This document shows positions 1 through 64,000 of a DNA stretch of 64,000 bases, one piece after another. The translations under genes were made by a program, and so were the position numbers. Under the pieces are notes generated by a model, which was not told the DNA's origin, searched no databases, and was given only the letters and a program-made list of their open reading frames with translations. The stretch comes from a plasmid. How positions within the stretch are numbered: the stretch's first letter is position 1; each line of letters starts with the position of its first letter. The stretch lies in sequence record CP080654.1. One strand, written 5' to 3'.

Positions 1-2
1 GG

Positions 3-152
3 AAATACCGGGGCCGGGTGGCTGATGCGCAGAAACATGAACTGATACGTACCCTGCGCCTGGTCAACGGAAAATCGCTGCGCGAAACAGCTCGCCTGGC
101 TGGCGTTTCTAAAATGACAGTGATTCGGGTCTGCTCCAGCGCTGATAAATAA
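3..152 (+). CDS. 3' end of a gene encoding a helix-turn-helix C-terminal domain (..ELIRTLRLVNGKSLRETARLAGVSKMTVIRV..), resembling the HTH tail of a site-specific recombinase/resolvase or IS regulatory protein; 5' part lies outside the window
   Basis: Open frame from the window edge to TAA at 150-152; typical HTH residue pattern; no further support. Confidence 0.3.
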   Translation, partial: KYRGRVADAQKHELIRTLRLVNGKSLRETARLAGVSKMTVIRVCSSADK

Positions 153-250
153 CACTTACATCGGGTAGAATTCGTTTGTCCGGTATCAGTATCAGTGATT
201 ATCTGAGACAGAGCGGGACTGGCCGAACGACTGAAAGGCATTTGTGATCT

Positions 251-661
251 ATGAAAATTAATTTATACGGGGAAGGTATGAAAACAGTGTCAGGAGTGTT
301 GGTGTATCTCGCGGTATGTTTTCTGGTATTTACAGCATGGCTGATCTGCTTTGCGCAGCACGCTCCGTTTCCGGGAGGCGAACAAGCTTTGACTTTAACT
401 TATCTACTTAATGTATTCTTCGTATATTTTTTGATGGTACCCTTTATCCACTTCTTTCAGGTAGAGACATATTACAAAGCTTTGATGGGCCTAGCTGATG
501 GTACTGAACATATAATACAGTTCTATGAGGAAGTGCCTGTCATGTTGATATACCTTTTATCCGCAGGTTTAACTTTGTTCTTTTATTTCATACCCTTAAA
601 ACTTTTCTTTAATAAAAAATTAAAATTACAATTACAGCAAAAACAAAGGAAAGATATTTAG
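251..661 (+). CDS. Hypothetical small membrane protein (136 aa, 3-4 predicted TM helices), AT-rich
   Basis: ORF track; hydrophobic segments; no recognisable family. Confidence 0.3.
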   Translation: MKINLYGEGMKTVSGVLVYLAVCFLVFTAWLICFAQHAPFPGGEQALTLTYLLNVFFVYFLMVPFIHFFQVETYYKALMGLADGTEHIIQFYEEVPVMLIYLLSAGLTLFFYFIPLKLFFNKKLKLQLQQKQRKDI

Positions 662-1013
662 ACGGCTAATACCTGAGATGAATAAGTCAACAACCAACGG
701 ATATCCGTCAACGAGATCAGTTTAACCAATTTATTGAACACTCATAACCCAAATAATCATGCGACTGCGCGCTGCCACGGAAACGCGTAAAAATCAGAAC
801 TGAAAGAGGGAAGACGGATGACGGACCAGAAACACAATGATGCCTATTCGCGCTGGTTAATTGAATAGGCAGACAGAGAAGAAAAGGAAGAATTCTCGCG
901 TTCGTTCAGCAGACTGAAATGCATCCTGTTAAATATCGTGGTGTTCGGTATCATTTCACTGGGCGTTTGCCTGGCTGTTCAGCAGGTGACGCATTGACAT
1001 CCACCCCGGCACA

Positions 1014-1208
1014 CAGGGCGAGAGCATGAGTTGATTTTTTGTTGTTTTTCATGATGAGATAGGTGGCTCGGCCAATGCTGAACAAATTTGAGATCGCATT
1101 TTCAGCACACCCCTGTACAAAATACGAGCAGAAAATGCAATTGCACCTTGGGATGACAGTGGTTAAATTTTTTTGGTTAACATGTCAGTAACTCATGCTC
1201 TCGCCCTG
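1014..1208. mobile_element. 195-bp MITE-like element with perfect 19-bp terminal inverted repeats (cagggcgagagcatgagtt ... aactcatgctctcgccctg). The repeats match the terminal repeat of the downstream ISAs1-family IS
   Basis: Perfect TIRs read directly at 1014-1032 and 1190-1208; no coding capacity; TIR core gggcgagagc(a/g)tga shared with the IS end at 13233-13253. Confidence 0.6.
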
Positions 1209-1317
1209 AGTTCGCACCTTCCGCTACTTCGACAGTTGTGTAAAAAACCGTGCTCGTTGATAACCAGAAGGTGCGGTACTGAAAAACTATTGCTTGCAAC
1301 AATTTGCTCAAACGTCA

Positions 1318-1677
1318 CTATGGCTTTTCATGGTTTTTAACCCATTTTTGCATCTGGTCGATTTCTGGTTGCTGGGCTTTGATAATATCTTCTGCCAGCT
1401 TTCGCATTTCAGGATCCTTACCAAATTTAAGCTGCGTTTCAGACATTTGAATGGCACCTTGATGGTGGGCAATCATCCCTTTTGCAAAGGCAACATCTGG
1501 ATCAGAGGACATCACTCCTGCCATCATGTCGTTATGCATACTTTTCATACCAGACATCAACTCTTGAGAAGCTGGAGACATGGAATGGTGATCGCCCATC
1601 GGCATGGTTTTGTCAACCGCAAAAACAGCAACAGGAGACATTAATAGGGCGGTCAGTATCAATATTTTTTTGTTCAT
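1318..1677 (-). CDS. DUF305-family periplasmic protein (119 aa) with N-terminal signal peptide
   Basis: MNKKILILTALLMSPVAVFA signal peptide; conserved MIAHHQGAIQM motif typical of DUF305. Confidence 0.65.
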   Translation of the reverse strand: MNKKILILTALLMSPVAVFAVDKTMPMGDHHSMSPASQELMSGMKSMHNDMMAGVMSSDPDVAFAKGMIAHHQGAIQMSETQLKFGKDPEMRKLAEDIIKAQQPEIDQMQKWVKNHEKP

Positions 1678-1848
1678 TTTACTACCTCTTAAAGAAAACT
1701 CGTTCGCTGAGAAGTATTTACTTATCTCACTTCAAGTTACCTGACTATTGGACTTTGGCCTACAAGAAACTCGAATTATTCAGAGTGTAGATGGCGTTGT
1801 TTCCCAAATCAACCATCAAGCCACGACTGCCCCAGCCCCAAGTGACCG

Positions 1849-2094
1849 TTACACTCGGCGCTTTCTGACAGGCAGACCAAGGGGGTTCAGTTTGTTGATT
1901 GCACCAACATACGCCATCACTTCCCCTACCTGACCGTTGTATGTTCGCAGACTGATTTTGCCCGTCATCAACTGCTTGAACCGATACATCGCCGTCTCTG
2001 CCTGCGAGCGACGGTGATATCCCGATATCTTCTTCCAGTGCACCAGCCCTTCCTTGCGCATCACCAGCACCGCCTCATTTACGCCCCAGGGCAA
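1849..2094 (-). pseudogene. 3' fragment of an IS5-family (IS903-group) transposase gene, truncated by insertion of the ISAs1-family IS
   Basis: ..YHRRSQAETAMYRFKQLMTGKISLRTYNGQVGEVMAYVGAINKLN.. matches the conserved C-terminus of IS903-type transposases; only about 80 codons remain. Confidence 0.55.
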
Positions 2095-2180
2095 GATCGC
2101 GAACGTTTTTTGACCAAGAAAAACAGGTTTGACCCTGCGATCCAGCTGTGATCTTATGCTCCTTTTTCAGGAGTGCCTTC

Positions 2181-3287
2181 ATGTCTATTGATGCTGTTTT
2201 TGCTCAGTTTTTCGATGATATTCCCGACCCTCGCCAGCATGCCAAGATTTATTATCCTTTCTACGATGTCCTGTTTCTCACCGTCTGCGCAGTGATAGGT
2301 GGCGCAGACGGGTGGGAAGATATTGAAGATTTCGGTGAGGTTCATCTTCCTTGGTTTCAATCCAAGGGGCTGTTTAAAAATGGTATTCCTGTCCATGACA
2401 CCATCGCCAGGATCATCTCCGGTATCAAACCAGAGCCGTTTCAGGCCGCGTTCGTACGTTGGACTCAAGCCATCAACCAGCACACCGAAGGCGCCTTGGT
2501 CGCTATCGATGGCAAAACCCTGCGCAGTTCCTATAACCGTGAAGATCGAACGTCGACCATTCACATGGTAAGCGCCTATGCCGCCGCTAATAAACTGGTG
2601 CTCGGACAGATAAAAACCGACGCCAAGTCCAATGAAATCACCGCCATTCCCGACTTGTTGGCGTTGCTCGACATCAAAGGCTGCCTGGTATCCATCGATG
2701 CGATGGGGTGCCAAACCGAGATCGCCGAGACCATCCTCCAGCAAAGTGGCGATTACTTGTTAGCCGTCAAAGGCAACCAGCCCAAGTTGTTCGAGGCGGT
2801 CCGGCAAGCCCTGGCCCCGCTGGCGGCTACCCCATTATGCGCAGCAACGATGACTCTTGATAAGGCTCATGGGCGCATCGATGGTCGTGAGTACCATATC
2901 ATGGCGGCGGGTGAGTTAGCCGCCCAGTTTCCTCATTGGGAACAGTTGCGCAGTATTGGCGTGGCCATCTCTTATCGCATTGAAAAAAGGGAAAAAATCA
3001 CTATTGAACAGCGTTATTACATCAGTTCCAAAGCACTGACGCGGGATGAGTTTGCACGATCGGTGCGTGGGCACTGGGCCATCGAAAATAGCCTGCACTG
3101 GGTGCTGGACGTCACGATGGGCGAGGACGATTGCCCAATTTATCGCGGTGATGCCGCAGAGATCCTTGCGTGCATCCGGCACATGGGGCTGAACATGCTC
3201 AGGGCTGAAACTTCACGCAAAGCGAGCATCAGACGGAAGCAAAAGATTGCAGGAATGAGCAGTGAATACCTGGAAAAGGTACTCAAT
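2181..3287 (+). pseudogene. tnpA: ISAs1-family (H-repeat-associated) transposase, interrupted 17 codons before its stop by Tn4401. The listed ORF 2148..3365 reads through into the Tn4401 IR
   Basis: Strong family resemblance (MSIDAVFAQFFDDIPDPRQ.. start; ..RGHWAIENSLHWVLDVTMGEDD.. DDE region); reading frame resumes at 13200. Confidence 0.75.
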
Positions 3288-3326
3288 GGGGGGGTAAGCG
3301 GGAACCCCAGAAAATTCCGCCATTCC
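3288..3326. repeat. Tn4401 right terminal inverted repeat (IRR)
   Basis: Tn3-family-like 39-bp IR starting with a G run; mirrored at 13156-13194. Confidence 0.8.
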
Positions 3327-3579
3327 GCATTGTGGAATTTTTTGGGGGGGTGGTCCGCGGCATGACGACCCGCCAAAGGCTACCGCATCTATCTGAGGCG
3401 CTGTGGCGCGACGCTGAAACCCCGGGGAATTCCGCTACTCCAGTTCCAGGTCCGCAATAGTTCGTCCAGGTCGGGTGGCGTACGCCGGAAACGCCGATTT
3501 TTCCGCAACCGTTTCTGCGTTGTCGGCAAGGTGGTCTCAGAGAGCGCTCAAGAAGCGGTTTTTCTCGTATGTTTAGCTA

Positions 3580-5136
3580 CGGTGGCCTAGGAGCCTGCGC
3601 GGCAGAAGCCAAATCGGCGGAAGATCGAGGACGATACGGGGATGGCTGCCAGTTACCTTCCTTACCGACCCGACCAATCCTATCTGCTGCCCCCTTCTCT
3701 GGGAGAGTGGCTACCTGAAGGGCATCTTGCCTACTTCATCAGCGAGACTGTCGATACGCTGGACTTGAGCGCATTCCACGCCCGGTATGCCGGCGGTGGT
3801 CCGGGCAATCAGCCGTTTCATCCGGCGATGATGGTCAAAGTGCTGATCTATGGTTACGCGAGCGGCGTCTTCTCTTCGCGCAAACTAGCCAGGAAGCTGT
3901 ACGAGGATGTCGCGTTGCGTGTGCTGGCCGCTGGAAACTTCCCGGCCCACCGCACGCTGAGTGACTTCCGTGCCCTACACCTGACCGAGCTTGAGAATTT
4001 GTTCGTTCAGGTGGTGCAACTGGCGCGCGAATGTGGGCTGGTGAAGCTTGGCACGATCGCGGTCGACGGCACCAAGGTAAAAGCCAACGCCAGCCGCCAC
4101 AAGGCGATGAGCTATAAGCGCATGAAGCCGGCCGAGGACGAATTGCATTGCGAGATCAAGGCGCTGCTTGATCGCGCCAAGGCTACCGACGACCAGGAGC
4201 GTAACGAGCCGGAGCTGGACATTCCTGCCGAGATTTCTCGCCGCGAGAAGCGCCTGGAGGCGATCCAGGCGGCAAAGGCGCGCCTGGAAGCGCGCCAGCG
4301 TGAAGCGGACCAGGCCCGGGGGCGCAGCGAAGACGATGGCCGCCGGCCTCGCCATCCGGATGGCTCGGACAAGGGCGGTGGCTCGTACAAACGCGAGTTT
4401 GGTGTGCCGGATGACCGTGATCAGGAAAGCTTCACCGATCCGGACAGCCGGATCATGAAACACGCCGGTGGTGGCTCCGAGCAGAGCTACAACGGGTACA
4501 CAGCGGTCGATGCCGAGCACCAGATCATCGTGGCGGCGGAGTTGACCAACTGCGCCGCGGACAGTCAGGCGCTGCTGGGCATGCTGGCAGCAGTTCAGGC
4601 CAACACCGGAGAAATGCCGGCCCAGACGCTGGCGGATGCGGGATTCCGTAGTGAGGCTGTTCTGGCAAAGGTCGCCGATCACCACGGCGATGTCATCGTT
4701 GCCCTCGGCCGCGAGGGACGTGAAGATGCCAAGGTCAATGCCAAGACCCATCCGCATACGGCGGCGATTGCGGCGAAATTGAAAACGGAGCAAGGCGATG
4801 CAGCTTACCGCCGGCGCAAGTCGATCGTGGAGGCTCCGAATGGTTGGATCAAGGCGGTGATGGGATTGCGTCAGTTCAGCATGAGGGGCCTGGACAAGGT
4901 GCAAGCCGAGTGGAAGCTCGTCTGCATGGCGCTAAATCTGAGGCGAATGGCGTATCTGTGAGGGCGAAGGTTAAATGGGGCGGCTCAAATGCACCCCAGT
5001 CGTCATAACACGCCGCGCGCCGCAAGATTGGTATCCTTGGCGCCGACGCCTTGCCAATTGCAGAGAGCGCCGCCGCCATCGTCAGTGCTCTACAGAAAAC
5101 CGGTCACACGGCTCTGCCGCGCAGACTCCTAGCCTA
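3580..5136 (+). mobile_element. IS1182-family insertion sequence (ISKpn6-like) within Tn4401
   Basis: Imperfect terminal IRs ggcctaggagcctgcgcggcagaagcc (3584-3610) and the reverse complement of ggctctgccgcgcagactcctagcc (5110-5134); encloses a 439-aa transposase gene. Confidence 0.55.
3642..4961 (+). CDS. tnpA: IS1182-family DDE transposase (439 aa)
   Basis: Family-typical N-terminus (..FHPAMMVKVLIYGYASGVFSSRKLA..) and DDE region. Confidence 0.8.
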   Translation: MAASYLPYRPDQSYLLPPSLGEWLPEGHLAYFISETVDTLDLSAFHARYAGGGPGNQPFHPAMMVKVLIYGYASGVFSSRKLARKLYEDVALRVLAAGNFPAHRTLSDFRALHLTELENLFVQVVQLARECGLVKLGTIAVDGTKVKANASRHKAMSYKRMKPAEDELHCEIKALLDRAKATDDQERNEPELDIPAEISRREKRLEAIQAAKARLEARQREADQARGRSEDDGRRPRHPDGSDKGGGSYKREFGVPDDRDQESFTDPDSRIMKHAGGGSEQSYNGYTAVDAEHQIIVAAELTNCAADSQALLGMLAAVQANTGEMPAQTLADAGFRSEAVLAKVADHHGDVIVALGREGREDAKVNAKTHPHTAAIAAKLKTEQGDAAYRRRKSIVEAPNGWIKAVMGLRQFSMRGLDKVQAEWKLVCMALNLRRMAYL

Positions 5137-5210
5137 AATGTGACAGTGGTTGGTAATCCATGCCGCCCGCAAGGGCGGCGGTGGTGGGCCAATAGATGAT
5201 TTTCAGAGCC

Positions 5211-6092
5211 TTACTGCCCGTTGACGCCCAATCCCTCGAGCGCGAGTCTAGCCGCAGCGGCGATGACGGCCTCGCTGTGCTTGTCATCCTTGTTAGGCGC
5301 CCGGGTGTAGACGGCCAACACAATAGGTGCGCGCCCAGTGGGCCAGACGACGGCATAGTCATTTGCCGTGCCATACACTCCGCAGGTTCCGGTTTTGTCT
5401 CCGACTGCCCAGTCTGCCGGCACCGCCGCGCGGATGCGGTGGTTGCCGGTCGTGTTTCCCTTTAGCCAATCAACAAACTGCTGCCGCTGCGGCGCAGCCA
5501 GTGCAGAGCCCAGTGTCAGTTTTTGTAAGCTTTCCGTCACGGCGCGCGGCGATGAGGTATCGCGCGCATCGCCTGGGATGGCGGAGTTCAGCTCCAGCTC
5601 CCAGCGGTCCAGACGGAACGTGGTATCGCCGATAGAGCGCATGAAGGCCGTCAGCCCGGCCGGGCCGCCCAACTCCTTCAGCAACAAATTGGCGGCGGCG
5701 TTATCACTGTATTGCACGGCGGCCGCGGACAGCTCCGCCACCGTCATGCCTGTTGTCAGATATTTTTCCGAGATGGGTGACCACGGAACCAGCGCATTTT
5801 TGCCGTAACGGATGGGTGTGTCCAGCAAGCCGGCCTGCTGCTGGCTGCGAGCCAGCACAGCGGCAGCAAGAAAGCCCTTGAATGAGCTGCACAGTGGGAA
5901 GCGCTCCTCAGCGCGGTAACTTACAGTTGCGCCTGAGCCGGTATCCATCGCGTACACACCGATGGAGCCGCCAAAGTCCTGTTCGAGTTTAGCGAATGGT
6001 TCCGCGACGAGGTTGGTCAGCGCGGTGGCAGAAAAGCCAGCCAGCGGCCATGAGAGACAAGACAGCAGAACTAGACGGCGATACAGTGACAT
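5211..6092 (-). CDS. blaKPC: Class A carbapenemase KPC (293 aa). Diagnostic position 272 is His, as in KPC-2 rather than KPC-3
   Basis: Near-identity to KPC over the full length ([50 protein letters not shown]...SxxK, SDN, KTG motifs). The listed ORF starts one Met earlier (MMSLY). Confidence 0.95.
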
Positions 6093-6379
6093 CAACGATA
6101 TTCCTTGTTTGAAGGTGGAGCTAGGTGTAGCGGCCGGATGTAATCAGGCCGCTACAGCTGGGATTATCACCGAGCTTGAAAAACGAATCAGGTCGGCGTT
6201 CATGGGTCGGCCACCTCGCCTGACCTCGGCATCCACGTTACGGACGGCCTCAGGAAGTCCTGGCCAAGCCCCGACTATTGGGGCGCGAAGATAGCACCGA
6301 GGGTACGCCGGTGTCAACACCAACTGAAAACTGACCCACTTTACCCCTGAATCACCAAAGTAATACTGACCCACCTGGA

Positions 6380-8205
<1,826 letters not shown>

Positions 8206-8287
8206 ACTAGCCCAGGTGGATCAGTTTTACTTCGCTGGGGTGGGTCAGTTTTACACTGCTGCTAACACGGAACCGCTGAAAATTCCG

Positions 8288-11200
8288 TCACTCCAGTTCC
8301 AGGCCTGCGACGATCGCATCGAGATCGATCGTCTTGCCGCTGCTTTGAAAGGTGTAGTGCCCGTTGAGCAGGATGTGCCGCCATGCCGCAGGCGAAATTT
8401 TTGTGATGAGTGCCAGCGCCTTGCTGTTGCCGGCCGCCTCGTACTTGGTCACCAGCCGCGACAAGATTGCCGAGTTGTAGAAAATGATCGTGTTGGCGAT
8501 CAGCCGTGCGCACTGGTTGCTGATCTCGATTTCAATGTCGGTGCGACCGGTCAGTTCCTTCTTACCGCCGACCTGGGCAATGGCCGAGCGTAGCTGATGG
8601 TAGGACTCGAGGCGATTTTGCGAGCGGTGCACGTTGCGTTCCAGTTGCGGATCGCGCAGGTAGCGAAGCGTGTAGATGCTGCGGATGAGCTTGTCGAACT
8701 CGAAGATCGCGCGCCGCGTCGGGTTCGTCGTGGTGTAGGTGCACAGCTTGCGGATCAGCGTGCCCTGCGTCATTTCCTTCAGCCCGAGTGTGGCGACGAT
8801 CCGGTCGATGTTCGGCTTCTCGCGATGGATGAGATCGCAGTCGATTTTCCCGACTGGCCGAATCAGGCACGCCTGATACTGTGCTGGATCGTCAGCGCAG
8901 TAGAGTTCTTTCAATTGCGCGTTGAGGTCGGTGAAGCGCGGCTCGAACCGCCGGCCAAACCAATGCAGGATGGCGAAGTTGGCCTTGTTGACGCTGTGCA
9001 TGTCGCCGGTGATCGCGGTCGGCATGATGTCCGACGTGTTGCGATACCAGATGTCGAACACGTGGTGGGCCTCGTAGTCGTGCGCGCCGATCAGGTAGCC
9101 GTTGAGCGGGATGTGGTTGCACAGCAGCGTGTAGGCGACCACGCCCTTGCCGCGCCCGAAGTACTTGCGCGAATAGCGCGCCTTCACGGTCGGCCGTTCG
9201 ACGCTGAATTTCTGCCCGTCGACGGCACCGTACAGCGTTTCGAGGTCGAACGAGTAGTATGGGAAGATCGGTAGCGTGGCGATGGCGTTGCTGATGCAGT
9301 CGTTGGCCGCGTGCAGCGTTGCCTGGCGCAGGTACTGCTGGTAGCCGCTATCCAGCACGTGGTACGGGATGTCGCTGGTGCGCGCCATGACGTGGTTGCC
9401 GTGGTTCATCGCTTGCGCGATGATGACCGCCATCAGGCTGTCAGCGTCGGCGACCTTCTTCGCGTAGCGCGGCTGCATGGGCGTGAACGCCGACAGAAAC
9501 TTGCACTCGTCGTTGACGAAGCGAAACACGTCGGCCACGTCGCAGAACGGAAGCTTCTCGTAGAATGCCTTTTCGCGCGCTTTCTCATTCTCGCTCTTGG
9601 GCTTGCGCCAGGTCAGTTTCTGCGTGTCCTTGTTGTATTCGAGGTGCGTCAGCTTGCCCTGTTTCAGCTCGCGGTTGAACGCCAGCCACTGCGTGCGCAG
9701 TTCGGCAGTCAGCGCATCGAGTTGGGCATGGACGGGTTGCTGCAGGAAGGGGATCTCCATTTTTGCGAGCACATCGATCTTCCTGTCCATCTCAACCAGT
9801 TCATCTGAGAAGTGCCGGTGTTGCAGGCTGTCGTCGAGGTAGAGTTCACCCGATTGGAGACGCTTCCTGATCTGGCGGTACAGCCAGAACTCGTAGCGGT
9901 CAGCGTGCAGGCCGGTTGGTTTACCGTCGGCGTCGAAGGTCAGCAGGTACGGCCGCAAGCGTTTCGGAAGTGTCGCCGCGGGCCACTCGTCGAGTGGCCG
10001 TTGCGACAGCCGCTGCTGCTTGGCAAAAACACCTTTGGCCCAGGCCAGCGCGGCAAGCCATGGACTGTCTGGATTGGAGCCGGAGAGGTCGAGCGCAACG
10101 TACAGTGGACGAAGATGGCGGCGCATGCGGTCGGCCAGCCCGTCCACCGCCTGCCACTGCAAGGCCAGCTTGCTCGCCGGCTTCACGCTCATACGCTGCG
10201 CCGTGGTTTGCAGCGTATCGCGAGGCATGATCTTGTAGGCGCGCTGCCGCACCTCGCCGAAGGGCGTGGGATCGGCCACGCTATCATCAACGTAGAGTGA
10301 CAGCAGGCGGCCTACCCGCGGCGTTTCCTGCTGACGGCGCACCTGCTCGTCGGCAAAGGATTGTTTGGCACCAGCGCTGCTTTCGTCCTCCAACTGCTTC
10401 ATGTGGTACGCCATCGCATCGACCAGGTTGTCGGAGAGCTGCCGGTAGCGTACCCAGGCATAGCACAGCAGGTAGAGTTGGGTCTGATCGGCCTTCAGAT
10501 TGCGCAGGTCGTGGACGGTGTAGAAGTTTGCCAGGCTCGCGTAGTACAGCAGGTTCTGCTGCGAGACGTCGAGTTTAGGCAGCAGTGTCTTGGCGATTGC
10601 GTGCAGCGGCTCCAGCGTGGCGCGCTTTTCGCGCTCGCGGACCATCTGGCGCCAGCCGAAATTCTTGGCGTCCTGCTTGAGCGCCGCCAGTTGCGACAGG
10701 GTGTCATCACGGACCAGAAGCTGGCTCAGCGCGGCCTTGGCAGATTCGTCCAACGCTTGCTCCAGCAGATTGCCCAGGCGCCGGCGCTCGGCGGATAGCG
10801 TTTCGCTGACCAACTCTTGCAAGGTCGTATAGCCGGGCCGGATAATCTTGTGCTCATTGAGCCAGACGATCAGCTCGGCGGCGACGAACCCCGGCGTTAC
10901 GTCACGCCGCACGGTCCGTGCGGCCTGCTGCTCGAGCTGCGGCAGGAAGGCGGCCGACCACGGCCAGTAGCCGAATAGTTTGGCGATCTGCTCGCGCTGG
11001 GTGTAGCGTTCATGCTTGGTGATCGCCTTGGGTTCGAACACCTCGCCGTGGAAATAGCGGCTCAGCACGAAAGCGCAATCGTCCTCGACTTCGTCCCAGT
11101 CGAAACTGAAGAAGGCATGCTTGGCCTTGAAGTAGCCGATCTGCAAGAGGCAATAGACCTTGGCATGAAGACTGGGCCGGCTGTTGGCAAGCGCCAACTC

Positions 11201-11317
11201 GGTTTCTGTCACAGCCAGATATTCCAGCTGCTGCGCATCATCGAACTCCGGCAGGCCATACAAGGCCTCCTGTTCGGCGTCGGATAGGACGCTGAGTAGC
11301 TTGTTCTTCTTGCTCAT
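8288..11317 (-). CDS. tnpA: Tn3-family transposase TnpA of Tn4401 (1009 aa)
   Basis: Length and conserved Tn3-family DDE transposase features; the C-terminus overlaps an IR-like sequence (..AGLELE*). Confidence 0.9.
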   Translation of the reverse strand: MSKKNKLLSVLSDAEQEALYGLPEFDDAQQLEYLAVTETELALANSRPSLHAKVYCLLQIGYFKAKHAFFSFDWDEVEDDCAFVLSRYFHGEVFEPKAITKHERYTQREQIAKLFGYWPWSAAFLPQLEQQAARTVRRDVTPGFVAAELIVWLNEHKIIRPGYTTLQELVSETLSAERRRLGNLLEQALDESAKAALSQLLVRDDTLSQLAALKQDAKNFGWRQMVREREKRATLEPLHAIAKTLLPKLDVSQQNLLYYASLANFYTVHDLRNLKADQTQLYLLCYAWVRYRQLSDNLVDAMAYHMKQLEDESSAGAKQSFADEQVRRQQETPRVGRLLSLYVDDSVADPTPFGEVRQRAYKIMPRDTLQTTAQRMSVKPASKLALQWQAVDGLADRMRRHLRPLYVALDLSGSNPDSPWLAALAWAKGVFAKQQRLSQRPLDEWPAATLPKRLRPYLLTFDADGKPTGLHADRYEFWLYRQIRKRLQSGELYLDDSLQHRHFSDELVEMDRKIDVLAKMEIPFLQQPVHAQLDALTAELRTQWLAFNRELKQGKLTHLEYNKDTQKLTWRKPKSENEKAREKAFYEKLPFCDVADVFRFVNDECKFLSAFTPMQPRYAKKVADADSLMAVIIAQAMNHGNHVMARTSDIPYHVLDSGYQQYLRQATLHAANDCISNAIATLPIFPYYSFDLETLYGAVDGQKFSVERPTVKARYSRKYFGRGKGVVAYTLLCNHIPLNGYLIGAHDYEAHHVFDIWYRNTSDIMPTAITGDMHSVNKANFAILHWFGRRFEPRFTDLNAQLKELYCADDPAQYQACLIRPVGKIDCDLIHREKPNIDRIVATLGLKEMTQGTLIRKLCTYTTTNPTRRAIFEFDKLIRSIYTLRYLRDPQLERNVHRSQNRLESYHQLRSAIAQVGGKKELTGRTDIEIEISNQCARLIANTIIFYNSAILSRLVTKYEAAGNSKALALITKISPAAWRHILLNGHYTFQSSGKTIDLDAIVAGLELE

Positions 11318-11426
11318 GGCCCGTTCTTGCTATCTTGAGGTTTCGTAGAAACATGGGGCATTTTCGATTCTACTGAAATAATCGTTATTATCGCGTTACT
11401 CGCTTTTCGAATCGCAACCTGTCCAT
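11318..11426. promoter_or_regulatory. Divergent tnpA / recombinase intergenic region; candidate resolution (res) site and promoters
   Basis: Imperfect inverted repeats (ttttcgattctac ... cgcttttcgaatcgcaa) in a 109-bp AT-richer gap between divergent genes. Confidence 0.35.
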
Positions 11427-13142
11427 ATGAAAACGGGCCAGACTACGGCTTCGAGTTCTACCCCAGTCGGCTTTCCCGATGCGGATTCGCTGGCTGCCTT
11501 GCGCGGCTGGTACGCGGGACTCAGCTCTCGCGCGGCCGTTGAACACTACCTGGCGGCACGCAAGGCCGCCGGTCAATCAGCGCGAGGGATGCTGGGGCAT
11601 ATCCGCCGCCAGCTCATCGTTTTCGCCAACAGCCGCCACCGGCCGGATCTGGCCGACGTGTTCCAGCACGCCCCCGAAGAGCGACAGGGGCGCGCGGGTG
11701 CCGTCGAACGCGCGATCCGGCTCTTGCCCACGCTGCCGGCGCCGAAGCCCCAGATCAGCGACAGCATCGACCAGTGGCTGTCTCCGAGGACCGTCAGGGC
11801 ACTGCAGGCGTACGGTATCCACACCCTCTCGGCGCTGACCGTGCGCATTCCCCGCCGGCGTGGCTGGTGGAAAGCCATCGAGGGACTCGGCATGACAGGC
11901 GCCCGGCAGGTCGAGGCTTTCTTTGCCGCACATCCGCAGCTCACCGAGCGCGCCCGGGCCCTGATCCCGATTATTCAGCCCAGCGGCATCGTGCCGTGGG
12001 AGCAGTTGCGTCTGCCGAACGAAGTCGACGGCTCGCAGGGCAATTTCCGGGCCCCGCGCAACGCTTGCACGCTGAATGCGACCAACGACTACGAGGCCGT
12101 GCAGGCCTGGCTGGCGCTGCACGAGACTGTCGCCACACAGCGCGCCTATCGCAAGGAGGCTGCGCGGCTAATCCTGTGGGCCATCGTCGAACGCGGACGG
12201 GCGCTATCATCCCTGACCACGGACGATGCAATCGCGTACCGGGCCTTTGTCCGGCACCCGACCCCGCGCGAGCGTTGGGTGGGGCCACCTCGACCACGCG
12301 ATTCGGTGGAATGGCGCCCCTTCTCGGGCGGCTTGTCCGCACGCTCGGCAGCGTATGCGCTGACGGTGCTCTCGGCGCTGTTCCGGTGGCTCATCGAGCA
12401 GCGCTATGTGCTGGCCAACCCTTTCGCCGGCGTCAAGGTACGCGGTCACGCCTTGCGGCCCGCACTGGATACGGCGCGAGGCTTTACCGAGGGAGAATGG
12501 CTACTGCTGCGCGCCATTGCAGACGGCCTGGAATGGTCCTACGGCTGGTCCGAGCCGGCAGCACAACGCCTGCGCTTCATGCTCGACTTCGGCTATGCCA
12601 CGGGCCTGCGCGCTAGCGAACTGGTCGGCGCCGTCCTGGGTAATGTCCGCCTCGACGAGCACGGTGACCACTGGCTGCATTTGGTTGGCAAAGGTGGCAA
12701 ACCAGGTAAGGTGGCCTTGCCGCCGCTCGCGTATACGGCGCTGGACCAATACTTGGCACAGCGTCAACTGCCAGTCAGCCGGGAACGGTGGAATCCGAAA
12801 ACGCCCCTGGTGGGCAGTCTTGGGGAAGACGGTAATGCCGGCATCACCGGCCCTCACCTTTGGTGCGTGTTGCGAAGATTCTTTACGCAAGCCGCTGAGG
12901 CCATTGAGGCCGATCATCCGGTCGCCGCCGAAAAGCTGCGCCGTGCCACGCCTCATTGGATGCGTCACAGTCATGCCAGCCATGCGTTGGCCCGGGGAGC
13001 TCAGCTCACCGCGGTGCGCGACAACCTACGCCATGCGTCGATCGCCACGACGTCGATGTATTTGCATGGCGATGAGCTCGAGCGCGCCAGGCAGATGCGG
13101 CAGGCTTTTGGCGCTCGTCACGTCAAGCGAGGAGTCGACTGA
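11427..13142 (+). CDS. tnpR: Site-specific recombinase of Tn4401 (571 aa), annotated as tnpR/resolvase in this transposon but tyrosine-recombinase family by sequence
   Basis: C-terminal catalytic signature ..TPHWMRHSHASHALARG...TTSMYLHGD (R-H-x-x-R-H...Y); lies immediately inside IRL and divergent from tnpA. Confidence 0.75.
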   Translation: MKTGQTTASSSTPVGFPDADSLAALRGWYAGLSSRAAVEHYLAARKAAGQSARGMLGHIRRQLIVFANSRHRPDLADVFQHAPEERQGRAGAVERAIRLLPTLPAPKPQISDSIDQWLSPRTVRALQAYGIHTLSALTVRIPRRRGWWKAIEGLGMTGARQVEAFFAAHPQLTERARALIPIIQPSGIVPWEQLRLPNEVDGSQGNFRAPRNACTLNATNDYEAVQAWLALHETVATQRAYRKEAARLILWAIVERGRALSSLTTDDAIAYRAFVRHPTPRERWVGPPRPRDSVEWRPFSGGLSARSAAYALTVLSALFRWLIEQRYVLANPFAGVKVRGHALRPALDTARGFTEGEWLLLRAIADGLEWSYGWSEPAAQRLRFMLDFGYATGLRASELVGAVLGNVRLDEHGDHWLHLVGKGGKPGKVALPPLAYTALDQYLAQRQLPVSRERWNPKTPLVGSLGEDGNAGITGPHLWCVLRRFFTQAAEAIEADHPVAAEKLRRATPHWMRHSHASHALARGAQLTAVRDNLRHASIATTSMYLHGDELERARQMRQAFGARHVKRGVD

Positions 13143-13155
13143 ATTTTCATCATAC

Positions 13156-13194
13156 GGAATGACGGAATTTTCTGGGATTCCCGCTTAGAACCCC
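13156..13194. repeat. Tn4401 left terminal inverted repeat (IRL)
   Basis: Reverse complement ggggttctaagcgggaatcccagaaaattccgtcattccg matches IRR. Confidence 0.8.
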
Positions 13195-13436
13195 TCAATG
13201 CTGGCCTCAACAAATTGGGTGAATTTTAACAATATGTTCACGCTCTCGCCCTGCCCCGGCACAGTCCGCTGAAGGAATGGCAGTTCCGTTCACCACATTT
13301 GCTAAGACATCAGGACTTACTTTGTAATCTGGAAGTACATCGAAGTTGCAACAATAGTACTCTATTGCGTGACGTAGATTCGTGACGTATAGTTACTGCA
13401 ACTTTTTTGTTTATAACTACCGTCAGGTACAAAATT

Positions 13437-13592
13437 ATGTCTCCCGTACAAGCTAAACAAAAGCAGCATGAACGCTACGAAGCCGTAGCGGTGCAGGTTT
13501 TGCGTGGTCGTGCCGGTTACAAACCTGCCGTGAAAAGCCGCTTCAGTAAGTCAGCTAGCAGCAAATTCTCTCATACTATCGCTTTTGCCTGA
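13437..13592 (+). CDS. Small basic protein (51 aa; MSPVQAKQKQHERYEAVAVQVLRGRAGYKPAVKSRFSKSASSKFSHTIAFA), function unknown
   Basis: ORF with upstream direct repeats cgtgacgta x2 (candidate operator) and followed by an intrinsic terminator. Confidence 0.3.
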   Translation: MSPVQAKQKQHERYEAVAVQVLRGRAGYKPAVKSRFSKSASSKFSHTIAFA

Positions 13593-13613
13593 TCCTGGAC
13601 TTTGAGGCACAAT

Positions 13614-13640
13614 AAACCATCATTCGCTGATGGTTTTTTT
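13614..13640 (+). terminator. Rho-independent terminator (ccatca-ttcgc-tgatgg plus T7) immediately followed by the next start codon
   Basis: Stem-loop plus T-run read directly; ATG of the downstream CDS at 13641. Confidence 0.55.
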
Positions 13641-14633
13641 ATGCCTGTTCAAGACGTTATTCCCCCCTATGAGCAGATGTACCTGCTAAATCAGCAGCTG
13701 ATCTGCAACGCTGACCAGTTCAAACATGCCGTTATCACAGTTGGCGGTCAGGCTGTGCAATACTGGATATCCTATTATCATGCACAATACGGCGACAGAT
13801 TGCCTGATGAGCGCCTCACCACATCTGTTGACTGCGACTACAGCGCCCGGAAAGATGATATTGCGGCTATAGCAAAAACGCTCAACGTTAAGACGTGGGA
13901 GAACAAAGACGGTCAGCCCCCATCCCTTGCGCAGTTTATGCTTATCGATCAGGATACACACGATATCAAACGGGATGATGGACGCTTATTTGCCGTACCG
14001 GATGCGCCTGACGAGCCAAATGTGGTGGATATTATCGACCGCCCCGGAGGCTTTGACCGTTCTGATTTTCAGGGGAAAAAGCTTTACCTGTATACCGCCC
14101 CGTTTTATGTAGAAGCAACCGGCCCCGGCATGCCTGAAATGAATGAAAAGGTAAGGGTATTGAACCCTGTTGCCTGTATGCGCTCGCGCTTTAGCAATCT
14201 GATTGCCTTGCGCCGTGATGCTGAAATTGAAATTGCGCGTATTAACGCGCTCAAGATCCCGTGTTATTTCTTTCTCATCGAACAGTTTGATGAACAGCCG
14301 TTCAAAGTTGCACGAGGAATCTTTATGGATTTATGGAGGCTCGCGAATGACGAAAGCTGTCTGCGCCATCAGGCCTTCTGGCATAGCTGGCAGGGGCCGC
14401 TTCTTGAAGGGCAACAAAGTAACAACATCACTCTGATTGATGTGTTGGAAGGCGTACATGTATACCTGGAAGGGCATCTTGATGACTTTGAAATACCGGA
14501 AGCCTTTGTCACCAAAGAAGTACCGCTAAAGCTCGCACAGCTGCGTGAACGCTGGGAGCGTTACGTGGTACTCAATGCTGAATGGGCAGCAAGAGGGCGC
14601 AGGGGATTTGAACGTAATCCCCGTGATGATTAG
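13641..14633 (+). CDS. Hypothetical 330-aa protein of unknown function (listed ORF 13602.. includes 13 non-coding codons spanning the terminator)
   Basis: Long ORF with backbone-like GC; no confidently recognisable motif. Confidence 0.5.
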   Translation: MPVQDVIPPYEQMYLLNQQLICNADQFKHAVITVGGQAVQYWISYYHAQYGDRLPDERLTTSVDCDYSARKDDIAAIAKTLNVKTWENKDGQPPSLAQFMLIDQDTHDIKRDDGRLFAVPDAPDEPNVVDIIDRPGGFDRSDFQGKKLYLYTAPFYVEATGPGMPEMNEKVRVLNPVACMRSRFSNLIALRRDAEIEIARINALKIPCYFFLIEQFDEQPFKVARGIFMDLWRLANDESCLRHQAFWHSWQGPLLEGQQSNNITLIDVLEGVHVYLEGHLDDFEIPEAFVTKEVPLKLAQLRERWERYVVLNAEWAARGRRGFERNPRDD

Positions 14634-14659
14634 CCTCCTTTGGGCTGAAAAATTTGCGC

Positions 14660-14821
14660 ATGTGCAAATCACCGGAGCACACGCTAATAGGCCGTTCAGA
14701 AGGTGAGCGTCAGGCCACTCTGAAAATTGACCGCACCATGCTGCAGAACGGCATTGACCGCAATACCGTCATGAAAATGACCGGTCTGACTGAAGACGAC
14801 CTGGCGCAGATCCGCCACTAA
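14660..14821 (+). CDS. 53-aa ORF resembling the conserved C-terminal tail of Rpn/YhgA-like (transposase_31, PD-(D/E)xK) recombination-promoting nucleases; likely a gene remnant or tail-only gene
   Basis: ..GERQATLKIDRTMLQNGIDRNTVMKMTGLTEDDLAQIRH* pattern; stop codon overlaps the TAATC target duplication. Confidence 0.35.
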   Translation: MCKSPEHTLIGRSEGERQATLKIDRTMLQNGIDRNTVMKMTGLTEDDLAQIRH

Positions 14822-14823
14822 TC

Positions 14824-15030
14824 GGGGGCTGATGCTCAGTCGAACGAAAACTCACGTTAGGCGAGAGAAGTCGTCTGAAAAATCGATTAATGGACAATGG
14901 TGTCCATTAAGTGCCATTTGCCGATTAAAAACACACCGCTTTAGGCACATTTTTCACTGTCCACAATATTCTGATTTATCGGACAAAAAGTCCTTAACGT
15001 GTGAAACCGTTCCGTTGAGCGTCAAACCCC
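14824..15030 (+). mobile_element. 207-bp Tn3-derived inverted-repeat miniature element (TIME), IS101-like, flanked by 5-bp TAATC target-site duplication
   Basis: 38-bp Tn3-family IRs ggggctgatgctcagtcgaacgaaaactcacgttagg (left) and the reverse complement of cttaacgtgtgaaaccgttccgttgagcgtcaaacccc (right); TAATC at 14819-14823 and 15031-15035; no ORF. Confidence 0.8.
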
Positions 15031-15641
15031 TAATCCCCCTTTCCTGGCACTCCCTGTCCGGCCATCAGCGTAAACAGGTGGGGCAGGGAGGTATTCCTTT
15101 CAGGCGCTGCCAGCCAGCCACAGCGGCTGAACAGCGGCATCAGGTCTGCCACATTCCCGGTCAGACGCGTCAGCAGCGGATTTATCTGTCGGCCATTGTC
15201 GTCAAAGGCCGCATCGAGGTGAGTCCGGGAGAGATAAATGCCGTTCACGCCGGCATTCAGGGTGACGGCATACCGGCCGGCCCATTCCCTGTCGTTCAGC
15301 AGGCGGTAGTTCCAGAGCATATCCTTCGCAGTTTCCAGGGCATACGTCAGCCGGAACAGGTCGTTCTGTTCAGACAGCTCGCCGGAGCAGGAGCGCCAGA
15401 GGTAATCCATTTTTTCGGGCAGTCTGGCCTTGATGCCATGCCGTCGCCCCTGAGCCAGCAGCCAGCTGATGTCCTGCGAGACCTCCCGCGGAAAACGCCG
15501 CTGCTTCAGGGCCGTGGCCAGCCAGCGGGTGAGAAAGAGGTTTGCCTGAGCAGCCGACCGGACGCCGCCGTCCTGCCGGGCCAGCGCCAGGGCAATCAGG
15601 CCGCACCAGGCAAGGTGCCCGGACTTATTCAGTTTCGTCAT
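15030..15641 (-). CDS. Hypothetical 203-aa protein (start MTKLNKSGHLAWCGL..); its start overlaps the stop of the upstream FinO-like gene
   Basis: ORF; 17-bp overlap with upstream gene suggests an operon; TAG stop abuts the TIME end. Confidence 0.45.
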   Translation of the reverse strand: MTKLNKSGHLAWCGLIALALARQDGGVRSAAQANLFLTRWLATALKQRRFPREVSQDISWLLAQGRRHGIKARLPEKMDYLWRSCSGELSEQNDLFRLTYALETAKDMLWNYRLLNDREWAGRYAVTLNAGVNGIYLSRTHLDAAFDDNGRQINPLLTRLTGNVADLMPLFSRCGWLAAPERNTSLPHLFTLMAGQGVPGKGD

Positions 15642-16215
15642 GGTTTTTTTTCTCCCTGGCCGCCCGGGAGAGGTCCATTTTCGCCCTGATTCGGGAGACC
15701 TGGAGGCGGGCATACTCCGCCTCCGGCGCGGTTACCGTGCCCACGGGCTCACCGTGAATGTCATAGCGGGGGGTTCCTTCCTTCAGGCAGCGCTGGTACT
15801 CAATGCGGCTGGTAACAGTCCGGATGGCCTGTATCCACGTCCCGAATGTCATGCCGCAGTCAGGATGCGCATCGATGTACGCCTTCACCTGCTCTTTAAT
15901 CCCCACCTTCATGGGCCGGAATTTCCCCTTCTCAAACTCCGGCCACAGTGCCGGAAAGGTTCTGGCAAAGAGCGCCATTCTGTCGCGGCTTTTCTGCGCA
16001 TGCCGGTTCCGTTTATCCGGAGAGCGGGCCGTCGTGTTTTTCGCATCCGGGGTATCAGGCGCGGCAAGAGCCGCCGGGGCTCCGGTGGTTATCTCCCGGA
16101 GAGGGGGGGCAGGATGTGTCTGTCCGGATTCAGGGTCTTTCAGACGTGATTTTCTGACCACAATCACAGGGGCTTTTTTCTCGGTCATAAGGGACTCCGG
16201 GGGCAGTGTTGTCAC
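15625..16215 (-). CDS. ProQ/FinO-family RNA-binding protein (second FinO-like paralog, 196 aa)
   Basis: C-terminal domain aligns with FinO (..FPALWPEF..GIKEQVKAYIDAHPD..TWIQAIRTVTSRIEYQRCLKEGTPRYDIHGEPVGTVTAPEAEYARLQ..) with a basic N-terminus. Confidence 0.65.
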   Translation of the reverse strand: MTTLPPESLMTEKKAPVIVVRKSRLKDPESGQTHPAPPLREITTGAPAALAAPDTPDAKNTTARSPDKRNRHAQKSRDRMALFARTFPALWPEFEKGKFRPMKVGIKEQVKAYIDAHPDCGMTFGTWIQAIRTVTSRIEYQRCLKEGTPRYDIHGEPVGTVTAPEAEYARLQVSRIRAKMDLSRAAREKKNHDETE

Positions 16216-17225
16216 CGTCTGATTATATCATAATACCATGTTTCTGTTACGAATTATGTATCCGGAATGTCTTGTTTTTCGGGTTTTCAGATGCGCGGTG
16301 TACGAAACTATCAGGCTGTCGGTTTGTGGTTTTGCTTACTTTCGGACACACAGGCGGCATGGTGTACGTAATCGCTCGATTTCGGACACAGAAACGCTGT
16401 AGCCCCGCAATCCGAGGGTTCGCTAATAGCCGTCTGGTCAAAAAGTAGTCTTAGCGTAAGTTATTTTCCCTTTTCCAGGCGGCCCCCTGATGCGCGTAGC
16501 GCATGGGAGCGAAGCGATACGACCGCGCAGTATTGCGCGGGGTTTTTCTTTTCCGGCTCAGAAGTGAGTGAATCACTTAAGTCAAATGACCAGAAGCAGG
16601 TTAATACGGTAGTTCACCCCCCCTTCCTGCCAGACAATAGCGGATTGTCAGTGTCACAGGAGGTTCTGTACGCGGTCGGAGTGGTCACGACAAGGCGCAG
16701 CCGCCGTCGGGGCGTATCTCCGCGTTAGCGGGCCGTGAGGGCCGCTTACGAGCGTGTTACTCAATACTTACAGCGACACTACTTACCGCGACGCACAACT
16801 ATAGTTACAACACCCATCATTAAAAGCGACACTACTCCCGGCCTTCGGCCGGGGGCGGCGGCGCTTTTCAGTGGTGGGGAGGGGCACCTGGCTGGCAAAC
16901 CGGCGCCGGTTTTATGACGGATTTCCTTTTGAATGCTGTAACTAATGTGGTTCTCCGGTCGGGGCCCGTCGCGAAGCGATGGGAGCTCTCTCTGGTGTTG
17001 CCGAACCGTCGCGACCGTCAGGTCGCTGCAAGGGCGGGGATTCTCCGCAGCCTGTCCACAGGGCAGGCGATGAACAGGTTATTTGTTTACAGGATTTATT
17101 AAAGGATCTTTAAAAGAGGTACAGAGCTGGTGTTTAAAAGGAACCACGCGCCCTGAAAGCCCGACGGCATGTGCTTTGTGCGTATCACGGTTGTAGCCTA
17201 ATGAAATACTCCCTTGCAGTTATAT

Positions 17226-17234
17226 GTGGATAAC
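17226..17234 (-). promoter_or_regulatory. DnaA box (TTATCCACA on the minus strand) about 175 bp downstream of repA1; marks the IncFII oriR region (about 17050-17400)
   Basis: tgtggataa read directly; position relative to the repA1 stop matches the R1/R100 origin layout. Confidence 0.45.
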
Positions 17235-17406
17235 AGAAATCGGCCGTCAGAAGTGACGCCGGCGATAACATTTAAGGCCACGTTGACGCCAGGAAGACCG
17301 GAATTATGGTGAGGAATGCAGGCCTGAAGATAAGATAATACGTAGTAGCCGGCCAACAGGCGTGCGAAAGCCTCCGGCGCCGGCCGGATTTTTTAAAGAA
17401 GGAATG

Positions 17407-18264
17407 TTATAGGGGGGCAGTGGCCAGCCGCGTGTAGTTGTTTCCGCGCGACAGCAGCATGCGCTCCTGCACACGGCGCTCAACCTCACGCTTCAGCGCT
17501 TCTTTATCGCCCCTGAAGCGGCCGGTGGCGTATTCGCGGGTCAGTTGCTGACGCACGCGCGTCTCGATGTCATGACGCTGCCGTGATGCATCCCGCCGTG
17601 CAGTATCCCGCTTCCGGCCGTGAGATTTACGCTCAGCCTGATAGCTGCGAAAACGCTCACGCACGAACCGCCACGCTTTTGCGATCAGCTCGTCCATCTC
17701 CAGCGGTTTCAGTTTCTGCTTTTTGCGCTGCAGGTTTTCCCACTCCACACGGCTGCGGCGCGCGGCCACCACAGCCACCTCAGAAACGTCAAGCGCGGAA
17801 AACAGAGCCGGGGTGAAGGTGATATCGGTCGGGATGTTACAGCCGATCTGCGGGTCATATTCCGTCTGATAGGTGATGAGCCCCAGCTCCGCCAAAAACT
17901 TCAGCGCCCGCGTGGCACGGCTGACTGACAGGTTGCCGCTCCTTGACTCGGTGGCCAGTCCACACTCGATGGCCATATTGGTAATCGAGCGCTGCACGCG
18001 ATTGGCCAGCGGATCATAGTGAAAACACATTGCCTGCAGTAGCGCGTCAATTGCACGCCGGCGCAACAGTGGTGGCATCCTGTGCCGCTTACCCAGCGAA
18101 CGCAAAAACGCCACATGAATGGAAAAATCAAAACGGGACGTGAAGCCTTCGGCTTTCGCCATCAGCTTACGGCAGAACGGCAGGGTCTTTTTCCCTTCTC
18201 GCGGCGTGAAAACCGGGTTCGGGTTTTTAACCTGTGAATAGTGGTTTTGAAGGATATCAGTCAC
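17407..18264 (-). CDS. repA: IncFII replication initiator RepA1 (285 aa)
   Basis: High similarity along the full length to R100/R1 RepA1 ([32 protein letters not shown]..). Confidence 0.92.
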
Positions 18265-18334
18265 CGCTTCCTGCGCTTATGTTGCACAGAAGGAGCGAAT
18301 GACACAGAAACTGATCTTGAAGTTTTCTGAGCAT
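18257..18334 (-). CDS. tap: Leader peptide Tap (25 aa, [25 protein letters not shown]) translationally coupled to repA1
   Basis: Short ORF ending 8 nt inside the repA1 start, as in R1. Confidence 0.5.
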
Positions 18335-18339
18335 GTACA

Positions 18340-18440
18340 TATACTCCCTGCATAGAGCAACACGTTCTATGCAGTTTATGAAGGCCCCGTTAATCTTTTC
18401 GTTCCGCCAAGATTGAAGAAGATTATCGGGGTTTTTGCTT
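18340..18440 (+). ncRNA. copA: Predicted copA antisense RNA region (coordinates approximate)
   Basis: Inferred from the IncFII architecture copB - copA/CopT - tap - repA1; exact ends not determined. Confidence 0.3.
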
Positions 18441-18565
18441 TTCTGGTCCCGGGTAGATACCTCATCAGAACCAGTTCCCTGCCACCTTACGGCGTGGCAC
18501 ACCAAAAACTCTACTCTCGCAGCAATTTAACACTCATCGGGTAAAGGTTCAAGAAAGTAAGCCCA

Positions 18566-18817
18566 TTAAGCTATGTTTCTGGCTAATGCTTCGCGGTGGA
18601 TCAACCGGGACAGTACTTCAGCCTGTGTTAACCCATCGTCATGACACATTTTCATCAATATTTCTTTGAGCTGTGGTTCCAGAAACACTTTAACTTCTTT
18701 ATGGGTGGCCCTTTTCTTTGCCACTGAAGATCGCTGTTTATCAGCAGCGCTAAGTGGGTTCCCTTTTCGGTAGGGACGTTTCGATGAGGAAGTAACTCCG
18801 TTAACGACCTGTGACAT
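18566..18817 (-). CDS. copB: CopB/RepA2 transcriptional repressor of repA (83 aa)
   Basis: MSQVVNGVTSSSKRPYRKGNPLSAADKQRSSVAKKRATHKEVKVF..GLTQAEVLSRLIHREA similar to R1 CopB. Confidence 0.8.
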   Translation of the reverse strand: MSQVVNGVTSSSKRPYRKGNPLSAADKQRSSVAKKRATHKEVKVFLEPQLKEILMKMCHDDGLTQAEVLSRLIHREALARNIA

Positions 18818-18952
18818 CTCTGCCTCCTCAAGCATTAAACCAAATACCTGGACAAAGATACTACATGTCTTTATAGGCAGCGAGAGCACACATTAATTTA
18901 ATGTAAAATACATTTTCCTGTTGGCGCAGAAAAAATGTGTTCAATGTGATCG

Positions 18953-19513
18953 TTAGTACGATGAATACCAGTCAGTACCGCCATTCCAGCGGGACTGCCA
19001 GTGCCGCAGATAGTGTTGAGCAACGACTGGAACATCCCACACGACAAGCACGTTCTCTGAATTGACCCGATCAGCGGCTCGAGTGTAGTTAAAAGACCCC
19101 ACTTCAACATTACGGCCGTCAGCAATAATGACTTTATCGTGCATGATTTTGTACTGCGACACTGTGCGAACCGGGATACCGGCATTGACCAGAAGATTCA
19201 TGGCCGCCAGACTCGCCTTGTTTTGCCTGCCTGTATTGGCTTTCCAGTCCAGAACCACTTTCACATCGAGACCACGCTGTTTTGCCCTGACAAGCGCGCC
19301 GGCGACTTCGGGTGAGGTGAAGGAATAGCCCATCAGCCGGATTTCCTGCTGTGCAGAATTAATAGTCTTCAGGACCAGCTGCAGAGCCGTTCCTTCCGGC
19401 GAATACCCCGTCTCGATGCTGGCGGCATACACGGCCGGAACGGGTGCAAACAAAGACAGGCTGATAAGCCCGTACAGACAACATCTGCGGAGCGTACGGT
19501 TCATTTTTTTCAC
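18953..19513 (-). CDS. nuc: Phospholipase-D-family endonuclease (Nuc-like, 186 aa) with signal peptide
   Basis: HKD motif (..IMHDKVIIADGRNVEVGSFNYT..), N-terminal secretion signal; resembles pKM101 Nuc. Confidence 0.8.
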   Translation of the reverse strand: MKKMNRTLRRCCLYGLISLSLFAPVPAVYAASIETGYSPEGTALQLVLKTINSAQQEIRLMGYSFTSPEVAGALVRAKQRGLDVKVVLDWKANTGRQNKASLAAMNLLVNAGIPVRTVSQYKIMHDKVIIADGRNVEVGSFNYTRAADRVNSENVLVVWDVPVVAQHYLRHWQSRWNGGTDWYSSY

Positions 19514-19607
19514 AGTATTTCCTTAACGGGTGTTTAAGAAACGCCGGGAGCGGGGAAACTGGCTTTTCCCCGTTCCCGGGGTTGGACAACGACGCGATGC
19601 GGAGGCG

Positions 19608-19916
19608 TCAGGATTTTGTGGTATGACGAAACCAGTAGCAGACGGGTCCGTCGCCGGTATCGTGGACAGATCCCAGAAACCAGCCATCATCATCCGGTGG
19701 CTCCGGTATCCAGCCACGGGCATCCGGGGCTTCATCCGTAAATCCGGCAGCGAAAGCTTCAGGCGCTTCATCGCGCATTGTCATCACAAAGCACTGTAGT
19801 TTATGGGTTCTGAGCCAGTAACTTAATTCTGCGGAAGTTTCACAGCCACTTCGTACCAGCGCAGGATGTGTCCAGTACCCCTGTTCATCACGTTTCACTT
19901 CGGCGGCGATAATCAT
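19608..19916 (-). CDS. Hypothetical 102-aa acidic protein, start overlaps the upstream gene stop by 4 bp
   Basis: ORF in operon arrangement. Confidence 0.4.
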   Translation of the reverse strand: MIIAAEVKRDEQGYWTHPALVRSGCETSAELSYWLRTHKLQCFVMTMRDEAPEAFAAGFTDEAPDARGWIPEPPDDDGWFLGSVHDTGDGPVCYWFRHTTKS

Positions 19917-20563
19917 TTTTCTTTCTCCTTGTGTTCGCTATGCTTTGTCGTTGATTTCATAACGCTTATGGATTTTTCTTCAGCACCGGCTTCCCGGTAT
20001 TTCAGAAACTCTACGACCTTTCTTACCAGACTCTCCGAATCCCGATCGCGTAGTAGTGGAATGCCGGCCTGCCTCAGAACCTCTTCCAGCAGAATATCGC
20101 GCCGGATACGGTGTTTTTTCTGGTGTGAGGCATCATCCAGTTCAACTGCGCCGATGATAGCGAAGGTATGGATGTCAACGATGACCACATCGCAGTGCCA
20201 CTGTGATGCCATCCGGAAGAGTTGCCACCAGGTCCGGGATCGTGGCCGGATATGGGGAGAGAGTGTGGCAATATCTGCCACCCGGACCTGAGGACACAAC
20301 AGCCAGCGTGTTCGGCTGGTATGCCTCAGCAATGCCCGGAAAAAATGTTGTTCCCGTGGCGTCATCAGTGTGTCATTACCCACCCAGACCCGCTGGCGAC
20401 ACAACCGTTGCTCAGCCTCTGAGGGGCGAATACCCAGGGCTTTCAGTGACCTCAGAACCGGGGAAGTCTTCGTTACTGCGCGTCCTTTCAGAAGCAGCAC
20501 CAGAAATCCCAGCAAACTCAGCACAACAACGGTACTGCCCGCCATCATTAATATCTTTGCCAT
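19913..20563 (-). CDS. Membrane-anchored DUF2726-like (restriction-endonuclease-fold) protein, about 216 aa (listed ORF has an N-terminal extension overlapping the upstream gene)
   Basis: N-terminal TM helix (ILMMAGSTVVVLSLLGFLVLLL) followed by ..CDVVIVD...AVELDDASH.. PD-(D/E)xK-like signature. Confidence 0.45.
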   Translation of the reverse strand: MAKILMMAGSTVVVLSLLGFLVLLLKGRAVTKTSPVLRSLKALGIRPSEAEQRLCRQRVWVGNDTLMTPREQHFFRALLRHTSRTRWLLCPQVRVADIATLSPHIRPRSRTWWQLFRMASQWHCDVVIVDIHTFAIIGAVELDDASHQKKHRIRRDILLEEVLRQAGIPLLRDRDSESLVRKVVEFLKYREAGAEEKSISVMKSTTKHSEHKEKEK

Positions 20564-20618
20564 GTATTTTATTCCCTGATGTTCCTTTCTTTCCCGATGC
20601 GTTTTCCTGTCGTCTTCC

Positions 20619-21263
20619 TCATCTTTCTGTCCCTCTTCTGATAAGGCAGAACTCTGCCGGCAGCCTGTCGAGCAACGCGCGGCGAAATACATTCGGCAGT
20701 CCTCTCCCGGCTACAACATCAGCAATCAGAACTGATATGACGCTAATCTGCAGGAAGTGGCACAGGACAAAACCAATCTGATGCACCAGTTCCGCAGCAG
20801 GCATATTACGAAGAGCATTAATCAGCCGGATGGCATCCTGTGGGGAACCCCAGGCGAGAATACCGATACCGACCAGCATCACCGCCGGCGTATACAACAG
20901 CCCCCGGCTGATAACCCGTCCGGTCAGGCCTGTAAGCTCACACCTTTGCTGGCGAAACACCTCATCATCCCGGAGGATTTCCCATTCCAGCCGGGCCTTT
21001 TCATGGCGCGGCACCTCGGCCACCACCTGAATACCGTCGCGAATACTGACCAGCGGTGAGACCTCTGGCTTTCTCATCCGGTCGATGTGCCGGGTGTACA
21101 GGGCCAGACCGGCCCAGAACAGCGCGACAGATAACGCAACCAGATAAAATCCGCTTGCCCGGGATACAGGAGAAAATAAAACCATCTGAACCAGTGCCAG
21201 CGCGCAGCCGTATAAATAACAGAATAACTGCTGCTCAGGGCGCAGAATGAAATATCTGAACAT
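20619..21263 (-). CDS. Hypothetical polytopic inner-membrane protein (214 aa)
   Basis: Four or more hydrophobic helices; operon position. Confidence 0.45.
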   Translation of the reverse strand: MFRYFILRPEQQLFCYLYGCALALVQMVLFSPVSRASGFYLVALSVALFWAGLALYTRHIDRMRKPEVSPLVSIRDGIQVVAEVPRHEKARLEWEILRDDEVFRQQRCELTGLTGRVISRGLLYTPAVMLVGIGILAWGSPQDAIRLINALRNMPAAELVHQIGFVLCHFLQISVISVLIADVVAGRGLPNVFRRALLDRLPAEFCLIRRGTER

Positions 21264-21312
21264 ATTGATTCCTTTTTAGATAAAAATAACATTCACAGCC
21301 GTCTTAATTTCA

Positions 21313-21915
21313 TTATCGCCAGACCACTGTTTTCTCATACACCGCAATCACACCACGCCTGATTAATTCCTCTTTAACGCGACCATAAAGCGCCATGCCT
21401 TTTGTATTACCGGACAGGGATTTAATATAATTCATCAGGGATGAAGTATTCGCCGGGCGGTTCCCTGCAGATTTTTTACTTAATGACTGGACTTTATCGG
21501 TCAGGTGCAGCACTTCATCGTTACTGATTACCATAGGTGCCGCCTTCGGTTTCTCTGCAGAGCAAGGCGATGGTATACGGCAACATCGTCTCCCCGCCCT
21601 GCATAGCTCGGCAATGACGCCATCATAGCCTTTATCATTCGAGATAATATGAAATATCGTCTCTTCCGGTGCAGTCGCGCTAAGTCTTCCCAGCTCAAAC
21701 ACCAGATGGAAGTCCACATTATTTTTTGACACATTTGCAACCTGGAATACGCTTACCGATATATCACCTGCATACGTTACAGCTGGAAAACGTATAAACT
21801 CCTGCTGAGGCCCGGTAAATAAAATAAGGCGTTCATAACGGGACAGACGGACACTTTCAAGTGTACCAATATTTTCATAATCTACGAGAGCAATAATTTT
21901 TTCAGTCATCGTCAT
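21313..21915 (-). CDS. Hypothetical 200-aa protein with N-terminal NYN/PIN-like nuclease-fold resemblance
   Basis: N-terminus (KIIALVDYENIG..ILFTG..) reminiscent of NYN/LabA-like domains; weak. Confidence 0.4.
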   Translation of the reverse strand: MTMTEKIIALVDYENIGTLESVRLSRYERLILFTGPQQEFIRFPAVTYAGDISVSVFQVANVSKNNVDFHLVFELGRLSATAPEETIFHIISNDKGYDGVIAELCRAGRRCCRIPSPCSAEKPKAAPMVISNDEVLHLTDKVQSLSKKSAGNRPANTSSLMNYIKSLSGNTKGMALYGRVKEELIRRGVIAVYEKTVVWR

Positions 21916-22075
21916 CCAGAATCTGTCTGCACGGACAGTTATGATGCCGCAGCCTGTAATGCGGCAAATATAAAATGAATACCTGTTGCTATTTCAGGCA
22001 TACCCTCAGCTAATTTTCGTTACATCTATTAGCTGAGGATTCCCAGGTATAATTATCAGGAATGGGTAAATATAA

Positions 22076-22669
22076 TTAAAGGGTCTGACTCATCTTTCGT
22101 TCAGCTCGCAGCAGCTCCTTCATCATGCGCTCACTGGCGTACTGCGCTTCCTCTGCAGTGACGGTCGCAACGGCATTCCCCTGCAGATCATAGCGGGAGG
22201 CCCCCACCTTCATCCGGGACAGATAGCCCGCAGACCGGGTCAGACTCTTCAGGCACTTAATGACCTGTTTATGCGACAGCGGCAGGTCGCGGTTCACAAT
22301 GTCGGCAAACAGCTGCTCGCGCATTCCCGTCGCCAGCAGACGGGGTGAGTTTCCGTCGAACAGCTGTGGCCAGAATGCCTTCAGGGTCATGATGGCCTGT
22401 TCCGGCGGCAGCAGGCGAAGATAACGCACCGGAGGTGGCGTCTTTACCGCTTTATCCGGCGCCGGCGCAGCGTTGCGCGCGTCGGCTTCGGCCGCTTGTT
22501 TAGCCTTCTCAAGTTTCGCTTTCTTTGCCTTCCAGGCTGGCGGGGACGAGACCACCACGACCTTCTTTCGGCGCACCACACCAGGAGCAGGGGTTGCCTC
22601 TGCGGGGGCCGTGCTGTTCTCCGCCGGTTTTCGTTTCAGGCTCAGTACAGGGCGTTTTTCTTCTGCCAT
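22076..22669 (-). CDS. finO: Fertility inhibition protein FinO (197 aa), apparently intact
   Basis: MAEEKRPVLSLKRKP.. and ..LKAFWPQLFDG.SPRLLATGMREQL..LSHKQV.. closely match F/R100 FinO. Confidence 0.88.
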   Translation of the reverse strand: MAEEKRPVLSLKRKPAENSTAPAEATPAPGVVRRKKVVVVSSPPAWKAKKAKLEKAKQAAEADARNAAPAPDKAVKTPPPVRYLRLLPPEQAIMTLKAFWPQLFDGNSPRLLATGMREQLFADIVNRDLPLSHKQVIKCLKSLTRSAGYLSRMKVGASRYDLQGNAVATVTAEEAQYASERMMKELLRAERKMSQTL

Positions 22670-22740
22670 AACAATTGCCTATCGTTCAGTTAATAAGAGC
22701 TACTATACCTGAACGGTATCACCCTTTCCTGCTCCTGCGT

Positions 22741-23466
22741 TCACATTGAGACGACAATACCCAGTACCGCCAGGTGCACAGCATAGAACATTGCGAAGAA
22801 ATGCCGCGGCCAGAAACGTTTCACACGTTCTCCGGAAGATGAGCACACCATCAGCGTCAGCAGCGCAATCGCCAGCCCGGCCACTGATTCACTCACGTCA
22901 TGCATATTCATCAGCAACACCATGAGGGCCCACAGCACCCCGTACACCAGCCGTTCCGGTGCATGCTGTGCGCGACAAAGCAGCCAGCTGGCGGCGAGCA
23001 TGCCCACTCCGGCCATGCCGTAGCTGGCGGTCGACAGGGGTATCCAGATGACCAGTAGTCCAGCCGCCGGGAGGGTGTAATACCAGGACGGCTGACTGAC
23101 CCACCGCAGGACCTGGCCCGTGACGGCAAAGGCAAACAGAATATTCCCGGAATACCACGGGTATCCAATAAGCATAAACGACACCTGGGCGACCAGCGCC
23201 CAGCCCCACAGGCTGTTCAGCTGCGACTGGCGTATTTCCGCGTGCCGGGCCAGGTTCATTCCCCATGCCAGACCGAACAGCGGAAAACAACCCCGTCCCA
23301 GCAGGCGCATCACTTCATTGTTTCCGGCCAGCAGTAAGCCGGTGTGGTCCGTCACCATCAGTACCAGTGCGACCGTTTTAATCATATCCGTTTGTCCCGG
23401 TGTCCAGGTCAGCAGGCGCTGAAGCCAGCTGTCTGTCGCGCCTGGAAATGTGTGTTGTGCTCTCAT
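22741..23466 (-). CDS. traX: F-pilin N-acetylase TraX
   Basis: Polytopic membrane protein at the conserved position after traI; family similarity. Confidence 0.85.
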   Translation of the reverse strand: MRAQHTFPGATDSWLQRLLTWTPGQTDMIKTVALVLMVTDHTGLLLAGNNEVMRLLGRGCFPLFGLAWGMNLARHAEIRQSQLNSLWGWALVAQVSFMLIGYPWYSGNILFAFAVTGQVLRWVSQPSWYYTLPAAGLLVIWIPLSTASYGMAGVGMLAASWLLCRAQHAPERLVYGVLWALMVLLMNMHDVSESVAGLAIALLTLMVCSSSGERVKRFWPRHFFAMFYAVHLAVLGIVVSM

Positions 23467-23546
23467 GTTTTTTTTCCTTTTAGCGCTCCGGCAGACTGCC
23501 CGATTTTAATCGGGGAGGCTGCCGGAGCAGACAAGCCGCAGGCGCG

Positions 23547-26500
23547 TCAGTCGCCCCCGAGGGTTTTCTCGCGGTTCAGGTCGCGCACCATGTCCCGCTC
23601 CACAGCCTGCAGACGTTCACGCTGCAGACTTTCTGAGGCCACCTGCTGAATCGCCGCCTCCTGGCGCCGGAACTGAGGATCATCCGGTAGCGTCGTTTTC
23701 TCCGTACCCGGCCGGTCACGCTCCAGTCCGCGAATGACGTCCCCGATAACCTCTTTCACCCGGTCCGCCGGCTCGCCGGCTTTACGCGCCTCCCCGGCCA
23801 CTTCCCGGGCAGTCTGTTCCGCCTGTTTTTCCATTTCCCGGCGCTGCTGTTCTTCTGCCGCCCGCTGCGCCAGAACCTCTGGCGGGAGGATAATGTCAGC
23901 CCCGGCCTGCGGTACCGGAGCCACCGGCGCCGGTTCAGCCCATACCCGCCCGCCGGTCATGGCCCCGGGGTTCCAGGGGCGGTCATCACCGGCCAGACGC
24001 ACCACCACCCCGGTATCGGGATTGTCGCGGGCCATTCTGACGCCCTCCCCCATATTCCCGGCCAGCAGGCTTTCACCGTTGCGGCTGTTCTGCAGCGCCA
24101 CGAACCGGGCGTCTTCATTGCCCATAATTCGTCCCTCCCCGCCGATAGCCTCAAGCCGTCCGTCCCGATCGGTCAGTGGGCTGAGCCAGATACCGGCGGC
24201 TTTCCCGTTTTTATCAAATGCCGGCAGCGCCACATGCGGCTGAGGGTACTTTTTCCCCGGAGAAATGAATTTTCCTGGTGAACTTCCCTGTGCCAGACCG
24301 GACTGCTGCAGGGCTGCCCGGCCCGCGGCGGTTTCATCCAGTGGCCTTGCCCGACCGAACAGCAGATCTGCGCTTTTCACCGCCCGGTCGTTACGGGGTT
24401 CCAGAATATCGTGCGCCGTCGCTTTCTCAGGTGAATGCTGGATGGCCTTTATCCAGCCCTCACGGCTGTCGGTGTAGACCTGAACATGCTGTTTCATGCG
24501 AGATAAAGCCACATAGGCAGACTCAAAGCTGGCCATCTGTTCCCGACCACCGGCCACCCCTTCCAGCGCGATGGCATACGGTTCGCTGGCCCCCTGGGCG
24601 CCGTGGGCGGTGATGGCGTAGGCGAGGTCGATATGCTGCTGCGCCTGATCCGCCTTCGGGGTCAGCGTGCGGGTTAGTTTGCCATCAGACAGCGTGACAC
24701 TGTCACCCGAAACAGACTGCACCTCCCAGATACTGTTGGCCACATAGCCGCGCTCCGGGTCACTTTTGCTGAAACGCATTCGGTCCCCCTGAGACACGGT
24801 GATCTTTTCCTGACGATAGAGCGTGACGCCTTCTGCCGATGCCTCCCGGGGTGAGATAAATCGCTCCTTTCCTTCACTGTCAGTCAGAGTGATCAACTGA
24901 TTATCCTTATCCACTTTGCTGATACGGTGGTATACGTTATCAACCAGCGCCACCGCCTCCTTGTGAGCCGTCCAGGTCGACAATTTGCGCAGTTCACCGT
25001 CACGGATGTTACTCGTGACCAGCACCGGCAGGGTGATTTCCTCTTTGCCGGTTTCCCCGTTCTCCCGCCGTGCGTCATGGATCAGACTGTTCAGCGCCCG
25101 CCGGTCCTTATTCAGATGGGTGATCACCAGCGTCTGCGACTGTGCCTCCGGGGTCCGTCCGGTATAGTCCTTCACCAGCGCCTCGTAGAGCGACGCGGGC
25201 TGACCTGCCGGCAGGGTTTCCCCCTCGCTCAGTGCCTTTTGTATCGCCTTTTCCTGTGCCTGCGTGAATTCCACCACAGAACTGCCCGGCGCCCAGACGC
25301 CTTCTTTTCTCGGCACCTGTTCCGGCGTGACCTGCTCAATGGTGGTCAGGGCGCGGTGCACATCCCGCTCAATCAGGCTGTAGACCGCCGGTCGCAGCTC
25401 AGGCACCTGGCGCACAATCTCTTTCATGATGGCAACGTCGGCGGCGCTGCGCTGCTGCATCAGCCTGAACGGCTGGCCCGGCGCGATGGGCTGCAGCTGG
25501 TCGTTATCCCCACTGGACACCGCCCGTCCACCGCCGGCGACGATGAGGGAGTGGGCTTTTGCCATATCGGCCAGCCCCACCATCGAGCTCTCGTCGAGCA
25601 GAAACAGGGTGTTGCTGAAATCGGGTGTCTGGCCATTGCGCTGCAGCAGCTGCGTGTCGTGGAGGAACGACGCCGTCGTGCGCGCCTCCACGCCGGCACT
25701 CTGCATTTCCCCGACCGCGCGATGCGTCGGCGCCAGACCGATGACGCGCGGACGGGTCTCTTCCGGCAGCAGACTGATGGCACTCATGACTGCCCGGAAC
25801 TGGGTGGTTTTCCCCACCCCGGCATACCCCTGAACCACCGTGAACCGATCCGTGCTTTCCAGAATCATCCGGGTCGCCGCCCGCTGTCCGGCGGTCAGGT
25901 CCGTCATCAGACTGGCCGGCACGCGGTCCATCAGGGGGGCCACCGCGCCTTTACCTTCCAGCACGTGGGTCAGGATGCTTTTTTCGGCGTCCCAGGTCTG
26001 ACGGGAAATCAGCAGGTCATTGCCGTAGCCGTGCGCCACCGGTGCATTCAGCAACTGCCCCGACCTGATTTGTGTCTGAATGGTCGTGTCGATGTCCGCC
26101 ATCGGAACCTTCCCGCCCCCGGTTTCCAGCGCCGTCGCCAGCAGCTGGGGCCGGGAGAAGGTCAGTTTCTCACTTTCAAGCAGCGGGATGGCCAGGTGAA
26201 TGGCCTGTTCTGCCGGGGTACGCAGTCCGGCCTTCTGCTGCGCAATGGCCGCATCCAGGTCCGTCTCGCCGGATCGGGTCTTCAGCTGCTCTGAGACCAC
26301 GCTGAAGGAGGTATGCCGCGACAGCTTCTCCGTCGTGCGCGCCGCATCCTGCGCCGAGTACAGCCGGAGATGACTTCCGCTCTGCGCCAGCTGGTTGAGG
26401 GTGGCGTTATCCAGCTCACGCTGCGTCACCGACGCAAAGACCGTTGCCGTCTCGCTAACCGACCTGCCGGGACTTTCCACCCAGCCGTGGCCGATTTTAA

Positions 26501-28808
26501 TACCGTCAAACACGCCCGCGCCCACGGCCAGGGTCTGCGTGGTTTTCTGCCCCGGCCGCTGTACCGTCAGCTGCCCCTCCTCCACTTTCATCACCGTGAT
26601 GCTTTCCCCGCCTTTCAGGCGTGTGTCCGGTATCTTCCCGAGCACCGCCAGACGTTCCCCCTCTGCCACCGGCAGTGTTTCTGCCCGGAACAGCGTCCAC
26701 TGGCTGTCGACCGCGGAAACCTTCAGATCCAGACGGCCCCCTTCCCGGTCTTTCAGGGTCAGCATATTGCTGCTCGCGGTCACCCGGTCAATGACAAAGC
26801 GATCGTGCGTCCGGGTCTCCGGATCCCAGCGTTCCATCACCATCCCCTCCCGGTAATAATCCCGCACGCCCCGGCTTTTGCTGTCCAGCCACACCGGCGT
26901 CAGGGCTGTAATAGTCGTGTCTTTCTCACCCAGCACCCCCTCCTGTCTGAGGGAGTCACGGATGAGGCCGTTGAGTACGCTCTGTTCACGGGTCCCGCTG
27001 ATTTGGGCCACGCTTTTCTGCCCTTCACGCACGCTGACGGCAAACTCCTGTGCCAGCCGGCTGTAGCGTGCTCCTTTATCCGGTTCACTGATGATGTCGG
27101 CTGTGGTCTGATGGCCACCCTGCCAGCGATACGTATTCACGCCGCTGTCCTTCAGCACCGTCAGCGCGCTGCCGGTCCCGCTGCGCTTCCCGCTGTCGGA
27201 GAGCAGGACCTGCACGTTATGGCGCATCGCGCCATCGAGCAGGGAAATCGTTTCCTTCAGGCTCAGCTTCTCCGCCTGATCCACGATGAGTGTTCCGCCC
27301 GGAATAAACGCCGTCCCGTCCTGCAGGGCGGATTTACCGGTCACCGTTTCCCCGGCCAGACGCACATCACCGGCGAGAAAATCACGTGAGCGGTTATCGG
27401 CCGCCAGGATATGGACGTCACGCCCCTGCTCCCGGGCCATCAGGGTTAACTCGGCCACCCGCTCCCGCTGGCCGCTTGCACCGCCCTGACCGGAAACGAT
27501 ACCCATTACCGGGCGATCCTGCGCCAGCACGCTGACGGCATCGCTGAAAGGGACCTGGCGCACCACAGACGCATCAGGCGTGACTGAGACATGATTATGG
27601 CGCTGCACCTCCTGACTCAGGGCTTTGACGGCGAGTTCATCGAGAACGTGGATGTTTGAGGTGAACAGGCCTTTCTCGCGATCGAGAGGGATAAGCTGCT
27701 CCCGTTCAATGGCGGCATCGATGCCCTTTCTCGCCAGCTCAAACATACCGTCCTTCGCCTCCAGCTGGCCGACCGTGCGTGCCAGCAGGTCGGCATACGT
27801 GAACTGCACCTTGCGGTCGCTGAGACCGGCAATCGCTTTCGTCACCACATCCGTGATATCCGGACCGTCAGTGTTCACCGGCGCGGCAGGTGCACGGGCC
27901 AGCTCTGCGGCTCGCGCATCGGCGGCCTCACGGTACCCCCGGATGTCAAACCCGGTCTCCTTCAGCGTGTTCATCCACTCCACCATCTTCTCTGCCGGAT
28001 CGATGGCTTCTTTCGACTTGCGGGTATCGAGCGCGGCCACATCCCGTGACTTCAGGGAGGCATCGGGCCCTGCGGCCTCCCTGACCTCCTGAGACCGGGT
28101 GGAGAACGGTTCCACAGGGACCCCTTTCATCTCCCACATCCCGTGTTTGCCCACAACTTCCGTCTCATAGCCAAGCTTCTCAACCAGGGGTTTGAACGCC
28201 TCCCGGTAAAGCTTCCCGAACGCTATCTGGTTCGCGTACACGTTCTCGATAAAACCTGTTTTACCGATCTTATCTGTGCCGAGAGACTGCCATTTGTCCC
28301 CGTTCTGCGTGGCGTTAATGACGACGGCATGGGTGTGTATCTGAGGTTCCTGGTTACGGTTCGTGTCGTGGTTGAATTTCGCCACAATCAGATTTCCGGT
28401 CAGCACCGTTTCGCTTTTACCGTCCGTCATGACCCGGGTCGCGGCCAGCGTCTCCAGTTGCCGCACCGCTTCGGTTACCGCCTGGTTGTGGGCATCGATA
28501 AGGCGTTTATCGCCGCCCAGCATCGCCATGACCGACACGCTTTTGGGGGCCGAGAAGGTCAGGTCATAACCGGGCCGGTGCTTGTTGGCGCCGTCCTGTA
28601 TTCGGGTCAGGTCGCTGCCATCCGGCAGCTTCCCTTTCAGCAGTTCCGTAAACAGCGCCTTATCCACGGCTTTCCCGTCGATCCCCAGCGCCTCAGCCCC
28701 CTTACCCTGCCAGCGTTCGTCCATGCTCCCTATGACGTAGTAATTATCCTTATCCGTATAGTAATTACCGGCACTGCCCGCCGATTTAACGGAGCCAATC
28801 GACATCAT
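23547..28808 (-). CDS. traI: Relaxase/helicase TraI (1753 aa)
   Basis: N-terminal MobF relaxase (..HTHAVV.. Tyr/His motifs) plus two helicase domains; length equal to F TraI. Confidence 0.95.
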   Translation of the reverse strand: MMSIGSVKSAGSAGNYYTDKDNYYVIGSMDERWQGKGAEALGIDGKAVDKALFTELLKGKLPDGSDLTRIQDGANKHRPGYDLTFSAPKSVSVMAMLGGDKRLIDAHNQAVTEAVRQLETLAATRVMTDGKSETVLTGNLIVAKFNHDTNRNQEPQIHTHAVVINATQNGDKWQSLGTDKIGKTGFIENVYANQIAFGKLYREAFKPLVEKLGYETEVVGKHGMWEMKGVPVEPFSTRSQEVREAAGPDASLKSRDVAALDTRKSKEAIDPAEKMVEWMNTLKETGFDIRGYREAADARAAELARAPAAPVNTDGPDITDVVTKAIAGLSDRKVQFTYADLLARTVGQLEAKDGMFELARKGIDAAIEREQLIPLDREKGLFTSNIHVLDELAVKALSQEVQRHNHVSVTPDASVVRQVPFSDAVSVLAQDRPVMGIVSGQGGASGQRERVAELTLMAREQGRDVHILAADNRSRDFLAGDVRLAGETVTGKSALQDGTAFIPGGTLIVDQAEKLSLKETISLLDGAMRHNVQVLLSDSGKRSGTGSALTVLKDSGVNTYRWQGGHQTTADIISEPDKGARYSRLAQEFAVSVREGQKSVAQISGTREQSVLNGLIRDSLRQEGVLGEKDTTITALTPVWLDSKSRGVRDYYREGMVMERWDPETRTHDRFVIDRVTASSNMLTLKDREGGRLDLKVSAVDSQWTLFRAETLPVAEGERLAVLGKIPDTRLKGGESITVMKVEEGQLTVQRPGQKTTQTLAVGAGVFDGIKIGHGWVESPGRSVSETATVFASVTQRELDNATLNQLAQSGSHLRLYSAQDAARTTEKLSRHTSFSVVSEQLKTRSGETDLDAAIAQQKAGLRTPAEQAIHLAIPLLESEKLTFSRPQLLATALETGGGKVPMADIDTTIQTQIRSGQLLNAPVAHGYGNDLLISRQTWDAEKSILTHVLEGKGAVAPLMDRVPASLMTDLTAGQRAATRMILESTDRFTVVQGYAGVGKTTQFRAVMSAISLLPEETRPRVIGLAPTHRAVGEMQSAGVEARTTASFLHDTQLLQRNGQTPDFSNTLFLLDESSMVGLADMAKAHSLIVAGGGRAVSSGDNDQLQPIAPGQPFRLMQQRSAADVAIMKEIVRQVPELRPAVYSLIERDVHRALTTIEQVTPEQVPRKEGVWAPGSSVVEFTQAQEKAIQKALSEGETLPAGQPASLYEALVKDYTGRTPEAQSQTLVITHLNKDRRALNSLIHDARRENGETGKEEITLPVLVTSNIRDGELRKLSTWTAHKEAVALVDNVYHRISKVDKDNQLITLTDSEGKERFISPREASAEGVTLYRQEKITVSQGDRMRFSKSDPERGYVANSIWEVQSVSGDSVTLSDGKLTRTLTPKADQAQQHIDLAYAITAHGAQGASEPYAIALEGVAGGREQMASFESAYVALSRMKQHVQVYTDSREGWIKAIQHSPEKATAHDILEPRNDRAVKSADLLFGRARPLDETAAGRAALQQSGLAQGSSPGKFISPGKKYPQPHVALPAFDKNGKAAGIWLSPLTDRDGRLEAIGGEGRIMGNEDARFVALQNSRNGESLLAGNMGEGVRMARDNPDTGVVVRLAGDDRPWNPGAMTGGRVWAEPAPVAPVPQAGADIILPPEVLAQRAAEEQQRREMEKQAEQTAREVAGEARKAGEPADRVKEVIGDVIRGLERDRPGTEKTTLPDDPQFRRQEAAIQQVASESLQRERLQAVERDMVRDLNREKTLGGD

Positions 28809-31120
28809 CAGAAGTTCCCCCCAATCTCGACATCATCCTGTTCATCGTGGCGGTGGCTGTGGTTGATATTGACCTCTTCACGCCGCTGCATATCCCGCTG
28901 TGTCTGCTCATCTGCCAGCCAGGCGTCATACGCCTGCATGTCCTCGATGACGCCGTCCTCGTTCATGCCGGCCGGCAGCATGTCCTGTCCCTGTTCCGCT
29001 GACTGCTGCGCCAGTTCCTGTTCTGTCCCGCCTGCAGCTGCCGCAGGGGCACCGGCAGAGGATGCTGTTGAGGCAGCAGTGGCCGCTGCGGCTGCTTTTG
29101 GTTTGATCAACGGTACGGTCGTGCCCCGCAGGACGGGAGGCTCCGTTGCTCTGACGGAAGGCTCCGCTGCCGGACGCTTTGTTGTCGGCGGCGATTTTAC
29201 CGGTGCAGGAGTTACCGTCATTACTGCTGGCGCAGGCGGGCTGACCGGCTCAGGTTGTTCACTGGCGTGACTGTCTGTATCAGCTGGCCCGGGTTCCGGC
29301 GTATCCGGCGTGAAAAGCGCCCGGGCAAGGCTGCCTTCAGCTTCCCGGGCCTCAAGCAGCGCACTGAGCCGTGCATCCACCCGCGCATCGAGAGTGCGAG
29401 GAATAAATCCCTCGGCAATTTTCGGACGCGGCTTGTATTTGAGGGCCAGTTTCACGGCCGGATACGGCCCGGGCAGCGTGACGTAACAGGACAGGTCAGG
29501 CAGCGTCTGAATATCGGAGTAACTGACCAGCGTTTCCCGCTCTTTTTCTTTCCCGGTCGATACACCATCACGCACCGGGTCAGCACCGTAGGAGTACTGC
29601 TCGCTGGCCTTGAGGATTTCCTTCTCACCAATTTCACCGGCAGCAAACTCCGCAATCTCTTTACTCGGGGAGCGGAAGAAGGCCCGGGTGTTCATCACGT
29701 CAAAGAGCGTGGCGGCAGGCTTAACGCCATAGATGTCTTCCAGCTGGGCATAAGACTGAATACCGAACACATAACAACCACCAAATTTACGCGCCTCCGG
29801 GAGGATTTCGACCAGGTCCGGCAGCTTGTGCAGCGTGGGAAGTTCGTCAGCGAAGATCCACACACGCCGGTTACGGTTCTCGCCCATCGCCAGGAGGCCG
29901 CGGATGGCAATCGACAGCCACATCGAGATAACCGGCTTCAGGGAGGCATGGGTGTCAGCATTGGAGGAGATAAACAGCCAGCCATTGGGTCGGTCCTCAC
30001 GGACGCCGCGCATCCAGTCCCGGATAGTGAACGGCTCGCCGTTCTTCTCAATGCCCTGCAGGTAGCGAATAGCCTTGACGTAGTTGGTCAGCACAGCTCG
30101 AATGGAGATGGCGGTTTTCTCAATTTTCTCTTCAACCAGGTTCGCTGCCGGCGTGTTCTGCAGATAGGCGCGCAGCTTGTCGATCTTAATGGACAGCATG
30201 GTATCGACCAGCTTCTCGTAGCTCCGATCGTCGTCTTCGCGCATCAGATACGCGCCTTCGGCAAAGATAGTGCGACCGGAGCCCTGCCAGAACGGATCTT
30301 CTTTGGTACCCATCGGGATAAGGGTGTTGGAGATGTTGTCGAAGTCCGGCAGCGTCAGGCACTCTTTCCACAAATCCCAGGCTGCACAGCGCGAGTCCAG
30401 CGGGTTGAGGATTTTATCCAGTGACGGGTCGTAATAGCTTTTGACGAACTCACAGGAGCGATCGTAAATGATGGCCATATCGCCCCGGGCACGCACGTAG
30501 TTCAGTAGCCGGCGTATAACTTCGGATTTACCGGAACCCACGGTACCGTGGAGGCAGAAGTTCTGAATTTCGGAGTTTTTAAGAATAGGCAGGTCGCCAA
30601 TCTTAATATCGGAGGCCACTCCATCACGCTTCATCTGGCGGGCCACTTCTTTGGGCTTATCGGAAAGCTGGCGCCCGCCGGTGTTCTCATCCTCACTCTG
30701 CTGTTTCCCCTGGCGGCCCAGCACCCAGCTGGCGATGAAGAACGTCACGATACAGATAACAAGAGAAACCACGGCAGCAAAGGCGAAACCAGTCCACAGC
30801 TGCTCTCCGCACCAGATAGTATATTTATCGGCCAGGATTTGTTCTGAGGTATATTCCAGCGACTGGCCGTAATACTGAATGGTGTATACCGGCTGGGAAC
30901 GAATAATATCGCGCATCGGACCCAGCGTCGTACACCACCAGTATACGCAGCCGTTCACAAAGGTTTGCCAGCTGAGCCGGTACATCAGCATCAGTCCGCA
31001 CAGCACCCAGAATAAAATAAACAGCACGTAGAAAATAATATTGGCAATCTGACCAAACATGCGAAAGCGCATATTGGCGATCTGACCGCCCTGCGTCATA
31101 TCTTTGGCATTGAAACTCAT
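28808..31120 (-). CDS. traD: Type IV coupling protein TraD (770 aa) with Pro/Ala-rich C-terminal extension
   Basis: Walker A GTVGSGKS, FtsK/VirD4 fold; C-terminal low-complexity tail. Confidence 0.95.
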
Positions 31121-31248
31121 GGCACTAATCCGTCAGTAAAGTATTAGGGTCGGAAGGACAAATTAATCAGCGGAAATACACCGGCACAGAAAACAGGATT
31201 ACAGTCATGCCCGGATCCATAGATGACCAGGCCGGATACTTATTGCTA

Positions 31249-31938
31249 TTAAGAGGTTATGCAGAAGGAATAGCCCTCTGAGCCAGGGCAGTGCCCGCCT
31301 TTAATATACGACTTCGCCACCTGCCGTCCGGCCTCATCGACCAGGGCATGCAGTGTGGATGGCAATGTTTCAGCCGTGTACTGCAGGCAGACGCAGTAGC
31401 ATTTCACCGGAGGTTTAATCATATCCGGACGTTCAAACCAGCCGGTCGACGGGAAAATCCGTGTGCCGAAGAGCCTGTCAGAAGGAAACTGAGTCTGCAC
31501 GGACCAGGCAAACACGTCGTCAGCGCTGTCGCGGCGATTGACGCCGGGGATATACAGATTTTCTGCTTCGCGGACAACACGGGAGGCAAGAGAGGACAAG
31601 GCGGAGTCATCCGTGCTGGCCGGGCCTTCCACACATATGGAAAGATGGAAGTATTCCGGTTTGCTCTGTGCTTCTGGCTTTGTATCGGGAATAACTGACA
31701 CCGTGTCTCGCTTACGCCCCGTGGAAGACGTCATTAATTTTCTAAAAAATACACCTGCAATGAAAACAAGCAGAAGAATAACTAACGCGCTGCAGATATA
31801 CATGAAGTGGTCACTGAAGAGAGAACAGACCTCGCAATGTGACAGGGAATAACTTTCCCCCACTGCAGGATGTGGGTAAATATCGCCAGGCATCAGTTCA
31901 TGTGTATCAAGAGACCTGACAGGCTCAGATATTGTCAT
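31249..31938 (-). CDS. Hypothetical single-pass membrane protein (about 229 aa) inserted between traT and traD
   Basis: ORF with one TM helix (ICSALVILLLVFIAGVFF), Cys-containing C-terminus; no equivalent in F. Confidence 0.4.
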   Translation of the reverse strand: MTISEPVRSLDTHELMPGDIYPHPAVGESYSLSHCEVCSLFSDHFMYICSALVILLLVFIAGVFFRKLMTSSTGRKRDTVSVIPDTKPEAQSKPEYFHLSICVEGPASTDDSALSSLASRVVREAENLYIPGVNRRDSADDVFAWSVQTQFPSDRLFGTRIFPSTGWFERPDMIKPPVKCYCVCLQYTAETLPSTLHALVDEAGRQVAKSYIKGGHCPGSEGYSFCITS

Positions 31939-32129
31939 AAATAACCTCTGTTCAAATAAAGACGAAAAACTCCGCCGAAGGCGGCAACGCCTCACAGATG
32001 CACAAATAAATTGCGCAACTGTTCACCGTTTAGATGTGGAATTAACTGATTATTTGACGAATGAATTCTGACACGCCAGAAAGGTGATGCCAGTCTGGCC
32101 CGGAGTACCCGGGCCGTGGAATAGAACGC

Positions 32130-32861
32130 TTACAGAATATTAGCGATCGATTTTGCCAGCTGGTCTTCAAGAACAGGCTGGGCTTCAGGGAACTTGAGGT
32201 TAACTTTATTAGCGTTAGAGACGACGCGAGTCTGGTATTTATGCTGATTACCCGTTTCCGTACTTGTCTGCACTTTTGCGCCAGATGTTCCCTGACGTAA
32301 TACGGCCACGTTATCAGTCTGAACCTGTGTTTTGGTTCTTTCCGCGATCTGAACATCGGTGATCATGGTGTAGTTCACATCTTCCACCATCGCGTCAGCC
32401 GCCATCCCCACCAGACCGGCTGCAAGCCCTACCCCCAGGGTCGCTCCCGCAGAACTGGAGTTGTAAGCGGTAATCCCCGCCCCAAGAGCGGCGCCAGTCA
32501 CTGCCCCCTCATAACCCCGGCTTAACCAACCCTGAGATTCACGAAGGTCCATTTTATCGGCCTTGAGCACATTAGCCTGGATCCAGTAGCCCGCCGTATC
32601 CGGGTTACTGACGACCTGATATCCCTTTGAAGTGACGGCGCTGGCAATTTTTGCCTGCAGGCCACTCATATCCTTATCGGAGGTATTTTTGATTTGCAGA
32701 TAAACCGTCTTATTATTTGAAGGTTCCAGCCAGATTGTTTCGCTCATCTGGGTTTTCACTTCCAGATTTCTCTTTTTAATAGCGGTTCCCATTGCACTAC
32801 ATCCAGACAACGCCAGCGCAGAGCTGACAACCATAACAGTCATCAATTTATTAAATTGCAT
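32130..32861 (-). CDS. traT: Surface exclusion / serum resistance lipoprotein TraT (243 aa)
   Basis: Near-identical to TraT (lipobox LSGC, ..[19 protein letters not shown]..). Confidence 0.92.
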
Positions 32862-33044
32862 ACAAATTCCTTGTACCATAATCATTATGAGACATACACA
32901 TTCCATTTCTGCATCCAGAATGCGCAGATACTATATCCAACTTTTAATTTGAGTGGAAACTTATCAAAGTTAATAGACTAATGATTTCACGCATGAACTT
33001 TTAGCCTATTAACAAACTACCAGAATTAATAGGCTATGCGGTGC

Positions 33045-33593
33045 TTATTTTTCACTCTTACTTGTCTTGAAGGTCTCGAGAAGCGATGTTAAGGCTGTAA
33101 GTTGATAACGGCTCAAATCAACATTAACAATTTGCATCAAACAAAATGAGAAACAAATAAATAATACCGTCGAGTATATAGCCCCATAAACCGGATAGGT
33201 ACAAGAGATAATTAAAAAAACATACGTCAATAAGTATACACGACAGTAAAATTTAGCCTTACCTACTATAAACTGACATAATGCTGATTGTTTACGATAT
33301 GTGTCAGGAATGGAGAGGTACAATGCTCTGAAATTTACTATATACAACATCATAAACAACCCAGCAACAAAAGCCACCAATACAGAAGCTGCTATCCCCA
33401 TCTGAGCTGCATTTGGTAATTCTACAAAAAATAACTTATAACTAAACATGGCGATAGGCCATAATAGTAGCCAAAACATTGCAGCAAGGCCTGGCCAGAA
33501 GCAATTCCACATTGAAGGAATATCAGCTTCCCCATCTTTGAATAGACGTGACAGTTGCTCGACCTCAGTAAGTATCTGTTTGTTAGTAATCAT
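33045..33593 (-). CDS. traS: Entry exclusion inner-membrane protein TraS
   Basis: Hydrophobic protein in the conserved slot between traG and traT. Confidence 0.6.
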   Translation of the reverse strand: MITNKQILTEVEQLSRLFKDGEADIPSMWNCFWPGLAAMFWLLLWPIAMFSYKLFFVELPNAAQMGIAASVLVAFVAGLFMMLYIVNFRALYLSIPDTYRKQSALCQFIVGKAKFYCRVYLLTYVFLIISCTYPVYGAIYSTVLFICFSFCLMQIVNVDLSRYQLTALTSLLETFKTSKSEK

Positions 33594-33605
33594 GTTTATA
33601 CCCTT

Positions 33606-36455
33606 TTATGGTAATTTACCATCCATTTTCCTTGCAGATTCTTCAGCCTTCTTCCTGAACTCCTCAGTCGTGTTGCTTAGTGGATTGTTCACTTGACCAT
33701 TCAATTCCTTATTATATCGCTCATTAAAGTCATTTCCTTCTTTTTTATGTAACATCTCAAAATCTGCATTCTGTTGTTTAATCCCTTCACCTTGCTCTTT
33801 GATATTGATTTTACCAGCATTATTTATCCTGGTGTTATCTTCCACCATAGAATCCACTTGATTTCTTACGTTCTCTTTAATACCAGAATTTCGTGACATT
33901 GACTCAATATCACCACTGTGCTTGCCAAAATCGCTAACAACAGTTTGGTCACCTGGCGTCCCGGAAACACTTGCCATACCATTACCTATATCATTTCTTC
34001 CTTGTTCAAAGGAACTGTCGATTCGTGGTTCTACTTGAGCTTTCACAAACTCTCGTGCCAGCATCTCACGCTGCGCTGCAATTTCAGGAGAGCTTGTATT
34101 GGTCAGAATGGCCTCAGCATCCTGTGGAGCACGATGCTGAACAAAGTTCGCAAATTGCTGAGTGAGATTCTCGCTCATCTGGCCAGTCAAACTCTCAGTT
34201 CTTGAAGCCATTTCACTATATTCATGGCTGCGTGTTCTACTGGTTGTGTACTGGTCGTAACTATTTTTAGCACTAGAAAGTGAAGCAGCAAACTGATCGA
34301 CACGAGAGCTTGCATTGTTATCAGTTATATTACCTGAAGTATTAGTTTTATGGCTAACAAGATAATCACTTGCCTCTCTAAAATCTTTAGCGGCCTGACT
34401 ACTTATATCATGTCTGCTATCGCTGGAATGTCGACCAGACTGGCCAACAGTATCAGTTGATCCTGTGCTGCCGCTCCCACTTATTGATCCTTTTATGCCA
34501 CCTTCTACACTGGCGCCTGTAGCCAATTTCCCAATTTTACCAGCAAGCTGATCTCCTGAACTCCATCTTGCACCCACATGGGCTTCACCTGTAACTGTAC
34601 CTCTAGTGGATTCATCCATGAGATTCTGAAAGGACTGCTCATTAGATATATTATTTGCTTTTGCATTAGCAACCACCGCATTCCACATCTTACTTTTAGC
34701 CATTGTGTCTTGCGACGACTCTGTATTATCTGCTCCAGTCGTCATTGAGGAACTGGTTCCTCTGTTGGTACCAAACTGCTTTAAAACATTCCAGGCACTT
34801 GTCACGCTGCTGTTATAGCCATGCAGCGCGCTTTCGGCCTGGACATCAGCCTCACGGGCCATCTGTTGCTGCGCACTGGCTATCTGACGACCGACGTTGA
34901 TATCCACCGGCAGTTTTGACATTGCACCACCACTGTCCCAGACCATCGAGCCATCCCGCGTCTGCGTGCTCATGCCTCCATTCGCCAGCTGCCGCGACAT
35001 CTGTCCGAAACTGGTTGTGCTGTTGGTACCCCAGCTGTAGCCGCTGACGTTCTCCATCTGCATGTTGGCAAACGAGTAATTGCCATCCACCACGCCGGAA
35101 GCCGCCTGCGATGTTGCACCAAGCCCGGAAGAAGAAAAATGGCTGTAGGCACTGGAGAAGGCGGCTCCCATGCTCTTCACGATCCCCCACGACAAAGGCG
35201 GTATCATCACGGCAATATAACCCGCGGTGGTCGCAATATCCGAGTTTTTGAGCTGAACCTGCGACAACTCAGAGAGAACAACCGGGACGCCATTTTGCTT
35301 CGCATAGTAGGCCATTGCGCTGTTCAGGATGGCGAACAGTAATGGCCACGTCTGCAGCCAGATAAGCGCAAACACATACCCCTTTAACACCTGCAGCGTC
35401 ATCATATTAAACATGGCGGCCATCACCATGATCGGGAACATCCCAATCATTATCCCCATGATAACGGTCTGCATCAGCGGAAGTGTGCGAAGCGCCTGGT
35501 GCCCCATTGTGGCCTGTGCCAGCCGCTGCTTTTCAAGGGATGAGGTGTTAGCGATATTGACCAGACTGGCGGTATCGCCGCTGCGGGCTGCATAACTCTG
35601 GATCCCGCTGCGCAGGGCGTTCATCGTGACGTTCTGGCGGATAATCTGCCCGGCGCTCTGTCCCGAGCTGTAGAAGTAATTGTAGCTGTCGCCAATCATC
35701 TGGCTGAACAGCAGATCGGGATTAGGTTTGCCGCCAAACAGCTGACGAACATAGTAGTTCCAGGTTTTACCGCCTGTCTGAGTATCCAGCGCAAGAGCCG
35801 ATTTCAGATCCCGTGAGGCCTCCTCGCATGTCTGGAACTGGTTGTTTTTATCAAACACGCCACGCAGTGGACTCGGGTTAGCAAAAATCAGGGTATACGG
35901 ATCAGGAGAATTCAGTAATTCTTCAAAAGAGTACTTATGATTGAGGAAAATATCGCCCATCACACAGTTTTGTACGTAATCGGAAAACAGCGTCGTAATC
36001 TGAGGATTTTGTGACAAAAAATCCGTACTTTTCGCGACCAGATTACTGCCAAATAACATCCCCGTTTTACTGTACGTGACGCTGTCCGGCAGCGCGAAGA
36101 CCATCTCATAACTCTGGATAAGCGCGTTTCCCACCCTCGTTGTCAGCGACGCAGGAATGGCAAGACCAATAGGAACATTATCGACTTCATAGACCTGCGC
36201 AACGTTACTGTAATCGATGATCTGCACAGGGGTACGAATGACAACCAGCATAGAGACCAGGGTGAGGGAAAAGACCCAGCCAATAAGGTCCATTACGTTG
36301 TGTTTTTTTACCCAGTTCCCCGCCACAATGAGTACCGAGATGGCGATACACATCTTTTCTATAGTCGACCATGTGCTGGTCCCCATAAACGCCGCAATCG
36401 CGTTCAGGTTGCCCCGTAACCAGTCGCCGCCAGCAATGGCATATATCTCAAGCAT
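33606..36455 (-). CDS. traG: Mating pair stabilisation / pilus assembly protein TraG (949 aa)
   Basis: Length, N-terminal polytopic region, conserved position. Confidence 0.9.
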   Translation of the reverse strand: MLEIYAIAGGDWLRGNLNAIAAFMGTSTWSTIEKMCIAISVLIVAGNWVKKHNVMDLIGWVFSLTLVSMLVVIRTPVQIIDYSNVAQVYEVDNVPIGLAIPASLTTRVGNALIQSYEMVFALPDSVTYSKTGMLFGSNLVAKSTDFLSQNPQITTLFSDYVQNCVMGDIFLNHKYSFEELLNSPDPYTLIFANPSPLRGVFDKNNQFQTCEEASRDLKSALALDTQTGGKTWNYYVRQLFGGKPNPDLLFSQMIGDSYNYFYSSGQSAGQIIRQNVTMNALRSGIQSYAARSGDTASLVNIANTSSLEKQRLAQATMGHQALRTLPLMQTVIMGIMIGMFPIMVMAAMFNMMTLQVLKGYVFALIWLQTWPLLFAILNSAMAYYAKQNGVPVVLSELSQVQLKNSDIATTAGYIAVMIPPLSWGIVKSMGAAFSSAYSHFSSSGLGATSQAASGVVDGNYSFANMQMENVSGYSWGTNSTTSFGQMSRQLANGGMSTQTRDGSMVWDSGGAMSKLPVDINVGRQIASAQQQMAREADVQAESALHGYNSSVTSAWNVLKQFGTNRGTSSSMTTGADNTESSQDTMAKSKMWNAVVANAKANNISNEQSFQNLMDESTRGTVTGEAHVGARWSSGDQLAGKIGKLATGASVEGGIKGSISGSGSTGSTDTVGQSGRHSSDSRHDISSQAAKDFREASDYLVSHKTNTSGNITDNNASSRVDQFAASLSSAKNSYDQYTTSRTRSHEYSEMASRTESLTGQMSENLTQQFANFVQHRAPQDAEAILTNTSSPEIAAQREMLAREFVKAQVEPRIDSSFEQGRNDIGNGMASVSGTPGDQTVVSDFGKHSGDIESMSRNSGIKENVRNQVDSMVEDNTRINNAGKINIKEQGEGIKQQNADFEMLHKKEGNDFNERYNKELNGQVNNPLSNTTEEFRKKAEESARKMDGKLP

Positions 36456-37864
36456 TACAGATTCCCCCCAAAATGATAGTTATTCTGGTAGCGGGTCATC
36501 ATGCGGGCAGAGACCTGCTGGCGCATGTAACTCATTTGCCTGTCAACCACAAGCAAGGCGTCCTGCTGAACCTGAACACGGGACTGAAAAGCGGCAATCT
36601 GGACACTCGCCTGATTGAGGTTTTCCATGATCATATCCATTGTCGACTGGGGATAATTACCGGTTGAAATCATCGCCCGGGCCTGCTGGATAAGTTCCTG
36701 AATGTACTGCAGCAGGATGTCGTAGCCGATATAGTCCGTCAGCTGGTAAATAAGTGAGTTAGACACCCCGAGCATCTGCGGATCGACCAGGTATTTGAAT
36801 ACCGGAATGGTGGTGCTGGAGATAAACCCTTTCTCCTGATCCGTCAGTTTTTCATCAGCCACTGCTTTATTCTGGATACTGCTTAACAAAGCGGAAATCT
36901 GGCTTTTTAGCGCTTTACTGGAAGTGATGGTCACGGTCGCATCAGCAACGACCTTAAGACACTTATCCGAATCATTGCAGTGGTAGATTTTAGCCGTGCC
37001 GCCCTCCATCATGGCTCTAATCAGATCCTGGTCAGTGGTGCGTGCCGGCAGCGGCGTGATTTCACTGTTCTCCCCGAAAATCAGCGTACCGGTGAGCGTC
37101 ATGATGAATTCCTTCAGCTCCTTATTGCCGTCGAAGAGCCGGTTCTTCGATAAGGCATTCCACATGATGTTGATGTTTTTCATCACACGTTCTTTGTCTT
37201 TATCGCTGGCCTTATCCTGGACGCTGTCCATCTTGCCGCCCACCGTACAACCCTGGCGCGACGCGGCCCAGTCCGAAAAGATATTGCTTTCACCGGCAAT
37301 GTCCTGGCAGACCTTTTGTTGAGCGACCTGGGTACGAGGAAACAGGCCACCCACAATTCCCTGAGCAGCCTGGCAGGAACTGAGGTTCATGCTGTTCATG
37401 TCAGTGGCCATCTTTTGAAGGAAGTCCTTTGCGGTTTTAATCTCCGGTACCGTGGTTTGCAAAGCGAGATCAAAAAAGTACCCCGCGGCGTTGCTCATGA
37501 TTTGTTTTGCGAACCTCTGCAGCTGCTCGCTGTTGATATAGCTGAATGACCCCAGATAGGCATCAATCCCTCCGCAGCCGGCATTAATATCAGGGAGCGT
37601 CATGCTGACCAGCTGGATCGTTTTCACCTGCGTTCTGGCATACAGCGAACCGCCGGAGGCGTAACCCGCAGCCTGTCCCTGCCAGACCTGCGGCTGGCTG
37701 GTATTGGACGCAAAGCCCAGCTTATTGAAGAAGTTGTTCATATCGCCATTCACGTCGGCGGCGGCGCTAAATGACAGGCCAAGCACGGCACCGCAGAAGA
37801 GTGACAGAAGTTTAATTCGCATCCAGTCCTCCATTACGCACAGCATTCTTTTTAACTCTGTCAT
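36455..37864 (-). CDS. traH: Pilus assembly protein TraH (469 aa)
   Basis: Family similarity and position. Confidence 0.9.
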   Translation of the reverse strand: MTELKRMLCVMEDWMRIKLLSLFCGAVLGLSFSAAADVNGDMNNFFNKLGFASNTSQPQVWQGQAAGYASGGSLYARTQVKTIQLVSMTLPDINAGCGGIDAYLGSFSYINSEQLQRFAKQIMSNAAGYFFDLALQTTVPEIKTAKDFLQKMATDMNSMNLSSCQAAQGIVGGLFPRTQVAQQKVCQDIAGESNIFSDWAASRQGCTVGGKMDSVQDKASDKDKERVMKNINIMWNALSKNRLFDGNKELKEFIMTLTGTLIFGENSEITPLPARTTDQDLIRAMMEGGTAKIYHCNDSDKCLKVVADATVTITSSKALKSQISALLSSIQNKAVADEKLTDQEKGFISSTTIPVFKYLVDPQMLGVSNSLIYQLTDYIGYDILLQYIQELIQQARAMISTGNYPQSTMDMIMENLNQASVQIAAFQSRVQVQQDALLVVDRQMSYMRQQVSARMMTRYQNNYHFGGNL

Positions 37865-38255
37865 TTCTCAGAATAAAAAGGGTCTTAAGGTGATAACTGA
37901 AAAAATTGCGGATTGCTAATGTCACTCCGGCAACAAAGAACCCCACCCCAACAGCGATCAGCGCATAAGGGATGGCGTACATCATAATATTCCACAGGTC
38001 TTTTACTCGCAGGTCACCGCTGGCTATCCAGTCATCCACGCAGAGATTAAATAAAAATCTCATTATCCATAACAGCAGAGCACCTGCAGTGAGAAACACA
38101 ATGAATAATTCCAGATAGATTTCCAGACGCCTTTCCCGGTGGATAAATTCCGGCTTCAGTTGTTCTATTTTTTCTGCTGCTGTCTGCCCGGAGTCCTTTA
38201 AACTGGCTGGAAATAAAAACGCATACAGTCCCGTCGAACGTATATATTTGTTCAT
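37812..38255 (-). CDS. trbF: TrbF-like small membrane protein (147 aa)
   Basis: Position between trbB and traH; TM helices. Confidence 0.45.
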   Translation of the reverse strand: MNKYIRSTGLYAFLFPASLKDSGQTAAEKIEQLKPEFIHRERRLEIYLELFIVFLTAGALLLWIMRFLFNLCVDDWIASGDLRVKDLWNIMMYAIPYALIAVGVGFFVAGVTLAIRNFFSYHLKTLFILRNDRVKKNAVRNGGLDAN

Positions 38256-38300
38256 GGCTATTTTCCTTAATCACTTGCTAAGACCGGATATAACAGAGAC

Positions 38301-38888
38301 TCAGTGCATCATCTGAAATACCGTATCCACTCTGGCCATAAAGCCCTGTGCATCCGTGGCGCCCTGCAGGATTGGGTACGCTGCCAGCGTGTTTACGTTC
38401 ACCAGAAACGTAGTCGGCGTGGCCACCGGGATATTGGGGAAAAAGGTCTGCATCACGTCAGGAGGCGCCGGCAGCGCTTCCGGAAACGCGTCATCACCCT
38501 GTCCGTCAATGGTGTAAGAGAACACGGAGAAGCCATACTGTCCGGCCAGCTGCTTCAGCACCGGGTCAAACTTATGACAGTAGGGACAGTGTCCCTGCAT
38601 GAACAGCACCACTTTCCAGTCGCGCAGGTCCACCTGCTTTCCGTTGCTGAGTCGTAACCAGCGTGGCTGAGATGCCCCGCTCACCGCCTGGGGAGTGTCG
38701 CTCTGCGGGGAGGCCGTTTCAGTACCGGAGATTCCCCGCGGATCCCAGAGCGACTTCACCTCATCGAGCGTTCCCGCATGTGCCATCCCGGCCAGAGCAA
38801 GGGAAAGAGCCAGTGCCGCCAGCGGCGTCTTAGCGAGGTTCATCAGGCTGTTTTTCACAGGCTTTCTCCTCTTTTTCGGCTTCAGCAA
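38301..38888 (-). CDS. trbB: Thioredoxin-fold disulfide isomerase TrbB
   Basis: CPYC active site, signal peptide. Confidence 0.8.
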   Translation of the reverse strand: MLKPKKRRKPVKNSLMNLAKTPLAALALSLALAGMAHAGTLDEVKSLWDPRGISGTETASPQSDTPQAVSGASQPRWLRLSNGKQVDLRDWKVVLFMQGHCPYCHKFDPVLKQLAGQYGFSVFSYTIDGQGDDAFPEALPAPPDVMQTFFPNIPVATPTTFLVNVNTLAAYPILQGATDAQGFMARVDTVFQMMH

Positions 38889-39069
38889 TCAGGGCGTTTA
38901 GAATGCGGTATCCCCCGAACACCACCATACCCAGCCCGAAGATTTCCCCGGCCTGGACGGCCAGCTCAGGCTGTTTTCTGACAAGCCGGGCTATCAGGTG
39001 GAAAAACACGCCCACGGCCAGCACCCACATCCCGGTGATATCTAAATCCGGAAAACGAATATTTCGCAT
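38830..39069 (-). CDS. traQ: Pilin chaperone TraQ (about 79 aa from MRNIRFPDLDITGMWV..)
   Basis: Aligns with F TraQ (..RLDVPGMWVFSLGVWFHIVARLV..). Confidence 0.6.
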   Translation of the reverse strand: MRNIRFPDLDITGMWVLAVGVFFHLIARLVRKQPELAVQAGEIFGLGMVVFGGYRILNALIAEAEKEEKACEKQPDEPR

Positions 39070-39079
39070 GACACACTCC

Positions 39080-39832
39080 TTAGAAATTCGGTTTAAAGTC
39101 GCTGGAGACATAGAGGAACTGTTTCGCCAGGTCGTCCTGACTGATAAAGCCGTAACTGAGAGGCTTCACCTGGCCACTTTTCGGGTTAACCAGCATCATC
39201 GCGGGGAAGAACTTCACGCCAAGCTGCTCTGCCTGGCCCTGGTCCGTCCGGCTGTCGGGCAGCATGGGGTTAATCACTCCGTCAACCGACACCGGTATCA
39301 CGCTCAGGCCATAGGTTTCGCGAAAATTTTTAATCACCTGGACCAGCTGGCCATCGATCGCTTCCCGGCCCCGGTAGAAGAACATCACGCCGTAGTGCTG
39401 TGCGAGGGTGGAGATAGCCTGTCGCTGTTCGGCATAGTCGGCAGCGAGCTGGTTTTTTACCGTGCCGTTGTAGTGGCTGTACTGCAGGTTGTAATCGAGT
39501 TCGGGGTTTTCCAGCATGGCTTTCTTCGCACTCATCGAGAACAAACCTGCCTGCTGCGTCCAGTAGTTCTGCAGCCGGAAATACTTCACGAAGTTTTCAG
39601 ACGATGGATACAGAATGGCTTCGTACAACGACCGTTTGGTGGCCGCCTGGAGTGTGGCGAGTTTCTCCAGAATATCCATTTGCGGCGGTGGTGCCGCTGG
39701 TACGGCTTTCCTGTCCTCATCACGGGGCTTCAGTTTCTCGTTGTACCACTGCCAGCCCGCGTCTTTGGCGAAAGCCGGCATCAGGGCGCAGCAAAGGCAC
39801 CCCGCCAGCATGGCGGCATGTATTGTTCGCAT
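39080..39832 (-). CDS. traF: Thioredoxin-like pilus assembly protein TraF (250 aa)
   Basis: Family similarity, signal peptide. Confidence 0.9.
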   Translation of the reverse strand: MRTIHAAMLAGCLCCALMPAFAKDAGWQWYNEKLKPRDEDRKAVPAAPPPQMDILEKLATLQAATKRSLYEAILYPSSENFVKYFRLQNYWTQQAGLFSMSAKKAMLENPELDYNLQYSHYNGTVKNQLAADYAEQRQAISTLAQHYGVMFFYRGREAIDGQLVQVIKNFRETYGLSVIPVSVDGVINPMLPDSRTDQGQAEQLGVKFFPAMMLVNPKSGQVKPLSYGFISQDDLAKQFLYVSSDFKPNF

Positions 39833-39852
39833 GGCAAATACCCTTTTATGAA

Positions 39853-40179
39853 TTAATGCGACTGGCGTGACAGATGCTGATAGACACTGTATTTATCGAG
39901 CTGGCGCTGTACCTTTCCTGCATCATCACGGGCTTCAAAGCGATAACCGCTGCAGTACAGAGGCAGATAATTTATCTGAAGGTCCACCCGCTCCCCGTCC
40001 CTGATCACCCACGCGGCCTGAGAAACAGTGTCGCACTGGATCCCCCAGGCCCGGTTGGTTGTCATAAATGCGTTAACCTGCCTGTCCCGCCACAGGCTGT
40101 ACGACATAATGCTGACCAGGAGAAAGACAAACACCCCGACAAACACCATGACCAGCCCGTATGCTTTTTTCTCTTCCAT
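39853..40179 (-). CDS. Hypothetical membrane-anchored protein (108 aa) inserted between trbE and traF
   Basis: ORF with N-terminal TM helix; absent from F. Confidence 0.4.
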   Translation of the reverse strand: MEEKKAYGLVMVFVGVFVFLLVSIMSYSLWRDRQVNAFMTTNRAWGIQCDTVSQAAWVIRDGERVDLQINYLPLYCSGYRFEARDDAGKVQRQLDKYSVYQHLSRQSH

Positions 40180-40191
40180 TGACTCTCCTGG

Positions 40192-40458
40192 TCACATAAT
40201 AAGGAATAGCGGCATGCTCAGTACTGAAGATATAAAAGCCTGCCGGTCCGCTGGCAGTTTCTGGAAAGCAGGTGAGTACTGAGCGGCCATCTGAACCAGT
40301 TCGGACGAGTTAATCAGGAACCTGTCTGTATGCAGAGAGATATCCGCAAGAACAGCCAGCACCATAACATGATGCTCCTGGGGTAAATTCTCTTCATTCA
40401 GAATGTCTATAAATTTCTCAATCGTGATATATCGATTCATCTTTGCTTTTCCTTGCAT
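40192..40458 (-). CDS. Hypothetical 88-aa protein inserted between trbE and traF
   Basis: ORF only. Confidence 0.3.
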   Translation of the reverse strand: MQGKAKMNRYITIEKFIDILNEENLPQEHHVMVLAVLADISLHTDRFLINSSELVQMAAQYSPAFQKLPADRQAFISSVLSMPLFLIM

Positions 40459-40672
40459 TTATAACTTTCTCCAGGACTGAGAAAAACAAATAACACACAG
40501 ACATGGCAAACCCAGCCATAAGAATAAAGACCACACTTTCGACATAATCACTTCCCGACGTCCCTTTGACGGCATCCCAGGAGAAATAAATCACCGGAGA
40601 AATAATGATTATTGTTAGCGTTAATCTCAGGACAAAATCAATAACAGGCTTTTTGTGAAAACTCATTTTCAT
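40418..40672 (-). CDS. trbE: TrbE small membrane protein (84 aa)
   Basis: Position after traN; hydrophobic. Confidence 0.5.
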   Translation of the reverse strand: MKMSFHKKPVIDFVLRLTLTIIIISPVIYFSWDAVKGTSGSDYVESVVFILMAGFAMSVCYLFFSVLEKVINARKSKDESIYHD

Positions 40673-40703
40673 GATTATCGGTCTCTTTATTAGGCAGCAT
40701 GGT

Positions 40704-42659
40704 TTATTGCGCGGATTGCTGACTCATGATTTCCTTAATTCGTTCTCTGGTCTTATTGGTGAGCACATCGTTTTCCGGTATTTTTTGATTTTTCATCAGG
40801 TCGTCCATAAAGTTGGTGAAATCCAGCTTGTTAAAATCAATCCCCTGGAGTTCCGCGACGGTAATGCCCCGACAGTCAGGACTGCTGGCGCCGCCAAAAC
40901 CGATATGCAGCTGACCGTTTCTTCCCTGCTGCTGAACGATCTGCGCCAGTTTTGAGTCGAACTGGCAATAGCTCCTTTTTTTCTCCAGGCAAATCCCCAG
41001 AACCTTTTTAGAGCAGAATTCCCCTATACTGACCGTCAGCTTGTCTTTTTTCGCTTTGGCCAGCGCCTTTTCCTCGCTGCTGCAGCGTGCCAGCCCCACA
41101 TCCTGGCCCCAGCCGCTGTCTTTGCAGCAGTTACTGAAGCCGGCAGCAAACTTCTTACAGAACTTCGCTTTTCCGGTGAATGCCCGGACATCCACCCCGT
41201 TCAGTGCCGCGACGTCCTTCCCCGCGGCAGCCAGTGCCGCCAGCTCAGACACCGCCTGCCCAAAGTCGTTGCTCTTCCCGGACGTGGCTTTGTCACATTC
41301 ACCATCAAGGCAGAAGACATCACCGCCGCAGATCATTTGCTTGCCACTCGTCCTGGTTTCGCAGGAATACGTTGCATATTCATGCAGGCACGTGCCTTCC
41401 TCGCTGGAGAAGGCGCACTGGCGGGATGACAGAGTACAGGCCGTATTTTTCATCAGGCTTTCACAGGAGCCGTTGTCCGCCGGCTGCGTGAGCCAGGTAT
41501 CCTTATATTTCCAGCAGGCCTCCGTGAACGAGTAATCCCTGCCTCCGAGGGTGATGGTTCGCGTTCCTCCCGGACTGATACATTCCTCGCCCGTTTTTTT
41601 TCCTTCATCCTTACTGAACGGACAGCTTTCAACCCAGACGACTTCAGGTGCATAGACGGTTTCGGTTTCTTCCATCACCAGGGTGACCGTGACCTGTACG
41701 GGTTTCTGGCTGGCCGATGATACGGTCCGTGATGTTTTGCTTACTGAAAAGTTCTGCCCAGCAGTGACCGCTTTGTCCACACCAAACGACTGATGAATCT
41801 TCCCCTTCCCGTCATAGGTATATTTCGTACAATGCGTGTTCTGACCGCCTGAACACATCGATTCTGAACGTGGCCAGTTGATCACATCAATGGGGAACGT
41901 TCGTTCAAAGAGGGTCAGGCTTTCACTCACTGCACTCTTGCAGCTATCCCGCACCTTCCCTTCGGAATCGCATTCTTCAATCCAGGGGATCACCAGAGGC
42001 TCACCATCCACCGAGGCATTCAGCAGACGACCGTTGGTCGGGATCGTCAGGTTGCCACTCCATTGCCGGGTACTCCGGGCATAATTCAGCGTCACCACCT
42101 GCTGATAGGTTCGGTTAACTTTCTGTGTGGTGGCGTTATCCTTCAGGGTCGCTTCCCGTGTGCAAAAATTTTCCACCTGCAGATCACGTTCGCAGGTATG
42201 GTTTGTGAACTCACTGCGGTTCACAACCTGGGCGGTACAGGACTGTCCGGTATCGCCGACAATGCTGTCGGCACGGGATTCTGTATCCTTTGCGGCCTGA
42301 ATAAACGGCGCATCCTGAGATATCTGATCCGGTGGCCGGTTCGTGAACGACTCCGTAATCGCTTTGCCGGTATCTCCCTGGCTGAACTCCAGGGCTGAAT
42401 CGCTTTTCAGAGAGCTGTCTCCGCTGGCAGTGACGCCGCCATAGTATTTTGTCTGATCAGGGCTGTCGGTATACCCCGGCAGGTTTTGCTCACCACTGAA
42501 ATTTTTCAGTGAGTTCAGACCATTGCCCTGCACCTGTTTCGCAAAATCCGAACCAGCTTTATAGTCGCTTCCTCTGTCAGCACAGGCTGGGGATGCCAGC
42601 CAGATAAAGGCGCTCAGGACAAAAAAATGCGCAGTCAGCACGGAAATAACCGTCTTCAT
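40704..42659 (-). CDS. traN: Mating pair stabilisation outer-membrane protein TraN (651 aa, Cys-rich)
   Basis: Signal peptide, many conserved cysteines, position. Confidence 0.9.
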   Translation of the reverse strand: MKTVISVLTAHFFVLSAFIWLASPACADRGSDYKAGSDFAKQVQGNGLNSLKNFSGEQNLPGYTDSPDQTKYYGGVTASGDSSLKSDSALEFSQGDTGKAITESFTNRPPDQISQDAPFIQAAKDTESRADSIVGDTGQSCTAQVVNRSEFTNHTCERDLQVENFCTREATLKDNATTQKVNRTYQQVVTLNYARSTRQWSGNLTIPTNGRLLNASVDGEPLVIPWIEECDSEGKVRDSCKSAVSESLTLFERTFPIDVINWPRSESMCSGGQNTHCTKYTYDGKGKIHQSFGVDKAVTAGQNFSVSKTSRTVSSASQKPVQVTVTLVMEETETVYAPEVVWVESCPFSKDEGKKTGEECISPGGTRTITLGGRDYSFTEACWKYKDTWLTQPADNGSCESLMKNTACTLSSRQCAFSSEEGTCLHEYATYSCETRTSGKQMICGGDVFCLDGECDKATSGKSNDFGQAVSELAALAAAGKDVAALNGVDVRAFTGKAKFCKKFAAGFSNCCKDSGWGQDVGLARCSSEEKALAKAKKDKLTVSIGEFCSKKVLGICLEKKRSYCQFDSKLAQIVQQQGRNGQLHIGFGGASSPDCRGITVAELQGIDFNKLDFTNFMDDLMKNQKIPENDVLTNKTRERIKEIMSQQSAQ

Positions 42660-42717
42660 TTCTGCCCTCCCTCATCCCTCACCATTTCCGGTAACGCTAT
42701 GAAGTACGGTCTGTCTT

Positions 42718-43356
42718 TCATGGCTGGCTCCCGGCGGCATTCGAGGGCGCATCAAGCATCTGCCGGGCCACCTGTGCGCAGTCACCGGTTTGTGCCACTT
42801 TCTCCAGCGCCTGTTTGACGTGAATGTTACCGCGTACCACGTCATATCCGGCCTGACACCGTACCACCAGAGACGGCACACTCCGGATGCTGTACTGCGT
42901 GTACAGTGTCGGGTCGATCTGCACGCCGTCGGTCACGCCATCCTTCACCAGCTGCAGCACCGCGTCAGTGGTGGTCTTCATGTCGTTATTGACGAGCCCA
43001 CGCAGTGTCGCCGGAATGCCGTACTGCCGGGTTTCGTGCAGCATCCGCTTCAGCCCCTCTTCAGGTATCGAGAAGGAGACAAAGTACAGCGCCCCTTCTG
43101 CCGGCTTTTCCTGATTCGCCGCTTTCTGCTGGCTGACCAGATTATCGATAAACTGGCGGTCTGATTTGGGCAGAGGATTACGGTTGATTTGCGCCTCAAG
43201 CTCCTGCTGCAGCTGTTTATCCGGATGCTGGCGCAGCTGTTCGCTGAGGGTCTCCTGCTGCTTCAGCCATTCTCTGTCTGTAACAGAGGAGGTTTCAGCC
43301 AACACCGCTCGTCCGGTCAGCAAAAGCATGACCATAAACAGATTCATTAATTTCAT
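42718..43356 (-). CDS. trbC: TrbC pilus assembly protein (212 aa)
   Basis: Family similarity and length identical to F TrbC. Confidence 0.85.
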   Translation of the reverse strand: MKLMNLFMVMLLLTGRAVLAETSSVTDREWLKQQETLSEQLRQHPDKQLQQELEAQINRNPLPKSDRQFIDNLVSQQKAANQEKPAEGALYFVSFSIPEEGLKRMLHETRQYGIPATLRGLVNNDMKTTTDAVLQLVKDGVTDGVQIDPTLYTQYSIRSVPSLVVRCQAGYDVVRGNIHVKQALEKVAQTGDCAQVARQMLDAPSNAAGSQP

Positions 43357-43368
43357 GAGAGACTCCTG

Positions 43369-44358
43369 TCAGAGAAAGACACAATTGCGTTTACGCCACA
43401 TCAGATAGCCATAGTTCTTACGGGTGTTGGGTGGATTTTTACCGGCCTCCCAGCGCATCACGCTGCGCCCCACGGGATGGCATTGGCCGCTGTCCGGGTA
43501 CATGTTCACCATCTGATAGCGCCAGCGCTCTTTGGGGATGATCGGGGACGGATACTCATAGCAGACCGCCTTGTCCTTCCCGATGCTCTCCATAATTTGT
43601 CCCTGCCGGTGAAGCTTGTACGCCATGCGCTCGCTGACAAGTAACGAGGACTGCAGCGGACTGGACTCGTTGCTTACCCAGCCGCTAAACGGGTACATCG
43701 AACCCTGAGAGCCGGCACACCAGAACAGAATATCGAGTGGCATATGAAACGCGCTGGCCATAGCGTCAGCCGCGCACGCCCCCTGTGCGATGGGGTTGGC
43801 AAACAGGATGGCTTCCGGATTCAGAATGGTGGTGAGGCTGCTGTCCACCCAGGTCGGGTCAATCTCGGACAGATAGGCTATATCCATGTCTCCGCCTTCC
43901 AGACACCCTGCCGAAGTGATGATGTTCAGCCAGTACGTCAGCGGGTACTTGTACCAGTGAACGTGATAGAAGGCGCCGTTCACCTGCTTATCGTCCTTTC
44001 TCGCGGTCCCCATGCCGGTCTTGCCGAGATTGATACTGAAGCCCCCCAGATTGACCATACAGCCTGGCGAACGGCTGACGTCCGTCATGGCCATCGGTTC
44101 CCAGTACCCGATGGCCAGGCCGGGACGAACAAAAAGCGGTGGCGGCGCCGGACACAGCTGCAGGGGACTACCCGGATTGCTGGTATCAGGCAGATCGCCT
44201 TTACCAACCTGCACGCTGCCGAGTGATAAAGGAAATATGCAGCGCCAGCACACATCGGTGATCGGGTTGACGAATCGACCTTCACACGACGGATCTGCAT
44301 GTACCTGAGGGACTAACGAAAAAAACAGGAGGATAAACAAAAATGATATTTTTCTCAT
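43369..44358 (-). CDS. traU: TraU pilus assembly protein (329 aa)
   Basis: Highly conserved TraU sequence. Confidence 0.95.
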   Translation of the reverse strand: MRKISFLFILLFFSLVPQVHADPSCEGRFVNPITDVCWRCIFPLSLGSVQVGKGDLPDTSNPGSPLQLCPAPPPLFVRPGLAIGYWEPMAMTDVSRSPGCMVNLGGFSINLGKTGMGTARKDDKQVNGAFYHVHWYKYPLTYWLNIITSAGCLEGGDMDIAYLSEIDPTWVDSSLTTILNPEAILFANPIAQGACAADAMASAFHMPLDILFWCAGSQGSMYPFSGWVSNESSPLQSSLLVSERMAYKLHRQGQIMESIGKDKAVCYEYPSPIIPKERWRYQMVNMYPDSGQCHPVGRSVMRWEAGKNPPNTRKNYGYLMWRKRNCVFL

Positions 44359-44789
44359 TGATTATCCCTTCCCCTGAATTTTTCCCAGATGTTGTTTACA
44401 CCATCGATTATTTCTTTCTGCTTTTTTAAATCCTGTCCCTTAGCGAACTCCTTCAGCACACTGGAAATAAACTCCAGCCTGTAAACCTTACGCCAGAACG
44501 AGTCCTCATCATGTGGTTTTAAAAGAAAAAGCTCATCCAAATCCTTTTCCATATCGCTGATGAGATACTTTGCTTTTCCTTCAACATACCGACAATACCG
44601 CCCCTTCTGTATTTCATAATCGTCAATTCTTTCTTTCAGAAGTCTTTCACATTCACGTCGGTGGTTAATTTCTTTATTTTGTCGAACCACCGTAAGCCAC
44701 TGAACAACAATTAATGCTGCGAGAGCAATCTCGGTAATAGTCATATAATCACCTGACAAATAATCGTAATTCGGAATCGTACGGGTCAA
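44355..44789 (-). CDS. Hypothetical protein (144 aa as listed; alternative start MTITEIAL.. at 44744) inserted between traW and traU
   Basis: AT-rich ORF with N-terminal TM helix; no equivalent in F. Confidence 0.4.
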   Translation of the reverse strand: MTRTIPNYDYLSGDYMTITEIALAALIVVQWLTVVRQNKEINHRRECERLLKERIDDYEIQKGRYCRYVEGKAKYLISDMEKDLDELFLLKPHDEDSFWRKVYRLEFISSVLKEFAKGQDLKKQKEIIDGVNNIWEKFRGRDNQ

Positions 44790-45412
44790 CGGACGGGAAA
44801 CACCTCAATATTCAGCCGTTCACCGGAGGGCGCCGGCGTGATCCGCGCCGGGACCGCCGTCAGGCCAAATCGCTTGCTCAGTACACCGTTCTGGTCGAAA
44901 TAGATCCGGCTGTCCAGCGCTGCGGAGGTGTCCGGGATACTGCCACGCACCAGGATAATTTTGCTCATCAGGGTTTCCGGCACCTGACGCTTCATCCAGG
45001 CCAGCTGGTCGGCATCGTCTCCATTGATGAAGTACAGGGTCTGGACAAACGGTACGGTTTTAAGCGGGTTCACCACATCGCCCTTGCGGGCAAACACCCG
45101 CCCCTCATTGTCCTTCAGGTCTTCGGTCAGGCGGATGCTGGGATCAAACCAGCGCTGCTCGTATTTCTCCGCACGCTTAATGCCCTCCACCGGTGCCGGA
45201 CGCTGACTGTTCTCGATAACCCGCTGCTTAAACGCATCCATCGTCTGGTCCCACTGGCCAGAAGATTGCAGCGACTGCAGACGCTGCGTGATGAGCTGCA
45301 GCATGTCCTGCTCCCGGACGGGCCATAAATCCCCCCAGGTACCGAGATCAGCCGCCTGAGTCAGCGGCGATAGCAGACAGGCGGCGAGCAGACAGCCTTT
45401 CAGTCGTAACAT
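44786..45412 (-). CDS. traW: TraW pilus assembly protein
   Basis: Family similarity. Confidence 0.85.
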   Translation of the reverse strand: MLRLKGCLLAACLLSPLTQAADLGTWGDLWPVREQDMLQLITQRLQSLQSSGQWDQTMDAFKQRVIENSQRPAPVEGIKRAEKYEQRWFDPSIRLTEDLKDNEGRVFARKGDVVNPLKTVPFVQTLYFINGDDADQLAWMKRQVPETLMSKIILVRGSIPDTSAALDSRIYFDQNGVLSKRFGLTAVPARITPAPSGERLNIEVFPVR

Positions 45413-45804
45413 TACTGTTCTCCTTTCATGCGGCGGGCAATGTCGTGCTGGATGTTGCGGGTCACATCGGGCGCGCCCTGAACCACGGCAGGTGAAACCA
45501 GAATGACCACATGATGCTGCTGCTGATACTCCGCCAGACTCTTCTCCAGCGCGTCGTTAAACCGGTCAGAGAGCGCTTTTGACTGCGCTTCTGTCAGCTG
45601 CTTCTGACTGACACTGTCCATAAAGCTGTCGAGCGTCTTCTTCATATCAAAAGCCACCACCCGCGGCGTGGAGTACTCCAGAACCACGCGCGAGAGAAAC
45701 GCGCTGGTTGCCAGGGCGAAAAACACGAGAGCAACGATGACGGGTATCCGGCGAAAGGGATGAGAGGTCGTACTGACCGGTTGTTCGGTGTTGTTTTTCA
45801 TCAC
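45412..45804 (-). CDS. trbI: TrbI
   Basis: Position and size (130 aa), N-terminal TM. Confidence 0.75.
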   Translation of the reverse strand: MMKNNTEQPVSTTSHPFRRIPVIVALVFFALATSAFLSRVVLEYSTPRVVAFDMKKTLDSFMDSVSQKQLTEAQSKALSDRFNDALEKSLAEYQQQHHVVILVSPAVVQGAPDVTRNIQHDIARRMKGEQ

Positions 45805-48440
45805 TGTTTATCCTCGATGTCATTCACCGGTATTCGGGATTCAAGCTCTGCCATTTCGTCTTTAAAGTTGCGGCACGCCAGTCCGTATACCGCATCGTGG
45901 ATATCGACCCCCTCCTGCCGGCGCGCTTGCATGTACTCAAAATCCGGGCCTTTGGAGGAGTACATCGCCCGGCTGAGCGGGTCAACGAACAGGCGGTGCC
46001 AGGAGCAGTTCGCTTCCACCTGCAGCATAAAAGAGGAGAACCACTGCTCTTTGGCCGAACCGAAGCCGTTAATCATGTCTTTCTCCAGCTTGCTGAACTG
46101 ATCCGGGTACAGCTGGTTATACTTGGCAAATTCCTTCGCTGACTGCTTCAGAATGGCCTTGTACGACGAGTTCCCCCACGCTGCACGTGCGGCGCTGGAG
46201 GCGGTCGGGGAGTCGAAGTCGACGATGTTCTGCGTGATGGTGATGTATGCGCCGGTATGTCGACGCGCGGTACGGTAGCCTTTCTCGATAAACTGCCCCA
46301 CTTTTTCATTCTTGAAATCAAGGAGCTTCCAGCCCTCATCGATGACGTTCAGTTTTTTCAGGCCACGCGGTGACTGATACATCCTGTTCTCGATGTAAAT
46401 AATCAATGAAAACATCACAGCGATAAGCAGAGAGGGCCTCGACTCCAGGCCACCGAGTTCCAGTACCACCATCCGGGCATCATCGTGGAGTGTTGGTTTA
46501 TCTGAGTTGAAATAGTCCCCGTAGATCCCATTCACCGTGTACTGATCGAGCAGGATTATCATCTCGTCCAGACGGCCCCGGATTGTCGGGGAATCAGCAT
46601 ATTCATCGCTGTCCTTCGCGTCCTGTAAAAACTGCACTACGTCATCAACGCGTGCATGATTACGCTTGCTTAACCAGGCCGCCTGCACTGCCTGCAGAAG
46701 CAGGCCTTCATGGACTTCATCGAGGTTGCCGTTCGGACTGGCCATGACAGACATCTGATCGCGTATACGTTCTGCTGACATGTCGAAGTGAGCATCATCC
46801 AGCACGTTGGCGAACGGGTTAAACTTGAGGGTATCGCCATCGAGGTATACGCCCCCCATGTTTTCACACAGGGACTTATAGCCATCGCCCATGTCGAACA
46901 CCCAGGCAAACCCGCCGGAGTCGAGCACACTGCGAATGAGGGGCTGAATCAGACCGGTTTTACCCGCCCCGGACGTCCCGCAGACTGCCATGTTGAAATT
47001 GGTATTGTTCATTCCCTCGTAGAACAGGTCGATGAACGCCAGCTGATTTCGGTAGGTGGGCGCCAGGAGTCCCGCCGGCGCCAGCGGGCTGTCAGCGACG
47101 ATCGGCAGGAGGTTAGCCACCTGGAACGTCTCCGCCCGCTTCACCACGCCTGCCGCCTGCAGCTCTTTAAACAGGCCCTCACCACACTTGAACGGCATCA
47201 TGGCCAGAAAGTTACGCAGGTGATGGTAGCGGGCCGGGATCAGCTGGAAACCGCCTTTACGGTAACTGTTGAGCACCTGCTGTTCAGCGGCGAGAGAGGC
47301 CTCTGTGCTGTCTGCGGTGTACGTGGTGATATTAAAGAAGTAGGACACCAGGGAGGTCTGGTTGGTCGCCAGTCGCTGGCGGATATCGCCCCACTCCTGC
47401 ATTTCCTTTATCACGTTCGGAAAAAACTTCGCGTAGGAGGTTTTGCTTTTCTTCTCCACGTCCATGAATTTCATGTTGGCTTCATTCTGGGTCTTCACCT
47501 GGTCCTCCACCATCAGCGTCAGCGTGATGACAAAGGGGCAGGAGATGGAGAGCTCCGGGTTAAGCAGGTTGGCGTAGTTATCCGCGGAGGTCCAGAGGAA
47601 TGCCATTTCCGGATCACTCTCCAGATGGTAGCTCGTCACCCGGGTTACGCACTCTTTCCCGTCACGCCCCAGGCGGCCAATTTTCAGATGACCGGCGGTG
47701 ACCTGCATATCAAAGCTGTCATCGACACACTGATAGTTCAGATCCTGATAGGGGTCCAGCTTATACGGTACGCGGTACATCTCGTGCGGGTCCGGGTTTA
47801 TAAGCTCGCGCATCAGTTCGACCAGCCCGGCAGCATCAAGGATACGCGTCGGAATATAGGCACCGCCCAGTGACGCCCGCAGGATTTTAATCTGGTTCTC
47901 CATCTCCACAATTTGCGTGGTGGAGTTTTTCTTCCGGGGCACGCAGCAGGAGATGTACACGCGGTAGTTACGCAGCGTCAGGGGTAAATCCAGTGCAGGA
48001 GGCAGGGGGAACTTCGTCTCCGCTGCCCGGAGATAGTAGGCCTGGGTGATGGCGTTAAACTTCTTAGCCTGTTTACCGCTCCAGCGGAATTCACGCAGAC
48101 CGTAGTCGATATCATTGCCGACCAGTTTGCTGGAGACCAGATGAAAACTGACCGGGACGCCCCGTGGAAGTTTGCTGCGCAGTAAATGCTCCAGTGTGGC
48201 GACGATACTTTTATCCGCACCGGGTAAAGGACGCGCCTCAAACATAAAACCGATGGTTTTGTTATTAATAAACAGCCCGGTCGCGGAATCATAATCCTTA
48301 TAGGGCAAAATACGGCTGAACTGGGGGAAATTCATGCTGCCCAGCGTGTCATTGGCTTTCGCGGATTCGTCGGGCAGCTTCAGTGCTGATACCAGTGAAT
48401 TCACTGCCTGGGTGACGGCATCGATGATGTTATTACTCAT
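45801..48440 (-). CDS. traC: VirB4-type ATPase TraC (879 aa)
   Basis: Walker A GTSGAGKT; length equal to F TraC. Confidence 0.95.
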   Translation of the reverse strand: MSNNIIDAVTQAVNSLVSALKLPDESAKANDTLGSMNFPQFSRILPYKDYDSATGLFINNKTIGFMFEARPLPGADKSIVATLEHLLRSKLPRGVPVSFHLVSSKLVGNDIDYGLREFRWSGKQAKKFNAITQAYYLRAAETKFPLPPALDLPLTLRNYRVYISCCVPRKKNSTTQIVEMENQIKILRASLGGAYIPTRILDAAGLVELMRELINPDPHEMYRVPYKLDPYQDLNYQCVDDSFDMQVTAGHLKIGRLGRDGKECVTRVTSYHLESDPEMAFLWTSADNYANLLNPELSISCPFVITLTLMVEDQVKTQNEANMKFMDVEKKSKTSYAKFFPNVIKEMQEWGDIRQRLATNQTSLVSYFFNITTYTADSTEASLAAEQQVLNSYRKGGFQLIPARYHHLRNFLAMMPFKCGEGLFKELQAAGVVKRAETFQVANLLPIVADSPLAPAGLLAPTYRNQLAFIDLFYEGMNNTNFNMAVCGTSGAGKTGLIQPLIRSVLDSGGFAWVFDMGDGYKSLCENMGGVYLDGDTLKFNPFANVLDDAHFDMSAERIRDQMSVMASPNGNLDEVHEGLLLQAVQAAWLSKRNHARVDDVVQFLQDAKDSDEYADSPTIRGRLDEMIILLDQYTVNGIYGDYFNSDKPTLHDDARMVVLELGGLESRPSLLIAVMFSLIIYIENRMYQSPRGLKKLNVIDEGWKLLDFKNEKVGQFIEKGYRTARRHTGAYITITQNIVDFDSPTASSAARAAWGNSSYKAILKQSAKEFAKYNQLYPDQFSKLEKDMINGFGSAKEQWFSSFMLQVEANCSWHRLFVDPLSRAMYSSKGPDFEYMQARRQEGVDIHDAVYGLACRNFKDEMAELESRIPVNDIEDKQ

Positions 48441-48511
48441 GCGGGCGTTCCTTTAAGAGCATTTCAAAATAACAAGGGTAATAAATGGCAAGAAGAATAT
48501 TCATATCCGCA

Positions 48512-48910
48512 CTAGAATCTCCTTCTTATAATGGAAAGCACTGGAATAAAAAACAATAAACACATGGAGGCAATAATCTGACCCATAAAGATCGAATCCA
48601 ACAACACCTCCCCTTGCCACAAACAAATAAGCAGAGTGATAAATAATAAAACCACATGAAAGAAAACAATCAGGAACAGAATGTTCGCTGAGAACTCCCC
48701 ATCACCAACTTCCACCTCTAAGCAGAAAAAATAAAATACACACAGACTACAGATAATATAGACGCCTTCATGTCGAATACCCTGAAGGAAATCAGCAGAA
48801 AACTCTCCTGTCAGTCCATTGTAAGTCAACCGGGCGCCCAGATAGATGAGCCAGTAGACTGGAGGGATAAACAAAAATCCATACTTTCGAAGAAACAGCA
48901 TCATATCCAT
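48512..48910 (-). CDS. Hypothetical polytopic membrane protein (132 aa), AT-rich insert between traV and traC
   Basis: ORF, multiple TM helices. Confidence 0.4.
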   Translation of the reverse strand: MDMMLFLRKYGFLFIPPVYWLIYLGARLTYNGLTGEFSADFLQGIRHEGVYIICSLCVFYFFCLEVEVGDGEFSANILFLIVFFHVVLLFITLLICLWQGEVLLDSIFMGQIIASMCLLFFIPVLSIIRRRF

Positions 48911-48917
48911 CCCCTGA

Positions 48918-49328
48918 TTATTTGCTCATATCGTTCAGTGCGTTAAGTTGTTTTTCACGTACTGCTTTAATCTCTTCTTTATCCTTGCATTCTGATGCCA
49001 TCTTTTTTGCGTCACCAAAAGTTAATGTTGCTGACGAAGTCACAGTATTAGTTTGAAGAGCCATCCGAAAAGCCTCACCCGCGCAAGGCGCATCATGAAT
49101 AATACTTTGCAGTTGTTCTGGAGTGGCGGGCTGCATATCGCGAAAATCTTCATACTGCACAAAAAAATATCCAGCTAACCAAAAAAAAAGAAGAATCAAA
49201 AAAATACCATATGGCAGATCAAAACGTTTCAATTCTTGCCTTTCTTTTTCATCGGCCTTTATTATTAAATCCCGGGAGCGCTCTTCAATTTCTTGTTGTC
49301 TTTCCATTGTTCCATCCCTACCGGTCAA
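48918..49328 (-). CDS. Hypothetical single-pass membrane protein (136 aa), AT-rich insert
   Basis: ORF; charged N-terminus, one TM. Confidence 0.4.
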   Translation of the reverse strand: MTGRDGTMERQQEIEERSRDLIIKADEKERQELKRFDLPYGIFLILLFFWLAGYFFVQYEDFRDMQPATPEQLQSIIHDAPCAGEAFRMALQTNTVTSSATLTFGDAKKMASECKDKEEIKAVREKQLNALNDMSK

Positions 49329-49349
49329 TCCAGTTTGTTAATCAGCATT

Positions 49350-49784
49350 TCATTTTGAGTTAGCTTTATATAATTCCCACTGATGGATATAGGAATAATA
49401 CTGCCCCCCAGGCACATTAATGATGATGCCATCACAGTCCAGTTTATTAACAGGGCTGGTAAAAGCGCCTGTCGGCATGTTTACCTCAAGTGTCCGGCAG
49501 TCATCTTTCCAGTGTCTACCTGCTTCAAGTTCATCCATCGAAAATGAGTGAATGGAGATAACGAACATCCCGGAAAACCCAACCACCGCTATAAGCGCAC
49601 AGTATATGAATGTATCGCCTCTGTTAACTCGAAGATTGAATTTTTCAGGGATGGCAACCATTGCCATCGCACCGACCACACCAATAACAAAAAGAATCAG
49701 GCATATACCGTTAAGCCATGCAACGTTATGTCCAAGTATATAGTACGCTTTCACTTTCTTATTCCTTATGCTGCATACTTTCAA
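49350..49784 (-). CDS. Hypothetical membrane protein (144 aa), AT-rich insert
   Basis: ORF; 2 TM plus C-terminal soluble part. Confidence 0.4.
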   Translation of the reverse strand: MKVCSIRNKKVKAYYILGHNVAWLNGICLILFVIGVVGAMAMVAIPEKFNLRVNRGDTFIYCALIAVVGFSGMFVISIHSFSMDELEAGRHWKDDCRTLEVNMPTGAFTSPVNKLDCDGIIINVPGGQYYSYIHQWELYKANSK

Positions 49785-49820
49785 ATAACGTGAGATTGTT
49801 AATACTGACCATCGGTCTTT

Positions 49821-50132
49821 CTATTCACCTTCCCCCATCCGACAAAAGGAATAAATCAAGACATAAAACATATAAAAGATCACTGTGGCCGTAAAAAACC
49901 CCGTTATTACTGACAGCGTCAAATCAGGAGAGCCGCTCCACATACTTTTATCCTTAAATACAACGAAAGAAAAGAAAGCACTGAACCCAACAAGACCCAG
50001 TAACATTAAAATATGAGTAAGGGTATCCTTTACAAAAATGCTCATAACTATATACCCGTAACCACAGATAATGATTGCCATTGCAAAAAAAAGTCGAACA
50101 AAACCATCAAAACTTAACTGGTATTCAGCCAT
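49821..50132 (-). CDS. Hypothetical polytopic membrane protein (103 aa), AT-rich insert
   Basis: ORF; 3 TM helices. Confidence 0.4.
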   Translation of the reverse strand: MAEYQLSFDGFVRLFFAMAIIICGYGYIVMSIFVKDTLTHILMLLGLVGFSAFFSFVVFKDKSMWSGSPDLTLSVITGFFTATVIFYMFYVLIYSFCRMGEGE

Positions 50133-50351
50133 TTACCCACCCTCACTCAATGTTTCCATCACGCTGCTCAAAGGCTCGCGGGTTTTAATTTCAATGCACT
50201 CTCCTGTATTACTTCCGTAACCTCTGCCTCCACGTTCTTCGAGTACCCGTAGCATTTTTATGCAGACATCAGTATTAGGCATGGGAGTAATATCCCAAAT
50301 ACCACCGCCACTACTCGGTGTCATCAGTACCAGAAAAATAAATGCATGCAT
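50133..50351 (-). CDS. Hypothetical 72-aa protein with cleavable-looking N-terminal hydrophobic segment, AT-rich insert
   Basis: ORF abutting the preceding gene. Confidence 0.3.
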   Translation of the reverse strand: MHAFIFLVLMTPSSGGGIWDITPMPNTDVCIKMLRVLEERGGRGYGSNTGECIEIKTREPLSSVMETLSEGG

Positions 50352-50456
50352 ACTTTATTGCCTTTATTTATATACTTGTCAGTAGAAAAAAACAGGCTAT
50401 ATCCTGCCAATAAAAATAACAGCGCCATCTTCCATTTGAATAATTCATCCATAACG

Positions 50457-50909
50457 TTACTTACCTTCCGTGCGAAGTTTATTAACCGCTGTCTTATCCC
50501 TGTATTTCACATCCATATACCGTGTTACGCCATCCGGGCAAGACCAGGCATCTTTTGCTTTAGCCAGAAACCCTGCCTGCTGTGCTTCAAATGCGGAGAC
50601 TCTGCAGTTTTTCAGGGTATAGATGACATCCTGTTTATTGGTTTGAATCTGTTTGTATGTTGACTCAGGCTCAATAAAGACAAACACTTCTGTTATCGCG
50701 ACGACAATACACATTATCAGAATGATTGCCTTACCCCACCAGGACACAAACAACCGCTGTAAAAAGAAAGACATAACTGCGGCAGTGCCAACAATCAGCA
50801 TCAACATAAAAATATATGACGATTCCTCGCACAAAAGCATCCAGAGATATTTAATTGACTCAGTCACTTTCGAAATCCTTTCATTTTTCGTAATCAGTTT
50901 TAAGTTCAC
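50457..50909 (-). CDS. Hypothetical membrane protein (150 aa), AT-rich insert
   Basis: ORF; 2 TM plus soluble C-terminal domain. Confidence 0.4.
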   Translation of the reverse strand: MNLKLITKNERISKVTESIKYLWMLLCEESSYIFMLMLIVGTAAVMSFFLQRLFVSWWGKAIILIMCIVVAITEVFVFIEPESTYKQIQTNKQDVIYTLKNCRVSAFEAQQAGFLAKAKDAWSCPDGVTRYMDVKYRDKTAVNKLRTEGK

Positions 50910-50998
50910 ACGCTACCGCCCATCCCTTTCAACGCAGAGGGCACTCGTTATAATTCAGAAATGTAAACTTACTGCAGCGCCAGTAATGGCGCTGTGAA

Positions 50999-51583
50999 TC
51001 AATTAAGGCGAGGCTGTCCCCACGCCGATGGTTTTACGACAAAAAGAACCGTTGCTGGCTGGTGATATACATCATCTGAGTCCACATACGGCGCTATCCA
51101 CAATGACGTTGTCTCCTCCCCTTTTCTTAATGGACGAGGATAATTACCTGGCGGTGTTGACGGTGACGTAAACGTTGACGCCACTACTGGTAAAGACATT
51201 TTCACTACCGGCAAAGACTGGAGCCTTTTCTCGGTTTCGAAATATGTTGCCTCATTCTTTGCCGTTGGATTATTTAGGTACACTGCACGTGCTCGATCTT
51301 TCTCCGCGGCCACTCTGGCCTGGGTCAGGTTGGACTGTGGCGGCAACGGGTACGAATTCACTGACGTGGTTCTGAAATTACCCTCAGCCAGTTGTGGCAA
51401 CCCGGCCGCAGCCGGCTTTGCATCACTGCGTTCCTCTTTCAGCTTCGCTTTTTCATTTGCCTGCTCCATCGTCATACAGGTATCCGACGTCGTGGCATTA
51501 CATTGAAATTCAGTCTCTGTGCCCGCGCACCCGGTTAAGAGCAAAGCGCCGCCCAGAGGAATTAACAGCATTAATTCCTTCAT
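50999..51583 (-). CDS. traV: Outer-membrane lipoprotein TraV (194 aa)
   Basis: Lipobox LLTGC, ..AGTETEFQCNATTSDTCMTMEQANEKAK.. matches F TraV. Confidence 0.88.
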   Translation of the reverse strand: MKELMLLIPLGGALLLTGCAGTETEFQCNATTSDTCMTMEQANEKAKLKEERSDAKPAAAGLPQLAEGNFRTTSVNSYPLPPQSNLTQARVAAEKDRARAVYLNNPTAKNEATYFETEKRLQSLPVVKMSLPVVASTFTSPSTPPGNYPRPLRKGEETTSLWIAPYVDSDDVYHQPATVLFVVKPSAWGQPRLN

Positions 51584-51696
51584 GATATTTCTCGCTATTT
51601 ATCGGTTATTTTTCAGGTTCATCCTGATTGGGTTATTTGCCTTAATTGCCCGGTGTAATTACCCTCAGCGCTGACAGGGCAGCCGTAATAAGAGAC

Positions 51697-53121
51697 TTAG
51701 CCATTATTTTCCCCCTGCGGCGCTGCGCCCGGAGAGAACTCCCGCGGATCAAGTTTGCCCAGCTTCTTCAGCATCTCGTCAGTATTGAATCCGTTCATAC
51801 CGCCGCCTGACTGATGATGGGCATCAGCCTGCGGTGCCGGCCCCGCCTCCTGATTCTGAGCCTGCTGTTGCCCGTTCTTTTCCGCTTCCAGCTCTTCAAT
51901 CGTTTTCAGCTGGAATCCATCCTGGAACACGACAGTCACTTCGTTGCCGGCACCAATCGGAATGACCGGGTGATACTGCTCGGCCCTTTTGATGTAGTAC
52001 TCGCTCAGCGTCTGCGCAGCTTTAGATGCACCACCGCCGACCCCCATTTTCAGAACGTCACCGGCGCCAACAGATGCGGTTGCCCCCAGGCCAACAGCCG
52101 GCTGTGAAGCCCGTTCCATGCCCTGACCAATCCCGTCAACAAAACCGGCCCCCCATGCCCAGCCGAGGATTTTTCCGTTACGCATCACCACCTCTCCCTT
52201 AACCCCGTTTTTCCCCATAAAGGAAATGTGGCCGTTAATGGGCTGATCGATGGTTTTATCACCTTTGATACAGCTGATATTGCGGGTACGGACAATGGCG
52301 CGTTCGCTGGAGACATCGCCCCAGGCTTCAAGGCCCACAAAACACCCTGTCAGGTCGTAGGTTTTGCTGTTTGGCATTTCCACGCGACCAGTGATACGCA
52401 ACTGCATCGGTACAGTTGATTCATTCCCGGTAACAGACGCGTTGGCATCTGCCCCCTCGATAAGCATACTTTTTGCAAAGCTCCCCGACGGAATGTACGG
52501 CAATGACTTCGTTTTTTTTCCTTTGTCGTAACTGAACGTTTTACGCTGTATCTGGTTTGGTACCGGTACAGACTGGTAGCTGACCTGCGGCGGCGGTGTC
52601 ATACCATTCCCCGGATAGAATGCCGTCGGAGGCGGTACCGCGGCGCCGGTTTGCGGCGGATAACTGGCTGGCTGCGGCTCCCCTTCCGGACCGGGTGGCG
52701 GTGACGGAGGAGTCGGCGCGGGCTCGCCACCAGAGACAGCCGGTTTCACGCCCAGTGCCTTCAGCTGATTCTGCATGGCTTCATTGTCACTGCTGAGCTT
52801 GTCGATACGTATCTGGTCAGCGGTTCGCGCCTTACTCAGCAGGTCCACTTCCCCCTGCAGGGAGTCAAAACGCTTGTTGAGATCAGCGGCAGTCGCCTGC
52901 ATTTCTGTTGTCGCGTGCTGCTCCACCTTACTGTTGAAGCTGCTGTCGACCACCCCGGTCATATCCGGTGCGGGTTCGCCCTGAGCCGGGGCTTCCTCAT
53001 CAGAGCTCATGTTCAGATCTGACAGATACAGCCCGCCTCCGACTGCTGCCGCGCCGCCCGCCAGAATGAGTCCCAGCCAGATATATTGCTTACGTTTGAT
53101 CAGCGTGTTGAAGTTGGCCAT
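51697..53121 (-). CDS. traB: VirB10-like TraB (474 aa)
   Basis: Family similarity, Pro-rich linker. Confidence 0.95.
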   Translation of the reverse strand: MANFNTLIKRKQYIWLGLILAGGAAAVGGGLYLSDLNMSSDEEAPAQGEPAPDMTGVVDSSFNSKVEQHATTEMQATAADLNKRFDSLQGEVDLLSKARTADQIRIDKLSSDNEAMQNQLKALGVKPAVSGGEPAPTPPSPPPGPEGEPQPASYPPQTGAAVPPPTAFYPGNGMTPPPQVSYQSVPVPNQIQRKTFSYDKGKKTKSLPYIPSGSFAKSMLIEGADANASVTGNESTVPMQLRITGRVEMPNSKTYDLTGCFVGLEAWGDVSSERAIVRTRNISCIKGDKTIDQPINGHISFMGKNGVKGEVVMRNGKILGWAWGAGFVDGIGQGMERASQPAVGLGATASVGAGDVLKMGVGGGASKAAQTLSEYYIKRAEQYHPVIPIGAGNEVTVVFQDGFQLKTIEELEAEKNGQQQAQNQEAGPAPQADAHHQSGGGMNGFNTDEMLKKLGKLDPREFSPGAAPQGENNG

Positions 53122-53861
53122 CAGCGCTTCACTCCTTCATCTGACGTCGTGACCCAGATCTGCATGCGACCACCGGCAGTCAGCAGGCCCGCCGGGGTAC
53201 TGAACATGACGGCACGTGTTCCGGGCTGCCAGAAATCGCTTTCACGCACCATACGGGCCGACAGGGAGACATTGTCCAGACTGTAACGGACGACTTTCAG
53301 GTGGTGGCCGACCCAGACCCTGTCGGCAGTGGCGCGCAGACCAGCCGGCACCTGCAGCACTTCAGAAGTGACGGGGACAGACTGATACTCATCGGGTACG
53401 CTGCCCTGACGCACGGCGCGATTCAGCGAAACCAGTAACGATTCATAGGGGTTCGACTCTTCCCAGGCTTTTGCCGGACCGGGGGTACCCGCCAGCTCGC
53501 TGACCAGCTGAATTGTCCGGCCTGAGCCCGCACGGGGCACGGCACGAATGGAGAAGTTCAGCCCGCGTTCGGTTTCCACAATGAAGGTGAATGGTTTTTT
53601 ACTGACGGTCGCCAGAATGGCACCGCCGCTGTCGGTCTGCTCCTGGTTTGTCAGGCCACCGTCCAGGCTGTTTATCGCCGTGATGCGATCTCCAGGTACT
53701 GTGAACAGATTCGGGTCGGTGTTACTCACGGCAATATTTGCCTGACCACCATTGGTGAGGGGGACCACTGTCGGCGCCAGCGTACCGCTGAGGGTCGCGG
53801 ACATCGCGGGGGCGACCAACAGCAGACAGCCTGAAATAAATAACGGGTTAATTTTTTTCAT
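53121..53861 (-). CDS. traK: VirB9/secretin-like TraK (246 aa)
   Basis: Family similarity. Confidence 0.9.
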
Positions 53862-54414
53862 TATTTATTTCTCCAAAACGCGCCAGCCAGCTGACACCAT
53901 CGACACGACTGAACTGAATGACATAGCTTTTAATTTCACTGTAGGGTTTGGAATCCCCAATCCACGTTTTCAGCTCACCCCGGATATCCACGCGGTTCTC
54001 TGCCGGCCAGGCACGCATCGACGTCATATAAAAGGTGGAATTAACGTTATTGTCTTTAATGCGTTTCGCATCTTCAGCCAGCTGGACCTTGAGGCTGTTC
54101 TGCGAGGCGGGTAATACATACCGGAGTAGCTGCTGATGCTGGGCATCAACCGTTTCCGGCGTGACATTCAGACGCAGGGCAACGAAGGACAGGCCCAGCT
54201 GCTCAATATAAGAGGCGTCAGCCTGGTTCTGAGACACCGCAAAGGGTGCACGGAATAACATCGGTGTCACCGCCACTTTCTGTTCCGTCTGCAGACGGTA
54301 ATTATTTATGCCCTGGATAATATTGGTCGCAAGACTGAGGGTCAGGAGTGTCCCCAGACTGATAAATCCCACAGCGATAACGCGGGTGGTATTTTGTCTG
54401 GCACCATGTTCCAT
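53848..54414 (-). CDS. traE: VirB8-like TraE (188 aa)
   Basis: Family similarity. Confidence 0.9.
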
Positions 54415-54433
54415 ATGTTATTTCCCCGTTGAT

Positions 54434-54739
54434 TTATTTAATCCACTGCCGGAAACAGGAGTCCGGAACATCATGAAAGAAACCTTTAAGAAGGGAGGTT
54501 GGCAGATACCAGTAAATCAGGTCGCGTAGCCAGGAACTGCCCCGCCCTTTTTTCAGTTTCTTGATACCCCAGAAAACCAGTACCGCTGAAGCTATGCCAA
54601 AAATGAACTTGCTGGTCCAGAAACCCCAGCCGAGACAAATCACGGCCGGGATAAGTTCATCGAGATATAAGCCAAACCAGCGGGACTGGTTAGTCAGTGT
54701 TTCCGGGAAACGGTATCGCTTTAATTCGTCTCCCGTCAT
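54434..54739 (-). CDS. traL: VirB3-like TraL (about 101 aa from [15 protein letters not shown]..)
   Basis: Aligns with F TraL; listed ORF has an upstream extension. Confidence 0.8.
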
Positions 54740-54752
54740 CACGTGCTTCCTG

Positions 54753-55121
54753 TCAGTAACCGGCGACCGACATACCGATGGTGATAAAGGTGGAAATAAT
54801 CGCGAAGCCAAACAGGAACTTCACGTTTTTGGTCATCATGTACATGATGCCGCCGGCGACAACTTCTGCCAGAACCACCCATTTGACGACACTGGACTGC
54901 TTACCAAACGTGCCTTTAACGGTCGCATCCCCGGACTTCATCAGGTCGGTTGCCGTGGTGGTGGCCATCGCAGCATCCGGGAAGAACGCCGCCACAGCAG
55001 CAACCGGCAGCGCAACTTTAGCGACTTTCAGGGCTTTCTTTTTATTGAAAACGCGAGACAGAAAAGACGGTTTGGTTTTTTCAGGGACAGCAGAGCCCTG
55101 AACACTTAATACAGCATTCAT
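54753..55121 (-). CDS. traA: Propilin TraA (122 aa)
   Basis: Leader plus mature F-type pilin (..[27 protein letters not shown]..). Confidence 0.95.
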
Positions 55122-55174
55122 ATTTATTTCCTTTTAAATAGATAATGTTTAAATGGTAATACCTTCGGGACTAC

Positions 55175-55561
55175 TTATGTTTCAGATTCAGACCTCCTTA
55201 TCACTTCGACTTCAGAGCTATAAAAATCAGGAAATTCCAACAGATGCGCTTTAAGGCGAAGGTAAACTTCGAGCGATTTCGAGCGTCCACTTCTGTTTTT
55301 TGCCTTAATTAACATTTTGTTAGTTTGTTCATCAAACCGAAGAAATAACCGTTTTTCTCGTTTTTCTTCAGCACAGTAAATTTTCTGAACATCGTAAAAA
55401 TCAGGAAACTTCCTTAGATGATCATCAACACGCAGTTGAACTTCCGTGCCTTTAACTCGACCACTCCTGCGTATTGCTAATGTCAGATGCTGATAAGTTT
55501 CATCGTCACAGGTAAAAACAACTGCACTACCTGCAGCAGGACGATTAACAAGTCGTTTCAC
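55175..55561 (-). CDS. traY: Relaxosome accessory protein TraY (128 aa, tandem ribbon-helix-helix)
   Basis: Internal duplication (..RFDEQTNKMLIKAKNRSGRSKS.. / ..LAIRRSGRVKG..). Confidence 0.85.
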   Translation of the reverse strand: MKRLVNRPAAGSAVVFTCDDETYQHLTLAIRRSGRVKGTEVQLRVDDHLRKFPDFYDVQKIYCAEEKREKRLFLRFDEQTNKMLIKAKNRSGRSKSLEVYLRLKAHLLEFPDFYSSEVEVIRRSESET

Positions 55562-55639
55562 CTTAACCCCTCCTGGAAAAAGCTAAAAGAATTGTTCTCC
55601 ATTTTCCAATAAAAGGCAATGGTGAAAATGTCATCGATT

Positions 55640-56326
55640 TTATAACAATCTGTTAACATGCCGAGTGATAATATCCCTGACATTTTTCATTACCGGTTCC
55701 AACAGCTCACTTAGATGAAGAACGATGAAGGCATCATCACGACTACTAATATTAAGCTTGGTTAGTATTTGACTGCTTTTATTTCTGGAAGATCCGTTTT
55801 CCAGTCCAAGAAACTGCCCCATAATCTTGTGACTTGCACCGCCTGCATAAAACCCAAAAAAATCATACTCACTTTTATCAAGCCTTTTGACAGCCCTCAT
55901 AAAATTAACGACATCCGCATGCAGGGGAAGAGATCTTGTTATTCTTTTAATGGAGTTTGATGCCCTTCCAAACTTCCATAAAAAGTGGACAGCACCATCA
56001 CTGACAAATTCCTCGATCATAAAATCAAATTGCTTTCCATTGATATAAATACATCTTTCAATATGGAAGTTAGATTGTTCAATTTGAATCAGTAGTTCTA
56101 ACTCTCGAAGTCCAAGAAAGGTGTCAGTACCAATCAGTTCCTCCCAACTTCGTTCGGACTGCAAAGCGCCCCCGAACTCATACAAAAATGCTGAATTGAA
56201 TGCCGGAAATTCTCCTGACTGATTATGAATACAAACCGGGAAAGAATAGTGCATGATGAGCGCCTCAAGAGAAGAAGCGAGGGATTGACGGCAGGTGTCT
56301 TTTTCATTACGATCCATCGGATACAT
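55640..56326 (-). CDS. traJ: tra operon activator TraJ (about 228 aa from MYPMDR..)
   Basis: MYPMDR start as in F TraJ; C-terminal LuxR-type HTH; position. Confidence 0.8.
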   Translation of the reverse strand: MYPMDRNEKDTCRQSLASSLEALIMHYSFPVCIHNQSGEFPAFNSAFLYEFGGALQSERSWEELIGTDTFLGLRELELLIQIEQSNFHIERCIYINGKQFDFMIEEFVSDGAVHFLWKFGRASNSIKRITRSLPLHADVVNFMRAVKRLDKSEYDFFGFYAGGASHKIMGQFLGLENGSSRNKSSQILTKLNISSRDDAFIVLHLSELLEPVMKNVRDIITRHVNRLL

Positions 56327-56410
56327 AGAGGCCTCCTTGTTAGGTCTACTATGGGCAGTAGGTATGAGAAGGTGAATGCTTCTCATACCTGCGAAACTCA
56401 AATTTTCACT
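56315..56410 (+). ncRNA. finP: Predicted FinP antisense RNA region opposite the traJ leader (coordinates approximate)
   Basis: Strong hairpin gcag(ta)ggtatgagaag-gtgaatg-cttctcatacctgc at 56355-56392 overlapping the traJ RBS region; architecture inference. Confidence 0.35.
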
Positions 56411-56499
56411 TACTATTTGAAAAAATAATAATGCATTTATAATTACATGTCATCTATAAAAGACCGAGTTTTATTCTTTTTATACCCTGTGCATCAGCA

Positions 56500-56901
56500 T
56501 TAATCATTAGTATTATTTACCTCATCCTCTTCAGGGAAATACATACGCATAACTTCCTGCACGTCTTCCTGAATATTCTGAATGATCCCTTTCCATTGCC
56601 ATCGAGGGTCATCCTTTACATGGGGACTGAGGCATTCAATACCCAAAACTTTATTCATAGAAAACTGTGTTTTAACTACATATTCGAATAAAGCCTTATT
56701 GAATGCCATCTGATTGAAACCAGACTCCTTACGTTCCATTTGAGCTTCATACACACGAAGCCCAAGCTCAATGAGCATCGAACTGATACTTGAAAAATTC
56801 ACATCCTTGTCCTTAGCACCGCCAGCACGACGCTGCTCAATGATTGCATTGATTTTCTCAACAACCTGATCACTTATATAAACCTGCACTCTTGGCATAG
56901 C
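56500..56901 (-). CDS. traM: Relaxosome protein TraM (about 133 aa from MPRVQVYISD..)
   Basis: ..YISDQVVEKINAIIEQRRAGGAKDKDVNFSSISSMLIELGLRVYEAQMERKESGFNQ.. closely matches TraM. Confidence 0.88.
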   Translation of the reverse strand, partial: AMPRVQVYISDQVVEKINAIIEQRRAGGAKDKDVNFSSISSMLIELGLRVYEAQMERKESGFNQMAFNKALFEYVVKTQFSMNKVLGIECLSPHVKDDPRWQWKGIIQNIQEDVQEVMRMYFPEEDEVNNTND

Positions 56902-56969
56902 AAATCCTTTCTTATTAAGAGTGAATACTAACAACACACATATAGAATTTTCGTCCAACAAACTCAAGA

Positions 56970-57300
56970 TTAGAGTCCAGACTACACTCTAGAGTCTAGA
57001 GCATAAAGTATCTCATCAAAAGGGACTACACTCTAGAGTGCAATCCCAATTATCCATCTGATTTTATAGACGATAGTCGTTATCGACTCTAAAAAGACTC
57101 TATCCAGACTCTATTTAGAGTCTGGATAGAGTCTGTTTATACTTTCTAAATGAAAGAAACAGAAAGTTCACTCACATAAGCTCATAATTTAAAGGATAAA
57201 TCTGCAAAATTTTAATTTTGCGTGGGGTGTGGTGATTTTGTGGTGAGGAGTGCATATATGTTGAGTCTCGGTCTTGGATGGGTTAAGGTTATTCCGGGAT
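56970..57300. other. oriT: Origin of transfer (oriT) with F-type nic sequence gtggggtgt^ggtg (nic predicted between 57230 and 57231 on the + strand, so the + strand is transferred 5'->3' toward higher coordinates)
   Basis: ttttgcgtggggtgtggtgattttgtggtgag matches the F nic region; TraM-site palindromes nearby. Confidence 0.75.
57096..57133. repeat. Perfect 38-bp palindrome (gactctatccagactcta-tt-tagagtctggatagagtc); candidate TraM binding site in oriT
   Basis: Read directly; additional related half-sites (actctagagtctagagc, ctacactctagagtg) at 56985-57043. Confidence 0.6.
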
Positions 57301-57319
57301 TTGGCACGGAGGGGAATTC

Positions 57320-57805
57320 ATGAAGGGAGTAGCGTTTGGTATCATCCTGTCTTTAATACCATTGTCATCAATGGCAGCAGACTGCTTTGATATGGCTGGC
57401 AGGGATTACAAAATTGATCCGGATCTCCTGCGTGCTATATCATGGCAAGAATCACGATTTAAAATTGATGCGATTGGGCGTAATCCTGTTACGGGTTATG
57501 GATCAGGCTTGATGCAAATTGACTCGCAGCATTTCAACGAACTGTCGCGATATGGAATAAAACCGGATCATCTTCTTAGCGATGCTTGTCTTAACATCTA
57601 CACCGGAGCCTATTATCTGGCTCAGGCGTTTAAAAAGTGGGGCGTTTCGTGGGATGCAGTCGGGGCATACAATGCAGGCTTCAAAAAGACCCCGCGCCAG
57701 GCAGCAAGACGTTACGAGTATGCGAAGAAGATCCATTACTACTACACGGCTATCAAAGCAAGCAAACGAACTTCTTCTAAAGATCAGAAAATCGCCATGA
57801 ACTAA
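57320..57805 (+). CDS. Lytic transglycosylase (gene X / orf169 / P19 family, 161 aa)
   Basis: ..[55 protein letters not shown].. closely matches F Orf169. Confidence 0.85.
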
Positions 57806-57837
57806 AAAGCCTTCTGATATAAGAAGGCTTGAATTTC

Positions 57838-58170
57838 TTAAAAATCTACGGCATCTATACCTGGATAATAATCGGCATCACTATCAAAATGAAAAAGCAG
57901 ATACCCGCCCTCCCGGTGCATTAGTATGAGATTTTTGCGTAAAAATTTTGACACCCCACCTCTTTTTAGCGCCAGAAGATGGCGTTTGAAATCATACATC
58001 CTTATAACACAACCATAAGGTGTATCATGTATCCACTCTAAGTAACTATCGCAAGTTAGATAATTGGTTGTTGATGAAAGCACCTGAAGAACTCTGATAT
58101 CACCTTCTTCCATATGTGAAATACTGATACAGACAGCTTTAAATTCAAACATAAGTATTCCCACCATCAA
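57838..58170 (-). CDS. Hypothetical 110-aa leading-region protein
   Basis: ORF only. Confidence 0.35.
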   Translation of the reverse strand: MMVGILMFEFKAVCISISHMEEGDIRVLQVLSSTTNYLTCDSYLEWIHDTPYGCVIRMYDFKRHLLALKRGGVSKFLRKNLILMHREGGYLLFHFDSDADYYPGIDAVDF

Positions 58171-58199
58171 AACGCCGGACAGCTGCCCGGCGCTTATAA

Positions 58200-59021
58200 T
58201 TAGCCTTTAAGAGTGCGGAATTTCTCCGCAATTAACCACAATGCCTTATTGAGTTTGACATCACCATCAATTGCTTTTACTGGCCGGGTTGTTGTTCTTT
58301 TCCCTTTTTCAGTTCGGCCAGGCAAACCGCCTTTAATCAGATTTTCCTGGACCCTTTGATATGTAGTCCAGATGTCATATTTTTTATCTTCATAACGGCG
58401 CGGATGAATTATCTGTTCAATACTGACCGGAGATTTATTTTCATCTTCATATCGGTAGGTTAATGCAGCTTGTCCAAACAGACGCTGTTCTTCCTTGGTT
58501 AAGGCAATAGACTTCATGACATCAACGCCTTCAGTTATTTTATCGAAAATTCCCAGAACTTCGTAAGCACCTTCGATAACCCTTCCCACAATATCACCTT
58601 TATGAGGTACACGAATCTCACCAAACGACGTACCGCACACAAGGCCATTTGTGCATACAAAACGGAACATACCCGGGATCATTTGATAACTGGACGATCC
58701 ATCATGCGAGTTAAGAAGAATGATTTCGGGTACTTCTGTTCCTTTATTGGCCCCTTCACGGCGAAGTCTTACCATATGCTTAGTATGCCCCCGTTTATCC
58801 TCATCCCTTACTCGTGACTGACAGGCAAAAAATGGCTGGAAACCTTCTTCACGTAATTTATCCAGCAGTGTAATGGTTGGAATATAGGTATAGCGATCAC
58901 TACGTGAATTATGCTTTTCTTCTGAAAACACAGAAGGTACAACCTTGACTAATTCATCGTTAGTCAGTGGGCGTTCCTGACGAATGGAATGAGTAAGTCC
59001 AAATCGGGATGCTAAACGCAT
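58200..59021 (-). CDS. DUF932-family leading-region protein (273 aa from MRLASRFGL..). The listed 425-aa ORF is an artefactual read-through of the upstream repeat
   Basis: Domain-typical length and composition; start placed at the first Met after the repeat element. Confidence 0.65.
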   Translation of the reverse strand: MRLASRFGLTHSIRQERPLTNDELVKVVPSVFSEEKHNSRSDRYTYIPTITLLDKLREEGFQPFFACQSRVRDEDKRGHTKHMVRLRREGANKGTEVPEIILLNSHDGSSSYQMIPGMFRFVCTNGLVCGTSFGEIRVPHKGDIVGRVIEGAYEVLGIFDKITEGVDVMKSIALTKEEQRLFGQAALTYRYEDENKSPVSIEQIIHPRRYEDKKYDIWTTYQRVQENLIKGGLPGRTEKGKRTTTRPVKAIDGDVKLNKALWLIAEKFRTLKG

Positions 59022-59048
59022 TTTTTTCTCCTTAATTAGATCTGAATT

Positions 59049-59636
59049 TTTTAAACCATCACCCGTTGAGTTGCCGGGGCCGCGGTTTTGACTTTGTGCG
59101 GGGACCTGCTGAACCTGCCCCCTGGATATAACCTTCACCCGTTTGAGAGCCGTTCGCCGCGAGGGCGTAAACGAGCACGGCCCGGTGCAGATGTCCGGGG
59201 GTGAGCGGGAAATTTTTTTCGGTCTAATGAAGCGGCAGCGGAATGGCCGGGAAAAATTTATTGCGAAAGGCTCTGCCGTCCCCTGGACAGCAAGACGGGT
59301 TGTGCTTGTCTCAGCCCCGGCGAATGGACTCAAACGGGTGATACGGCGCCAGGGGAAAGGAGCAGGCACCCGCCGCAACGACGAAGAGCGCGGGCGCGAA
59401 ACGGCGTTGCCCTGCAGAGTGCCGGCAGCTTTATCGCCGGCACGGTGAAAGCGGCGCGACCGGAACGGTCGCAGCAAGCGCTGCTGTTGACCCTGACCTC
59501 AGACATCAGACACTAGCCGTCAGGCCCGAAACCGCGTAGCGGGTTCGGCGGAGCTTACCGCGTCTTTTCGCGGTTAGCGGAGTGTGGCTCGACGACCGGA
59601 CAGCGCAGCTGGCCGGGAGCCGAAGGTGTCCAGTAT
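59049..59636. repeat. Copy 1 of a 586-588-bp direct repeat (Frpo/ssi-like single-strand promoter candidate) immediately upstream of the DUF932 gene
   Basis: Near-identical to 61755-62340; GC-rich with extensive secondary-structure potential. Confidence 0.7.
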
Positions 59637-59841
59637 GGGTGTGCTTTTAAAGCCTTTAAGGGTTAAAAAGAGACATCACAGCAGAAAGAAGAAGAGAAAG
59701 CAGGAAGACAGGGGGCAGCAAACAGGGAAAACGCGGAAAGGAAATACGGGCGGCGCGTGAGCGCGGCCCGGTTTTCCCGGCGACGCAGGCGCGCGGCCTT
59801 TTAGCGCAGTCGGGCAGGTGATCCCCTGCCCTTTCGGTTAT

Positions 59842-60675
59842 TTACGCGGCCTCCTGTATTCCGCGCAAAAAGTCCCGCATGGCCCTGAACCGGCGAAGAT
59901 CTGCCAGTCGCTTTTCAAAGGCATTCAGGTAGTAAACCGGGGTATACCTCACCCGCCGGTACTGCATCGTGAGCGTGTTACCCGTCACCACTTCCGCCGC
60001 TATCCCCAGCAGTGACAGCTGGATGAAGGCCATATCTGCCGCTACCGGATCGATGTCAATGCAGCTGCCGAACATGTGCATTGAGGGGTTGATATCGGCT
60101 TCAAGCAGGCACTCTGCATAGGCGATCAGCATCCCGGCAGCCCCACACGCCGGATCGCTGACTGTGGCAATCCCTTCCCGGCGGATAGTGTCTCTGACAC
60201 CTGGCATTAGCATCCGCGCCATCAGACACTGCACTGAATACGGGGTAAAATACTGCCCGCGAAAATTATCGCCCAGCTCCAGCTCCATAAAAATAGCGCC
60301 GAGGAAATCATGAAATTTCGCCTCCAGCGCACACACCATCAGGCAGAACATTTCCTGCATGTTCGCGATGTCGGTGGCCCCGTACCGGGCGCAGATTTTC
60401 CGGCAGTTCTCCATGCTCTCCGGCGTTCGTATCCGGGCCATATCCAGCTCGCTGGCGGCAAGCGACAGAAAATCACTGAACACTTCCCAGCGCCCCAGAT
60501 GGCGGCCCGTATCCTTAAATACGCGGATAAAACGGCTCCGGCTGTACTGCTCGCTCATCATACGCTGAACCGTGGGCACCATTTCCGCGATCTGCTGCCC
60601 TGCCTGAATGACAGGGCTGTTATCAGCGGCTTCTCTGGCCATATTGAACACATCGGCAAAACTCAGTTGTGACAT
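59842..60675 (-). CDS. HsdM/N6-adenine DNA methyltransferase-like protein (277 aa) lacking catalytic motif IV
   Basis: Motif X (GQYFTPYSV) and motif I (DPACGAAGML) present; no NPPF/DPPY follows before the stop. Confidence 0.7.
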   Translation of the reverse strand: MSQLSFADVFNMAREAADNSPVIQAGQQIAEMVPTVQRMMSEQYSRSRFIRVFKDTGRHLGRWEVFSDFLSLAASELDMARIRTPESMENCRKICARYGATDIANMQEMFCLMVCALEAKFHDFLGAIFMELELGDNFRGQYFTPYSVQCLMARMLMPGVRDTIRREGIATVSDPACGAAGMLIAYAECLLEADINPSMHMFGSCIDIDPVAADMAFIQLSLLGIAAEVVTGNTLTMQYRRVRYTPVYYLNAFEKRLADLRRFRAMRDFLRGIQEAA

Positions 60676-60966
60676 GAAACATTCTCCGGTAATGCCGCCC
60701 CCTTCAGGGGGCGGCGTTTTTCACATCACGCGAGGCCGAGGCCAGCGTAAACCGCGGTCATGAACTGCTGCCAGTACTCCAGCTTTAAAGCGGGAACGCG
60801 GGCTCGCTGACCACTGCGAAGGGCATTTACAAACGCGTTCGCCTGTGCGACGATTTGCGGGTCGAAATTCATGGTTTAATCTCCATGTTTATTTTGTGTA
60901 TGCCGGATGCAAACTTTTGCGGGTGTCACATCCGGCGTGGAATGAGCAGGCGAAAGCCTGCTTTTT

Positions 60967-61314
60967 TCATTTTTCGGTCAGGTTAAATCCCTCCTTAATG
61001 CGCGTTGTGATCTGCGCATGGCTCAGGTTACACACATCCCGCAGCCGGAAATATCTGGCTCCGTAGCGGGCATAGATCTCTGTCACGTCACCGCAAACCA
61101 TCTCCTGCAGCATGAACGTTTCCCACTCGCCGTTCTCACTCGTTGACCAGTTGAGCGGATACATCAGGCCCAGCGCGTCATGGAATGTGTGAACGTCGAT
61201 TTCTGAGGGGGCTTTTACCGCTGCTTTCTGCAGGCTCAACCAGTATTCGCGCTCTGCTTCTGCTGTAGCCAGCATTCCCGGATGGGCTGAGGATTCGGTG
61301 AGGAGTAAGTGCAT
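60967..61314 (-). CDS. Hypothetical leading-region protein (about 115 aa from MHLLLTESS..)
   Basis: ORF only. Confidence 0.4.
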   Translation of the reverse strand: MHLLLTESSAHPGMLATAEAEREYWLSLQKAAVKAPSEIDVHTFHDALGLMYPLNWSTSENGEWETFMLQEMVCGDVTEIYARYGARYFRLRDVCNLSHAQITTRIKEGFNLTEK

Positions 61315-61370
61315 GGGGTTCTCCTTCAGGTTAAGGGTTGGCAGTACCAAACCGCCACCCGATTAGGTCA

Positions 61371-61724
61371 TCAGTAATCAGCTGCCAGCTCGCTCATAAG
61401 GTCGGCACATTCATCATGAGCACGTTCTTCTTCCGCCAGCGTCAGCATGTAACCCCGTTGAGCCGCCGCGCCAATGAATACCGGACGATCTTTCAGCGGC
61501 AGCTTTTCCAGGTAAATCATAGCCATACTCAACAGACGGGACGCATAAATCTCGTAGTACAAACCACACCCACGACTTGCCTGTTTTTCCATACGAGCCA
61601 GCACCACATCAGCGCGGATCACATCGAAAGGGTTACGGGAATGAATGTTGCGCACAAAACAGTCAGTCCGGAGGGTTGTGCTTTCTTTGGTGGAGGGTTT
61701 TACGTTGACGTTTTGTATGCTCAT
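61371..61724 (-). CDS. Hypothetical leading-region protein (about 117 aa from MSIQNVNVKP..), directly downstream of repeat copy 2
   Basis: ORF only. Confidence 0.4.
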   Translation of the reverse strand: MSIQNVNVKPSTKESTTLRTDCFVRNIHSRNPFDVIRADVVLARMEKQASRGCGLYYEIYASRLLSMAMIYLEKLPLKDRPVFIGAAAQRGYMLTLAEEERAHDECADLMSELAADY

Positions 61725-61754
61725 CCTACTTTCTCCTCTGTCTGTTTTTCTGTC

Positions 61755-62340
61755 TTTTAAAACCATCACCCGTTGAGTTGCCGGGGCCGCGGTTTTGACT
61801 TTGTGCGGGGACCTGCTGAACCTGCCCCCTGGATATAACCTTCACCCGTTTGAGAGCCGTTCGCCGCAAGGGCGTAAACGAGCACGGCCCGGTGCAGATG
61901 TCCGGGGGTGAGCGGGAAATTTTTTTCGGCCTAATGAAGCGGCAGCGGAATGGCCGGGGAAAATTTATTGCGAAAGGCCCTGCCGTCCCCTGGACAGCAA
62001 GACGGGTTGTGCTTGTCTCAGCCCCGGCGAATGGACTCAAACGGGTGATACGGGTACCAGGGGAAAGGAGCAGGCACCCGCCGCAACGACGGAACGCGCG
62101 GGCGCGAAACGGCGTTGCCCCGCAGAGTGCCGGCAGCTTTATCGCCGGCACGGTGAAAGCGGCGCGACCGGGACGGTCGCAGCAAGCGCTGCCGTTGACC
62201 TTTCAGACATCAGACACTAGCCGTCAGGCCCGAAACCGCTTTGCGGGTTCGGCGGAGCTTACCGCGTCTTTTCGCGGTTAGCGGAGTGTGGCTCGACGAC
62301 TGGCCAGCTTTGCTGGTCAGGAGCCGAAGGGGTCCAGTGT
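61755..62340. repeat. Copy 2 of the 586-bp Frpo/ssi-like direct repeat
   Basis: Near-identical to 59049-59636 with a few substitutions/indels. Confidence 0.7.
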
Positions 62341-62353
62341 TGTTATGCCTTTC

Positions 62354-62704
62354 TTAACGTTCCAGGCGTTCGACGGTGGCCAGCAATTGCGGATAGGTCG
62401 CTGAGTAACACTTTTCGTACAGTGATTTAGCTGCGGGTATCCCTTCCAGATAATCATCCGAGTCCCGAATTTCCTGAGCCAGATATTCAATAAAGGCGGG
62501 TTCCACAACGGAGCCACTCAGCACATTAAGCAGAACCTGTGTTTCGTCGTCATCGAGAGGAAGGGCACAGGCCCGAACCAGATGCGCATAGCGATCAAAG
62601 ATATTATTCAGCCTTTCAGTCACCCCTTCCCTGTGGGAGTTCAGATGTGCTCGCAGCTTAGGCGAAGGCGTGAAAGAGGGGTTGCGGGAGATCTCTTTTT
62701 TCAC
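62354..62704 (-). CDS. Hypothetical 116-aa leading-region protein
   Basis: ORF, 4-bp overlap with the next gene. Confidence 0.4.
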   Translation of the reverse strand: MKKEISRNPSFTPSPKLRAHLNSHREGVTERLNNIFDRYAHLVRACALPLDDDETQVLLNVLSGSVVEPAFIEYLAQEIRDSDDYLEGIPAAKSLYEKCYSATYPQLLATVERLER

Positions 62705-62994
62705 TGGTTATCCTCAGAATACTGGCCCGACATCATTAAGAATTTGCGCCGCTCCCTCACGAACTGTCGATACCATTTACGGGCAACACTGGCCAGATCG
62801 TCCTCAGAAGCGTCACAGTACAGCGTACTGCCCATAAACCCTCCCCCACGGCAAATCTGAGCACCTGTGTTACCAGAGTGTCCCGGGGACTCCAGGTGGA
62901 CATAACCGCCACTCTCGGGTGCGTAAAAACTGAAAATTTCGCCGGTTTTACGGGATTTTATCGTGAAGTTCATGCTGGCTCTCCTTTGGCTCAC
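62701..62994 (-). CDS. Hypothetical 97-aa leading-region protein
   Basis: ORF only. Confidence 0.35.
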   Translation of the reverse strand: MSQRRASMNFTIKSRKTGEIFSFYAPESGGYVHLESPGHSGNTGAQICRGGGFMGSTLYCDASEDDLASVARKWYRQFVRERRKFLMMSGQYSEDNQ

Positions 62995-63020
62995 CCGCGA
63001 CTGCGCTTCGCCTCACTGAG

Positions 63021-63380
63021 TTAAGTGGAAAAATTGCTGTTCATTACACAATCAACTGTATGACAGATGTCATACATAATCAACAAAAAAAAGCCGGCTA
63101 ACAATTGCGTTGATTCAGTCACTCCGGCAACATCAATAATTAACATCCACATAGCTATGGCAAATAACTGGCATGCAATTATCCTTGCGTTCATCATAGA
63201 ACCACCTAATAAAGACACTGTTGCGGCCATAGTTATAATCCACATTCCAGCAAAAGCAGCAAAAATAGCTGAAATGCTGAACCCCAAAAATGTAAACACT
63301 ATCGATTCACGCACGGTAAGCCCGTAAAATCCATAAAGCACTAAAATCACACAAATAAATACCACCATAAACTTCATCAT
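63021..63380 (-). CDS. Hypothetical polytopic membrane protein (119 aa)
   Basis: ORF, 4 TM helices. Confidence 0.35.
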   Translation of the reverse strand: MMKFMVVFICVILVLYGFYGLTVRESIVFTFLGFSISAIFAAFAGMWIITMAATVSLLGGSMMNARIIACQLFAIAMWMLIIDVAGVTESTQLLAGFFLLIMYDICHTVDCVMNSNFST

Positions 63381-63490
63381 AATCCCTCGCTTTCCTTTAA
63401 AATCTGCACACCCAACTTATTTCAATCTAAATTCATTAATCCATTGCCGTTTGATACATAACCCTTAAATCTCGCTGAGTTTAATATCAT

Positions 63491-63817
63491 TTAACGGACT
63501 GTTTTACCGCTAAAATAATCAGGCCGAGCCTCCAGTTCTCTTTCGATGAGTTCATCAGCAAACAGTGGGGCGGTACGATATACTCTTTTCGCCAGATTGC
63601 GTCGGCGAGCTGCAGCTTTTTGTTCTTCACTCCAGCGACGGATCGGCTTGTCCCCACAAAAATCCAGGCACACAGCATACCCTGCCCCTGCCACCCACAA
63701 ATCCATAACTGATGCTGGCGCTGGTTGTCCTTCCTCAACTTGTTCCGAAGCGAGCACCTCCACTCCTGGACACGGAGAAGGTAACTTCCAGCGCAGCGAA
63801 TAGCGCCATGTCATCAA
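63491..63817 (-). CDS. Hypothetical 108-aa protein
   Basis: ORF only. Confidence 0.3.
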   Translation of the reverse strand: MMTWRYSLRWKLPSPCPGVEVLASEQVEEGQPAPASVMDLWVAGAGYAVCLDFCGDKPIRRWSEEQKAAARRRNLAKRVYRTAPLFADELIERELEARPDYFSGKTVR

Positions 63818-64000
63818 TTATCCTCTGCAGATAAGTTTGTTTGGTACCAGCCAGCGCTCCCTCTCAAGGATGGCCTCTTCCGATTCCTGAACGATGAAAC
63901 GGATTTCATGCATAACCTCATACAAGGGGGCATGAGCACAAAGGAGCCAGCGAAGATCCCTGAGAGATGTAAATCGCGTCTGCCAACGCCAGAAGGCCGG

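What the first reader, a model, noticed from the sequence alone, without database searches (positions are those of the whole stretch)
1004..13263. 10-bp direct repeat (ccccggcaca) flanks a 12.2-kb unit bounded by ISAs1-type ends
The left TIR of the 195-bp MITE (1014) and the right TIR of the ISAs1-family IS (ending 13253) are each abutted on the outside by the identical 10-mer ccccggcaca (1004-1013 and 13254-13263). The MITE's own right flank (agttcgcacc) does not match. This is the signature of a single transposition event that mobilised the whole MITE-IS segment (the MITE, the DUF305 gene, the IS903 remnant and the IS, now also carrying Tn4401 and blaKPC) using one MITE end and one IS end, with an 8-12 bp ISAs1-family-type target duplication.
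Basis: seen in the sequence. Interest (0 to 1): 0.65.

Follow-up and report, generated by a model that had tools for sequence, protein, structure and literature searches.

The report
ISKpn31 target duplication around Tn4401a

Summary
CCCCGGCACA occurs only twice in the window, at 1004-1013 and 13254-13263, abutting the two outer ISAs1-type ends.

- **Empty site.** Several IncF plasmids carry the site with one copy of the 10-mer and position 1003 joined to 13264.
- **Anatomy.** Removing Tn4401a (3288-13194, 9,907 bp, TSD TCAAT) leaves a 2,328-bp unit. It consists of a 195-bp MITE, a p019/CopM gene block, an IS5-family (ISAs4-like) stub and a 1,255-bp ISAs12-like IS.
- **Other sites.** This exact 2,328-bp unit, uninterrupted and 100% identical, sits at six other sites, each with a different perfect 10-bp duplication. 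Flank proteins place two in Aeromonas chromosomes and one in a Citrobacter-type chromosome.
- **Order of events.** The unit also sits at the pKpQIL site without Tn4401, so ISKpn31 arrived first and Tn4401a second.
- **The MITE is real.** It occurs alone in Aeromonas popoffii with its own 10-bp duplication.

This is the element already named ISKpn31 (Partridge 2014), with p019 described as its passenger gene. What this work adds is the MITE-plus-IS dissection, the evidence for an Aeromonas source of the mobile parts, and the other insertion sites. Interest is low.

The parts
1004..1013 (+). Left copy of the 10-bp target-site duplication CCCCGGCACA
   Evidence: A single copy is present at the empty sites.
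1014..1208 (.). 195-bp MITE with perfect 19-bp TIRs (1014-1032 and 1190-1208). Its outer TIR serves as the left end of ISKpn31.
   Evidence: (I8). Independent copies occur in Aeromonas popoffii: L010 has a perfect 10-bp TSD GCCCATTCGC, and L007 is 94% identical with flanks matching 9/10.
1209..1720 (-). Passenger block carrying p019 (CDS 1318-1677, minus strand; DUF305/CopM-family metallochaperone). It includes a 77-bp stretch (1210-1286) about 86% similar to IS21 istA.
   Evidence: NCBIfam NF049983 CopM 123 bits and Pfam DUF305. Window 1213-1720 is 92.7% identical to a small Rep3 plasmid seen in metagenomes, and the homology starts at the MITE boundary.
1792..2080 (-). Remnant (one end plus the transposase C-terminus) of an IS5-family, ISAs4-like element. 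It is followed by 6 bp of unassigned filler (2081-2086).
   Evidence: 87.9% identity to ISAs4 of Aeromonas salmonicida. NF033579 IS5 transposase, profile positions 225-288 of 289, 62 bits, below the curated cut-off of 140 as expected for a fragment. The complete 1,063-bp element is present in the relative L037.
2087..3287 (+). Left part of the ISAs12-like core IS. It holds the internal IRL (2087-2104, CAGGGCAAGATCGCGAAC) and the transposase gene from 2181, cut by Tn4401a after codon 369.
   Evidence: The reconstructed 378-aa transposase is 93.7% identical to the ISAs12 transposase and scores 416 bits on NF033564 (ISAs1 family).
3283..3287 (+). Left copy of the Tn4401a 5-bp target duplication TCAAT (= ATTGA on the other strand)
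   Evidence: ATTGA is the predominant Tn4401a duplication reported in 10.1101/779538.
3288..13194 (-). Tn4401a (9,907 bp): ISKpn6, blaKPC, ISKpn7 istB/istA, tnpA, tnpR
   Evidence: IRs (I1), boundaries, annotation of the identical pBIC-1a region.
13195..13199 (+). Right copy of the Tn4401a 5-bp target duplication TCAAT
13200..13253 (+). Right tail of ISKpn31: the last 9 codons of the transposase and the IRR (13235-13253; reverse complement CAGGGCGAGAGCGTGAACA)
13254..13263 (+). Right copy of the 10-bp target-site duplication CCCCGGCACA

Best explanation
The 10-bp direct repeat is the target-site duplication made when a 2,328-bp transposable unit, the element already named ISKpn31, inserted once into an intergenic site of an IncFII(K) pKpQIL-type backbone.

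The unit is chimeric. Its left end is the outer TIR of a 195-bp Aeromonas-type MITE. Its right end is the IRR of a 1,255-bp ISAs12-like IS that encodes an ISAs1-family DDE transposase. Between them lie a p019/CopM gene block and an IS5-family stub, carried as fixed cargo.

The inferred mechanism is that the transposase pairs the MITE outer TIR with the IS IRR rather than with its own internal IRL at 2087. It makes cuts staggered by 10 bp in the target, and repair of the gaps duplicates the 10 bases.

Tn4401a carrying blaKPC later inserted 10 codons (including the stop) before the 3' end of the transposase gene, with its own 5-bp duplication TCAAT. This produced the 12.2-kb structure.

Shown: the duplication, the empty site, repeated movement of the whole 2,328-bp unit with 10-bp duplications, and Tn4401-free copies at the same site. 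Inferred: which protein did the cutting (in cis or from a related IS in trans), and that the internal IRL is not used.
For: - **Repeat and ends.** The 10-mer is present only twice and abuts the outer ends.
- **Empty sites.** A single 10-mer is found in four independent plasmids. Two of them show no Tn4401 or blaKPC in the about 11 kb examined.
- **Unit size.** Removing Tn4401a and one TCAAT gives a 2,328-bp unit.
- **Intact transposase exists.** The exact 378-aa transposase predicted from that reconstruction is in public data (P0121, named by NCBI as ISKpn31 family transposase [Aeromonas caviae]).
- **Other sites.** Ten contexts all carry the full 2,328-bp unit, nine at 100% identity and L047 at 99.8%. 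The perfect 10-bp duplications are ACTTTACCAT, GGAGATCTCC, ACCCCTGGGC, TTCGCCATGC, GAGCCCGGTA and GTCTCCTTTC. Four contigs have CCCCGGCACA without Tn4401.
- **Hosts.** Flank proteins place two sites in Aeromonas chromosomes and one in a Citrobacter-type chromosome. A further left junction lies in an Aeromonas caviae small-plasmid backbone whose empty site is known.
- **Related elements also make 10-bp duplications.** ISAs12 (1,441 bp, 91% nt identity) gives ACCGGAATAG and GGATGTAGCT. The MITE alone gives GCCCATTCGC in A. popoffii.
- **End similarity.** The first 12 bases of the MITE TIR are identical to the IRR and 15/19 match overall. The internal IRL has two changes in the first 12.
- **Transposase family.** NF033564 (ISAs1 family) scores 416 bits over residues 30-340.
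- **Literature.** p019 is called the passenger gene of ISKpn31 (PMC6286996).
Against: - No experiment shows which ends the transposase binds.
- The internal IRL at 2087 (15/19 match to the IRR) could still be functional. A 1,255-bp core moving alone was simply not seen in the 24 contigs read.
- In PLSDB the element occurs only at this one site and always with Tn4401. The evidence for repeated mobility therefore rests on draft assemblies and metagenome contigs from the larger collection.
- The primary description (Partridge 2014) could not be read, so the identity of its published boundaries with 1014/13253 is inferred.
Confidence: 0.93

Rival explanations
1. The 12.2-kb unit moved into this site as one piece with Tn4401a already inside. 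On this view ISKpn31::Tn4401a acts as an outer vehicle for blaKPC.
For: The Tn4401a insertion only swaps the last 9 residues of the transposase for 25 others. The ISAs1-family profile match (residues 30-340) is untouched, so the protein could still be active. PLSDB holds no Tn4401-free ISKpn31.
Against: Four contigs carry uninterrupted ISKpn31 at exactly the CCCCGGCACA site in the same IncFII context (L041, L045, L047, L048). This is the expected intermediate for 'IS first, Tn4401a second'. The Tn4401-loaded form was never found at any other site: 210/210 full-length left junctions in PLSDB, 14/14 in E. coli genomes and 10/10 p019 contexts are identical.
Confidence: 0.04
2. The element is simply a long IS with a passenger gene. 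The 195-bp 'MITE' is only its left end, not a discrete element, so no MITE-plus-IS composite is involved.
For: All ten uninterrupted copies move as one 2,328-bp unit, and the core was never seen alone. The literature treats it as an IS with a passenger gene.
Against: The 195-bp piece has two perfect 19-bp TIRs of its own type, which differ from the IS IRR after position 12. It occurs on its own in Aeromonas popoffii with its own 10-bp duplication. A genuine ISAs12-type IRL sits internally at 2087. A relative (L037) has the MITE (lacking its first 17 bp), p019 and a complete ISAs4-like element without the core IS. In terms of present behaviour the two descriptions coincide. They differ only about origin.
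Confidence: 0.1
3. The MITE and the IS inserted separately, and recombination or deletion then brought matching flanks together. Alternatively, the 10-mer match is a coincidence.
For: Neither the MITE nor the core IS has its own duplication here.
Against: An exact 10/10 match at both outer boundaries has a chance of about 1e-6. The empty site has a single copy. Six other sites show the same unit with perfect 10-bp duplications.
Confidence: 0.01

Closest known systems
[quoted passage not shown]
   Same: It is the same DNA. RefSeq names the transposase 'ISAs1-like element ISKpn31 family transposase'. p019 is described as its passenger gene (PMC6286996). pKpQIL-type plasmids are annotated ISKpn31#/Tn4401/.../ISKpn31#/Tn5403# (PMC6764390).
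   Different: Nothing structural differs. The primary letter could not be read, so I cannot say whether it reports the MITE substructure, the internal IRL or the Aeromonas source. Later papers quote it as saying that p019 had been seen only on blaKPC plasmids (PMC6277887). Six other sites without Tn4401 within the stretches read were found here.
ISAs12 (ISAs1 family, Aeromonas)
   Same: The transposase gene and right end share 91% nt identity, and the transposases share 93.7% aa identity. The IR type is the same (CAGGGCGAGATCGTGAAC...) and it makes 10-bp target duplications.
   Different: ISAs12 is a plain 1,441-bp IS. The ISKpn31 core is 1,255 bp with a leader about 186 bp shorter and a more diverged IRL. 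It moves only together with 1,073 bp of upstream DNA that ends in a MITE.
MITE-assisted mobilisation units and transporter ISs (for example integron mobilisation units bounded by MITE-like ends, and ISs with passenger genes)
   Same: A non-autonomous TIR-bearing element supplies one boundary, and a gene unrelated to transposition is carried between the ends. This comparison comes from general knowledge, not from a test here.
   Different: Here one end is a MITE and the other is the autonomous IS itself. The arrangement has become a fixed single unit, with 100% identical copies at seven sites.
Tn4401a in pKpQIL with the ATTGA duplication
   Same: The transposon is 9,907 bp, has the TCAAT/ATTGA 5-bp duplication, and the neighbours are the same as in pBIC-1a and pKpQIL-like plasmids.
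   Different: None.

Membership tests
ISAs1-family insertion sequence | A single DDE transposase that matches the family model | tested here: met
   NF033564 transpos_ISAs1 scores 416 bits against a cut-off of 70. Pfam DDE_Tnp_1_assoc and DDE_Tnp_1 also match.
ISAs1-family insertion sequence | Short terminal inverted repeats (about 14-22 bp) | tested here: met
   The outer ends at 1014 and 13253 match 15/19, with the first 12 identical. The internal IRL at 2087 also matches the IRR 15/19.
ISAs1-family insertion sequence | A target-site duplication of about 8-12 bp flanking the element | tested here: met
   There is a 10-bp duplication here, a single copy at the empty sites, and six other sites with perfect 10-bp duplications. 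The 1,255-bp core taken alone has no duplication.
ISAs1-family insertion sequence | A size of about 1.2-1.5 kb with no cargo | tested here: not met
   The mobile unit is 2,328 bp and carries p019 plus an IS5-family stub. Only the core (1,255 bp) fits the typical size.
MITE (the 195-bp element at 1014-1208) | Small, non-coding and bounded by TIRs | tested here: met
   It is 195 bp with perfect 19-bp TIRs, and no ORF of at least 80 aa lies within it.
MITE (the 195-bp element at 1014-1208) | Independent copies elsewhere, each flanked by its own target duplication | tested here: met
   In A. popoffii, L010 has the 10/10 duplication GCCCATTCGC and L007 has flanks matching 9/10. Only two solo copies were found, so the size of the family is unknown.
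MITE (the 195-bp element at 1014-1208) | TIRs related to those of an autonomous IS that could move it | tested here: met
   The terminal 12 bp are identical to the ISKpn31 IRR, and 10 of the first 12 (13/19) match the ISAs12 ends. Recognition by the transposase itself is not testable with these tools.
ISKpn31 as published | Includes p019 as a passenger gene and is interrupted by Tn4401a in pKpQIL-type plasmids | tested here: met
   The only ISAs1-type left end upstream of p019 is at 1014.
ISKpn31 as published | Published boundaries, IR and DR values identical to 1014/13253 and 10 bp | not testable with these tools
   Partridge 2014 (PMC4313344) and the ISfinder entry are not held.
Tn4401 isoform a | About 9.9 kb (99 bp shorter than Tn4401b), Tn3-type IRs and a 5-bp duplication | tested here: met
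   It is 9,907 bp, has IRs 81% complementary over 53 nt, and has the TCAAT duplication. The isoform lengths come from general knowledge.

The most novel reading that the evidence does not exclude
ISKpn31 is not a simple IS with a passenger gene. It is a chimera assembled in stages: a MITE and an ISAs4-like IS came to flank a CopM/p019 block, and an ISAs12-like IS then came to lie next to the truncated ISAs4-like stub. The unit now always uses the MITE's outer TIR as its left end, which locks p019 in as cargo. Its mobile parts are of Aeromonas type. It is currently active in Aeromonas and Enterobacterales without blaKPC, so the 11,109-Da p019 MALDI-TOF marker can spread independently of KPC. 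A bolder extension is that the Tn4401a-loaded 12.2-kb form, whose transposase keeps its whole catalytic region, can still transpose. The probability given is for the chimera and activity reading. I put the bolder extension at about 0.05.
Probability: 0.7. Interest if true: 0.35.

Novelty: already known. Interest (0 to 1): 0.2.

Why it matters
This structure is the immediate genetic context of blaKPC in the epidemic pKpQIL plasmids. Its passenger gene p019 is the protein behind the 11,109-Da MALDI-TOF peak used as a rapid surrogate for KPC.

ISKpn31 inserted first, and identical Tn4401-free copies now sit at several other sites in Aeromonas and Citrobacter-type chromosomes and on plasmid-type contigs. 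This offers a plausible explanation for p019 peaks in KPC-negative isolates. It also points to an Aeromonas source for the mobile parts of this piece of the KPC context.

For transposon biology it is a tidy example of an IS adopting a MITE end and thereby fixing cargo. The principle is not new.

Tried and rejected
- **Primary literature.** Partridge 2014 (PMC4313344 and its DOI), the authors' reply (PMC4313345), Gato 2021 (PMC8373255) and the 2018 CMR review (PMC6148190) are not held. Only secondary citations could be used.
- **PLSDB, MITE alone.** All 213 records holding the MITE are the pKpQIL context. There are no solo copies and no second site.
- **PLSDB, uninterrupted ISKpn31.** None was found. 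Only ISAs12 matched, at 91.7%.
- **Exact-protein look-up of p019.** It returned only Tn4401-bearing contexts, because the longest contigs are read first. Looking up the reconstructed intact transposase instead is what revealed the other sites.
- **MITE as a deletion derivative of ISAs12.** Rejected. Only the terminal 16 nt or so are similar.
- **Aeromonas origin of p019 itself.** Not supported. The closest named homologue is in Serratia aquatilis (86% aa), and the closest DNA is a small Rep3 plasmid from metagenomes.
- **Core IS inserted directly into the ISAs4-like element.** Not exactly. Homology stops at 2080, and 6 bp of unassigned filler precede the IRL.
- **Chance hits.** Four of the six genome-scan hits to the 19-mer TIR look like chance matches or an unrelated end. 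About four chance hits are expected by my own estimate (2 strands x 596 Gb / 4^19).
Full report
**Observation.** The 10-mer CCCCGGCACA occurs only twice in the 64-kb window, at 1004-1013 and 13254-13263 (shuffles gave 0.23 copies on average). The left copy abuts a 195-bp element (1014-1208) with perfect 19-bp terminal inverted repeats, CAGGGCGAGAGCATGAGTT. The right copy abuts ...GTTCACGCTCTCGCCCTG, which ends at 13253. A relaxed scan for this kind of end finds exactly four in the window: 1014(+), 1208(-), 2087(+) and 13253(-). Neither the 195-bp element alone nor the internal IS alone is flanked by a repeat.

**Anatomy.**
- Tn4401 occupies 3288-13194. It is 9,907 bp, the length of isoform a, and has the 5-bp duplication TCAAT, which is ATTGA on the other strand. 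ATTGA is the signature of pKpQIL-type plasmids.
- Removing Tn4401 and one TCAAT leaves 2,328 bp.
- From left to right this unit holds:
  - the 195-bp MITE;
  - a block at 1209-1720 containing p019 (1318-1677, minus strand);
  - an IS5-family stub (1792-2080), 88% identical to ISAs4 of Aeromonas;
  - 6 bp of filler;
  - a 1,255-bp IS beginning with its own IRL at 2087.
- p019 matches DUF305 and NCBIfam CopM metallochaperone at 123 bits.
- The reconstructed transposase is 378 aa. It is 93.7% identical to the ISAs12 transposase and scores 416 bits on the ISAs1-family model over residues 30-340.
- Tn4401a sits after codon 369 and replaces the last 9 residues with 25 others.

**Test 1: the empty site.** I joined 1003 to 13264 with one copy of the 10-mer and searched plasmids. 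Three records match the whole 294-nt query at 100%, and dozens more span the junction at 95-99.5%. Direct reading shows ...GACATCCA CCCCGGCACA GTCCGCTGAAGG... with a single 10-mer in NZ_CP087582, NZ_CP031818, NZ_CP117735 and CP056500. A diverged orthologous site is present in NZ_CP072951. The 10-mer was therefore single before the insertion, and the repeat is a target-site duplication.

**Test 2: does the whole segment move as a unit?**
- Within PLSDB and complete E. coli genomes the element is frozen. All 210 full-length MITE copies share the same left junction, 222 records share the right junction, and 14/14 E. coli plasmids match. No uninterrupted copy exists there.
- Ten distinct contexts of the exact p019 protein also share an identical 600-bp left flank.
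- A metagenome scan then found a contig (L036) with the unit's first 839 bp at 99.9% identity but a different left flank. That flank is 99% identical to an Aeromonas caviae small plasmid in which the site is empty.
- An exact look-up showed that the reconstructed intact transposase exists in public data. NCBI names it an ISKpn31 family transposase of Aeromonas caviae.
- Its encoding contigs gave ten contexts, all containing the complete 2,328-bp unit (nine at 100% identity, L047 at 99.8%).
  - Six carry new perfect 10-bp duplications: ACTTTACCAT, GGAGATCTCC, ACCCCTGGGC, TTCGCCATGC, GAGCCCGGTA and GTCTCCTTTC.
  - Four sit at CCCCGGCACA in the pKpQIL-type IncFII context but without Tn4401.
- Flanking proteins place two sites in Aeromonas chromosomes, where the element interrupts a GGDEF/EAL gene and a hlyIII gene. 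One site lies in a Citrobacter-type chromosome, and the rest lie next to genes whose identical proteins occur in many genera.
- The unit is therefore an active element that always uses the MITE outer end and the IS right end and makes 10-bp duplications. ISKpn31 reached the pKpQIL backbone first, and Tn4401a came second.

**Is the 195-bp piece a real MITE?** Yes.
- Aeromonas popoffii CIP 105493 carries a 94%-identical copy (L007, flanks matching 9/10). It also carries a shortened copy with a perfect 10-bp duplication GCCCATTCGC (L010).
- Both of its TIRs are of one type, and that type differs from the IS IRR after position 12. It is therefore not a deletion derivative of ISKpn31.
- It shares only its tips with ISAs12.
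- The MITE TIR matches the IRR at 12/12 terminal bases. The IS's own IRL has two changes there. This fits, but does not prove, the idea that the MITE end has replaced a weakened IRL.
- ISAs12 itself (1,441 bp) makes 10-bp duplications.

**Assembly history (inferred).**
- Window 1213-1720 is 92.7% identical to a small Rep3 plasmid from metagenomes, and the homology begins at the MITE boundary.
- Contig L037 carries the MITE (lacking its first 17 bp), the p019 block and a complete 1,063-bp ISAs4-like element at 97.6% identity, with no ISAs12-like core.
- This suggests that the MITE and the ISAs4-like element flanked p019 first. The ISAs12-like IS then arrived, and the outermost ends began to move together.
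- The closest named homologue of p019 is in Serratia aquatilis (86% aa), where it sits between cusRS-like genes and a MerR-type regulator. The cargo is therefore probably not of Aeromonas origin, although the mobile parts are of Aeromonas type.

**Comparison with what is known.** RefSeq names the transposase ISKpn31. [quoted passage not shown] Later papers call p019 the passenger gene of ISKpn31 and describe it as part of an insertion sequence. Plasmid annotations list ISKpn31#/Tn4401/ISKpn31#. Because the only suitable left end upstream of p019 is at 1014, the published element must be this 2,328-bp unit. I could not read the letter itself. One citing paper says it reported p019 only on blaKPC plasmids and warned that independent movement might occur. 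Another invokes such movement to explain KPC-negative isolates with the p019 peak. The Tn4401-free copies found here are consistent with that.

**Verdict.** The stub is ISAs4-like rather than IS903. The unit is a named IS rather than a new composite. There is no sign that the 12.2-kb loaded form has moved. The structure is already known, and interest is low. The modest additions are the MITE-plus-IS dissection, the Aeromonas source of the mobile parts, and the other insertion sites.

Noticed in passing
window 1318-1677 (minus strand): p019, the 11,109-Da MALDI-TOF marker protein, matches the NCBIfam CopM-family metallochaperone model (123 bits, cut-off 90). In Serratia aquatilis its 86% homologue lies between cusRS-like genes and a MerR-type regulator. 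A 2018 paper still described it as having no homology to proteins of known function.
   Followed up: partly
L001 (NZ_CP087582, pCMP234-2) 3138-3176; equivalent to about window 13873: This K. quasipneumoniae plasmid from a deer has the empty ISKpn31 site but carries Tn4401 about 600 bp to the right, in the opposite orientation and inside the 343-aa ORF. That is a separate Tn4401 insertion into the same backbone region.
   Followed up: partly
L042 2834-5161: An uninterrupted ISKpn31 (duplication GGAGATCTCC) lies in what looks like a Citrobacter chromosome, between wza/wzc-type capsule genes and yegH. The element has therefore moved inside Enterobacterales without blaKPC.
   Followed up: partly
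L037 421-2244: This metagenome contig holds the MITE lacking its first 17 bp, the p019 block and a complete 1,063-bp ISAs4-like IS, at 97.6% identity to the unit and without the ISAs12-like core. It is a possible precursor arrangement.
   Followed up: partly
window 1210-1286: A 77-bp stretch immediately right of the MITE is about 86% similar to part of IS21 istA. The same stretch is present next to the p019 homologue on small Rep3 plasmids from metagenomes.
   Followed up: partly
L008 about 104-173 (Alteromonadaceae MAG): A sequence very like the ISKpn31 internal IRL lies about 45 bp upstream of a MITE-type right end. Together they form what looks like a 69-bp mini-element with ISAs1-type ends.
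   Followed up: no
L007 794-941 (Aeromonas popoffii): A run of N sits directly before the MITE copy, with the flank and the first 18 bp of the TIR repeated on the other side. It is probably a scaffold gap or masked stretch caused by the repeat.
   Followed up: no
window 11427-13142: The Tn4401 protein annotated as 'resolvase TnpR' is 571 aa, and one record annotates it as tyrosine recombinase XerD. It does not look like a classical serine resolvase.
   Followed up: no
L026 and L027 (ISAs12 copies): Two of the four ISAs12 copies examined have no flanking duplication, which suggests later rearrangements next to them.
   Followed up: no

What the first reader, a model, noticed from the sequence alone, without database searches (positions are those of the whole stretch)
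3288..13194. Complete Tn4401 (length consistent with isoform a) carrying blaKPC, nested inside an ISAs1-family IS
The transposon is bounded by 39-bp IRs and an intact 5-bp TCAAT duplication, so it arrived by genuine transposition into the 3' end of an ISAs1-family transposase gene (frame ..KVLN|TCAAT-dup|AGLNKLGEF*). Its 9,907-bp length equals Tn4401b (10,006 bp) minus the 99-bp deletion upstream of blaKPC that defines Tn4401a, the high-expression isoform. blaKPC encodes His272 (KPC-2-type residue). This is a clinically important structure sitting 4-10 kb from the RepFII replicon.
Basis: partly seen in the sequence, partly recalled or inferred. Interest (0 to 1): 0.7.

Follow-up and report, generated by a model that had tools for sequence, protein, structure and literature searches.

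The report
Tn4401a with blaKPC-2 inside ISKpn31
This is the well-known 9.9-kb carbapenem-resistance transposon Tn4401a carrying blaKPC-2, at its classic insertion site inside the insertion sequence ISKpn31 on a pKpQIL-type plasmid; it matters clinically but is already fully described.

Summary
Window 3288-13194 (9,907 bp) is a complete Tn4401. Its 39-bp terminal inverted repeats match at 34 of 39 positions, and a 5-bp TCAAT duplication flanks it (3283-3287 and 13195-13199). TCAAT reads ATTGA on the other strand, which is the signature duplication of pKpQIL.

The element is base-for-base identical to a Tn4401b reference except for one 99-bp deletion at Tn4401b coordinates 7020-7118. That is the coordinate pair TETyper uses for Tn4401a. 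The deletion junction lies at window 6175|6176, 83 nt upstream of the blaKPC start codon. The blaKPC gene is nucleotide-identical to blaKPC-2 and encodes His272.

The host element is ISKpn31 (ISAs1 family). An Aeromonas popoffii contig carries the same IS core uninterrupted, with a single TCAAT, so the insertion was a real transposition. ISKpn31 is itself a 2,328-bp insertion (1014-13253 minus Tn4401). It carries the p019 gene, has 10-bp direct repeats (CCCCGGCACA), and three IncFII plasmids hold its exact empty site.

Window 1-25000 is 100% identical to at least seven sequenced plasmids, and the same junctions occur in more than 150 records. Interest is low.

The parts
1004..1013 (.). Left copy of the 10-bp direct repeat (CCCCGGCACA) made when ISKpn31 inserted
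   Evidence: It is identical to 13254-13263. Three IncFII plasmids hold the reconstructed empty site, with one repeat copy, at 416/416 identity.
1014..3287 (+). ISKpn31, left part, from its outer left inverted repeat (CAGGGCGAGAGCATGAG...) to the Tn4401 insertion point
   Evidence: The outer IR at 1014 matches the right IR at 13253 at 15 of the first 16 positions. RefSeq names the gene 'ISAs1-like element ISKpn31 family transposase'. The literature calls p019 the passenger gene of ISKpn31.
1014..1208 (.). 195-bp mini-element bounded by 19-bp perfect inverted repeats of the ISAs1-type end; it forms the outer left end of ISKpn31
   Evidence: Read from the sequence and the IR comparison. In PLSDB it occurs only in this context, in 213 records.
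1318..1677 (-). p019, the passenger gene of ISKpn31 (119 aa, DUF305 / CopM-family metallochaperone domain). Its product gives the 11,109-Da MALDI-TOF marker peak
   Evidence: Pfam DUF305 at 3.2e-20. NCBIfam CopM NF049983 at 123 bits against a cutoff of 90. Literature on p019 and ISKpn31.
1849..2086 (-). Remnant of the C-terminal end of an IS5-family transposase gene, cut off by the ISAs1 core
   Evidence: NCBIfam NF033579 matches profile positions 225-288 of 289 at E 6e-17, below the cutoff as expected for a fragment.
2087..2112 (+). Inner left inverted repeat of the 1,255-bp ISAs1-type core (CAGGGCAAGATCGCGAACGTTTTTTG)
   Evidence: Pattern search and comparison with the right IR. The Aeromonas popoffii contig L005 begins exactly at this position.
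2181..3365 (+). ISKpn31 transposase ORF as it now stands: 394 aa, with the last 25 aa encoded by the Tn4401 end. The intact protein is 378 aa
   Evidence: NCBIfam ISAs1 transposase NF033564 at 416 bits against a cutoff of 70. Pfam DDE_Tnp_1_assoc plus DDE_Tnp_1. Translations of the fused and restored forms.
3283..3287 (.). Left copy of the Tn4401 5-bp target-site duplication, TCAAT (ATTGA on the other strand)
   Evidence: The uninterrupted homologue has a single copy.
3288..13194 (-). Tn4401a, 9,907 bp, lying inverted relative to the conventional tnpR-first orientation
   Evidence: Identical to Tn4401b apart from the 99-bp deletion.
3288..3326 (+). 39-bp terminal inverted repeat at the ISKpn6 side
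   Evidence: 34 of 39 positions match the other end.
3587..5132 (+). ISKpn6 (IS1182 family); transposase gene at 3642-4961
   Evidence: 20-nt inverted repeats at 3587-3606 and 5113-5132. Annotation. Pfam.
5211..6092 (-). blaKPC-2 (293 aa, His272)
   Evidence: Nucleotide-identical to the annotated blaKPC-2 of L002. It differs from the KPC-3 of pKpQIL-IT only at H272Y. NCBIfam blaKPC at 684.8 bits against a cutoff of 625.
6138..6166 (-). Promoter P1: TAATCC, 17 nt, TTACAT
   Evidence: The sequence was read directly. Calling it P1 rests on my recollection of Naas et al. 2012, which could not be read.
6175..6176 (.). Junction of the 99-bp deletion that defines isoform a (Tn4401b positions 7020-7118 are missing). 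It lies 83 nt upstream of the blaKPC ATG and 9 nt upstream of the P1 -35 hexamer
   Evidence: TETyper labels the 7020-7118 deletion Tn4401a.
6288..6317 (-). Outward-facing sigma-70-like promoter in the ISKpn7 end (TTGACA, 18 nt, TG-TATCTT), taken to be P2
   Evidence: The promoter scan scores it 10 of 12, with the shuffled expectation at 0.5 sites. It lies inside the ISKpn7 inverted repeat.
6311..8268 (-). ISKpn7 (IS21 family); istB at 6380-7159 and istA at 7156-8181
   Evidence: 29-nt inverted repeats at 6311-6339 and 8240-8268. Annotation. Pfam IstB_IS21 and rve.
8288..11317 (-). Tn4401 tnpA, a Tn3-family DDE transposase of 1,009 aa
   Evidence: NCBIfam transpos_Tn3 at 855.8 bits against a cutoff of 500. 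Pfam DDE_Tnp_Tn3.
11427..13142 (+). Tn4401 'tnpR', the cointegrate-resolution recombinase of 571 aa
   Evidence: Annotated 'Tn4401 family resolvase TnpR'. Pfam finds DUF3701 plus a Phage_integrase (tyrosine recombinase) domain.
13156..13194 (-). 39-bp terminal inverted repeat at the tnpR side
13195..13199 (.). Right copy of the Tn4401 target-site duplication, TCAAT
13200..13253 (+). ISKpn31, right part: the last 9 codons of the transposase gene, the stop codon and the right inverted repeat (...AACAATATGTTCACGCTCTCGCCCTG)
13254..13263 (.). Right copy of the 10-bp direct repeat of ISKpn31 (CCCCGGCACA)

Best explanation
Window 3288-13194 is a complete, apparently functional copy of the Tn3-family transposon Tn4401, isoform a, carrying blaKPC-2. 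In TETyper terms it is Tn4401a-1 with ATTGA/ATTGA flanks.

**History (inferred from the anatomy and from empty sites).**
1. A 2,328-bp ISKpn31 inserted into an IncFII(K) backbone between the recombinase/hypothetical gene pair and the repA-proximal genes, making a 10-bp duplication. This ISKpn31 is an ISAs1-family core of Aeromonas type plus the passenger gene p019.
2. Tn4401a then inserted by replicative transposition 9 codons before the end of the ISKpn31 transposase gene, making the 5-bp TCAAT duplication. Tn3-family transposition uses the TnpA DDE transposase, forms a cointegrate, and is resolved by the element's own recombinase.
3. That single ancestral event defines the pKpQIL lineage. 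This window inherited it through plasmid descent, transfer or recombination.

**Function.** blaKPC-2 is transcribed on the minus strand from P1 (6166-6138) and from an outward-facing promoter in the ISKpn7 end (6317-6288). The 99-bp deletion removes the spacer between the two promoters. Published work associates this isoform with higher KPC expression and higher carbapenem MICs than Tn4401b.

**What is shown and what is inferred.** The sequence identities, boundaries, duplications, empty sites and allele are shown here. The transposition mechanism, the promoter activity and the expression effect come from established knowledge and the literature and were not tested.
For: **The element itself**
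- The inverted repeats, the duplication and the length are confirmed.
- It is identical to Tn4401b except for one 99-bp gap at 7020-7118.
- TETyper's table labels the 7020-7118 deletion Tn4401a and lists Tn4401a-1 with ATTGA/ATTGA flanks. [quoted passage not shown]
- blaKPC equals blaKPC-2, and the NCBIfam blaKPC model scores above its cutoff.
- The gene content (Tn3 TnpA, recombinase, IS21 istAB, IS1182 transposase) is confirmed by Pfam and NCBIfam and by RefSeq annotation of identical DNA.

**The nested insertions**
- The ISKpn31 core occurs uninterrupted, with a single TCAAT, in Aeromonas popoffii at 1222/1223 identity. ISAs12 homologues also span the insertion site.
- The ISKpn31 direct repeats are identical, and the exact empty site is present in three plasmids.

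**The lineage**
- Window 1-25000 is 100% identical to at least 7 plasmids.
- 207 records hold the left junction region and 161 hold the right junction region.
- The window is collinear with pKpQIL-IT, with 7 SNPs in 26.5 kb.

**Literature**
- On the expression and MIC effect of isoform a.
- On the ISKpn31-Tn4401 association, citing Partridge 2014.
Against: Nothing in the sequence contradicts this reading. Five limits apply.
- Promoter use and expression level were not measured.
- The P1 and P2 names rest on my recollection of Naas et al. 2012, which could not be read.
- The official ISfinder boundaries of ISKpn31 and Partridge 2014 could not be consulted. The 2,328-bp extent is therefore my own reconstruction.
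- Transposition competence is inferred only from identity to reference copies.
- Base-by-base comparison with pKpQIL-IT covers only window 1-26537.
Confidence: 0.97

Rival explanations
1. It is a different Tn4401 isoform (b, c, d, e or h) or a new deletion variant whose length only happens to equal 9,907 bp.
For: Length alone cannot separate a 99-bp deletion at one place from the same size of deletion elsewhere. Several isoforms differ only in the istB-blaKPC spacer.
Against: The only difference from Tn4401b is one gap at exactly 7020-7118, with no mismatches and no ambiguity in where the gap falls. TETyper assigns that deletion to Tn4401a.
Confidence: 0.01
2. The blaKPC region is a non-Tn4401 element or a truncated, immobile Tn4401 remnant that arrived here by recombination (for example IS26-mediated) rather than by transposition.
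For: Such structures are common around blaKPC, including truncated variants in TETyper and NTE-KPC elements.
Against: Both 39-bp ends are present and tnpA and tnpR are intact. A perfect 5-bp duplication flanks the element, and the target is contiguous in an uninterrupted homologue.
Confidence: 0.01
3. The nesting is an assembly or chimera artefact of this window and not a real molecule.
For: Repeated mobile elements often cause misassemblies.
Against: The first 25 kb, including both junctions, is 100% identical in a single aligned piece to at least 7 independently sequenced complete plasmids. The junctions recur in more than 150 records.
Confidence: 0.01
4. The whole 12.2-kb ISKpn31::Tn4401a unit (1014-13253), and not Tn4401 alone, is the entity that moves between replicons, using the ISKpn31 outer ends.
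For: The unit has intact outer inverted repeats and 10-bp direct repeats. The transposase keeps its whole ISAs1 profile match. The ISKpn31-Tn4401a block occurs on plasmids of several replicon types, including ColE1 (pSLMT) and IncFIB/IncHI1B.
Against: - The records examined individually also carry the same backbone flanks, namely the recombinase, the hypothetical gene or the Tn5403 part. That points to recombination or co-transfer of a larger segment. The flanks of the 213 records that hold the outer end were not inspected.
- No second insertion site with different direct repeats was seen in the searches run, but they were not designed to test for one.
- The transposase C-terminus is altered, and its gene is almost untranscribed in pBIC1a.
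Confidence: 0.03

Closest known systems
Tn4401a of pKpQIL and pKpQIL-like IncFII(K) plasmids (e.g. pKpQIL-IT, NC_019155.1)
   Same: The transposon length, the 99-bp deletion, the ATTGA/TCAAT duplication, the insertion point in ISKpn31 and the flanking backbone are all the same. The window is collinear with pKpQIL-IT over 26.5 kb with 7 SNPs.
   Different: pKpQIL-IT carries blaKPC-3 (Tyr272) and this window carries blaKPC-2 (His272), through one SNP at window 5279. KPC-2 versions of the same structure are themselves known. At least 7 plasmids are 100% identical over window 1-25000, and blaKPC-2-Tn4401a-ATTGA dominated a UK outbreak.
Tn4401b (e.g. pKPC_UVA01 CP017937; pKPC-b21f NZ_CP026123.1)
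   Same: Every base outside the deletion is the same, including blaKPC-2, ISKpn6, ISKpn7, tnpA, tnpR and the inverted repeats.
   Different: Tn4401b keeps the 99 bp (7020-7118) between the ISKpn7-end promoter and P1. It sits in other targets and is reported to give lower carbapenem MICs.
ISAs12 and the ISKpn31-type core in Aeromonas (ISAs1 family)
   Same: The transposase is of the same family (NF033564). The terminal repeats are of the CAGGG(C/T)GAGA.CGTGAAC type. The A. popoffii contig is 99.9% identical to the Tn4401-free core. ISAs12 is about 90% identical across the insertion site.
   Different: The plasmid copy carries Tn4401 in its 3' end. It also extends leftwards to a second, outer inverted repeat, enclosing p019 and an IS5 remnant.

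Membership tests
Tn4401 (Tn3-family transposon) | 39-bp imperfect terminal inverted repeats | tested here: met
   34 of 39 positions match at the exact ends, 3288-3326 and 13156-13194. The feature is described.
Tn4401 (Tn3-family transposon) | 5-bp target-site duplication | tested here: met
   TCAAT is present on both sides. The uninterrupted homologue has one copy.
Tn4401 (Tn3-family transposon) | Tn3-family tnpA and the element's tnpR, with blaKPC between ISKpn7 (upstream) and ISKpn6 (downstream) | tested here: met
   NCBIfam and Pfam matches. The gene order is the same as in annotated references.
Tn4401 (Tn3-family transposon) | Ability to transpose (a functional element) | not testable with these tools
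   All genes and both ends are identical to reference copies. Activity itself needs a mating-out assay.
Tn4401 isoform a | 99-bp deletion between istB and blaKPC at Tn4401b positions 7020-7118, and no other structural change | tested here: met
   The 2,888-bp prefix plus the 7,019-bp suffix add up to the full 9,907 bp, and the deleted block is 7020-7118. TETyper labels that deletion Tn4401a.
Tn4401 isoform a | Higher blaKPC expression than isoform b | not testable with these tools
   Literature statements only. The promoter motifs are present.
KPC-2 allele | A 293-aa sequence identical to KPC-2, with His at residue 272 where KPC-3 has Tyr | tested here: met
   Nucleotide-identical to the gene that AMRFinderPlus calls blaKPC-2 at 100% in L002. 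The only difference from the KPC-3 of pKpQIL-IT is H272Y.
ISAs1 family / ISKpn31 | ISAs1-type DDE transposase | tested here: met
   NF033564 at 416 bits against a cutoff of 70. PF13808 plus PF01609. RefSeq name 'ISAs1-like element ISKpn31 family transposase'.
ISAs1 family / ISKpn31 | Terminal inverted repeats and direct repeats of the target | tested here: met
   Inverted repeats at 1014 and 13253. The 10-bp direct repeats CCCCGGCACA are identical. The empty site is found at 416/416 in three plasmids.
ISAs1 family / ISKpn31 | Boundaries that agree with the ISfinder entry for ISKpn31 | not testable with these tools
The literature does call p019 the passenger gene of ISKpn31, which fits the 2,328-bp extent.
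pKpQIL-like plasmid | Tn4401a with ATTGA/ATTGA flanks in ISKpn31 on an IncFII(K) conjugative backbone | tested here: met
   Collinear with pKpQIL-IT, 7 SNPs in 26.5 kb. ATTGA/ATTGA corresponds to pKpQIL. The tra region is 99.9% identical to pKpQIL-like plasmids.
pKpQIL-like plasmid | IncFII(K2) repA allele and an IncFIB(pQil) second replicon | not tested
   Only the MOB-suite typing of the reference record was seen. The window does not cover the whole plasmid.

The most novel reading that the evidence does not exclude
The element called ISKpn31 may not be a simple IS. It may be a compound built around a 1,255-bp Aeromonas ISAs1-family IS. That core is 99.9% identical, and uninterrupted, in Aeromonas popoffii, where the contig starts exactly at the inner inverted repeat at window 2087. 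In this reading the core once transposed using a more distant left end supplied by a 195-bp mini-element bounded by inverted repeats. That event would have carried the CopM-like gene p019 and an IS5 remnant into the IncFII(K) backbone. The MALDI-TOF 'KPC marker' protein would then be a copper-metallochaperone-type passenger of Aeromonas-mobilome origin. The probability below is for this reading being correct and also not already spelled out in Partridge 2014 or ISfinder.
Probability: 0.3. Interest if true: 0.2.

Novelty: already known. Interest (0 to 1): 0.08.

Why it matters
blaKPC on Tn4401a in pKpQIL-type plasmids is one of the main vehicles of carbapenem resistance in Klebsiella pneumoniae CG258 worldwide, so recognising it matters for surveillance and infection control. 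For discovery it adds nothing. The transposon, its isoform, its insertion site, its duplication and its host IS are all published, and identical sequences are in public databases. The practical yield here is a verified, base-accurate annotation of the nested structure (backbone, then ISKpn31 with p019, then Tn4401a) and the typing result: Tn4401a-1, KPC-2, ATTGA/ATTGA.

Tried and rejected
- **Uninterrupted ISKpn31 in plasmids.** A junction-spanning query found no PLSDB record crossing the Tn4401 site at more than about 90% identity. Only ISAs12 relatives crossed it. An exact 46-nt scan of genome contigs then found one uninterrupted copy, in Aeromonas popoffii.
- **Independent copies of the 195-bp mini-element (1014-1208).** No sign of one: 211 of the 213 records match at 99% identity or more and 210 cover at least 80% of the element, though their flanks were not inspected.
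- **Another source of p019.** Outside the roughly 220 near-identical records, the sampled weaker matches are only about 72-74% identical DUF305 genes.
- **Key papers.** Partridge 2014 (PMC4313344), Gato 2021 (PMC8373255) and Naas 2012 (PMC3421896) are not held. Their content is cited only second-hand or from memory.
- **Full-window comparison with pKpQIL-IT.** Loci L003 and L004 never appeared in the Python sandbox. Base-by-base comparison therefore stops at window 26537, and the rest rests on BLAST summaries.
- **Rejected readings.** Another isoform, a truncated or non-Tn4401 element, and an assembly artefact were all considered and rejected (see the rival explanations).

Full report
**1. The observation**

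Reading the two ends shows that the element starts at 3288 with GGGGGGGTAAGCGGGAACCCCAGAAAATTCCGCCATTCCG. It ends at 13194 with the imperfect reverse complement of that sequence. The inverted-repeat search returns this pair as its top hit. A direct comparison gives 34 matches in the 39-bp repeat.

TCAAT lies immediately outside both ends, at 3283-3287 and 13195-13199, and the element is 9,907 bp long.

**2. What the element is**

A megablast of 3288-13194 against 72,556 plasmids finds 2,278 records. Twenty-six of the 30 listed top matches are 100.0% identical in two pieces that span exactly 10,006 bp of the record. Those are Tn4401b copies that differ from the window by one gap.

I compared the window base by base with the Tn4401b of pKPC-b21f (L002 301-10306).
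- The common prefix is 2,888 bp and the common suffix is 7,019 bp. Together they make up the full 9,907 bp.
- There are therefore no substitutions and there is a single 99-bp deletion, with no junction microhomology.
- The junction lies between window 6175 and 6176, 83 nt upstream of the blaKPC ATG at 6092 on the minus strand.
- In the conventional tnpR-first numbering, the missing block is 7020-7118.

The supplementary table of the TETyper paper labels exactly '7020-7118' as Tn4401a. It lists 'Tn4401a-1 ATTGA ATTGA' as a recurrent type. [quoted passage not shown] ATTGA is the reverse complement of TCAAT, because the transposon lies inverted in this window.

The gene content was confirmed independently by Pfam and NCBIfam and by RefSeq annotation of identical DNA.

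| Gene | Window coordinates | Evidence |
|---|---|---|
| ISKpn6 transposase (IS1182 type) | 3642-4961 (+) | Pfam; annotation |
| blaKPC | 5211-6092 (-) | NCBIfam blaKPC, 684.8 bits (cutoff 625) |
| ISKpn7 istB / istA | 6380-7159 / 7156-8181 (-) | Pfam IstB_IS21 and rve |
| tnpA | 8288-11317 (-) | NCBIfam transpos_Tn3, 855.8 bits (cutoff 500) |
| 'tnpR' | 11427-13142 (+) | Annotated Tn4401 family resolvase; Pfam DUF3701 plus Phage_integrase |

**3. The allele**

The blaKPC coding sequence is nucleotide-identical to the gene that AMRFinderPlus calls blaKPC-2 at 100% in L002. Its product differs from the KPC-3 of pKpQIL-IT only at residue 272, His against Tyr.

**4. The promoter region**

On the minus strand, TAATCC, 17 nt, TTACAT lies at 6166-6138. 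The deletion junction is 9 nt upstream of that -35 hexamer.

A strong sigma-70-like site, TTGACA, 18 nt, TG-TATCTT, scores 10 of 12 and lies at 6317-6288. That places it inside the terminal repeat of ISKpn7. From memory of Naas et al. 2012, these are promoters P1 and P2. That paper could not be read, so the names are a recollection.

The deletion removes the spacer between the two promoters and brings the ISKpn7-end promoter 99 bp closer to blaKPC. Papers that could be read state that Tn4401a is associated with high blaKPC expression. They also report that plasmids carrying Tn4401a gave higher carbapenem MICs than those carrying Tn4401b.

**5. The host element**

The ORF that runs into the left end of Tn4401 (2181-3365) is annotated in identical DNA as 'ISAs1-like element ISKpn31 family transposase'. 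It scores 416 bits on NCBIfam's ISAs1 transposase model, against a cutoff of 70.

Removing Tn4401 and one TCAAT restores a 378-aa protein ending ...EKVLNAGLNKLGEF*. The interrupted gene encodes 394 aa, with a 25-aa tail read from the Tn4401 end. The ISAs1 profile match (residues 30-340 of the protein) lies entirely before the insertion point.

Two lines of evidence show that this is a true insertion into a previously continuous gene.
- ISAs12 copies in Aeromonas and enterobacterial plasmids align at about 90% identity straight across the insertion point.
- An exact 46-nt probe spanning the restored junction hits a 1,223-bp contig of Aeromonas popoffii CIP 105493. That contig is 1222/1223 identical to the Tn4401-free core and contains a single TCAAT.

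**6. ISKpn31 is itself an insertion**

The right end of the IS is ...AACAATATGTTCACGCTCTCGCCCTG, ending at 13253. Two left-end candidates exist.
- **Inner repeat at 2087** (CAGGGCAAGATCGCGAAC). This is exactly where the A. popoffii contig begins.
- **Outer repeat at 1014** (CAGGGCGAGAGCATGAG).

The outer boundary is the one flanked by a perfect 10-bp direct repeat, CCCCGGCACA, at 1004-1013 and 13254-13263. Joining the flanks with one repeat copy gives a 416-nt sequence. That sequence is found at 100% identity, in one piece, in three IncFII plasmids of K. quasipneumoniae, K. grimontii and K. oxytoca. In the K. grimontii plasmid the recombinase and hypothetical gene pair run straight on into the repA-proximal genes, with no ISKpn31. 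In the K. oxytoca plasmid the repA-proximal side is the same but different IS elements lie upstream.

So the unit that inserted was 2,328 bp (1014-3287 plus 13200-13253). It is made up of:
- a 195-bp mini-element with 19-bp perfect terminal repeats (1014-1208);
- p019 (1318-1677, minus strand);
- an IS5-transposase remnant (1849-2086, minus strand);
- the 1,255-bp ISAs1 core.

This fits the published description of p019 as the 'passenger gene' of ISKpn31. [quoted passage not shown]

**7. The context**

The window is collinear with pKpQIL-IT (NC_019155.1) at offset 3463. There are 7 SNPs in 26,537 bp, and one of them is the KPC-2/KPC-3 difference. By that offset the IncFII repA lies at about window 17407-18264, 4.2 kb from the transposon. 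The F-type tra region follows.

Window 1-25000 is 100% identical in a single piece to at least seven complete plasmids. The left junction region occurs in 207 records and the right junction region in 161. The insertion is therefore one ancestral event that has spread with the pKpQIL lineage. It is not a new event in this plasmid.

**8. Mechanism**

Tn3-family elements move by replicative transposition, and the 5-bp duplication is the footprint of that process. The TnpA DDE transposase acts on the 39-bp ends and forms a cointegrate. The element's own recombinase then resolves the cointegrate. This is established knowledge for the family and for Tn4401; from memory, the functional study is Cuzon et al. 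2011.

The structural prerequisites are shown here: intact ends, intact genes, the duplication and an empty-site homologue. The activity itself is inferred.

**9. Comparison with what is known, and verdict**

Every defining feature of Tn4401, of isoform a, of KPC-2, of an ISAs1-family IS and of the pKpQIL context that could be tested was met (see the membership table). The rival readings were examined and rejected, or, for compound mobility, left at very low probability. They were another isoform, a truncated or non-Tn4401 element, an assembly artefact, and mobility of the whole compound.

The only modestly new details are the compound architecture of ISKpn31, its near-identical uninterrupted core in Aeromonas popoffii, and the CopM-family hit for p019. 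These may already be covered in the sources I could not read.

Novelty: already known. Interest: about 0.08.

Noticed in passing
window 1014-2112: The left part of ISKpn31 carries three copies of the ISAs1-type end. An inverted pair at 1014 and 1208 bounds a 195-bp mini-element, and an inner copy lies at 2087. The Aeromonas popoffii contig L005 starts exactly at 2087. This suggests the 2,328-bp 'IS' is a compound that was mobilised from an alternative outer end.
   Followed up: partly
window 1318-1677 (-): p019 gives the 11,109-Da MALDI-TOF peak used as a KPC marker, and a 2018 paper describes it as having no homologue of known function. It now scores above the curated cutoff on NCBIfam's CopM-family metallochaperone model (123 bits against 90) and on Pfam DUF305. 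Near-identical copies occur in about 220 plasmid records; among the sampled weaker matches are DUF305 genes about 72-74% identical.
   Followed up: partly
window 1849-2086 (-): A C-terminal remnant of an IS5-family transposase gene (profile positions 225-288 of 289) abuts the inner ISAs1 repeat. pBIC1a annotates a 'Transposase' gene between p019 and the ISKpn31 transposase, which is probably this remnant.
   Followed up: partly
window 2181-3365 (+): The RefSeq protein named ISKpn31 family transposase (WP_004152398.1, 394 aa) is a fusion. Its last 25 residues are translated from the Tn4401 terminal repeat region. The uninterrupted protein is 378 aa.
   Followed up: yes
window 11427-13142 (+): The Tn4401 protein annotated 'resolvase TnpR' (571 aa) carries a tyrosine-recombinase catalytic domain (Pfam Phage_integrase, PF00589) plus DUF3701. 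It weakly matches XerC/XerD models. It is not a classical serine resolvase.
   Followed up: no
L006 (NZ_CP087582.1, K. quasipneumoniae from a white-tailed deer), position 3138; equivalent to window 13872: This pKpQIL-like backbone has the exact ISKpn31-free empty site. It nevertheless carries a Tn4401 inserted about 600 bp further right, in the opposite orientation, inside the hypothetical gene that corresponds to window 13602-14633. That is an independent Tn4401 insertion into the same backbone region.
   Followed up: partly
window 6144-6383 (-): pKpQIL-IT annotates a 240-nt 'hypothetical protein' CDS that lies over the blaKPC promoter region and the end of ISKpn7. It is probably a spurious gene call.
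   Followed up: no
window 16886, 16889, 24501, 26307, 26309, 26337: These are the six SNPs against pKpQIL-IT other than the KPC-2/KPC-3 site. Two small clusters, at 16886/16889 and at 26307-26337, may reflect recombination patches or sequencing differences in the older reference.
   Followed up: no
window 39001-64000: The tra and leading region is 99.9% identical to many pKpQIL-like plasmids, not 100%, and differs in length by 1 bp. The differences were not located.
   Followed up: no

Follow-up and report, generated by a model that had tools for sequence, protein, structure and literature searches.

The DNA analysed here, referred to as the window, is a 64-kb stretch of a plasmid (CP080654.1). 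The window represents a pKpQIL-type IncFII(K) KPC plasmid, and the locus of interest is identical to that of pGR-1870. A 207-bp element lies at this locus between two convergent reading frames, with the following features.

14654..14821, plus strand: Rpn-family (YhgA-like) nuclease/transposase gene, C-terminal remnant; translation ..GERQATLKIDRTMLQNGIDRNTVMKMTGLTEDDLAQIRH*
14819..14823: left TSD, TAATC; holds the TAA stop of the plus-strand frame; empty sites have a single TAATC
14824-15030: 207-bp element with Tn3-family TIRs of 38 bp; 44% G+C
14824..14861, plus strand: TIR adjoining res site III, GGGGGCTGATGCTCAGTCGAACGAAAACTCACGTTAGG; Tn3-type
14872..14896, plus strand: res subsite III, 25 bp, CGTCTGAAAAATCGATTAATGGACA; colinear with site III of gamma-delta and Tn3; right half-site fits TGTCYNNTA
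14901..14935, plus strand: res subsite II, 35 bp, TGTCCATTAAGTGCCATTTGCCGATTAAAAACACA; colinear with the 34-bp site II of gamma-delta/Tn3; left half-site fits TGTCYNNTA
14936-14957: spacer between sites II and I, 22 bp; length as in gamma-delta/Tn3
14958..14985, plus strand: res subsite I, 28 bp, presumed crossover site, TGTCCACAATATTCTGATTTATCGGACA; right half-site fits TGTCYNNTA
14993..15030, minus strand: TIR adjoining res site I, reading inward GGGGTTTGACGCTCAACGGAACGGTTTCACACGTTAAG; GGTTTCAC is atypical compared with Tn3-family GAAAACTC
15031..15035: right TSD, TAATC; its TA and the last base of the element form the TAG stop of the minus-strand DUF2913 gene
15030..15641, minus strand: DUF2913 family protein, 203 aa, intact (RefSeq annotation of the identical plasmid pGR-1870 and the ORF list)

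The 207-bp element and its insertion site

The element starts with GGGGGCTGATGCTCAGTCGAACGAAAACTCACGTTAGG and ends with CTTAACGTGTGAAACCGTTCCGTTGAGCGTCAAACCCC. Its coordinates, its 38-bp Tn3-family IRs and the 5-bp TAATC duplication are as described in an earlier note on this DNA, which had also allowed that the ends might fail to align properly with Tn3-family IRs. They do align: the left IR (14824-14861) is identical to the Tn3 IR at 34/38 positions and the right IR (14993-15030) at 30/38. The two ends match each other at 26/38 positions and the gamma-delta IR at 26-28/38. Both ends are of the Tn3 type, but the ACGAAAACTCACGTTA motif quoted in that note is present at the left end only; the right end reads ACGGTTTCACACGTTA. 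The left IR is the sole match to the Tn3 inner IR motif within the 64-kb window. The atypical GGTTTCAC block of the site I-side IR is kept in all 207-type copies, which are found in eight genera. The element has no transposase gene, and the largest ORF wholly within the 207 bp encodes 32 aa; the earlier note had described it as free of internal ORFs.

The insertion lies exactly where two convergent frames end, as had been proposed. The plus-strand frame finishes ..IRH-TAA at 14819-14821, and the DUF2913 stop TAG is the reverse complement of 15030-15032, its G being supplied by the last base of the element. Where the site is empty, the plus-strand TAA and the DUF2913 TAG overlap in CTAA. The TSD supplies a separate stop to each frame, and both proteins are consequently unchanged. 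The plus-strand frame had been taken to be a gene of 53 aa. Instead, the GERQATLKIDRTMLQNGIDRNTVMKMTGLTEDDLAQIRH frame aligns with the C-terminal end of an Rpn protein of 316 aa encoded by pKPC2_095649, and a full rpn gene terminates at the insertion point in many plasmids. By this alignment, the frame reads as the last ~50 codons of an Rpn-family gene and not as an independent gene.

Empty sites were sought by joining the flanks with a single TAATC and querying 72,556 plasmids. The uninterrupted junction ..ATCCGCCACTAATCCCCCTTTCC.., which the earlier note had suggested looking for in related plasmids, is present in the homologous backbones p203, pRHB31-C14_2 and pKPC2_095649, where the alignment lacks exactly the 207 bp and one TAATC. 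The occupied junction is common to 219 plasmid records (60+60-bp junction query), the left-flank match ends exactly at the insertion point in ~2,100 further plasmid records, and most relatives of the pKpQIL backbone lack the element. Insertion into the pKpQIL backbone duplicated 5 bp (TAATC) and left both frames as they were. In F-type backbones the insertion site falls within a parA-resolvase-rpn-DUF2913 maintenance region.

A position between convergent units raises the possibility that the element isolates them transcriptionally, acting as a terminator or insulator between the rpn remnant and the DUF2913/ProQ units. Sites III and II meet in a perfect hairpin of 10 bp, after which the minus strand reads UCGAUUUUUC (-11.2 kcal/mol, z -3.6), and the predicted fold of the whole element, if transcribed, has a free energy of -69.7 kcal/mol (z -4.8). 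However, the hairpin consists of two abutting resolvase half-sites, contains 3 G-C pairs and precedes an interrupted U-tract. Three terminator-like sites occur in 1 kb compared to 1.2 +/- 1.1 in shuffles, which is near chance, and the absence of the element from most backbone relatives also argues against this role. An Rfam scan of 14500-15300 at E<=1 gave no match. A promoter scan in and around the element found none, and the survival of tnpA/tnpR promoters is therefore unsupported. Beyond one weak terminator-like hairpin nothing favors the transcriptional isolation that had been proposed, and such a role is very unlikely.

The internal res site and the relation to IS101

TGTCYNNTA is the resolvase half-site consensus. 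Three of the six half-sites of the element are exact matches and the other three have 1-3 mismatches; by reading of the sequence, the half-sites of gamma-delta fit about equally well. The exact consensus occurs 16 times in the 64-kb window, including three times inside the 207 bp. For comparison, the res sites of gamma-delta (from plasmid F) and Tn3 (from pKPN-c8b) were taken from annotated records as the regions between tnpA and tnpR. The element shares with them the three subsites in the same order, lengths and spacers that agree within 1 bp, and the half-site consensus. Subsites III, II and I measure 25, 35 and 28 bp, compared to 25, 34 and 28 bp in gamma-delta (site II is 34 bp in Tn3 as well), and the spacer between sites III and II is 4 bp instead of the 5 bp of gamma-delta and Tn3. 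Unlike those res sites, that of the element is not flanked by tnpA or tnpR.

The 114-bp core (14872-14985) aligns ungapped with the gamma-delta res at 58/114 identical positions and with the Tn3 res at 55/114, whereas the shuffled core matches the gamma-delta res at 31 +/- 4.7 positions, with a maximum of 49 in 2000 shuffles. Identity to the IS101 core is higher (86/114). Among 21 distinct family members the conserved blocks are the half-sites and the IRs, and subsite III is strongly conserved. The res-like function suggested for the element is thus matched by a complete internal site with three subsites colinear with Tn3/gamma-delta res. The center of site I reads CT in the element rather than the AT that is found in gamma-delta/Tn3 and had been sought here; in the alignments it is TT in the pMT1 copy and TC in IS101. 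Overall identity to the Tn3 and gamma-delta res sites is 48-51%, compared to 75% between those two. The res of the element looks to be derived from a different Tn3-subgroup parent than Tn3/gamma-delta, a derivation that would fit the poor use of the IS101 res reported for the Tn3 and Tn1000 resolvases.

The closest known relative is IS101 of pSC101 (209 bp). Both are non-coding, plasmid-borne and of similar size, and both are laid out as an IR, 10-12 bp, res III-II-I, about 8 bp and a second IR. Aligned end to end with the IS101 reference sequence (Table S2 of PMC13367494), the element is identical at 145/210 positions (69%), with a score of 216 compared to 47 +/- 9 for shuffles. The IS101 copy of a pSC101-like plasmid also aligns over the full length of the element. 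The IRs differ in type. Those of IS101 are gamma-delta-like (33/38 to gamma-delta and 27-29/38 to Tn3), whereas those of the element are Tn3-like (34 and 30/38 to Tn3 and 26-28/38 to gamma-delta), and IS101 lacks the GGTTTCAC block found in the site I-side IR of the element. Classification as an IS101 isoform was rejected: an identity of 69% is far under the threshold used to call IS101 in PMC13367494 (>=95% identity, >=95% coverage), and the IRs are not of the gamma-delta type. The earlier description as IS101-like is nevertheless borne out by the full-length homology, with which the Tn3-type IRs, the TSD, the empty site and the further insertions agree. As judged from these alignments, the element is a Tn3-flavored relative of IS101 and not an isoform, and would constitute a Tn3-compatible counterpart of the gamma-delta-compatible IS101. 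According to PMC13367494 and PMC4133298, both citing Ishizaki and Ohtsubo 1985, IS101 is mobilized by the Tn1000 (gamma-delta) transposase and carries a functional res. The resolvases of Tn3 and Tn1000 are reported to act on that res, though poorly.

[quoted passage not shown] By description, TIME1-4 of Pseudomonas, TIME244, MITESen1 and IMU resemble the element in being short and non-coding, with Tn3-family IRs and 5-bp TSDs. Also by description, TIME244 and IMU have Tn21-subgroup IRs and the res of TIME244 is of the Tn21 type, and MITESen1 (256 bp) and IMU, unlike the element, have no recognizable res. TIMEs are about 50-500 bp long without a transposase gene, and the element is 207 bp; their Tn3-family IRs of about 38 bp start with GGGG, and the IRs here match that of Tn3 at 34/38 and 30/38; their insertion leaves a 5-bp TSD and an empty site elsewhere, and TAATC is duplicated at this locus and single in the empty sites. 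The 207 bp very probably represent a non-autonomous TIME, consisting of two 38-bp Tn3-type IRs around a three-subsite res. An IS101-like TIME with a res is a kind already known and not a new kind of system. A literature search that included the pKpQIL evolution dissection, the 2026 Enterobacteriaceae TIME survey and He et al. 2016, with ISfinder and TnCentral outside its scope, did not find the element named, and it is apparently unnamed in the searched literature. pKpQIL is among the most studied carbapenem-resistance plasmids.

Other copies and the source of transposase and resolvase

Five single-copy insertions elsewhere have perfect TSDs.

p59493-4.382, K. pneumoniae, ColE1-type: 100% identical to the window copy; TSD TGTTA
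pKLP00155_6, K. pneumoniae, ColE-type: 100% identical; TSD TATTA
pCAV1374-6538, K. oxytoca: 93.8% identical; TSD ACATA
IS66 tnpC on the K99 plasmid, E. coli: 92% identical; TSD GATAC
p504237_36, E. coli: 88% identical; TSD TTTAT

A sixth perfect duplication, AATAC, surrounds a pair of copies in the IncN nuc gene. Diverged copies of 196-224 bp occur in Yersinia pestis pMT1, Salmonella plasmids, S. enterica subsp. arizonae and diarizonae, Erwinia, Pantoea, Xenorhabdus, Kosakonia and five E. coli chromosomes. The pMT1 copy is 90% identical to the element and accounts for all 63 Yersinia records. Many diverged copies lack a TSD, as might be expected if they are old or have undergone res recombination or intramolecular transposition. 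A search of a phage collection returned nothing but Tn3 IR hits.

The single identical junction in 219 plasmid records could mean that the element is a dead fossil, the solo relic of an ancient Tn3-like transposon that became fixed in the pKpQIL lineage and is now immobile. One IR is atypical and a cognate transposase is absent from the window, as would be expected of such a relic. The copies contradict it. Those at three further sites are 100% identical and each has a fresh 5-bp TSD, and two other plasmids match the reconstructed empty site of p59493-4.382 over 400 bp with 100% identity. An immobile fossil is therefore extremely unlikely. As read from these identical copies, each at a new site with a fresh 5-bp TSD, the element has been recently active, and there is recent movement within K. 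pneumoniae ST258.

The earlier note had proposed the transposase of the neighboring Tn4401 as the mobilizing enzyme. Its tnpA is 3.5 kb away and is the sole Tn3-family transposase gene in the 64-kb window, and Tn4401 is active in the strains that carry the nuc copies (PMC8565517). However, both IRs of the element match the Tn4401 IRs at only 12-17/38 positions (14-16/38 for the left IR), mostly in the GGGG and the A-run, compared to 30-34 for Tn3, and Tn4401 TnpA is about 25% identical to Tn3 TnpA. Even Tn3 and gamma-delta, whose IRs are much more alike, reportedly do not cross-complement. Mobilization by Tn4401 is highly improbable. Tn5403 was rejected as a partner as well. Its true IRs, as read from the complete copy carried by pCAV1374-6538, bear no relation to those of the element, and the Tn5403 region of pKpQIL showed no similarity to the element.

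The 64-kb window encodes neither a Tn3-type transposase nor a Tn3/gamma-delta-type resolvase. From the similarity of the ends, the best candidate for the mobilizing enzyme is most likely a Tn3/Tn2/Tn1331-type transposase supplied in trans. Transposons of this type occur on ColE-type plasmids of K. pneumoniae such as pKPN-c8b, which has the same replicon type as the insertion target pKLP00155_6. A scan of 185,579 species-representative genomes for the exact pattern of the atypical IR found it at 16 loci. At 15 of them the copy is miniature or truncated, and the IR abuts res site I and never the 3' end of tnpA; the 16th, in a Bacteroidota MAG, is a 19-bp pattern match only. No autonomous transposon with the atypical IR was found among these genomes. 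A plasmid search with the res core only returned 788 records; among the rows inspected, all were TIME copies or fragments and none had the res beside a matching tnpR.

Alternatively, the element may have been domesticated as a portable res, used now mainly by a serine resolvase of plasmid or transposon origin for recombination or for resolving multimers; this would be compatible with its being a TIME. The half-sites are the most conserved internal blocks over eight genera, plasmid 'recombinase family' genes are found close to several copies (in pMT1, the ColIa plasmid and p504237_36), and the insertion site in F-type backbones belongs to the maintenance region described above. However, the nearby resolvase genes have no fixed position or orientation relative to the res, no resolvase gene adjoins the element in pKpQIL, and a transposon that has to resolve cointegrates would equally be expected to conserve its res. 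It is quite unlikely that this has become the main role of the element.

The two-copy structure with blaKPC-2 and the proposed mechanism

The IncN-R plasmid of K. pneumoniae TUM12137 (NZ_AP024786.1) contains two exact direct copies of the element, at 31521-31727 and 108481-108687. The copies, with about 77 kb between them, separate the two halves of IncN nuc (phospholipase D). Outside copy 1 is the 5' part of nuc, finishing ..GGCAATAC, and outside copy 2 is the rest of the gene, starting AATACGGGGCGCG.., whereas intact nuc reads ..GGCAATACGGGGCGCG... Comparison of the halves with intact nuc indicates that AATAC was duplicated around the whole 77 kb. Tn4401 with blaKPC-2 is present twice within the 77 kb, together with an IncR replicon and a remnant of Tn1331 whose Tn3 tnpR is intact. 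On its inner side, copy 1 keeps the pKpQIL flank GATTAGTGGCGG, followed by the Rpn remnant and Tn4401. Copy 2 has another sequence on its inner side, indicating a later rearrangement at that end. A junction that seemed to fall 13 bp outside the element was an artifact of BLAST extension from a chance GAAAGGGG match; the true junction is the IR terminus.

The nuc junction is found in exactly 15 ST258 isolates from one patient, which are all the isolates of that lineage. The paper describing them (PMC8565517) does not mention the element, and annotation of the element would account for junctions left unexplained at present. TIMEs can bracket DNA as composite TIME-COMPs with resistance genes, including blaKPC-2 (PMC4133298, PMC13367494). 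Two copies likewise bracket DNA in NZ_AP024786.1, with AATAC duplicated in nuc. The nuc structure may have arisen by composite transposition of the two copies, as a replicative cointegrate that persisted, or by simple insertion into nuc followed by recombination between copies. Each of these routes requires insertion of the element into nuc by a Tn3-type event. The element has taken part in the joining of KPC-bearing replicons. Its two direct res copies remain beside an intact Tn3 tnpR, which suggests that Tn3 TnpR may use the res of the element poorly.

Tn3-type ends and a res are the two requirements for joining and separating replicons, and the element combines both. From Tn3-family biology and the IS101 experiments, a mechanism can be proposed by homology. 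The DDE transposase of a co-resident Tn3-subgroup transposon (Tn1/Tn2/Tn3/Tn1331-like) would bind both ends and carry out replicative transposition, so that the donor and target replicons become one molecule in which each junction carries a copy of the element. Acting in trans, a serine resolvase would then recombine the directly repeated res sites to separate the replicons, with the crossover presumably in site I and sites II and III as accessory sites. Where resolution is inefficient, the fusion would persist, and the element would act as a replicon-fusion or composite-transposon device.

Several observations count against the reading of the element as a res-carrying TIME and against the proposed mechanism. 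Neither trans-acting partner is encoded in the window. The site I-side IR departs from the Tn3-family consensus in its inner, transposase-binding part, and the 185,579 genomes scanned yielded no autonomous transposon with that IR. The res core is ~50% identical to Tn3/gamma-delta res, with CT at the center of site I, and the IS101 res is reported to be poor with the Tn3 and Tn1000 resolvases. In the IncN-R plasmid, direct copies persist despite the intact Tn3 tnpR there, and TSDs are missing from many diverged copies.

A more speculative and rather doubtful possibility is that the element belongs to an old, Enterobacterales-wide IR-res-IR lineage with one canonical and one conserved atypical end, which would have no autonomous partner with matching ends or res and whose res the common Tn3 resolvase would use poorly. 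Transposition would then tend to leave a stable replicon fusion each time, and the 207-bp sequence would drive pKpQIL/KPC plasmid fusion and the transfer of blaKPC to other replicons. If this were true, the 77 kb inserted in IncN nuc would exemplify such a fusion.

Copies of the element in pairs

In NZ_AP024786.1, the IncN-R plasmid of K. pneumoniae TUM12137, the element occurs twice in direct orientation, its exact copies bracketing ~77 kb (31521-108687; loci L042, L044 and L045), a segment that carries two Tn4401/blaKPC-2 copies, an IncR rep and a Tn1331 remnant. The bracketed segment sits in the IncN nuc gene, where AATAC is duplicated, and the nuc/element junction was found in 15 isolates, all from one patient. 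On its inner side, copy 2 is flanked by ..gttatcgggata rather than by the pKpQIL sequence, a difference that implies additional rearrangement there.

The genome of Erwinia endophytica A41C3 harbors four copies of the element, which form two direct pairs:

L026, 1868 and 4565: direct pair, 2.7 kb apart
L035, 2831 and 4732: direct pair, 1.9 kb apart

These pairs could be composites; target duplications around the two pairs were not found.

Conservation and decay of the element and its relatives

The inverted repeat adjoining res site I (window 14993-15030; loci L021-L035) contains an atypical block, ACGGTTTCACACGTTAAG, which is conserved in every 207-type copy from eight genera. A search for an autonomous Tn3-family transposon with a ACGGTTTCACACGTTAAG-type end found none. 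IS101-type copies, the gamma-delta-flavoured relatives, are common in F-type and ColIa plasmids of E. coli and Klebsiella (L005, a ColIa-type plasmid, at 2984-3192; L007, L019 and L038), and 788 plasmid records contain something homologous to the res core.

Less complete copies were found at the following positions:

L018, 2500-2702: degenerate or partial copy, prophage tail-fibre region, E. coli WS3294A chromosome
L028, ~4168-4298: degenerate or partial copy, prophage tail-fibre region, Yersinia nurmii
L008, 3001-3057 (hits H41-H44): 57-bp fragment with spvR on one side and an IS630 transposase gene on the other, Salmonella Dublin plasmid

The Yersinia nurmii copy adjoins a disrupted invertase-like serine recombinase gene. 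The fragment in Salmonella virulence plasmids corresponds to element positions 13-69 with 89.5% identity, and is probably a truncated copy of the element.

Neighbors of the element in pKpQIL

An Rpn-family (YhgA-like) gene is represented to the left of the element by a small ORF, its C-terminal remnant; in pKpQIL and p203 an unrelated hypothetical gene has taken the place of that gene's N-terminal ~260 codons:

14654-14821, + strand: Rpn-family C-terminal remnant (window)
13602-14633: hypothetical gene, 330-343 aa (pKpQIL, p203)

A complete Tn5403 (3,664 bp; inverted repeats of 39-42 bp) is present in pCAV1374-6538 (L041, CP011626.1, 1467-5130). In the Tn5403 region of pKpQIL (L013, NC_023905.1, 21924-25530), the "recombinase family protein" beside tnpA is only 28% identical to the resolvase of that complete copy, which makes the pKpQIL copy a hybrid or truncated element. 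The two terminal inverted repeats of Tn4401, GGGGTTCTAAGCGGGAATCCCAGAAAATTCCGTCATTC and its partner, were mapped to window ~13155-13194 and ~3294-3333 during the test of the Tn4401 hypothesis.

Follow-up and report, generated by a model that had tools for sequence, protein, structure and literature searches.

Candidate class-1 single-strand promoters joined to a distal structured module in the leading region of a Klebsiella IncFII(K) plasmid

The analysed window, a stretch of 64,000 nucleotides (sequence record CP080654.1) from a Klebsiella IncFII(K) plasmid of the pKPN4 type, carries two long direct repeats, copies A and B, each shortly before a gene on the minus strand (Table 1). They were detected as three collinear blocks (59048-59346/61755-62053, 98% identity; 59349-59492/62057-62200, 96%; 59499-59648/62203-62352, 90%), which the alignment of A with B resolves into a single unit of ~600 bp with one 1-nt and one 4-nt indel. 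The copies are 94.4% identical over 602 columns and a chance origin of the pair is excluded; BLAST of copy A against the whole window found no third copy. In pKPN4, a complete relative, the unit is present four times, and the window stops short of the other two. The gap between copy A and the ATG of the DUF932 gene (59021-59019) is 26 nt, and that between copy B and the ATG of a 117-aa ORF (61724) is 30 nt. The GC content is 0.60-0.67 within the repeats versus 0.38-0.45 in the adjoining DUF932 region. A preliminary description of this DNA had reported near-identical, GC-rich direct repeats close to gene starts, and this is borne out; its coordinates (59049-59636 and 61755-62340, 586 bp) were essentially right, but slightly short. 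The unit is present in at least 3930 PLSDB plasmids, with up to four or more copies per plasmid.

Table 1 Features of the two repeats, their candidate promoters and the neighbouring genes.
Feature	Position	Strand	Remarks
oriT nick region	57221-57235	+	GCGTGGGGTGT/GGTG; read from the sequence
DUF5983 gene	57838-58170	-	Pfam PF19419, E 8.7e-13; second gene of the copy-A unit
DUF932 gene	58200-59021	-	273 aa; counterpart of F ygeB/ORF273; Pfam PF06067, E 8.8e-51; first gene behind copy A
Shine-Dalgarno (SD) of DUF932 gene	59028-59033		AAGGAG
Repeat copy A	59048-59648	+	class-1 hairpin promoter (probable), small hairpins, distal module
Frpo-homologous part, copy A	59057-59410	+	long imperfect T-strand hairpin with flanking local hairpins H0 and H4
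TTGAC	59088-59092	+	5' arm, basal; A3 columns 73-77; invariant in 13/13 class-1 homologues
Candidate promoter core, copy A	59250-59296	+	3' arm; A/T-rich UP-like tract, boxes, bubble
-35-like TTGCGA, copy A	59261-59266	+	followed by 17-nt spacer
-10-position TGGACA, copy A	59284-59289	+	placed by comparison
Conserved mismatch bubble, copy A	59290-59296 opposite 59184-59191	+	after the -10 position
Small GC-rich hairpins H5 (59421-59441) and Hp6	59421-59475	+	between promoter hairpin and distal module
Distal module, copy A	59479-59632	+	R1 covariance model 160.5 bits; A5 covariation
Helix P1, copy A	59508-13 with 59584-89	+	encloses Hp8 and Hp9
Hp8, Hp9, Hp10, copy A	59526-48; 59554-77; 59597-615	+	conserved tail GGAGCCGAAGG after Hp10
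Copy-B cargo, four genes	59842-61724	-	ORF list, Pfam
277-aa protein	59842-60675	-	partial N6_Mtase domain, PF02384, profile positions 25-118/311, E 5.5e-10
48-aa ORF	60726-60872	-	copy-B cargo
115/127-aa ORF	60967-61314	-	copy-B cargo
117-aa ORF	61371-61724	-	copy-B cargo
Repeat copy B	61755-62352	+	direct repeat of copy A
Frpo-homologous hairpin, copy B	61764-62118	+	fold, homology
Candidate -35 TTGCGA, copy B	61968-61973	+	predicted start ~61892
-10-position TGGACA, copy B	61991-61996	+	
Distal module, copy B	62181-62336	+	R1 covariance model 153.7 bits

The four genes behind copy B are all also annotated in pKPN4; the 117-aa, 115-aa and 48-aa ORFs matched no Pfam family. DUF932 had been regarded as cargo different from that of F, which is wrong: the DUF932 gene of F, ygeB, likewise lies downstream of Frpo1 and is driven by it, so that DUF932 is normal cargo. 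The proposal of modular cassettes of promoter plus early gene is upheld, since the repeat is found at a coverage of at least 80% in 3178 plasmid records, whereas the complete 2.1-kb cargo between the copies occurs in only 204. In pKF3-94, other genes lie between the same repeats. Recombination between Frpo repeats is documented (PMC3817090). In F-like resistance plasmids, the arrangement of leading-region genes as cassettes behind repeated single-strand promoters explains both the burst of leading-gene expression on entry and recombinational shuffling; this is recent but established biology and holds nothing new for the specialist.

The nick region of the window matches the F nic motif, GTGGGGTGT/GG. 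Its location on the + strand identifies this strand as the transferred (T) strand, with the 5' end leading toward higher coordinates, and agrees with the position of traM, traJ, traY and traA on the minus strand to the left of the motif. From the nick motif, the distance is ~1.8 kb to copy A and ~4.5 kb to copy B. The leading-region genes are all on the minus strand, according to the ORF list of the window and to relatives including pKPN4, and downstream of each repeat copy examined, after ~25-35 nt, begins a gene templated by the T strand, for example ssb, DUF905, DUF932 or a hypothetical gene. The repeats thus have the leading-region position of class-1 ssDNA promoters, on the T strand and upstream of T-strand-templated genes.

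BLAST of F ssiD against the window gave 68% identity over 344/351 nt on the same strand (E 2e-20). The F-homologous portion is the gene-proximal ~370 nt of each repeat, which can be aligned with F Frpo1 (upstream of ygeA/ygeB), with Frpo2 (upstream of ssb) and within a set of 13 diverse homologues (alignment A3), in agreement with the earlier suggestion of Frpo/ssi homology. Frpo1 (ssiD) and Frpo2 of F are class-1 single-stranded DNA promoters (Couturier et al. 2023; reportedly also Masai and Arai 1997). Judged at the sequence level by homology, position and its long stem-loop, the gene-proximal part is a class-1 Frpo/ssi-type element. As in F, the elements are found directly upstream of leading-region operons, including those of ssb and the DUF932 gene, and in several copies per plasmid. 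Unlike in F, they have an apical insertion that is ~20 nt larger, copy A abuts DUF932 with no ygeA between them, and both copies are extended by a distal region of ~230 nt; the repeat is longer than Frpo because two elements are fused. The Frpo-type element itself is already known. Samuel et al. (Nature 2024, Supplementary Table 2) list "Frpo' 1-3" as candidates from the Serratia marcescens plasmid CP047692.1, of which "Frpo' 1/2" are 98% identical to both window copies over ~375 nt and thus effectively the same element; the published entries are 400-nt upstream windows ending before the distal module.

Folding of the + strand gave an imperfect hairpin of ~330 nt in copy A (-162.6 kcal/mol, z -6.66) and -166.4 kcal/mol in copy B (z -8.63), far beyond shuffled controls. 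The minus-strand fold (-139.8 kcal/mol, z -4.7) is 23 kcal/mol less stable. The hairpin is maintained by covariation: in A3, 97.5% of the cells are paired, with 15 compensatory pairs, a pairing level equalled by 0/500 shuffles and compared with 38-45% in slid controls. G.T pairs are present in 13/13 sequences at the A3 column pairs 52-67, 56-64 and 164-293, which favours the + strand, since the other strand would read A.C mismatches. The long + strand hairpin anticipated in the preliminary description is therefore real. Of the small hairpins next to it, H5 shows compensatory pairs at A3 columns 419-444, and Hp6 (GCGACCG-GAA-CGGTCGC, coordinates approximate) has compensatory variants in homologous sequences. 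Homologues from Enterobacter L010 and an insect metagenome entirely lack the apical A/T stem, which weighs against the promoter model.

Within the apical part of the hairpin, candidate promoter boxes and their spacing were placed by comparison; their matches to the consensus are low (TTGCGA 4/6, TGGACA 2/6). An equivalent layout with 16-17 nt spacing is found in F and ColIb-P9 sequences (supplement of Samuel et al.). A scan of the repeats for a canonical linear sigma-70 promoter found none, which fits a promoter that is active only when folded. The apical placement follows from the Frpo2-acrIIA4 construct of Samuel et al. (Nature 2024), which is functional without the basal 3' arm. In copy A, transcription is predicted, by analogy, to start around T-strand position 59185 and to run toward lower coordinates. 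The best match to the position weight matrix (PWM) is the invariant TTGAC at 59088, which would fall within the predicted transcript's 5' UTR and is left unexplained by the promoter model. A 5'-arm promoter made up of this TTGAC and either TATAAC, 33 nt away, or GAACCT, 17 nt away, was rejected as the main promoter: ColIb-P9 elements lack TTGAC, the '-10' positions are not conserved and the opposite arm is absent from the functional construct of Samuel et al.

The IncI1 elements ssi1-3 of ColIb-P9/pESBL are class-1 promoters (Bates 1999; Wen 2025; reportedly also Nasim 2004), and transcription start sites of the pESBL promoters have been mapped (PMC12672017). Common to them and the window are the apical core GTCCGGGGG, the A/T stem, TTG(T/C)GG, the 16-17 nt spacing and TGGAC, and two of the IncI1 ssi copies bear the same distal module. 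In contrast, their basal hairpin halves are unrelated in sequence to those of the window, and BLAST gave no match between ColIb-P9 ssi and the window at E<0.01.

The distal part of each repeat holds a separate fold of ~155 nt, consisting of a three-way junction and a fourth hairpin with conserved A.G and T.T mismatches. Among 30 diverse copies, 92.2% of the positions are paired and 19/28 pairs are compensatory (0/500 shuffles), with strong covariation for four helices; Hp10 also differs by compensatory changes between copy B (CGGACAGCG..GCTGGCCG) and copy A (TGGCCAGC..GCTGGTCA). The motifs CCATCAGAC, TAGC, GCCCGAAAC, GGTTCGGCGGAG, GACGAC and GGAGCCGAAGG are invariant and unpaired. The wobble and mismatch pattern (G.T 10 versus A.C 2, and conserved A.G mismatches in three helices) favours the + strand, on the basis of few wobble pairs, and the fold scores z -3.1 on the + strand versus -1.8 on the minus strand. 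Minimum free energy (MFE) folding of the + strand recovers Hp8, Hp9 and Hp10, but closes the junction by ACACT/AGTGT rather than P1. This closure and GGCTC/GAGCC were rejected because covariation backs AGACAC/GTGGCT (columns 37-120, A-T 14 and C-G 14; also 33-124). A hammerhead-like reading (CTGATGG, CGAAAC) was dropped, as the motifs are on opposite strands, and a small + strand RNA from TTGACC...TAGCCG is unlikely given a spacing of 15-21 nt, a poor -10 and no consistent terminator. Rfam 15 covariance models had no match on either strand at E<=1 inside either repeat.

With the covariance model R1, matches in the window were confined to the two repeats; F has none and one IncI1 plasmid has two. 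The module adjoins five different types of promoter hairpin, on IncF and IncI1 plasmids and on contigs of many further genera of Enterobacterales, and in Klebsiella IncFII(K) plasmids it is located at every early-operon boundary. We found no description of the module or its motifs in the literature searched. It might represent a structured T-strand element in its own right that has not been described before, and a portable companion of several unrelated promoter hairpins, a reading that we hold tentatively, with the balance slightly against it; it was probably overlooked because F lacks it. Possible roles are those of an insulator or roadblock against upstream polymerases, a dedicated priming site or a site of protein recognition.

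Overall, homology, strand, hairpin, covariation and location with respect to the genes make it highly probable that each repeat combines a class-1 (Frpo/ssi-type) ssDNA promoter with a separate structured module. That the promoters are active, and only as single strands, is predicted from publications on F and ColIb-P9/pESBL, as is the exact start site; in F, deletion of Frpo1/2 abolishes early expression (PMC9849209). During conjugation, the + strand would be transferred from the nick at 57231/57232 with its 5' end in front, so that copy A reaches the recipient before copy B. Before the complement is made, the proximal ~350 nt of each repeat would fold into the long imperfect hairpin, whose upper part would mimic a double-stranded promoter (A/T-rich tract, TTGCGA, 17-nt spacer, TGGAC box and unpaired bubble), so that host sigma-70 RNA polymerase could initiate at this point and transcribe the T strand in the direction of its 5' end. 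Transcription from copy A would yield the mRNA for DUF932 and DUF5983, and from copy B that for the methylase-like protein and the ORFs of 117, 115 and 48 aa. Once the complementary strand is synthesised, the hairpin would be destroyed and the promoter switched off; as in F, the hairpin transcript may also prime this synthesis. The module, 3' of the promoter on the T strand, is conserved and folds independently; the upstream operon ends on one side of it and the next promoter lies on the other. Our best guess is an ssDNA insulator or roadblock, which would stop upstream polymerases and protect the hairpin or prolong its single-stranded life. A precedent is ssp2/Frpo3, the class-2 promoter of F, which doubles as a roadblock to replication (Fraikin et al., bioRxiv 2026): this stable leading-region T-strand fold delays complementary synthesis and prolongs early expression, the role proposed here for the module. 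In ssp2, however, the promoter hairpin itself is the roadblock, while a separate module would serve in the window. The flanks of related modules matched reference promoter types other than ssp2 better.

The main alternative for the module is a priming signal. The repeats as a whole could primarily be ssi signals that prime the complementary strand, with gene expression secondary and the module a dedicated priming site, for example for primosome assembly or for entry of RNA polymerase or primase as in phage complementary-strand origins or ssoA. Published work favours this: ssiD is the name under which F Frpo was isolated, and Frpo transcripts prime DNA synthesis both in vitro and, it seems, in vivo. 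With its several hairpins on the T strand and its invariant unpaired motifs, the module has an anatomy that is general among known ssDNA priming signals, and it may resemble the filamentous-phage minus-strand origin, the complementary-strand origin of phage G4 and ssoA, which are signals read by host polymerase or primase. Furthermore, the TAGC(C)G invariant in the module junction reads TAGCGT or TAGCGA in many copies, and AAGCGG is found at 59449 and GAAGCGG at 59229; the former presumably resembles the CS-6 motif of ssoA, and AAGCGG counts among the motifs of such priming signals. However, priming and promoter function can coexist, so that the one does not replace the other, and a primer made at the module would immediately turn the adjacent promoter into duplex. 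The unpaired positions of alignment A5 hold no invariant CTG, the start triplet of DnaG, F ssiE has no similarity to the module by eye, and F converts normally although it lacks the module. Nothing was found in the literature on a primosome assembly site with AAGCGG, and a database search found no phage record with the module. We regard a primary ssi function, including priming at the module, as rather unlikely.

Clearly less probable is that the structures act as RNA on the minus strand, the proximal part as a 5' leader and the distal part as a 3'-UTR terminator or stabiliser for the operon upstream, with ordinary double-stranded promoters. Both parts beat shuffles on this strand as well, so that an additional role at the RNA level is possible; the copy B module starts 18 nt past the stop codon that closes the upstream ORF of 116 aa, and the 5' arm of the hairpin necessarily lies inside the predicted 5' UTR. 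Against this, the conserved G.T and A.G of the + strand become A.C and C.T, the + strand is the more stable, a sigma-70 consensus promoter is missing from the repeats, and reading of the sequence revealed no U-tract after the minus-strand hairpins. For the F homologues, single-strand dependence is also supported by published genetics (PMC9849209). Least probable of all, and barely credible, are remnants of IS or MITE elements or non-functional duplicated intergenic DNA homogenised by gene conversion. Copies within one plasmid are indeed 94-98% identical, compared with 68-85% for homologues from other plasmid families, which points to concerted evolution or recent duplication. But no inverted repeats of 30 nt or more were found within 56000-64000, and no transposase is among the Pfam matches (nearby only DUF932, DUF5983 and N6_Mtase) or the annotated relatives. 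Because indels between the copies disrupt the reading frames, the internal ORFs are not the same (101 aa in A, 143 aa in B), and none is conserved. These results speak against the IS origin that had been named as a possible refutation. In all plasmids examined, the copies keep one orientation and a constant distance to the start codon downstream, and the helices are maintained by compensatory substitutions.

Among conserved non-coding folds, the module ranks with the most widespread on conjugative plasmids of enterobacteria: it occurs in at least 5000 PLSDB records and on plasmids of 2968/5426 complete E. coli genomes (~55%), and IncFII(K) plasmids bearing it carry much clinical resistance. 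If the module sets the single-stranded lifetime or insulates early operons, it would add a new point of control to plasmid establishment and might offer a target against plasmid spread. F functions without it. A search of contigs with the pattern TTCGGCGGAG-N50-80-GAGCCGAAGG proved too loose, most of its 120 matches in other phyla being due to chance; filtering by the covariance model kept Enterobacterales contigs and one suspect MAG contig.

Both repeats lie in the leading region of an F-like Klebsiella plasmid, in which traA, traY, traJ, and traM occupy the minus strand at the left of the window and are followed, rightward of the tra genes, by an SLT transglycosylase gene and then by the DUF5983 and DUF932 genes. 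The oriT carries on the + strand what we take, going by the F oriT, to be the nick sequence. This makes the + strand the transferred strand, which moves 5' end first toward the repeats and is therefore the template of the minus-strand genes. A perfect-looking inverted repeat in oriT (57090-57140, ctctatccagactctatttagagtctggatagag) is probably a relaxosome-protein binding site; it was the source of several spurious Rfam matches to microRNAs and NrrF.

Coordinates of oriT, the two repeat copies and their predicted elements
Feature	Position	Strand	Remark
oriT nick region	57221-57235	+	reads GCGTGGGGTGT/GGTG
Repeat, copy A	59048-59648		direct orientation, ~600-bp unit
Repeat, copy B	61755-62352		direct orientation, ~600-bp unit
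Copy A, candidate -35-like box	59261-59266	+	TTGCGA
Copy A, candidate box at -10 position	59284-59289	+	TGGACA
Copy A, candidate bubble	59290-59296 opposite 59184-59191	+	
Copy B, candidate boxes	61968-61973 and 61991-61996	+	equivalents of the copy A boxes
Distal module, copy A	59479-59632		
Distal module, copy B	62181-62336		ends 18 nt from upstream stop codon

A repeat search reported the pair as three collinear blocks (98%, 96%, and 90% identical), and pairwise alignment of the copies showed that the breaks between blocks are indels of 1 nt and 4 nt. When copy A was compared to the whole window by BLAST, only the two copies were found, with 94.4% identity across 602 columns. Their GC content is 0.60-0.67, compared to 0.38-0.45 in the adjoining DUF932 region. 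Copy A lies 26 nt from the ATG (59021) of the minus-strand DUF932 gene and copy B 30 nt from the ATG (61724) of a minus-strand 117-aa ORF, with a good Shine-Dalgarno sequence at both start codons. The preliminary description of two near-identical, GC-rich direct repeats just before leading-region genes was thus accurate; its boundaries were essentially right, if slightly short. At least 3930 PLSDB plasmids contain the repeat, reaching four or more copies per plasmid; most of them are conjugative IncFII(K) replicons of Klebsiella. Among complete plasmids the nearest relatives are pKPN4 (NC_009650) and pKF3-94 (NC_013950), where four copies precede DUF932, a small hypothetical gene, ssb, and another small gene; the third and fourth of these fall beyond the end of the window.

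In each copy, the ~370 nt nearest the gene can be aligned with two promoters of F, Frpo1 (upstream of ygeA/ygeB) and Frpo2 (upstream of ssb). On the same strand, both copies also match ssiD of F, which is the original Frpo (68% over 344 of 351 nt, E 2e-20); this bears out the proposed Frpo/ssi-like nature of the repeats. The Frpo hairpin offers its -35 and -10 boxes to RNA polymerase solely when single-stranded, and when it is deleted, transconjugants lose early expression (PMC9849209). Homologues are numerous in plasmid leading regions according to the literature; mapped start sites are available for the IncI1 equivalents, and a division of the promoters into classes 1-3 is now in use (PMC12672017). 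A Serratia marcescens plasmid supplies the entries "Frpo' 1-3" tabulated in the supplement to Samuel et al. (Nature 2024, PMC11541004); a comparison of Frpo' 1 and 2 to the window copies gave 98% identity. Judging by this identity, the exact subtype of the window is already in print as an Frpo-like candidate. Frpo-like repeats of this kind are therefore known biology, and what is potentially new is limited to the bipartite organization and to the companion module, described below, whose helices are backed by covariation.

Folded as single-stranded DNA, the + strand of copies A and B forms a stable long hairpin (-162.6 kcal/mol, z -6.7, and -166.4 kcal/mol, z -8.6, respectively), as had been anticipated, compared to merely -139.8 kcal/mol (z -4.7) for the minus strand of copy A. 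We aligned 13 diverse class-1 (Frpo/ssi-type) homologues from Klebsiella, Edwardsiella, Pantoea, Salmonella, Enterobacter, E. coli, F, and two insect-metagenome copies. The consensus fold, a long hairpin with local side hairpins, is 97.5% paired and has changes on both sides at 15 pairs; none of 500 shuffles matched it, and slid controls reached ~40%. At several pairs, all or most homologues have G.T on the + strand, where the other strand would have A.C; this indicates that the transferred strand is the one selected to fold. The window-type hairpin has an apical insertion of ~20 nt that is absent from F-type copies and contains GAAGCGG (59229-59235, 61936-61942); AAGCGG is also present at 59449 and 62157. 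This hexamer has been noted as a motif of primosome assembly sites of the PriA type, and these occurrences could be due to chance in GC-rich DNA.

No linear sigma-70 consensus promoter was found within the repeats. We assign the promoter core to the 3' arm within the top third of the hairpin, the sole part common to the F and ColIb-P9 elements. This shared core consists of an A/T-rich stem, TTG(C/T)G(G/A), 16-17 nt, an invariant TGGAC box, and a conserved internal loop, in which initiation would occur after TGGAC. The placement also draws on the working Frpo2-acrIIA4 construct of Samuel et al., which begins, in gene sense, at GTCCCTGTCGCCGGGG, so that the basal 3' arm is missing from it. From the positions of the boxes and bubble, starts are predicted near 59185 and 61892, with leaders of ~165 nt. 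The placement is a tentative one, since TTGCGA and TGGACA are weak matches as hexamers and the A/T stem is absent from some class-1 homologues. It does not account for a T-strand TTGAC in the basal 5' arm (59088-59092 and 61795-61799) that is invariant in 13 of 13 class-1 homologues and for which no convincing -10 partner was found.

The repeat exceeds Frpo by ~230 nt. Beyond the promoter hairpin follow two small hairpins and then a module of ~155 nt; of this additional part, F shares the small hairpin Hp6 alone. In IncI1 and IncI-gamma plasmids the module is found at ~72% identity between ardA and the next class-1 promoter, and it is also present in contigs of Klebsiella, Enterobacter, Pantoea, Kluyvera, Atlantibacter, Cedecea, Dryocola, and Entomohabitans. 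It occurs in 2968 of 5426 complete E. coli genomes and is plasmid-borne at 7890 of 7971 places, while phage records yielded none. R1, a covariance model built from an alignment of 30 module copies with less than 95% identity, detected exactly two copies in the window, both repeat-borne, and two in one IncI1 plasmid; it detected no module in F and four other class-1-bearing loci. On its 5' side the module has a stable hairpin in nearly all cases, be it of the window, F, ColIb, Salmonella 'Frpo*5', or insect 'Frpo*4' type. There was no Rfam match for the module, and motif searches of the literature found nothing. An IncI1-like module (L016, 743-900, 123.5 bits) on a 4.1-kb contig of a Bacteroidota MAG labelled Ferruginibacter (JAYRPG010000147.1) most likely stems from a mis-binned enterobacterial plasmid fragment. 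At four comparison loci, short CDSs annotated as 'single-stranded DNA-binding protein' or 'hypothetical protein' lie inside the hairpin promoter or module (L004 497-658, L009 494-700, L013 10005-10268, L134 1837-1992); indels and the compensatory pattern speak against their being real genes.

Across the 30 copies, invariant unpaired blocks are parted by helices that vary freely in sequence yet remain complementary, which is the signature of a functional fold. Covariation supports four helices: P1 (columns 33-38 with 119-124), which closes a three-way junction with Hp8 and Hp9, and Hp10, which comes after it. In this fold 92.2% of cells are paired and 19 of 28 pairs show compensatory changes, compared to none of 500 shuffles and 31-55% in slid controls. 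The alignment reveals a conserved A.G mismatch in three of the helices and T.T in one, G.T exceeds A.C by ten to two, and folding is more favourable for the + strand (z -3.1) than for the minus strand (z -1.8). Together, these features point to the transferred strand as the one predicted to fold in the module as well. In most of the 30 copies, (T/C)TGAC(C/G) (59487-59492 and 62195-62200) lies 15-21 nt before the TAGC junction of the module; no convincing -10 partner was found near it.

The module is not transcribed from the adjoining promoter, because this promoter fires away from it. Its position is always the same: the upstream early operon ends on one side of it, and the next hairpin promoter lies on the other. 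The RNA polymerase of the upstream promoter and the DNA polymerase that makes the complementary strand would both reach it, on the entering strand, from the side of the upstream operon. Based on this position and side of arrival, we favour a role as an insulator or roadblock, which might preserve the following hairpin and prolong its single-stranded state; for a roadblock, a published precedent exists in the F class-2 promoter (Fraikin et al. 2026). The main alternative is that the module represents a putative priming signal.

The suggested picture of promoter plus early gene cassettes appears reasonable. Whole copies of the repeat occur in 3178 plasmid records, the entire 2.1 kb that separates the two copies in just 204; pKF3-94 carries a toxin-antitoxin pair and HTH genes between the same repeats instead; and recombination between Frpo repeats is documented to cause loss or gain of leading-region blocks (PMC3817090). 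The idea that DUF932 is unusual cargo does not hold, as Frpo1 of F drives ygeA and the DUF932 gene ygeB. A 277-aa protein (59842-60675, minus strand) looks like a truncated or degenerate methylase, in line with the preliminary description: it covers positions 25-118 of 311 of the N6_Mtase profile alone (E 5.5e-10), and its RefSeq name is still N-6 DNA methylase. On the + strand at 60867-60966, Rfam gives a weak match (39.6 bits, E 2.7e-4; gathering score 79) to AS-pc01, an antisense RNA known from IncFII plasmid pHK01. The match overlaps a terminator-like + strand hairpin with a T-run (60944-60963) between a 48-aa and a 115-aa ORF, and could represent an antisense small RNA in the copy B cassette. 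Between the copy A module and the end of the methylase-like gene lies a purine-rich + strand tract (59650-59740, AT skew up to 0.42), followed by a terminator-like + strand hairpin at 59812-59831.
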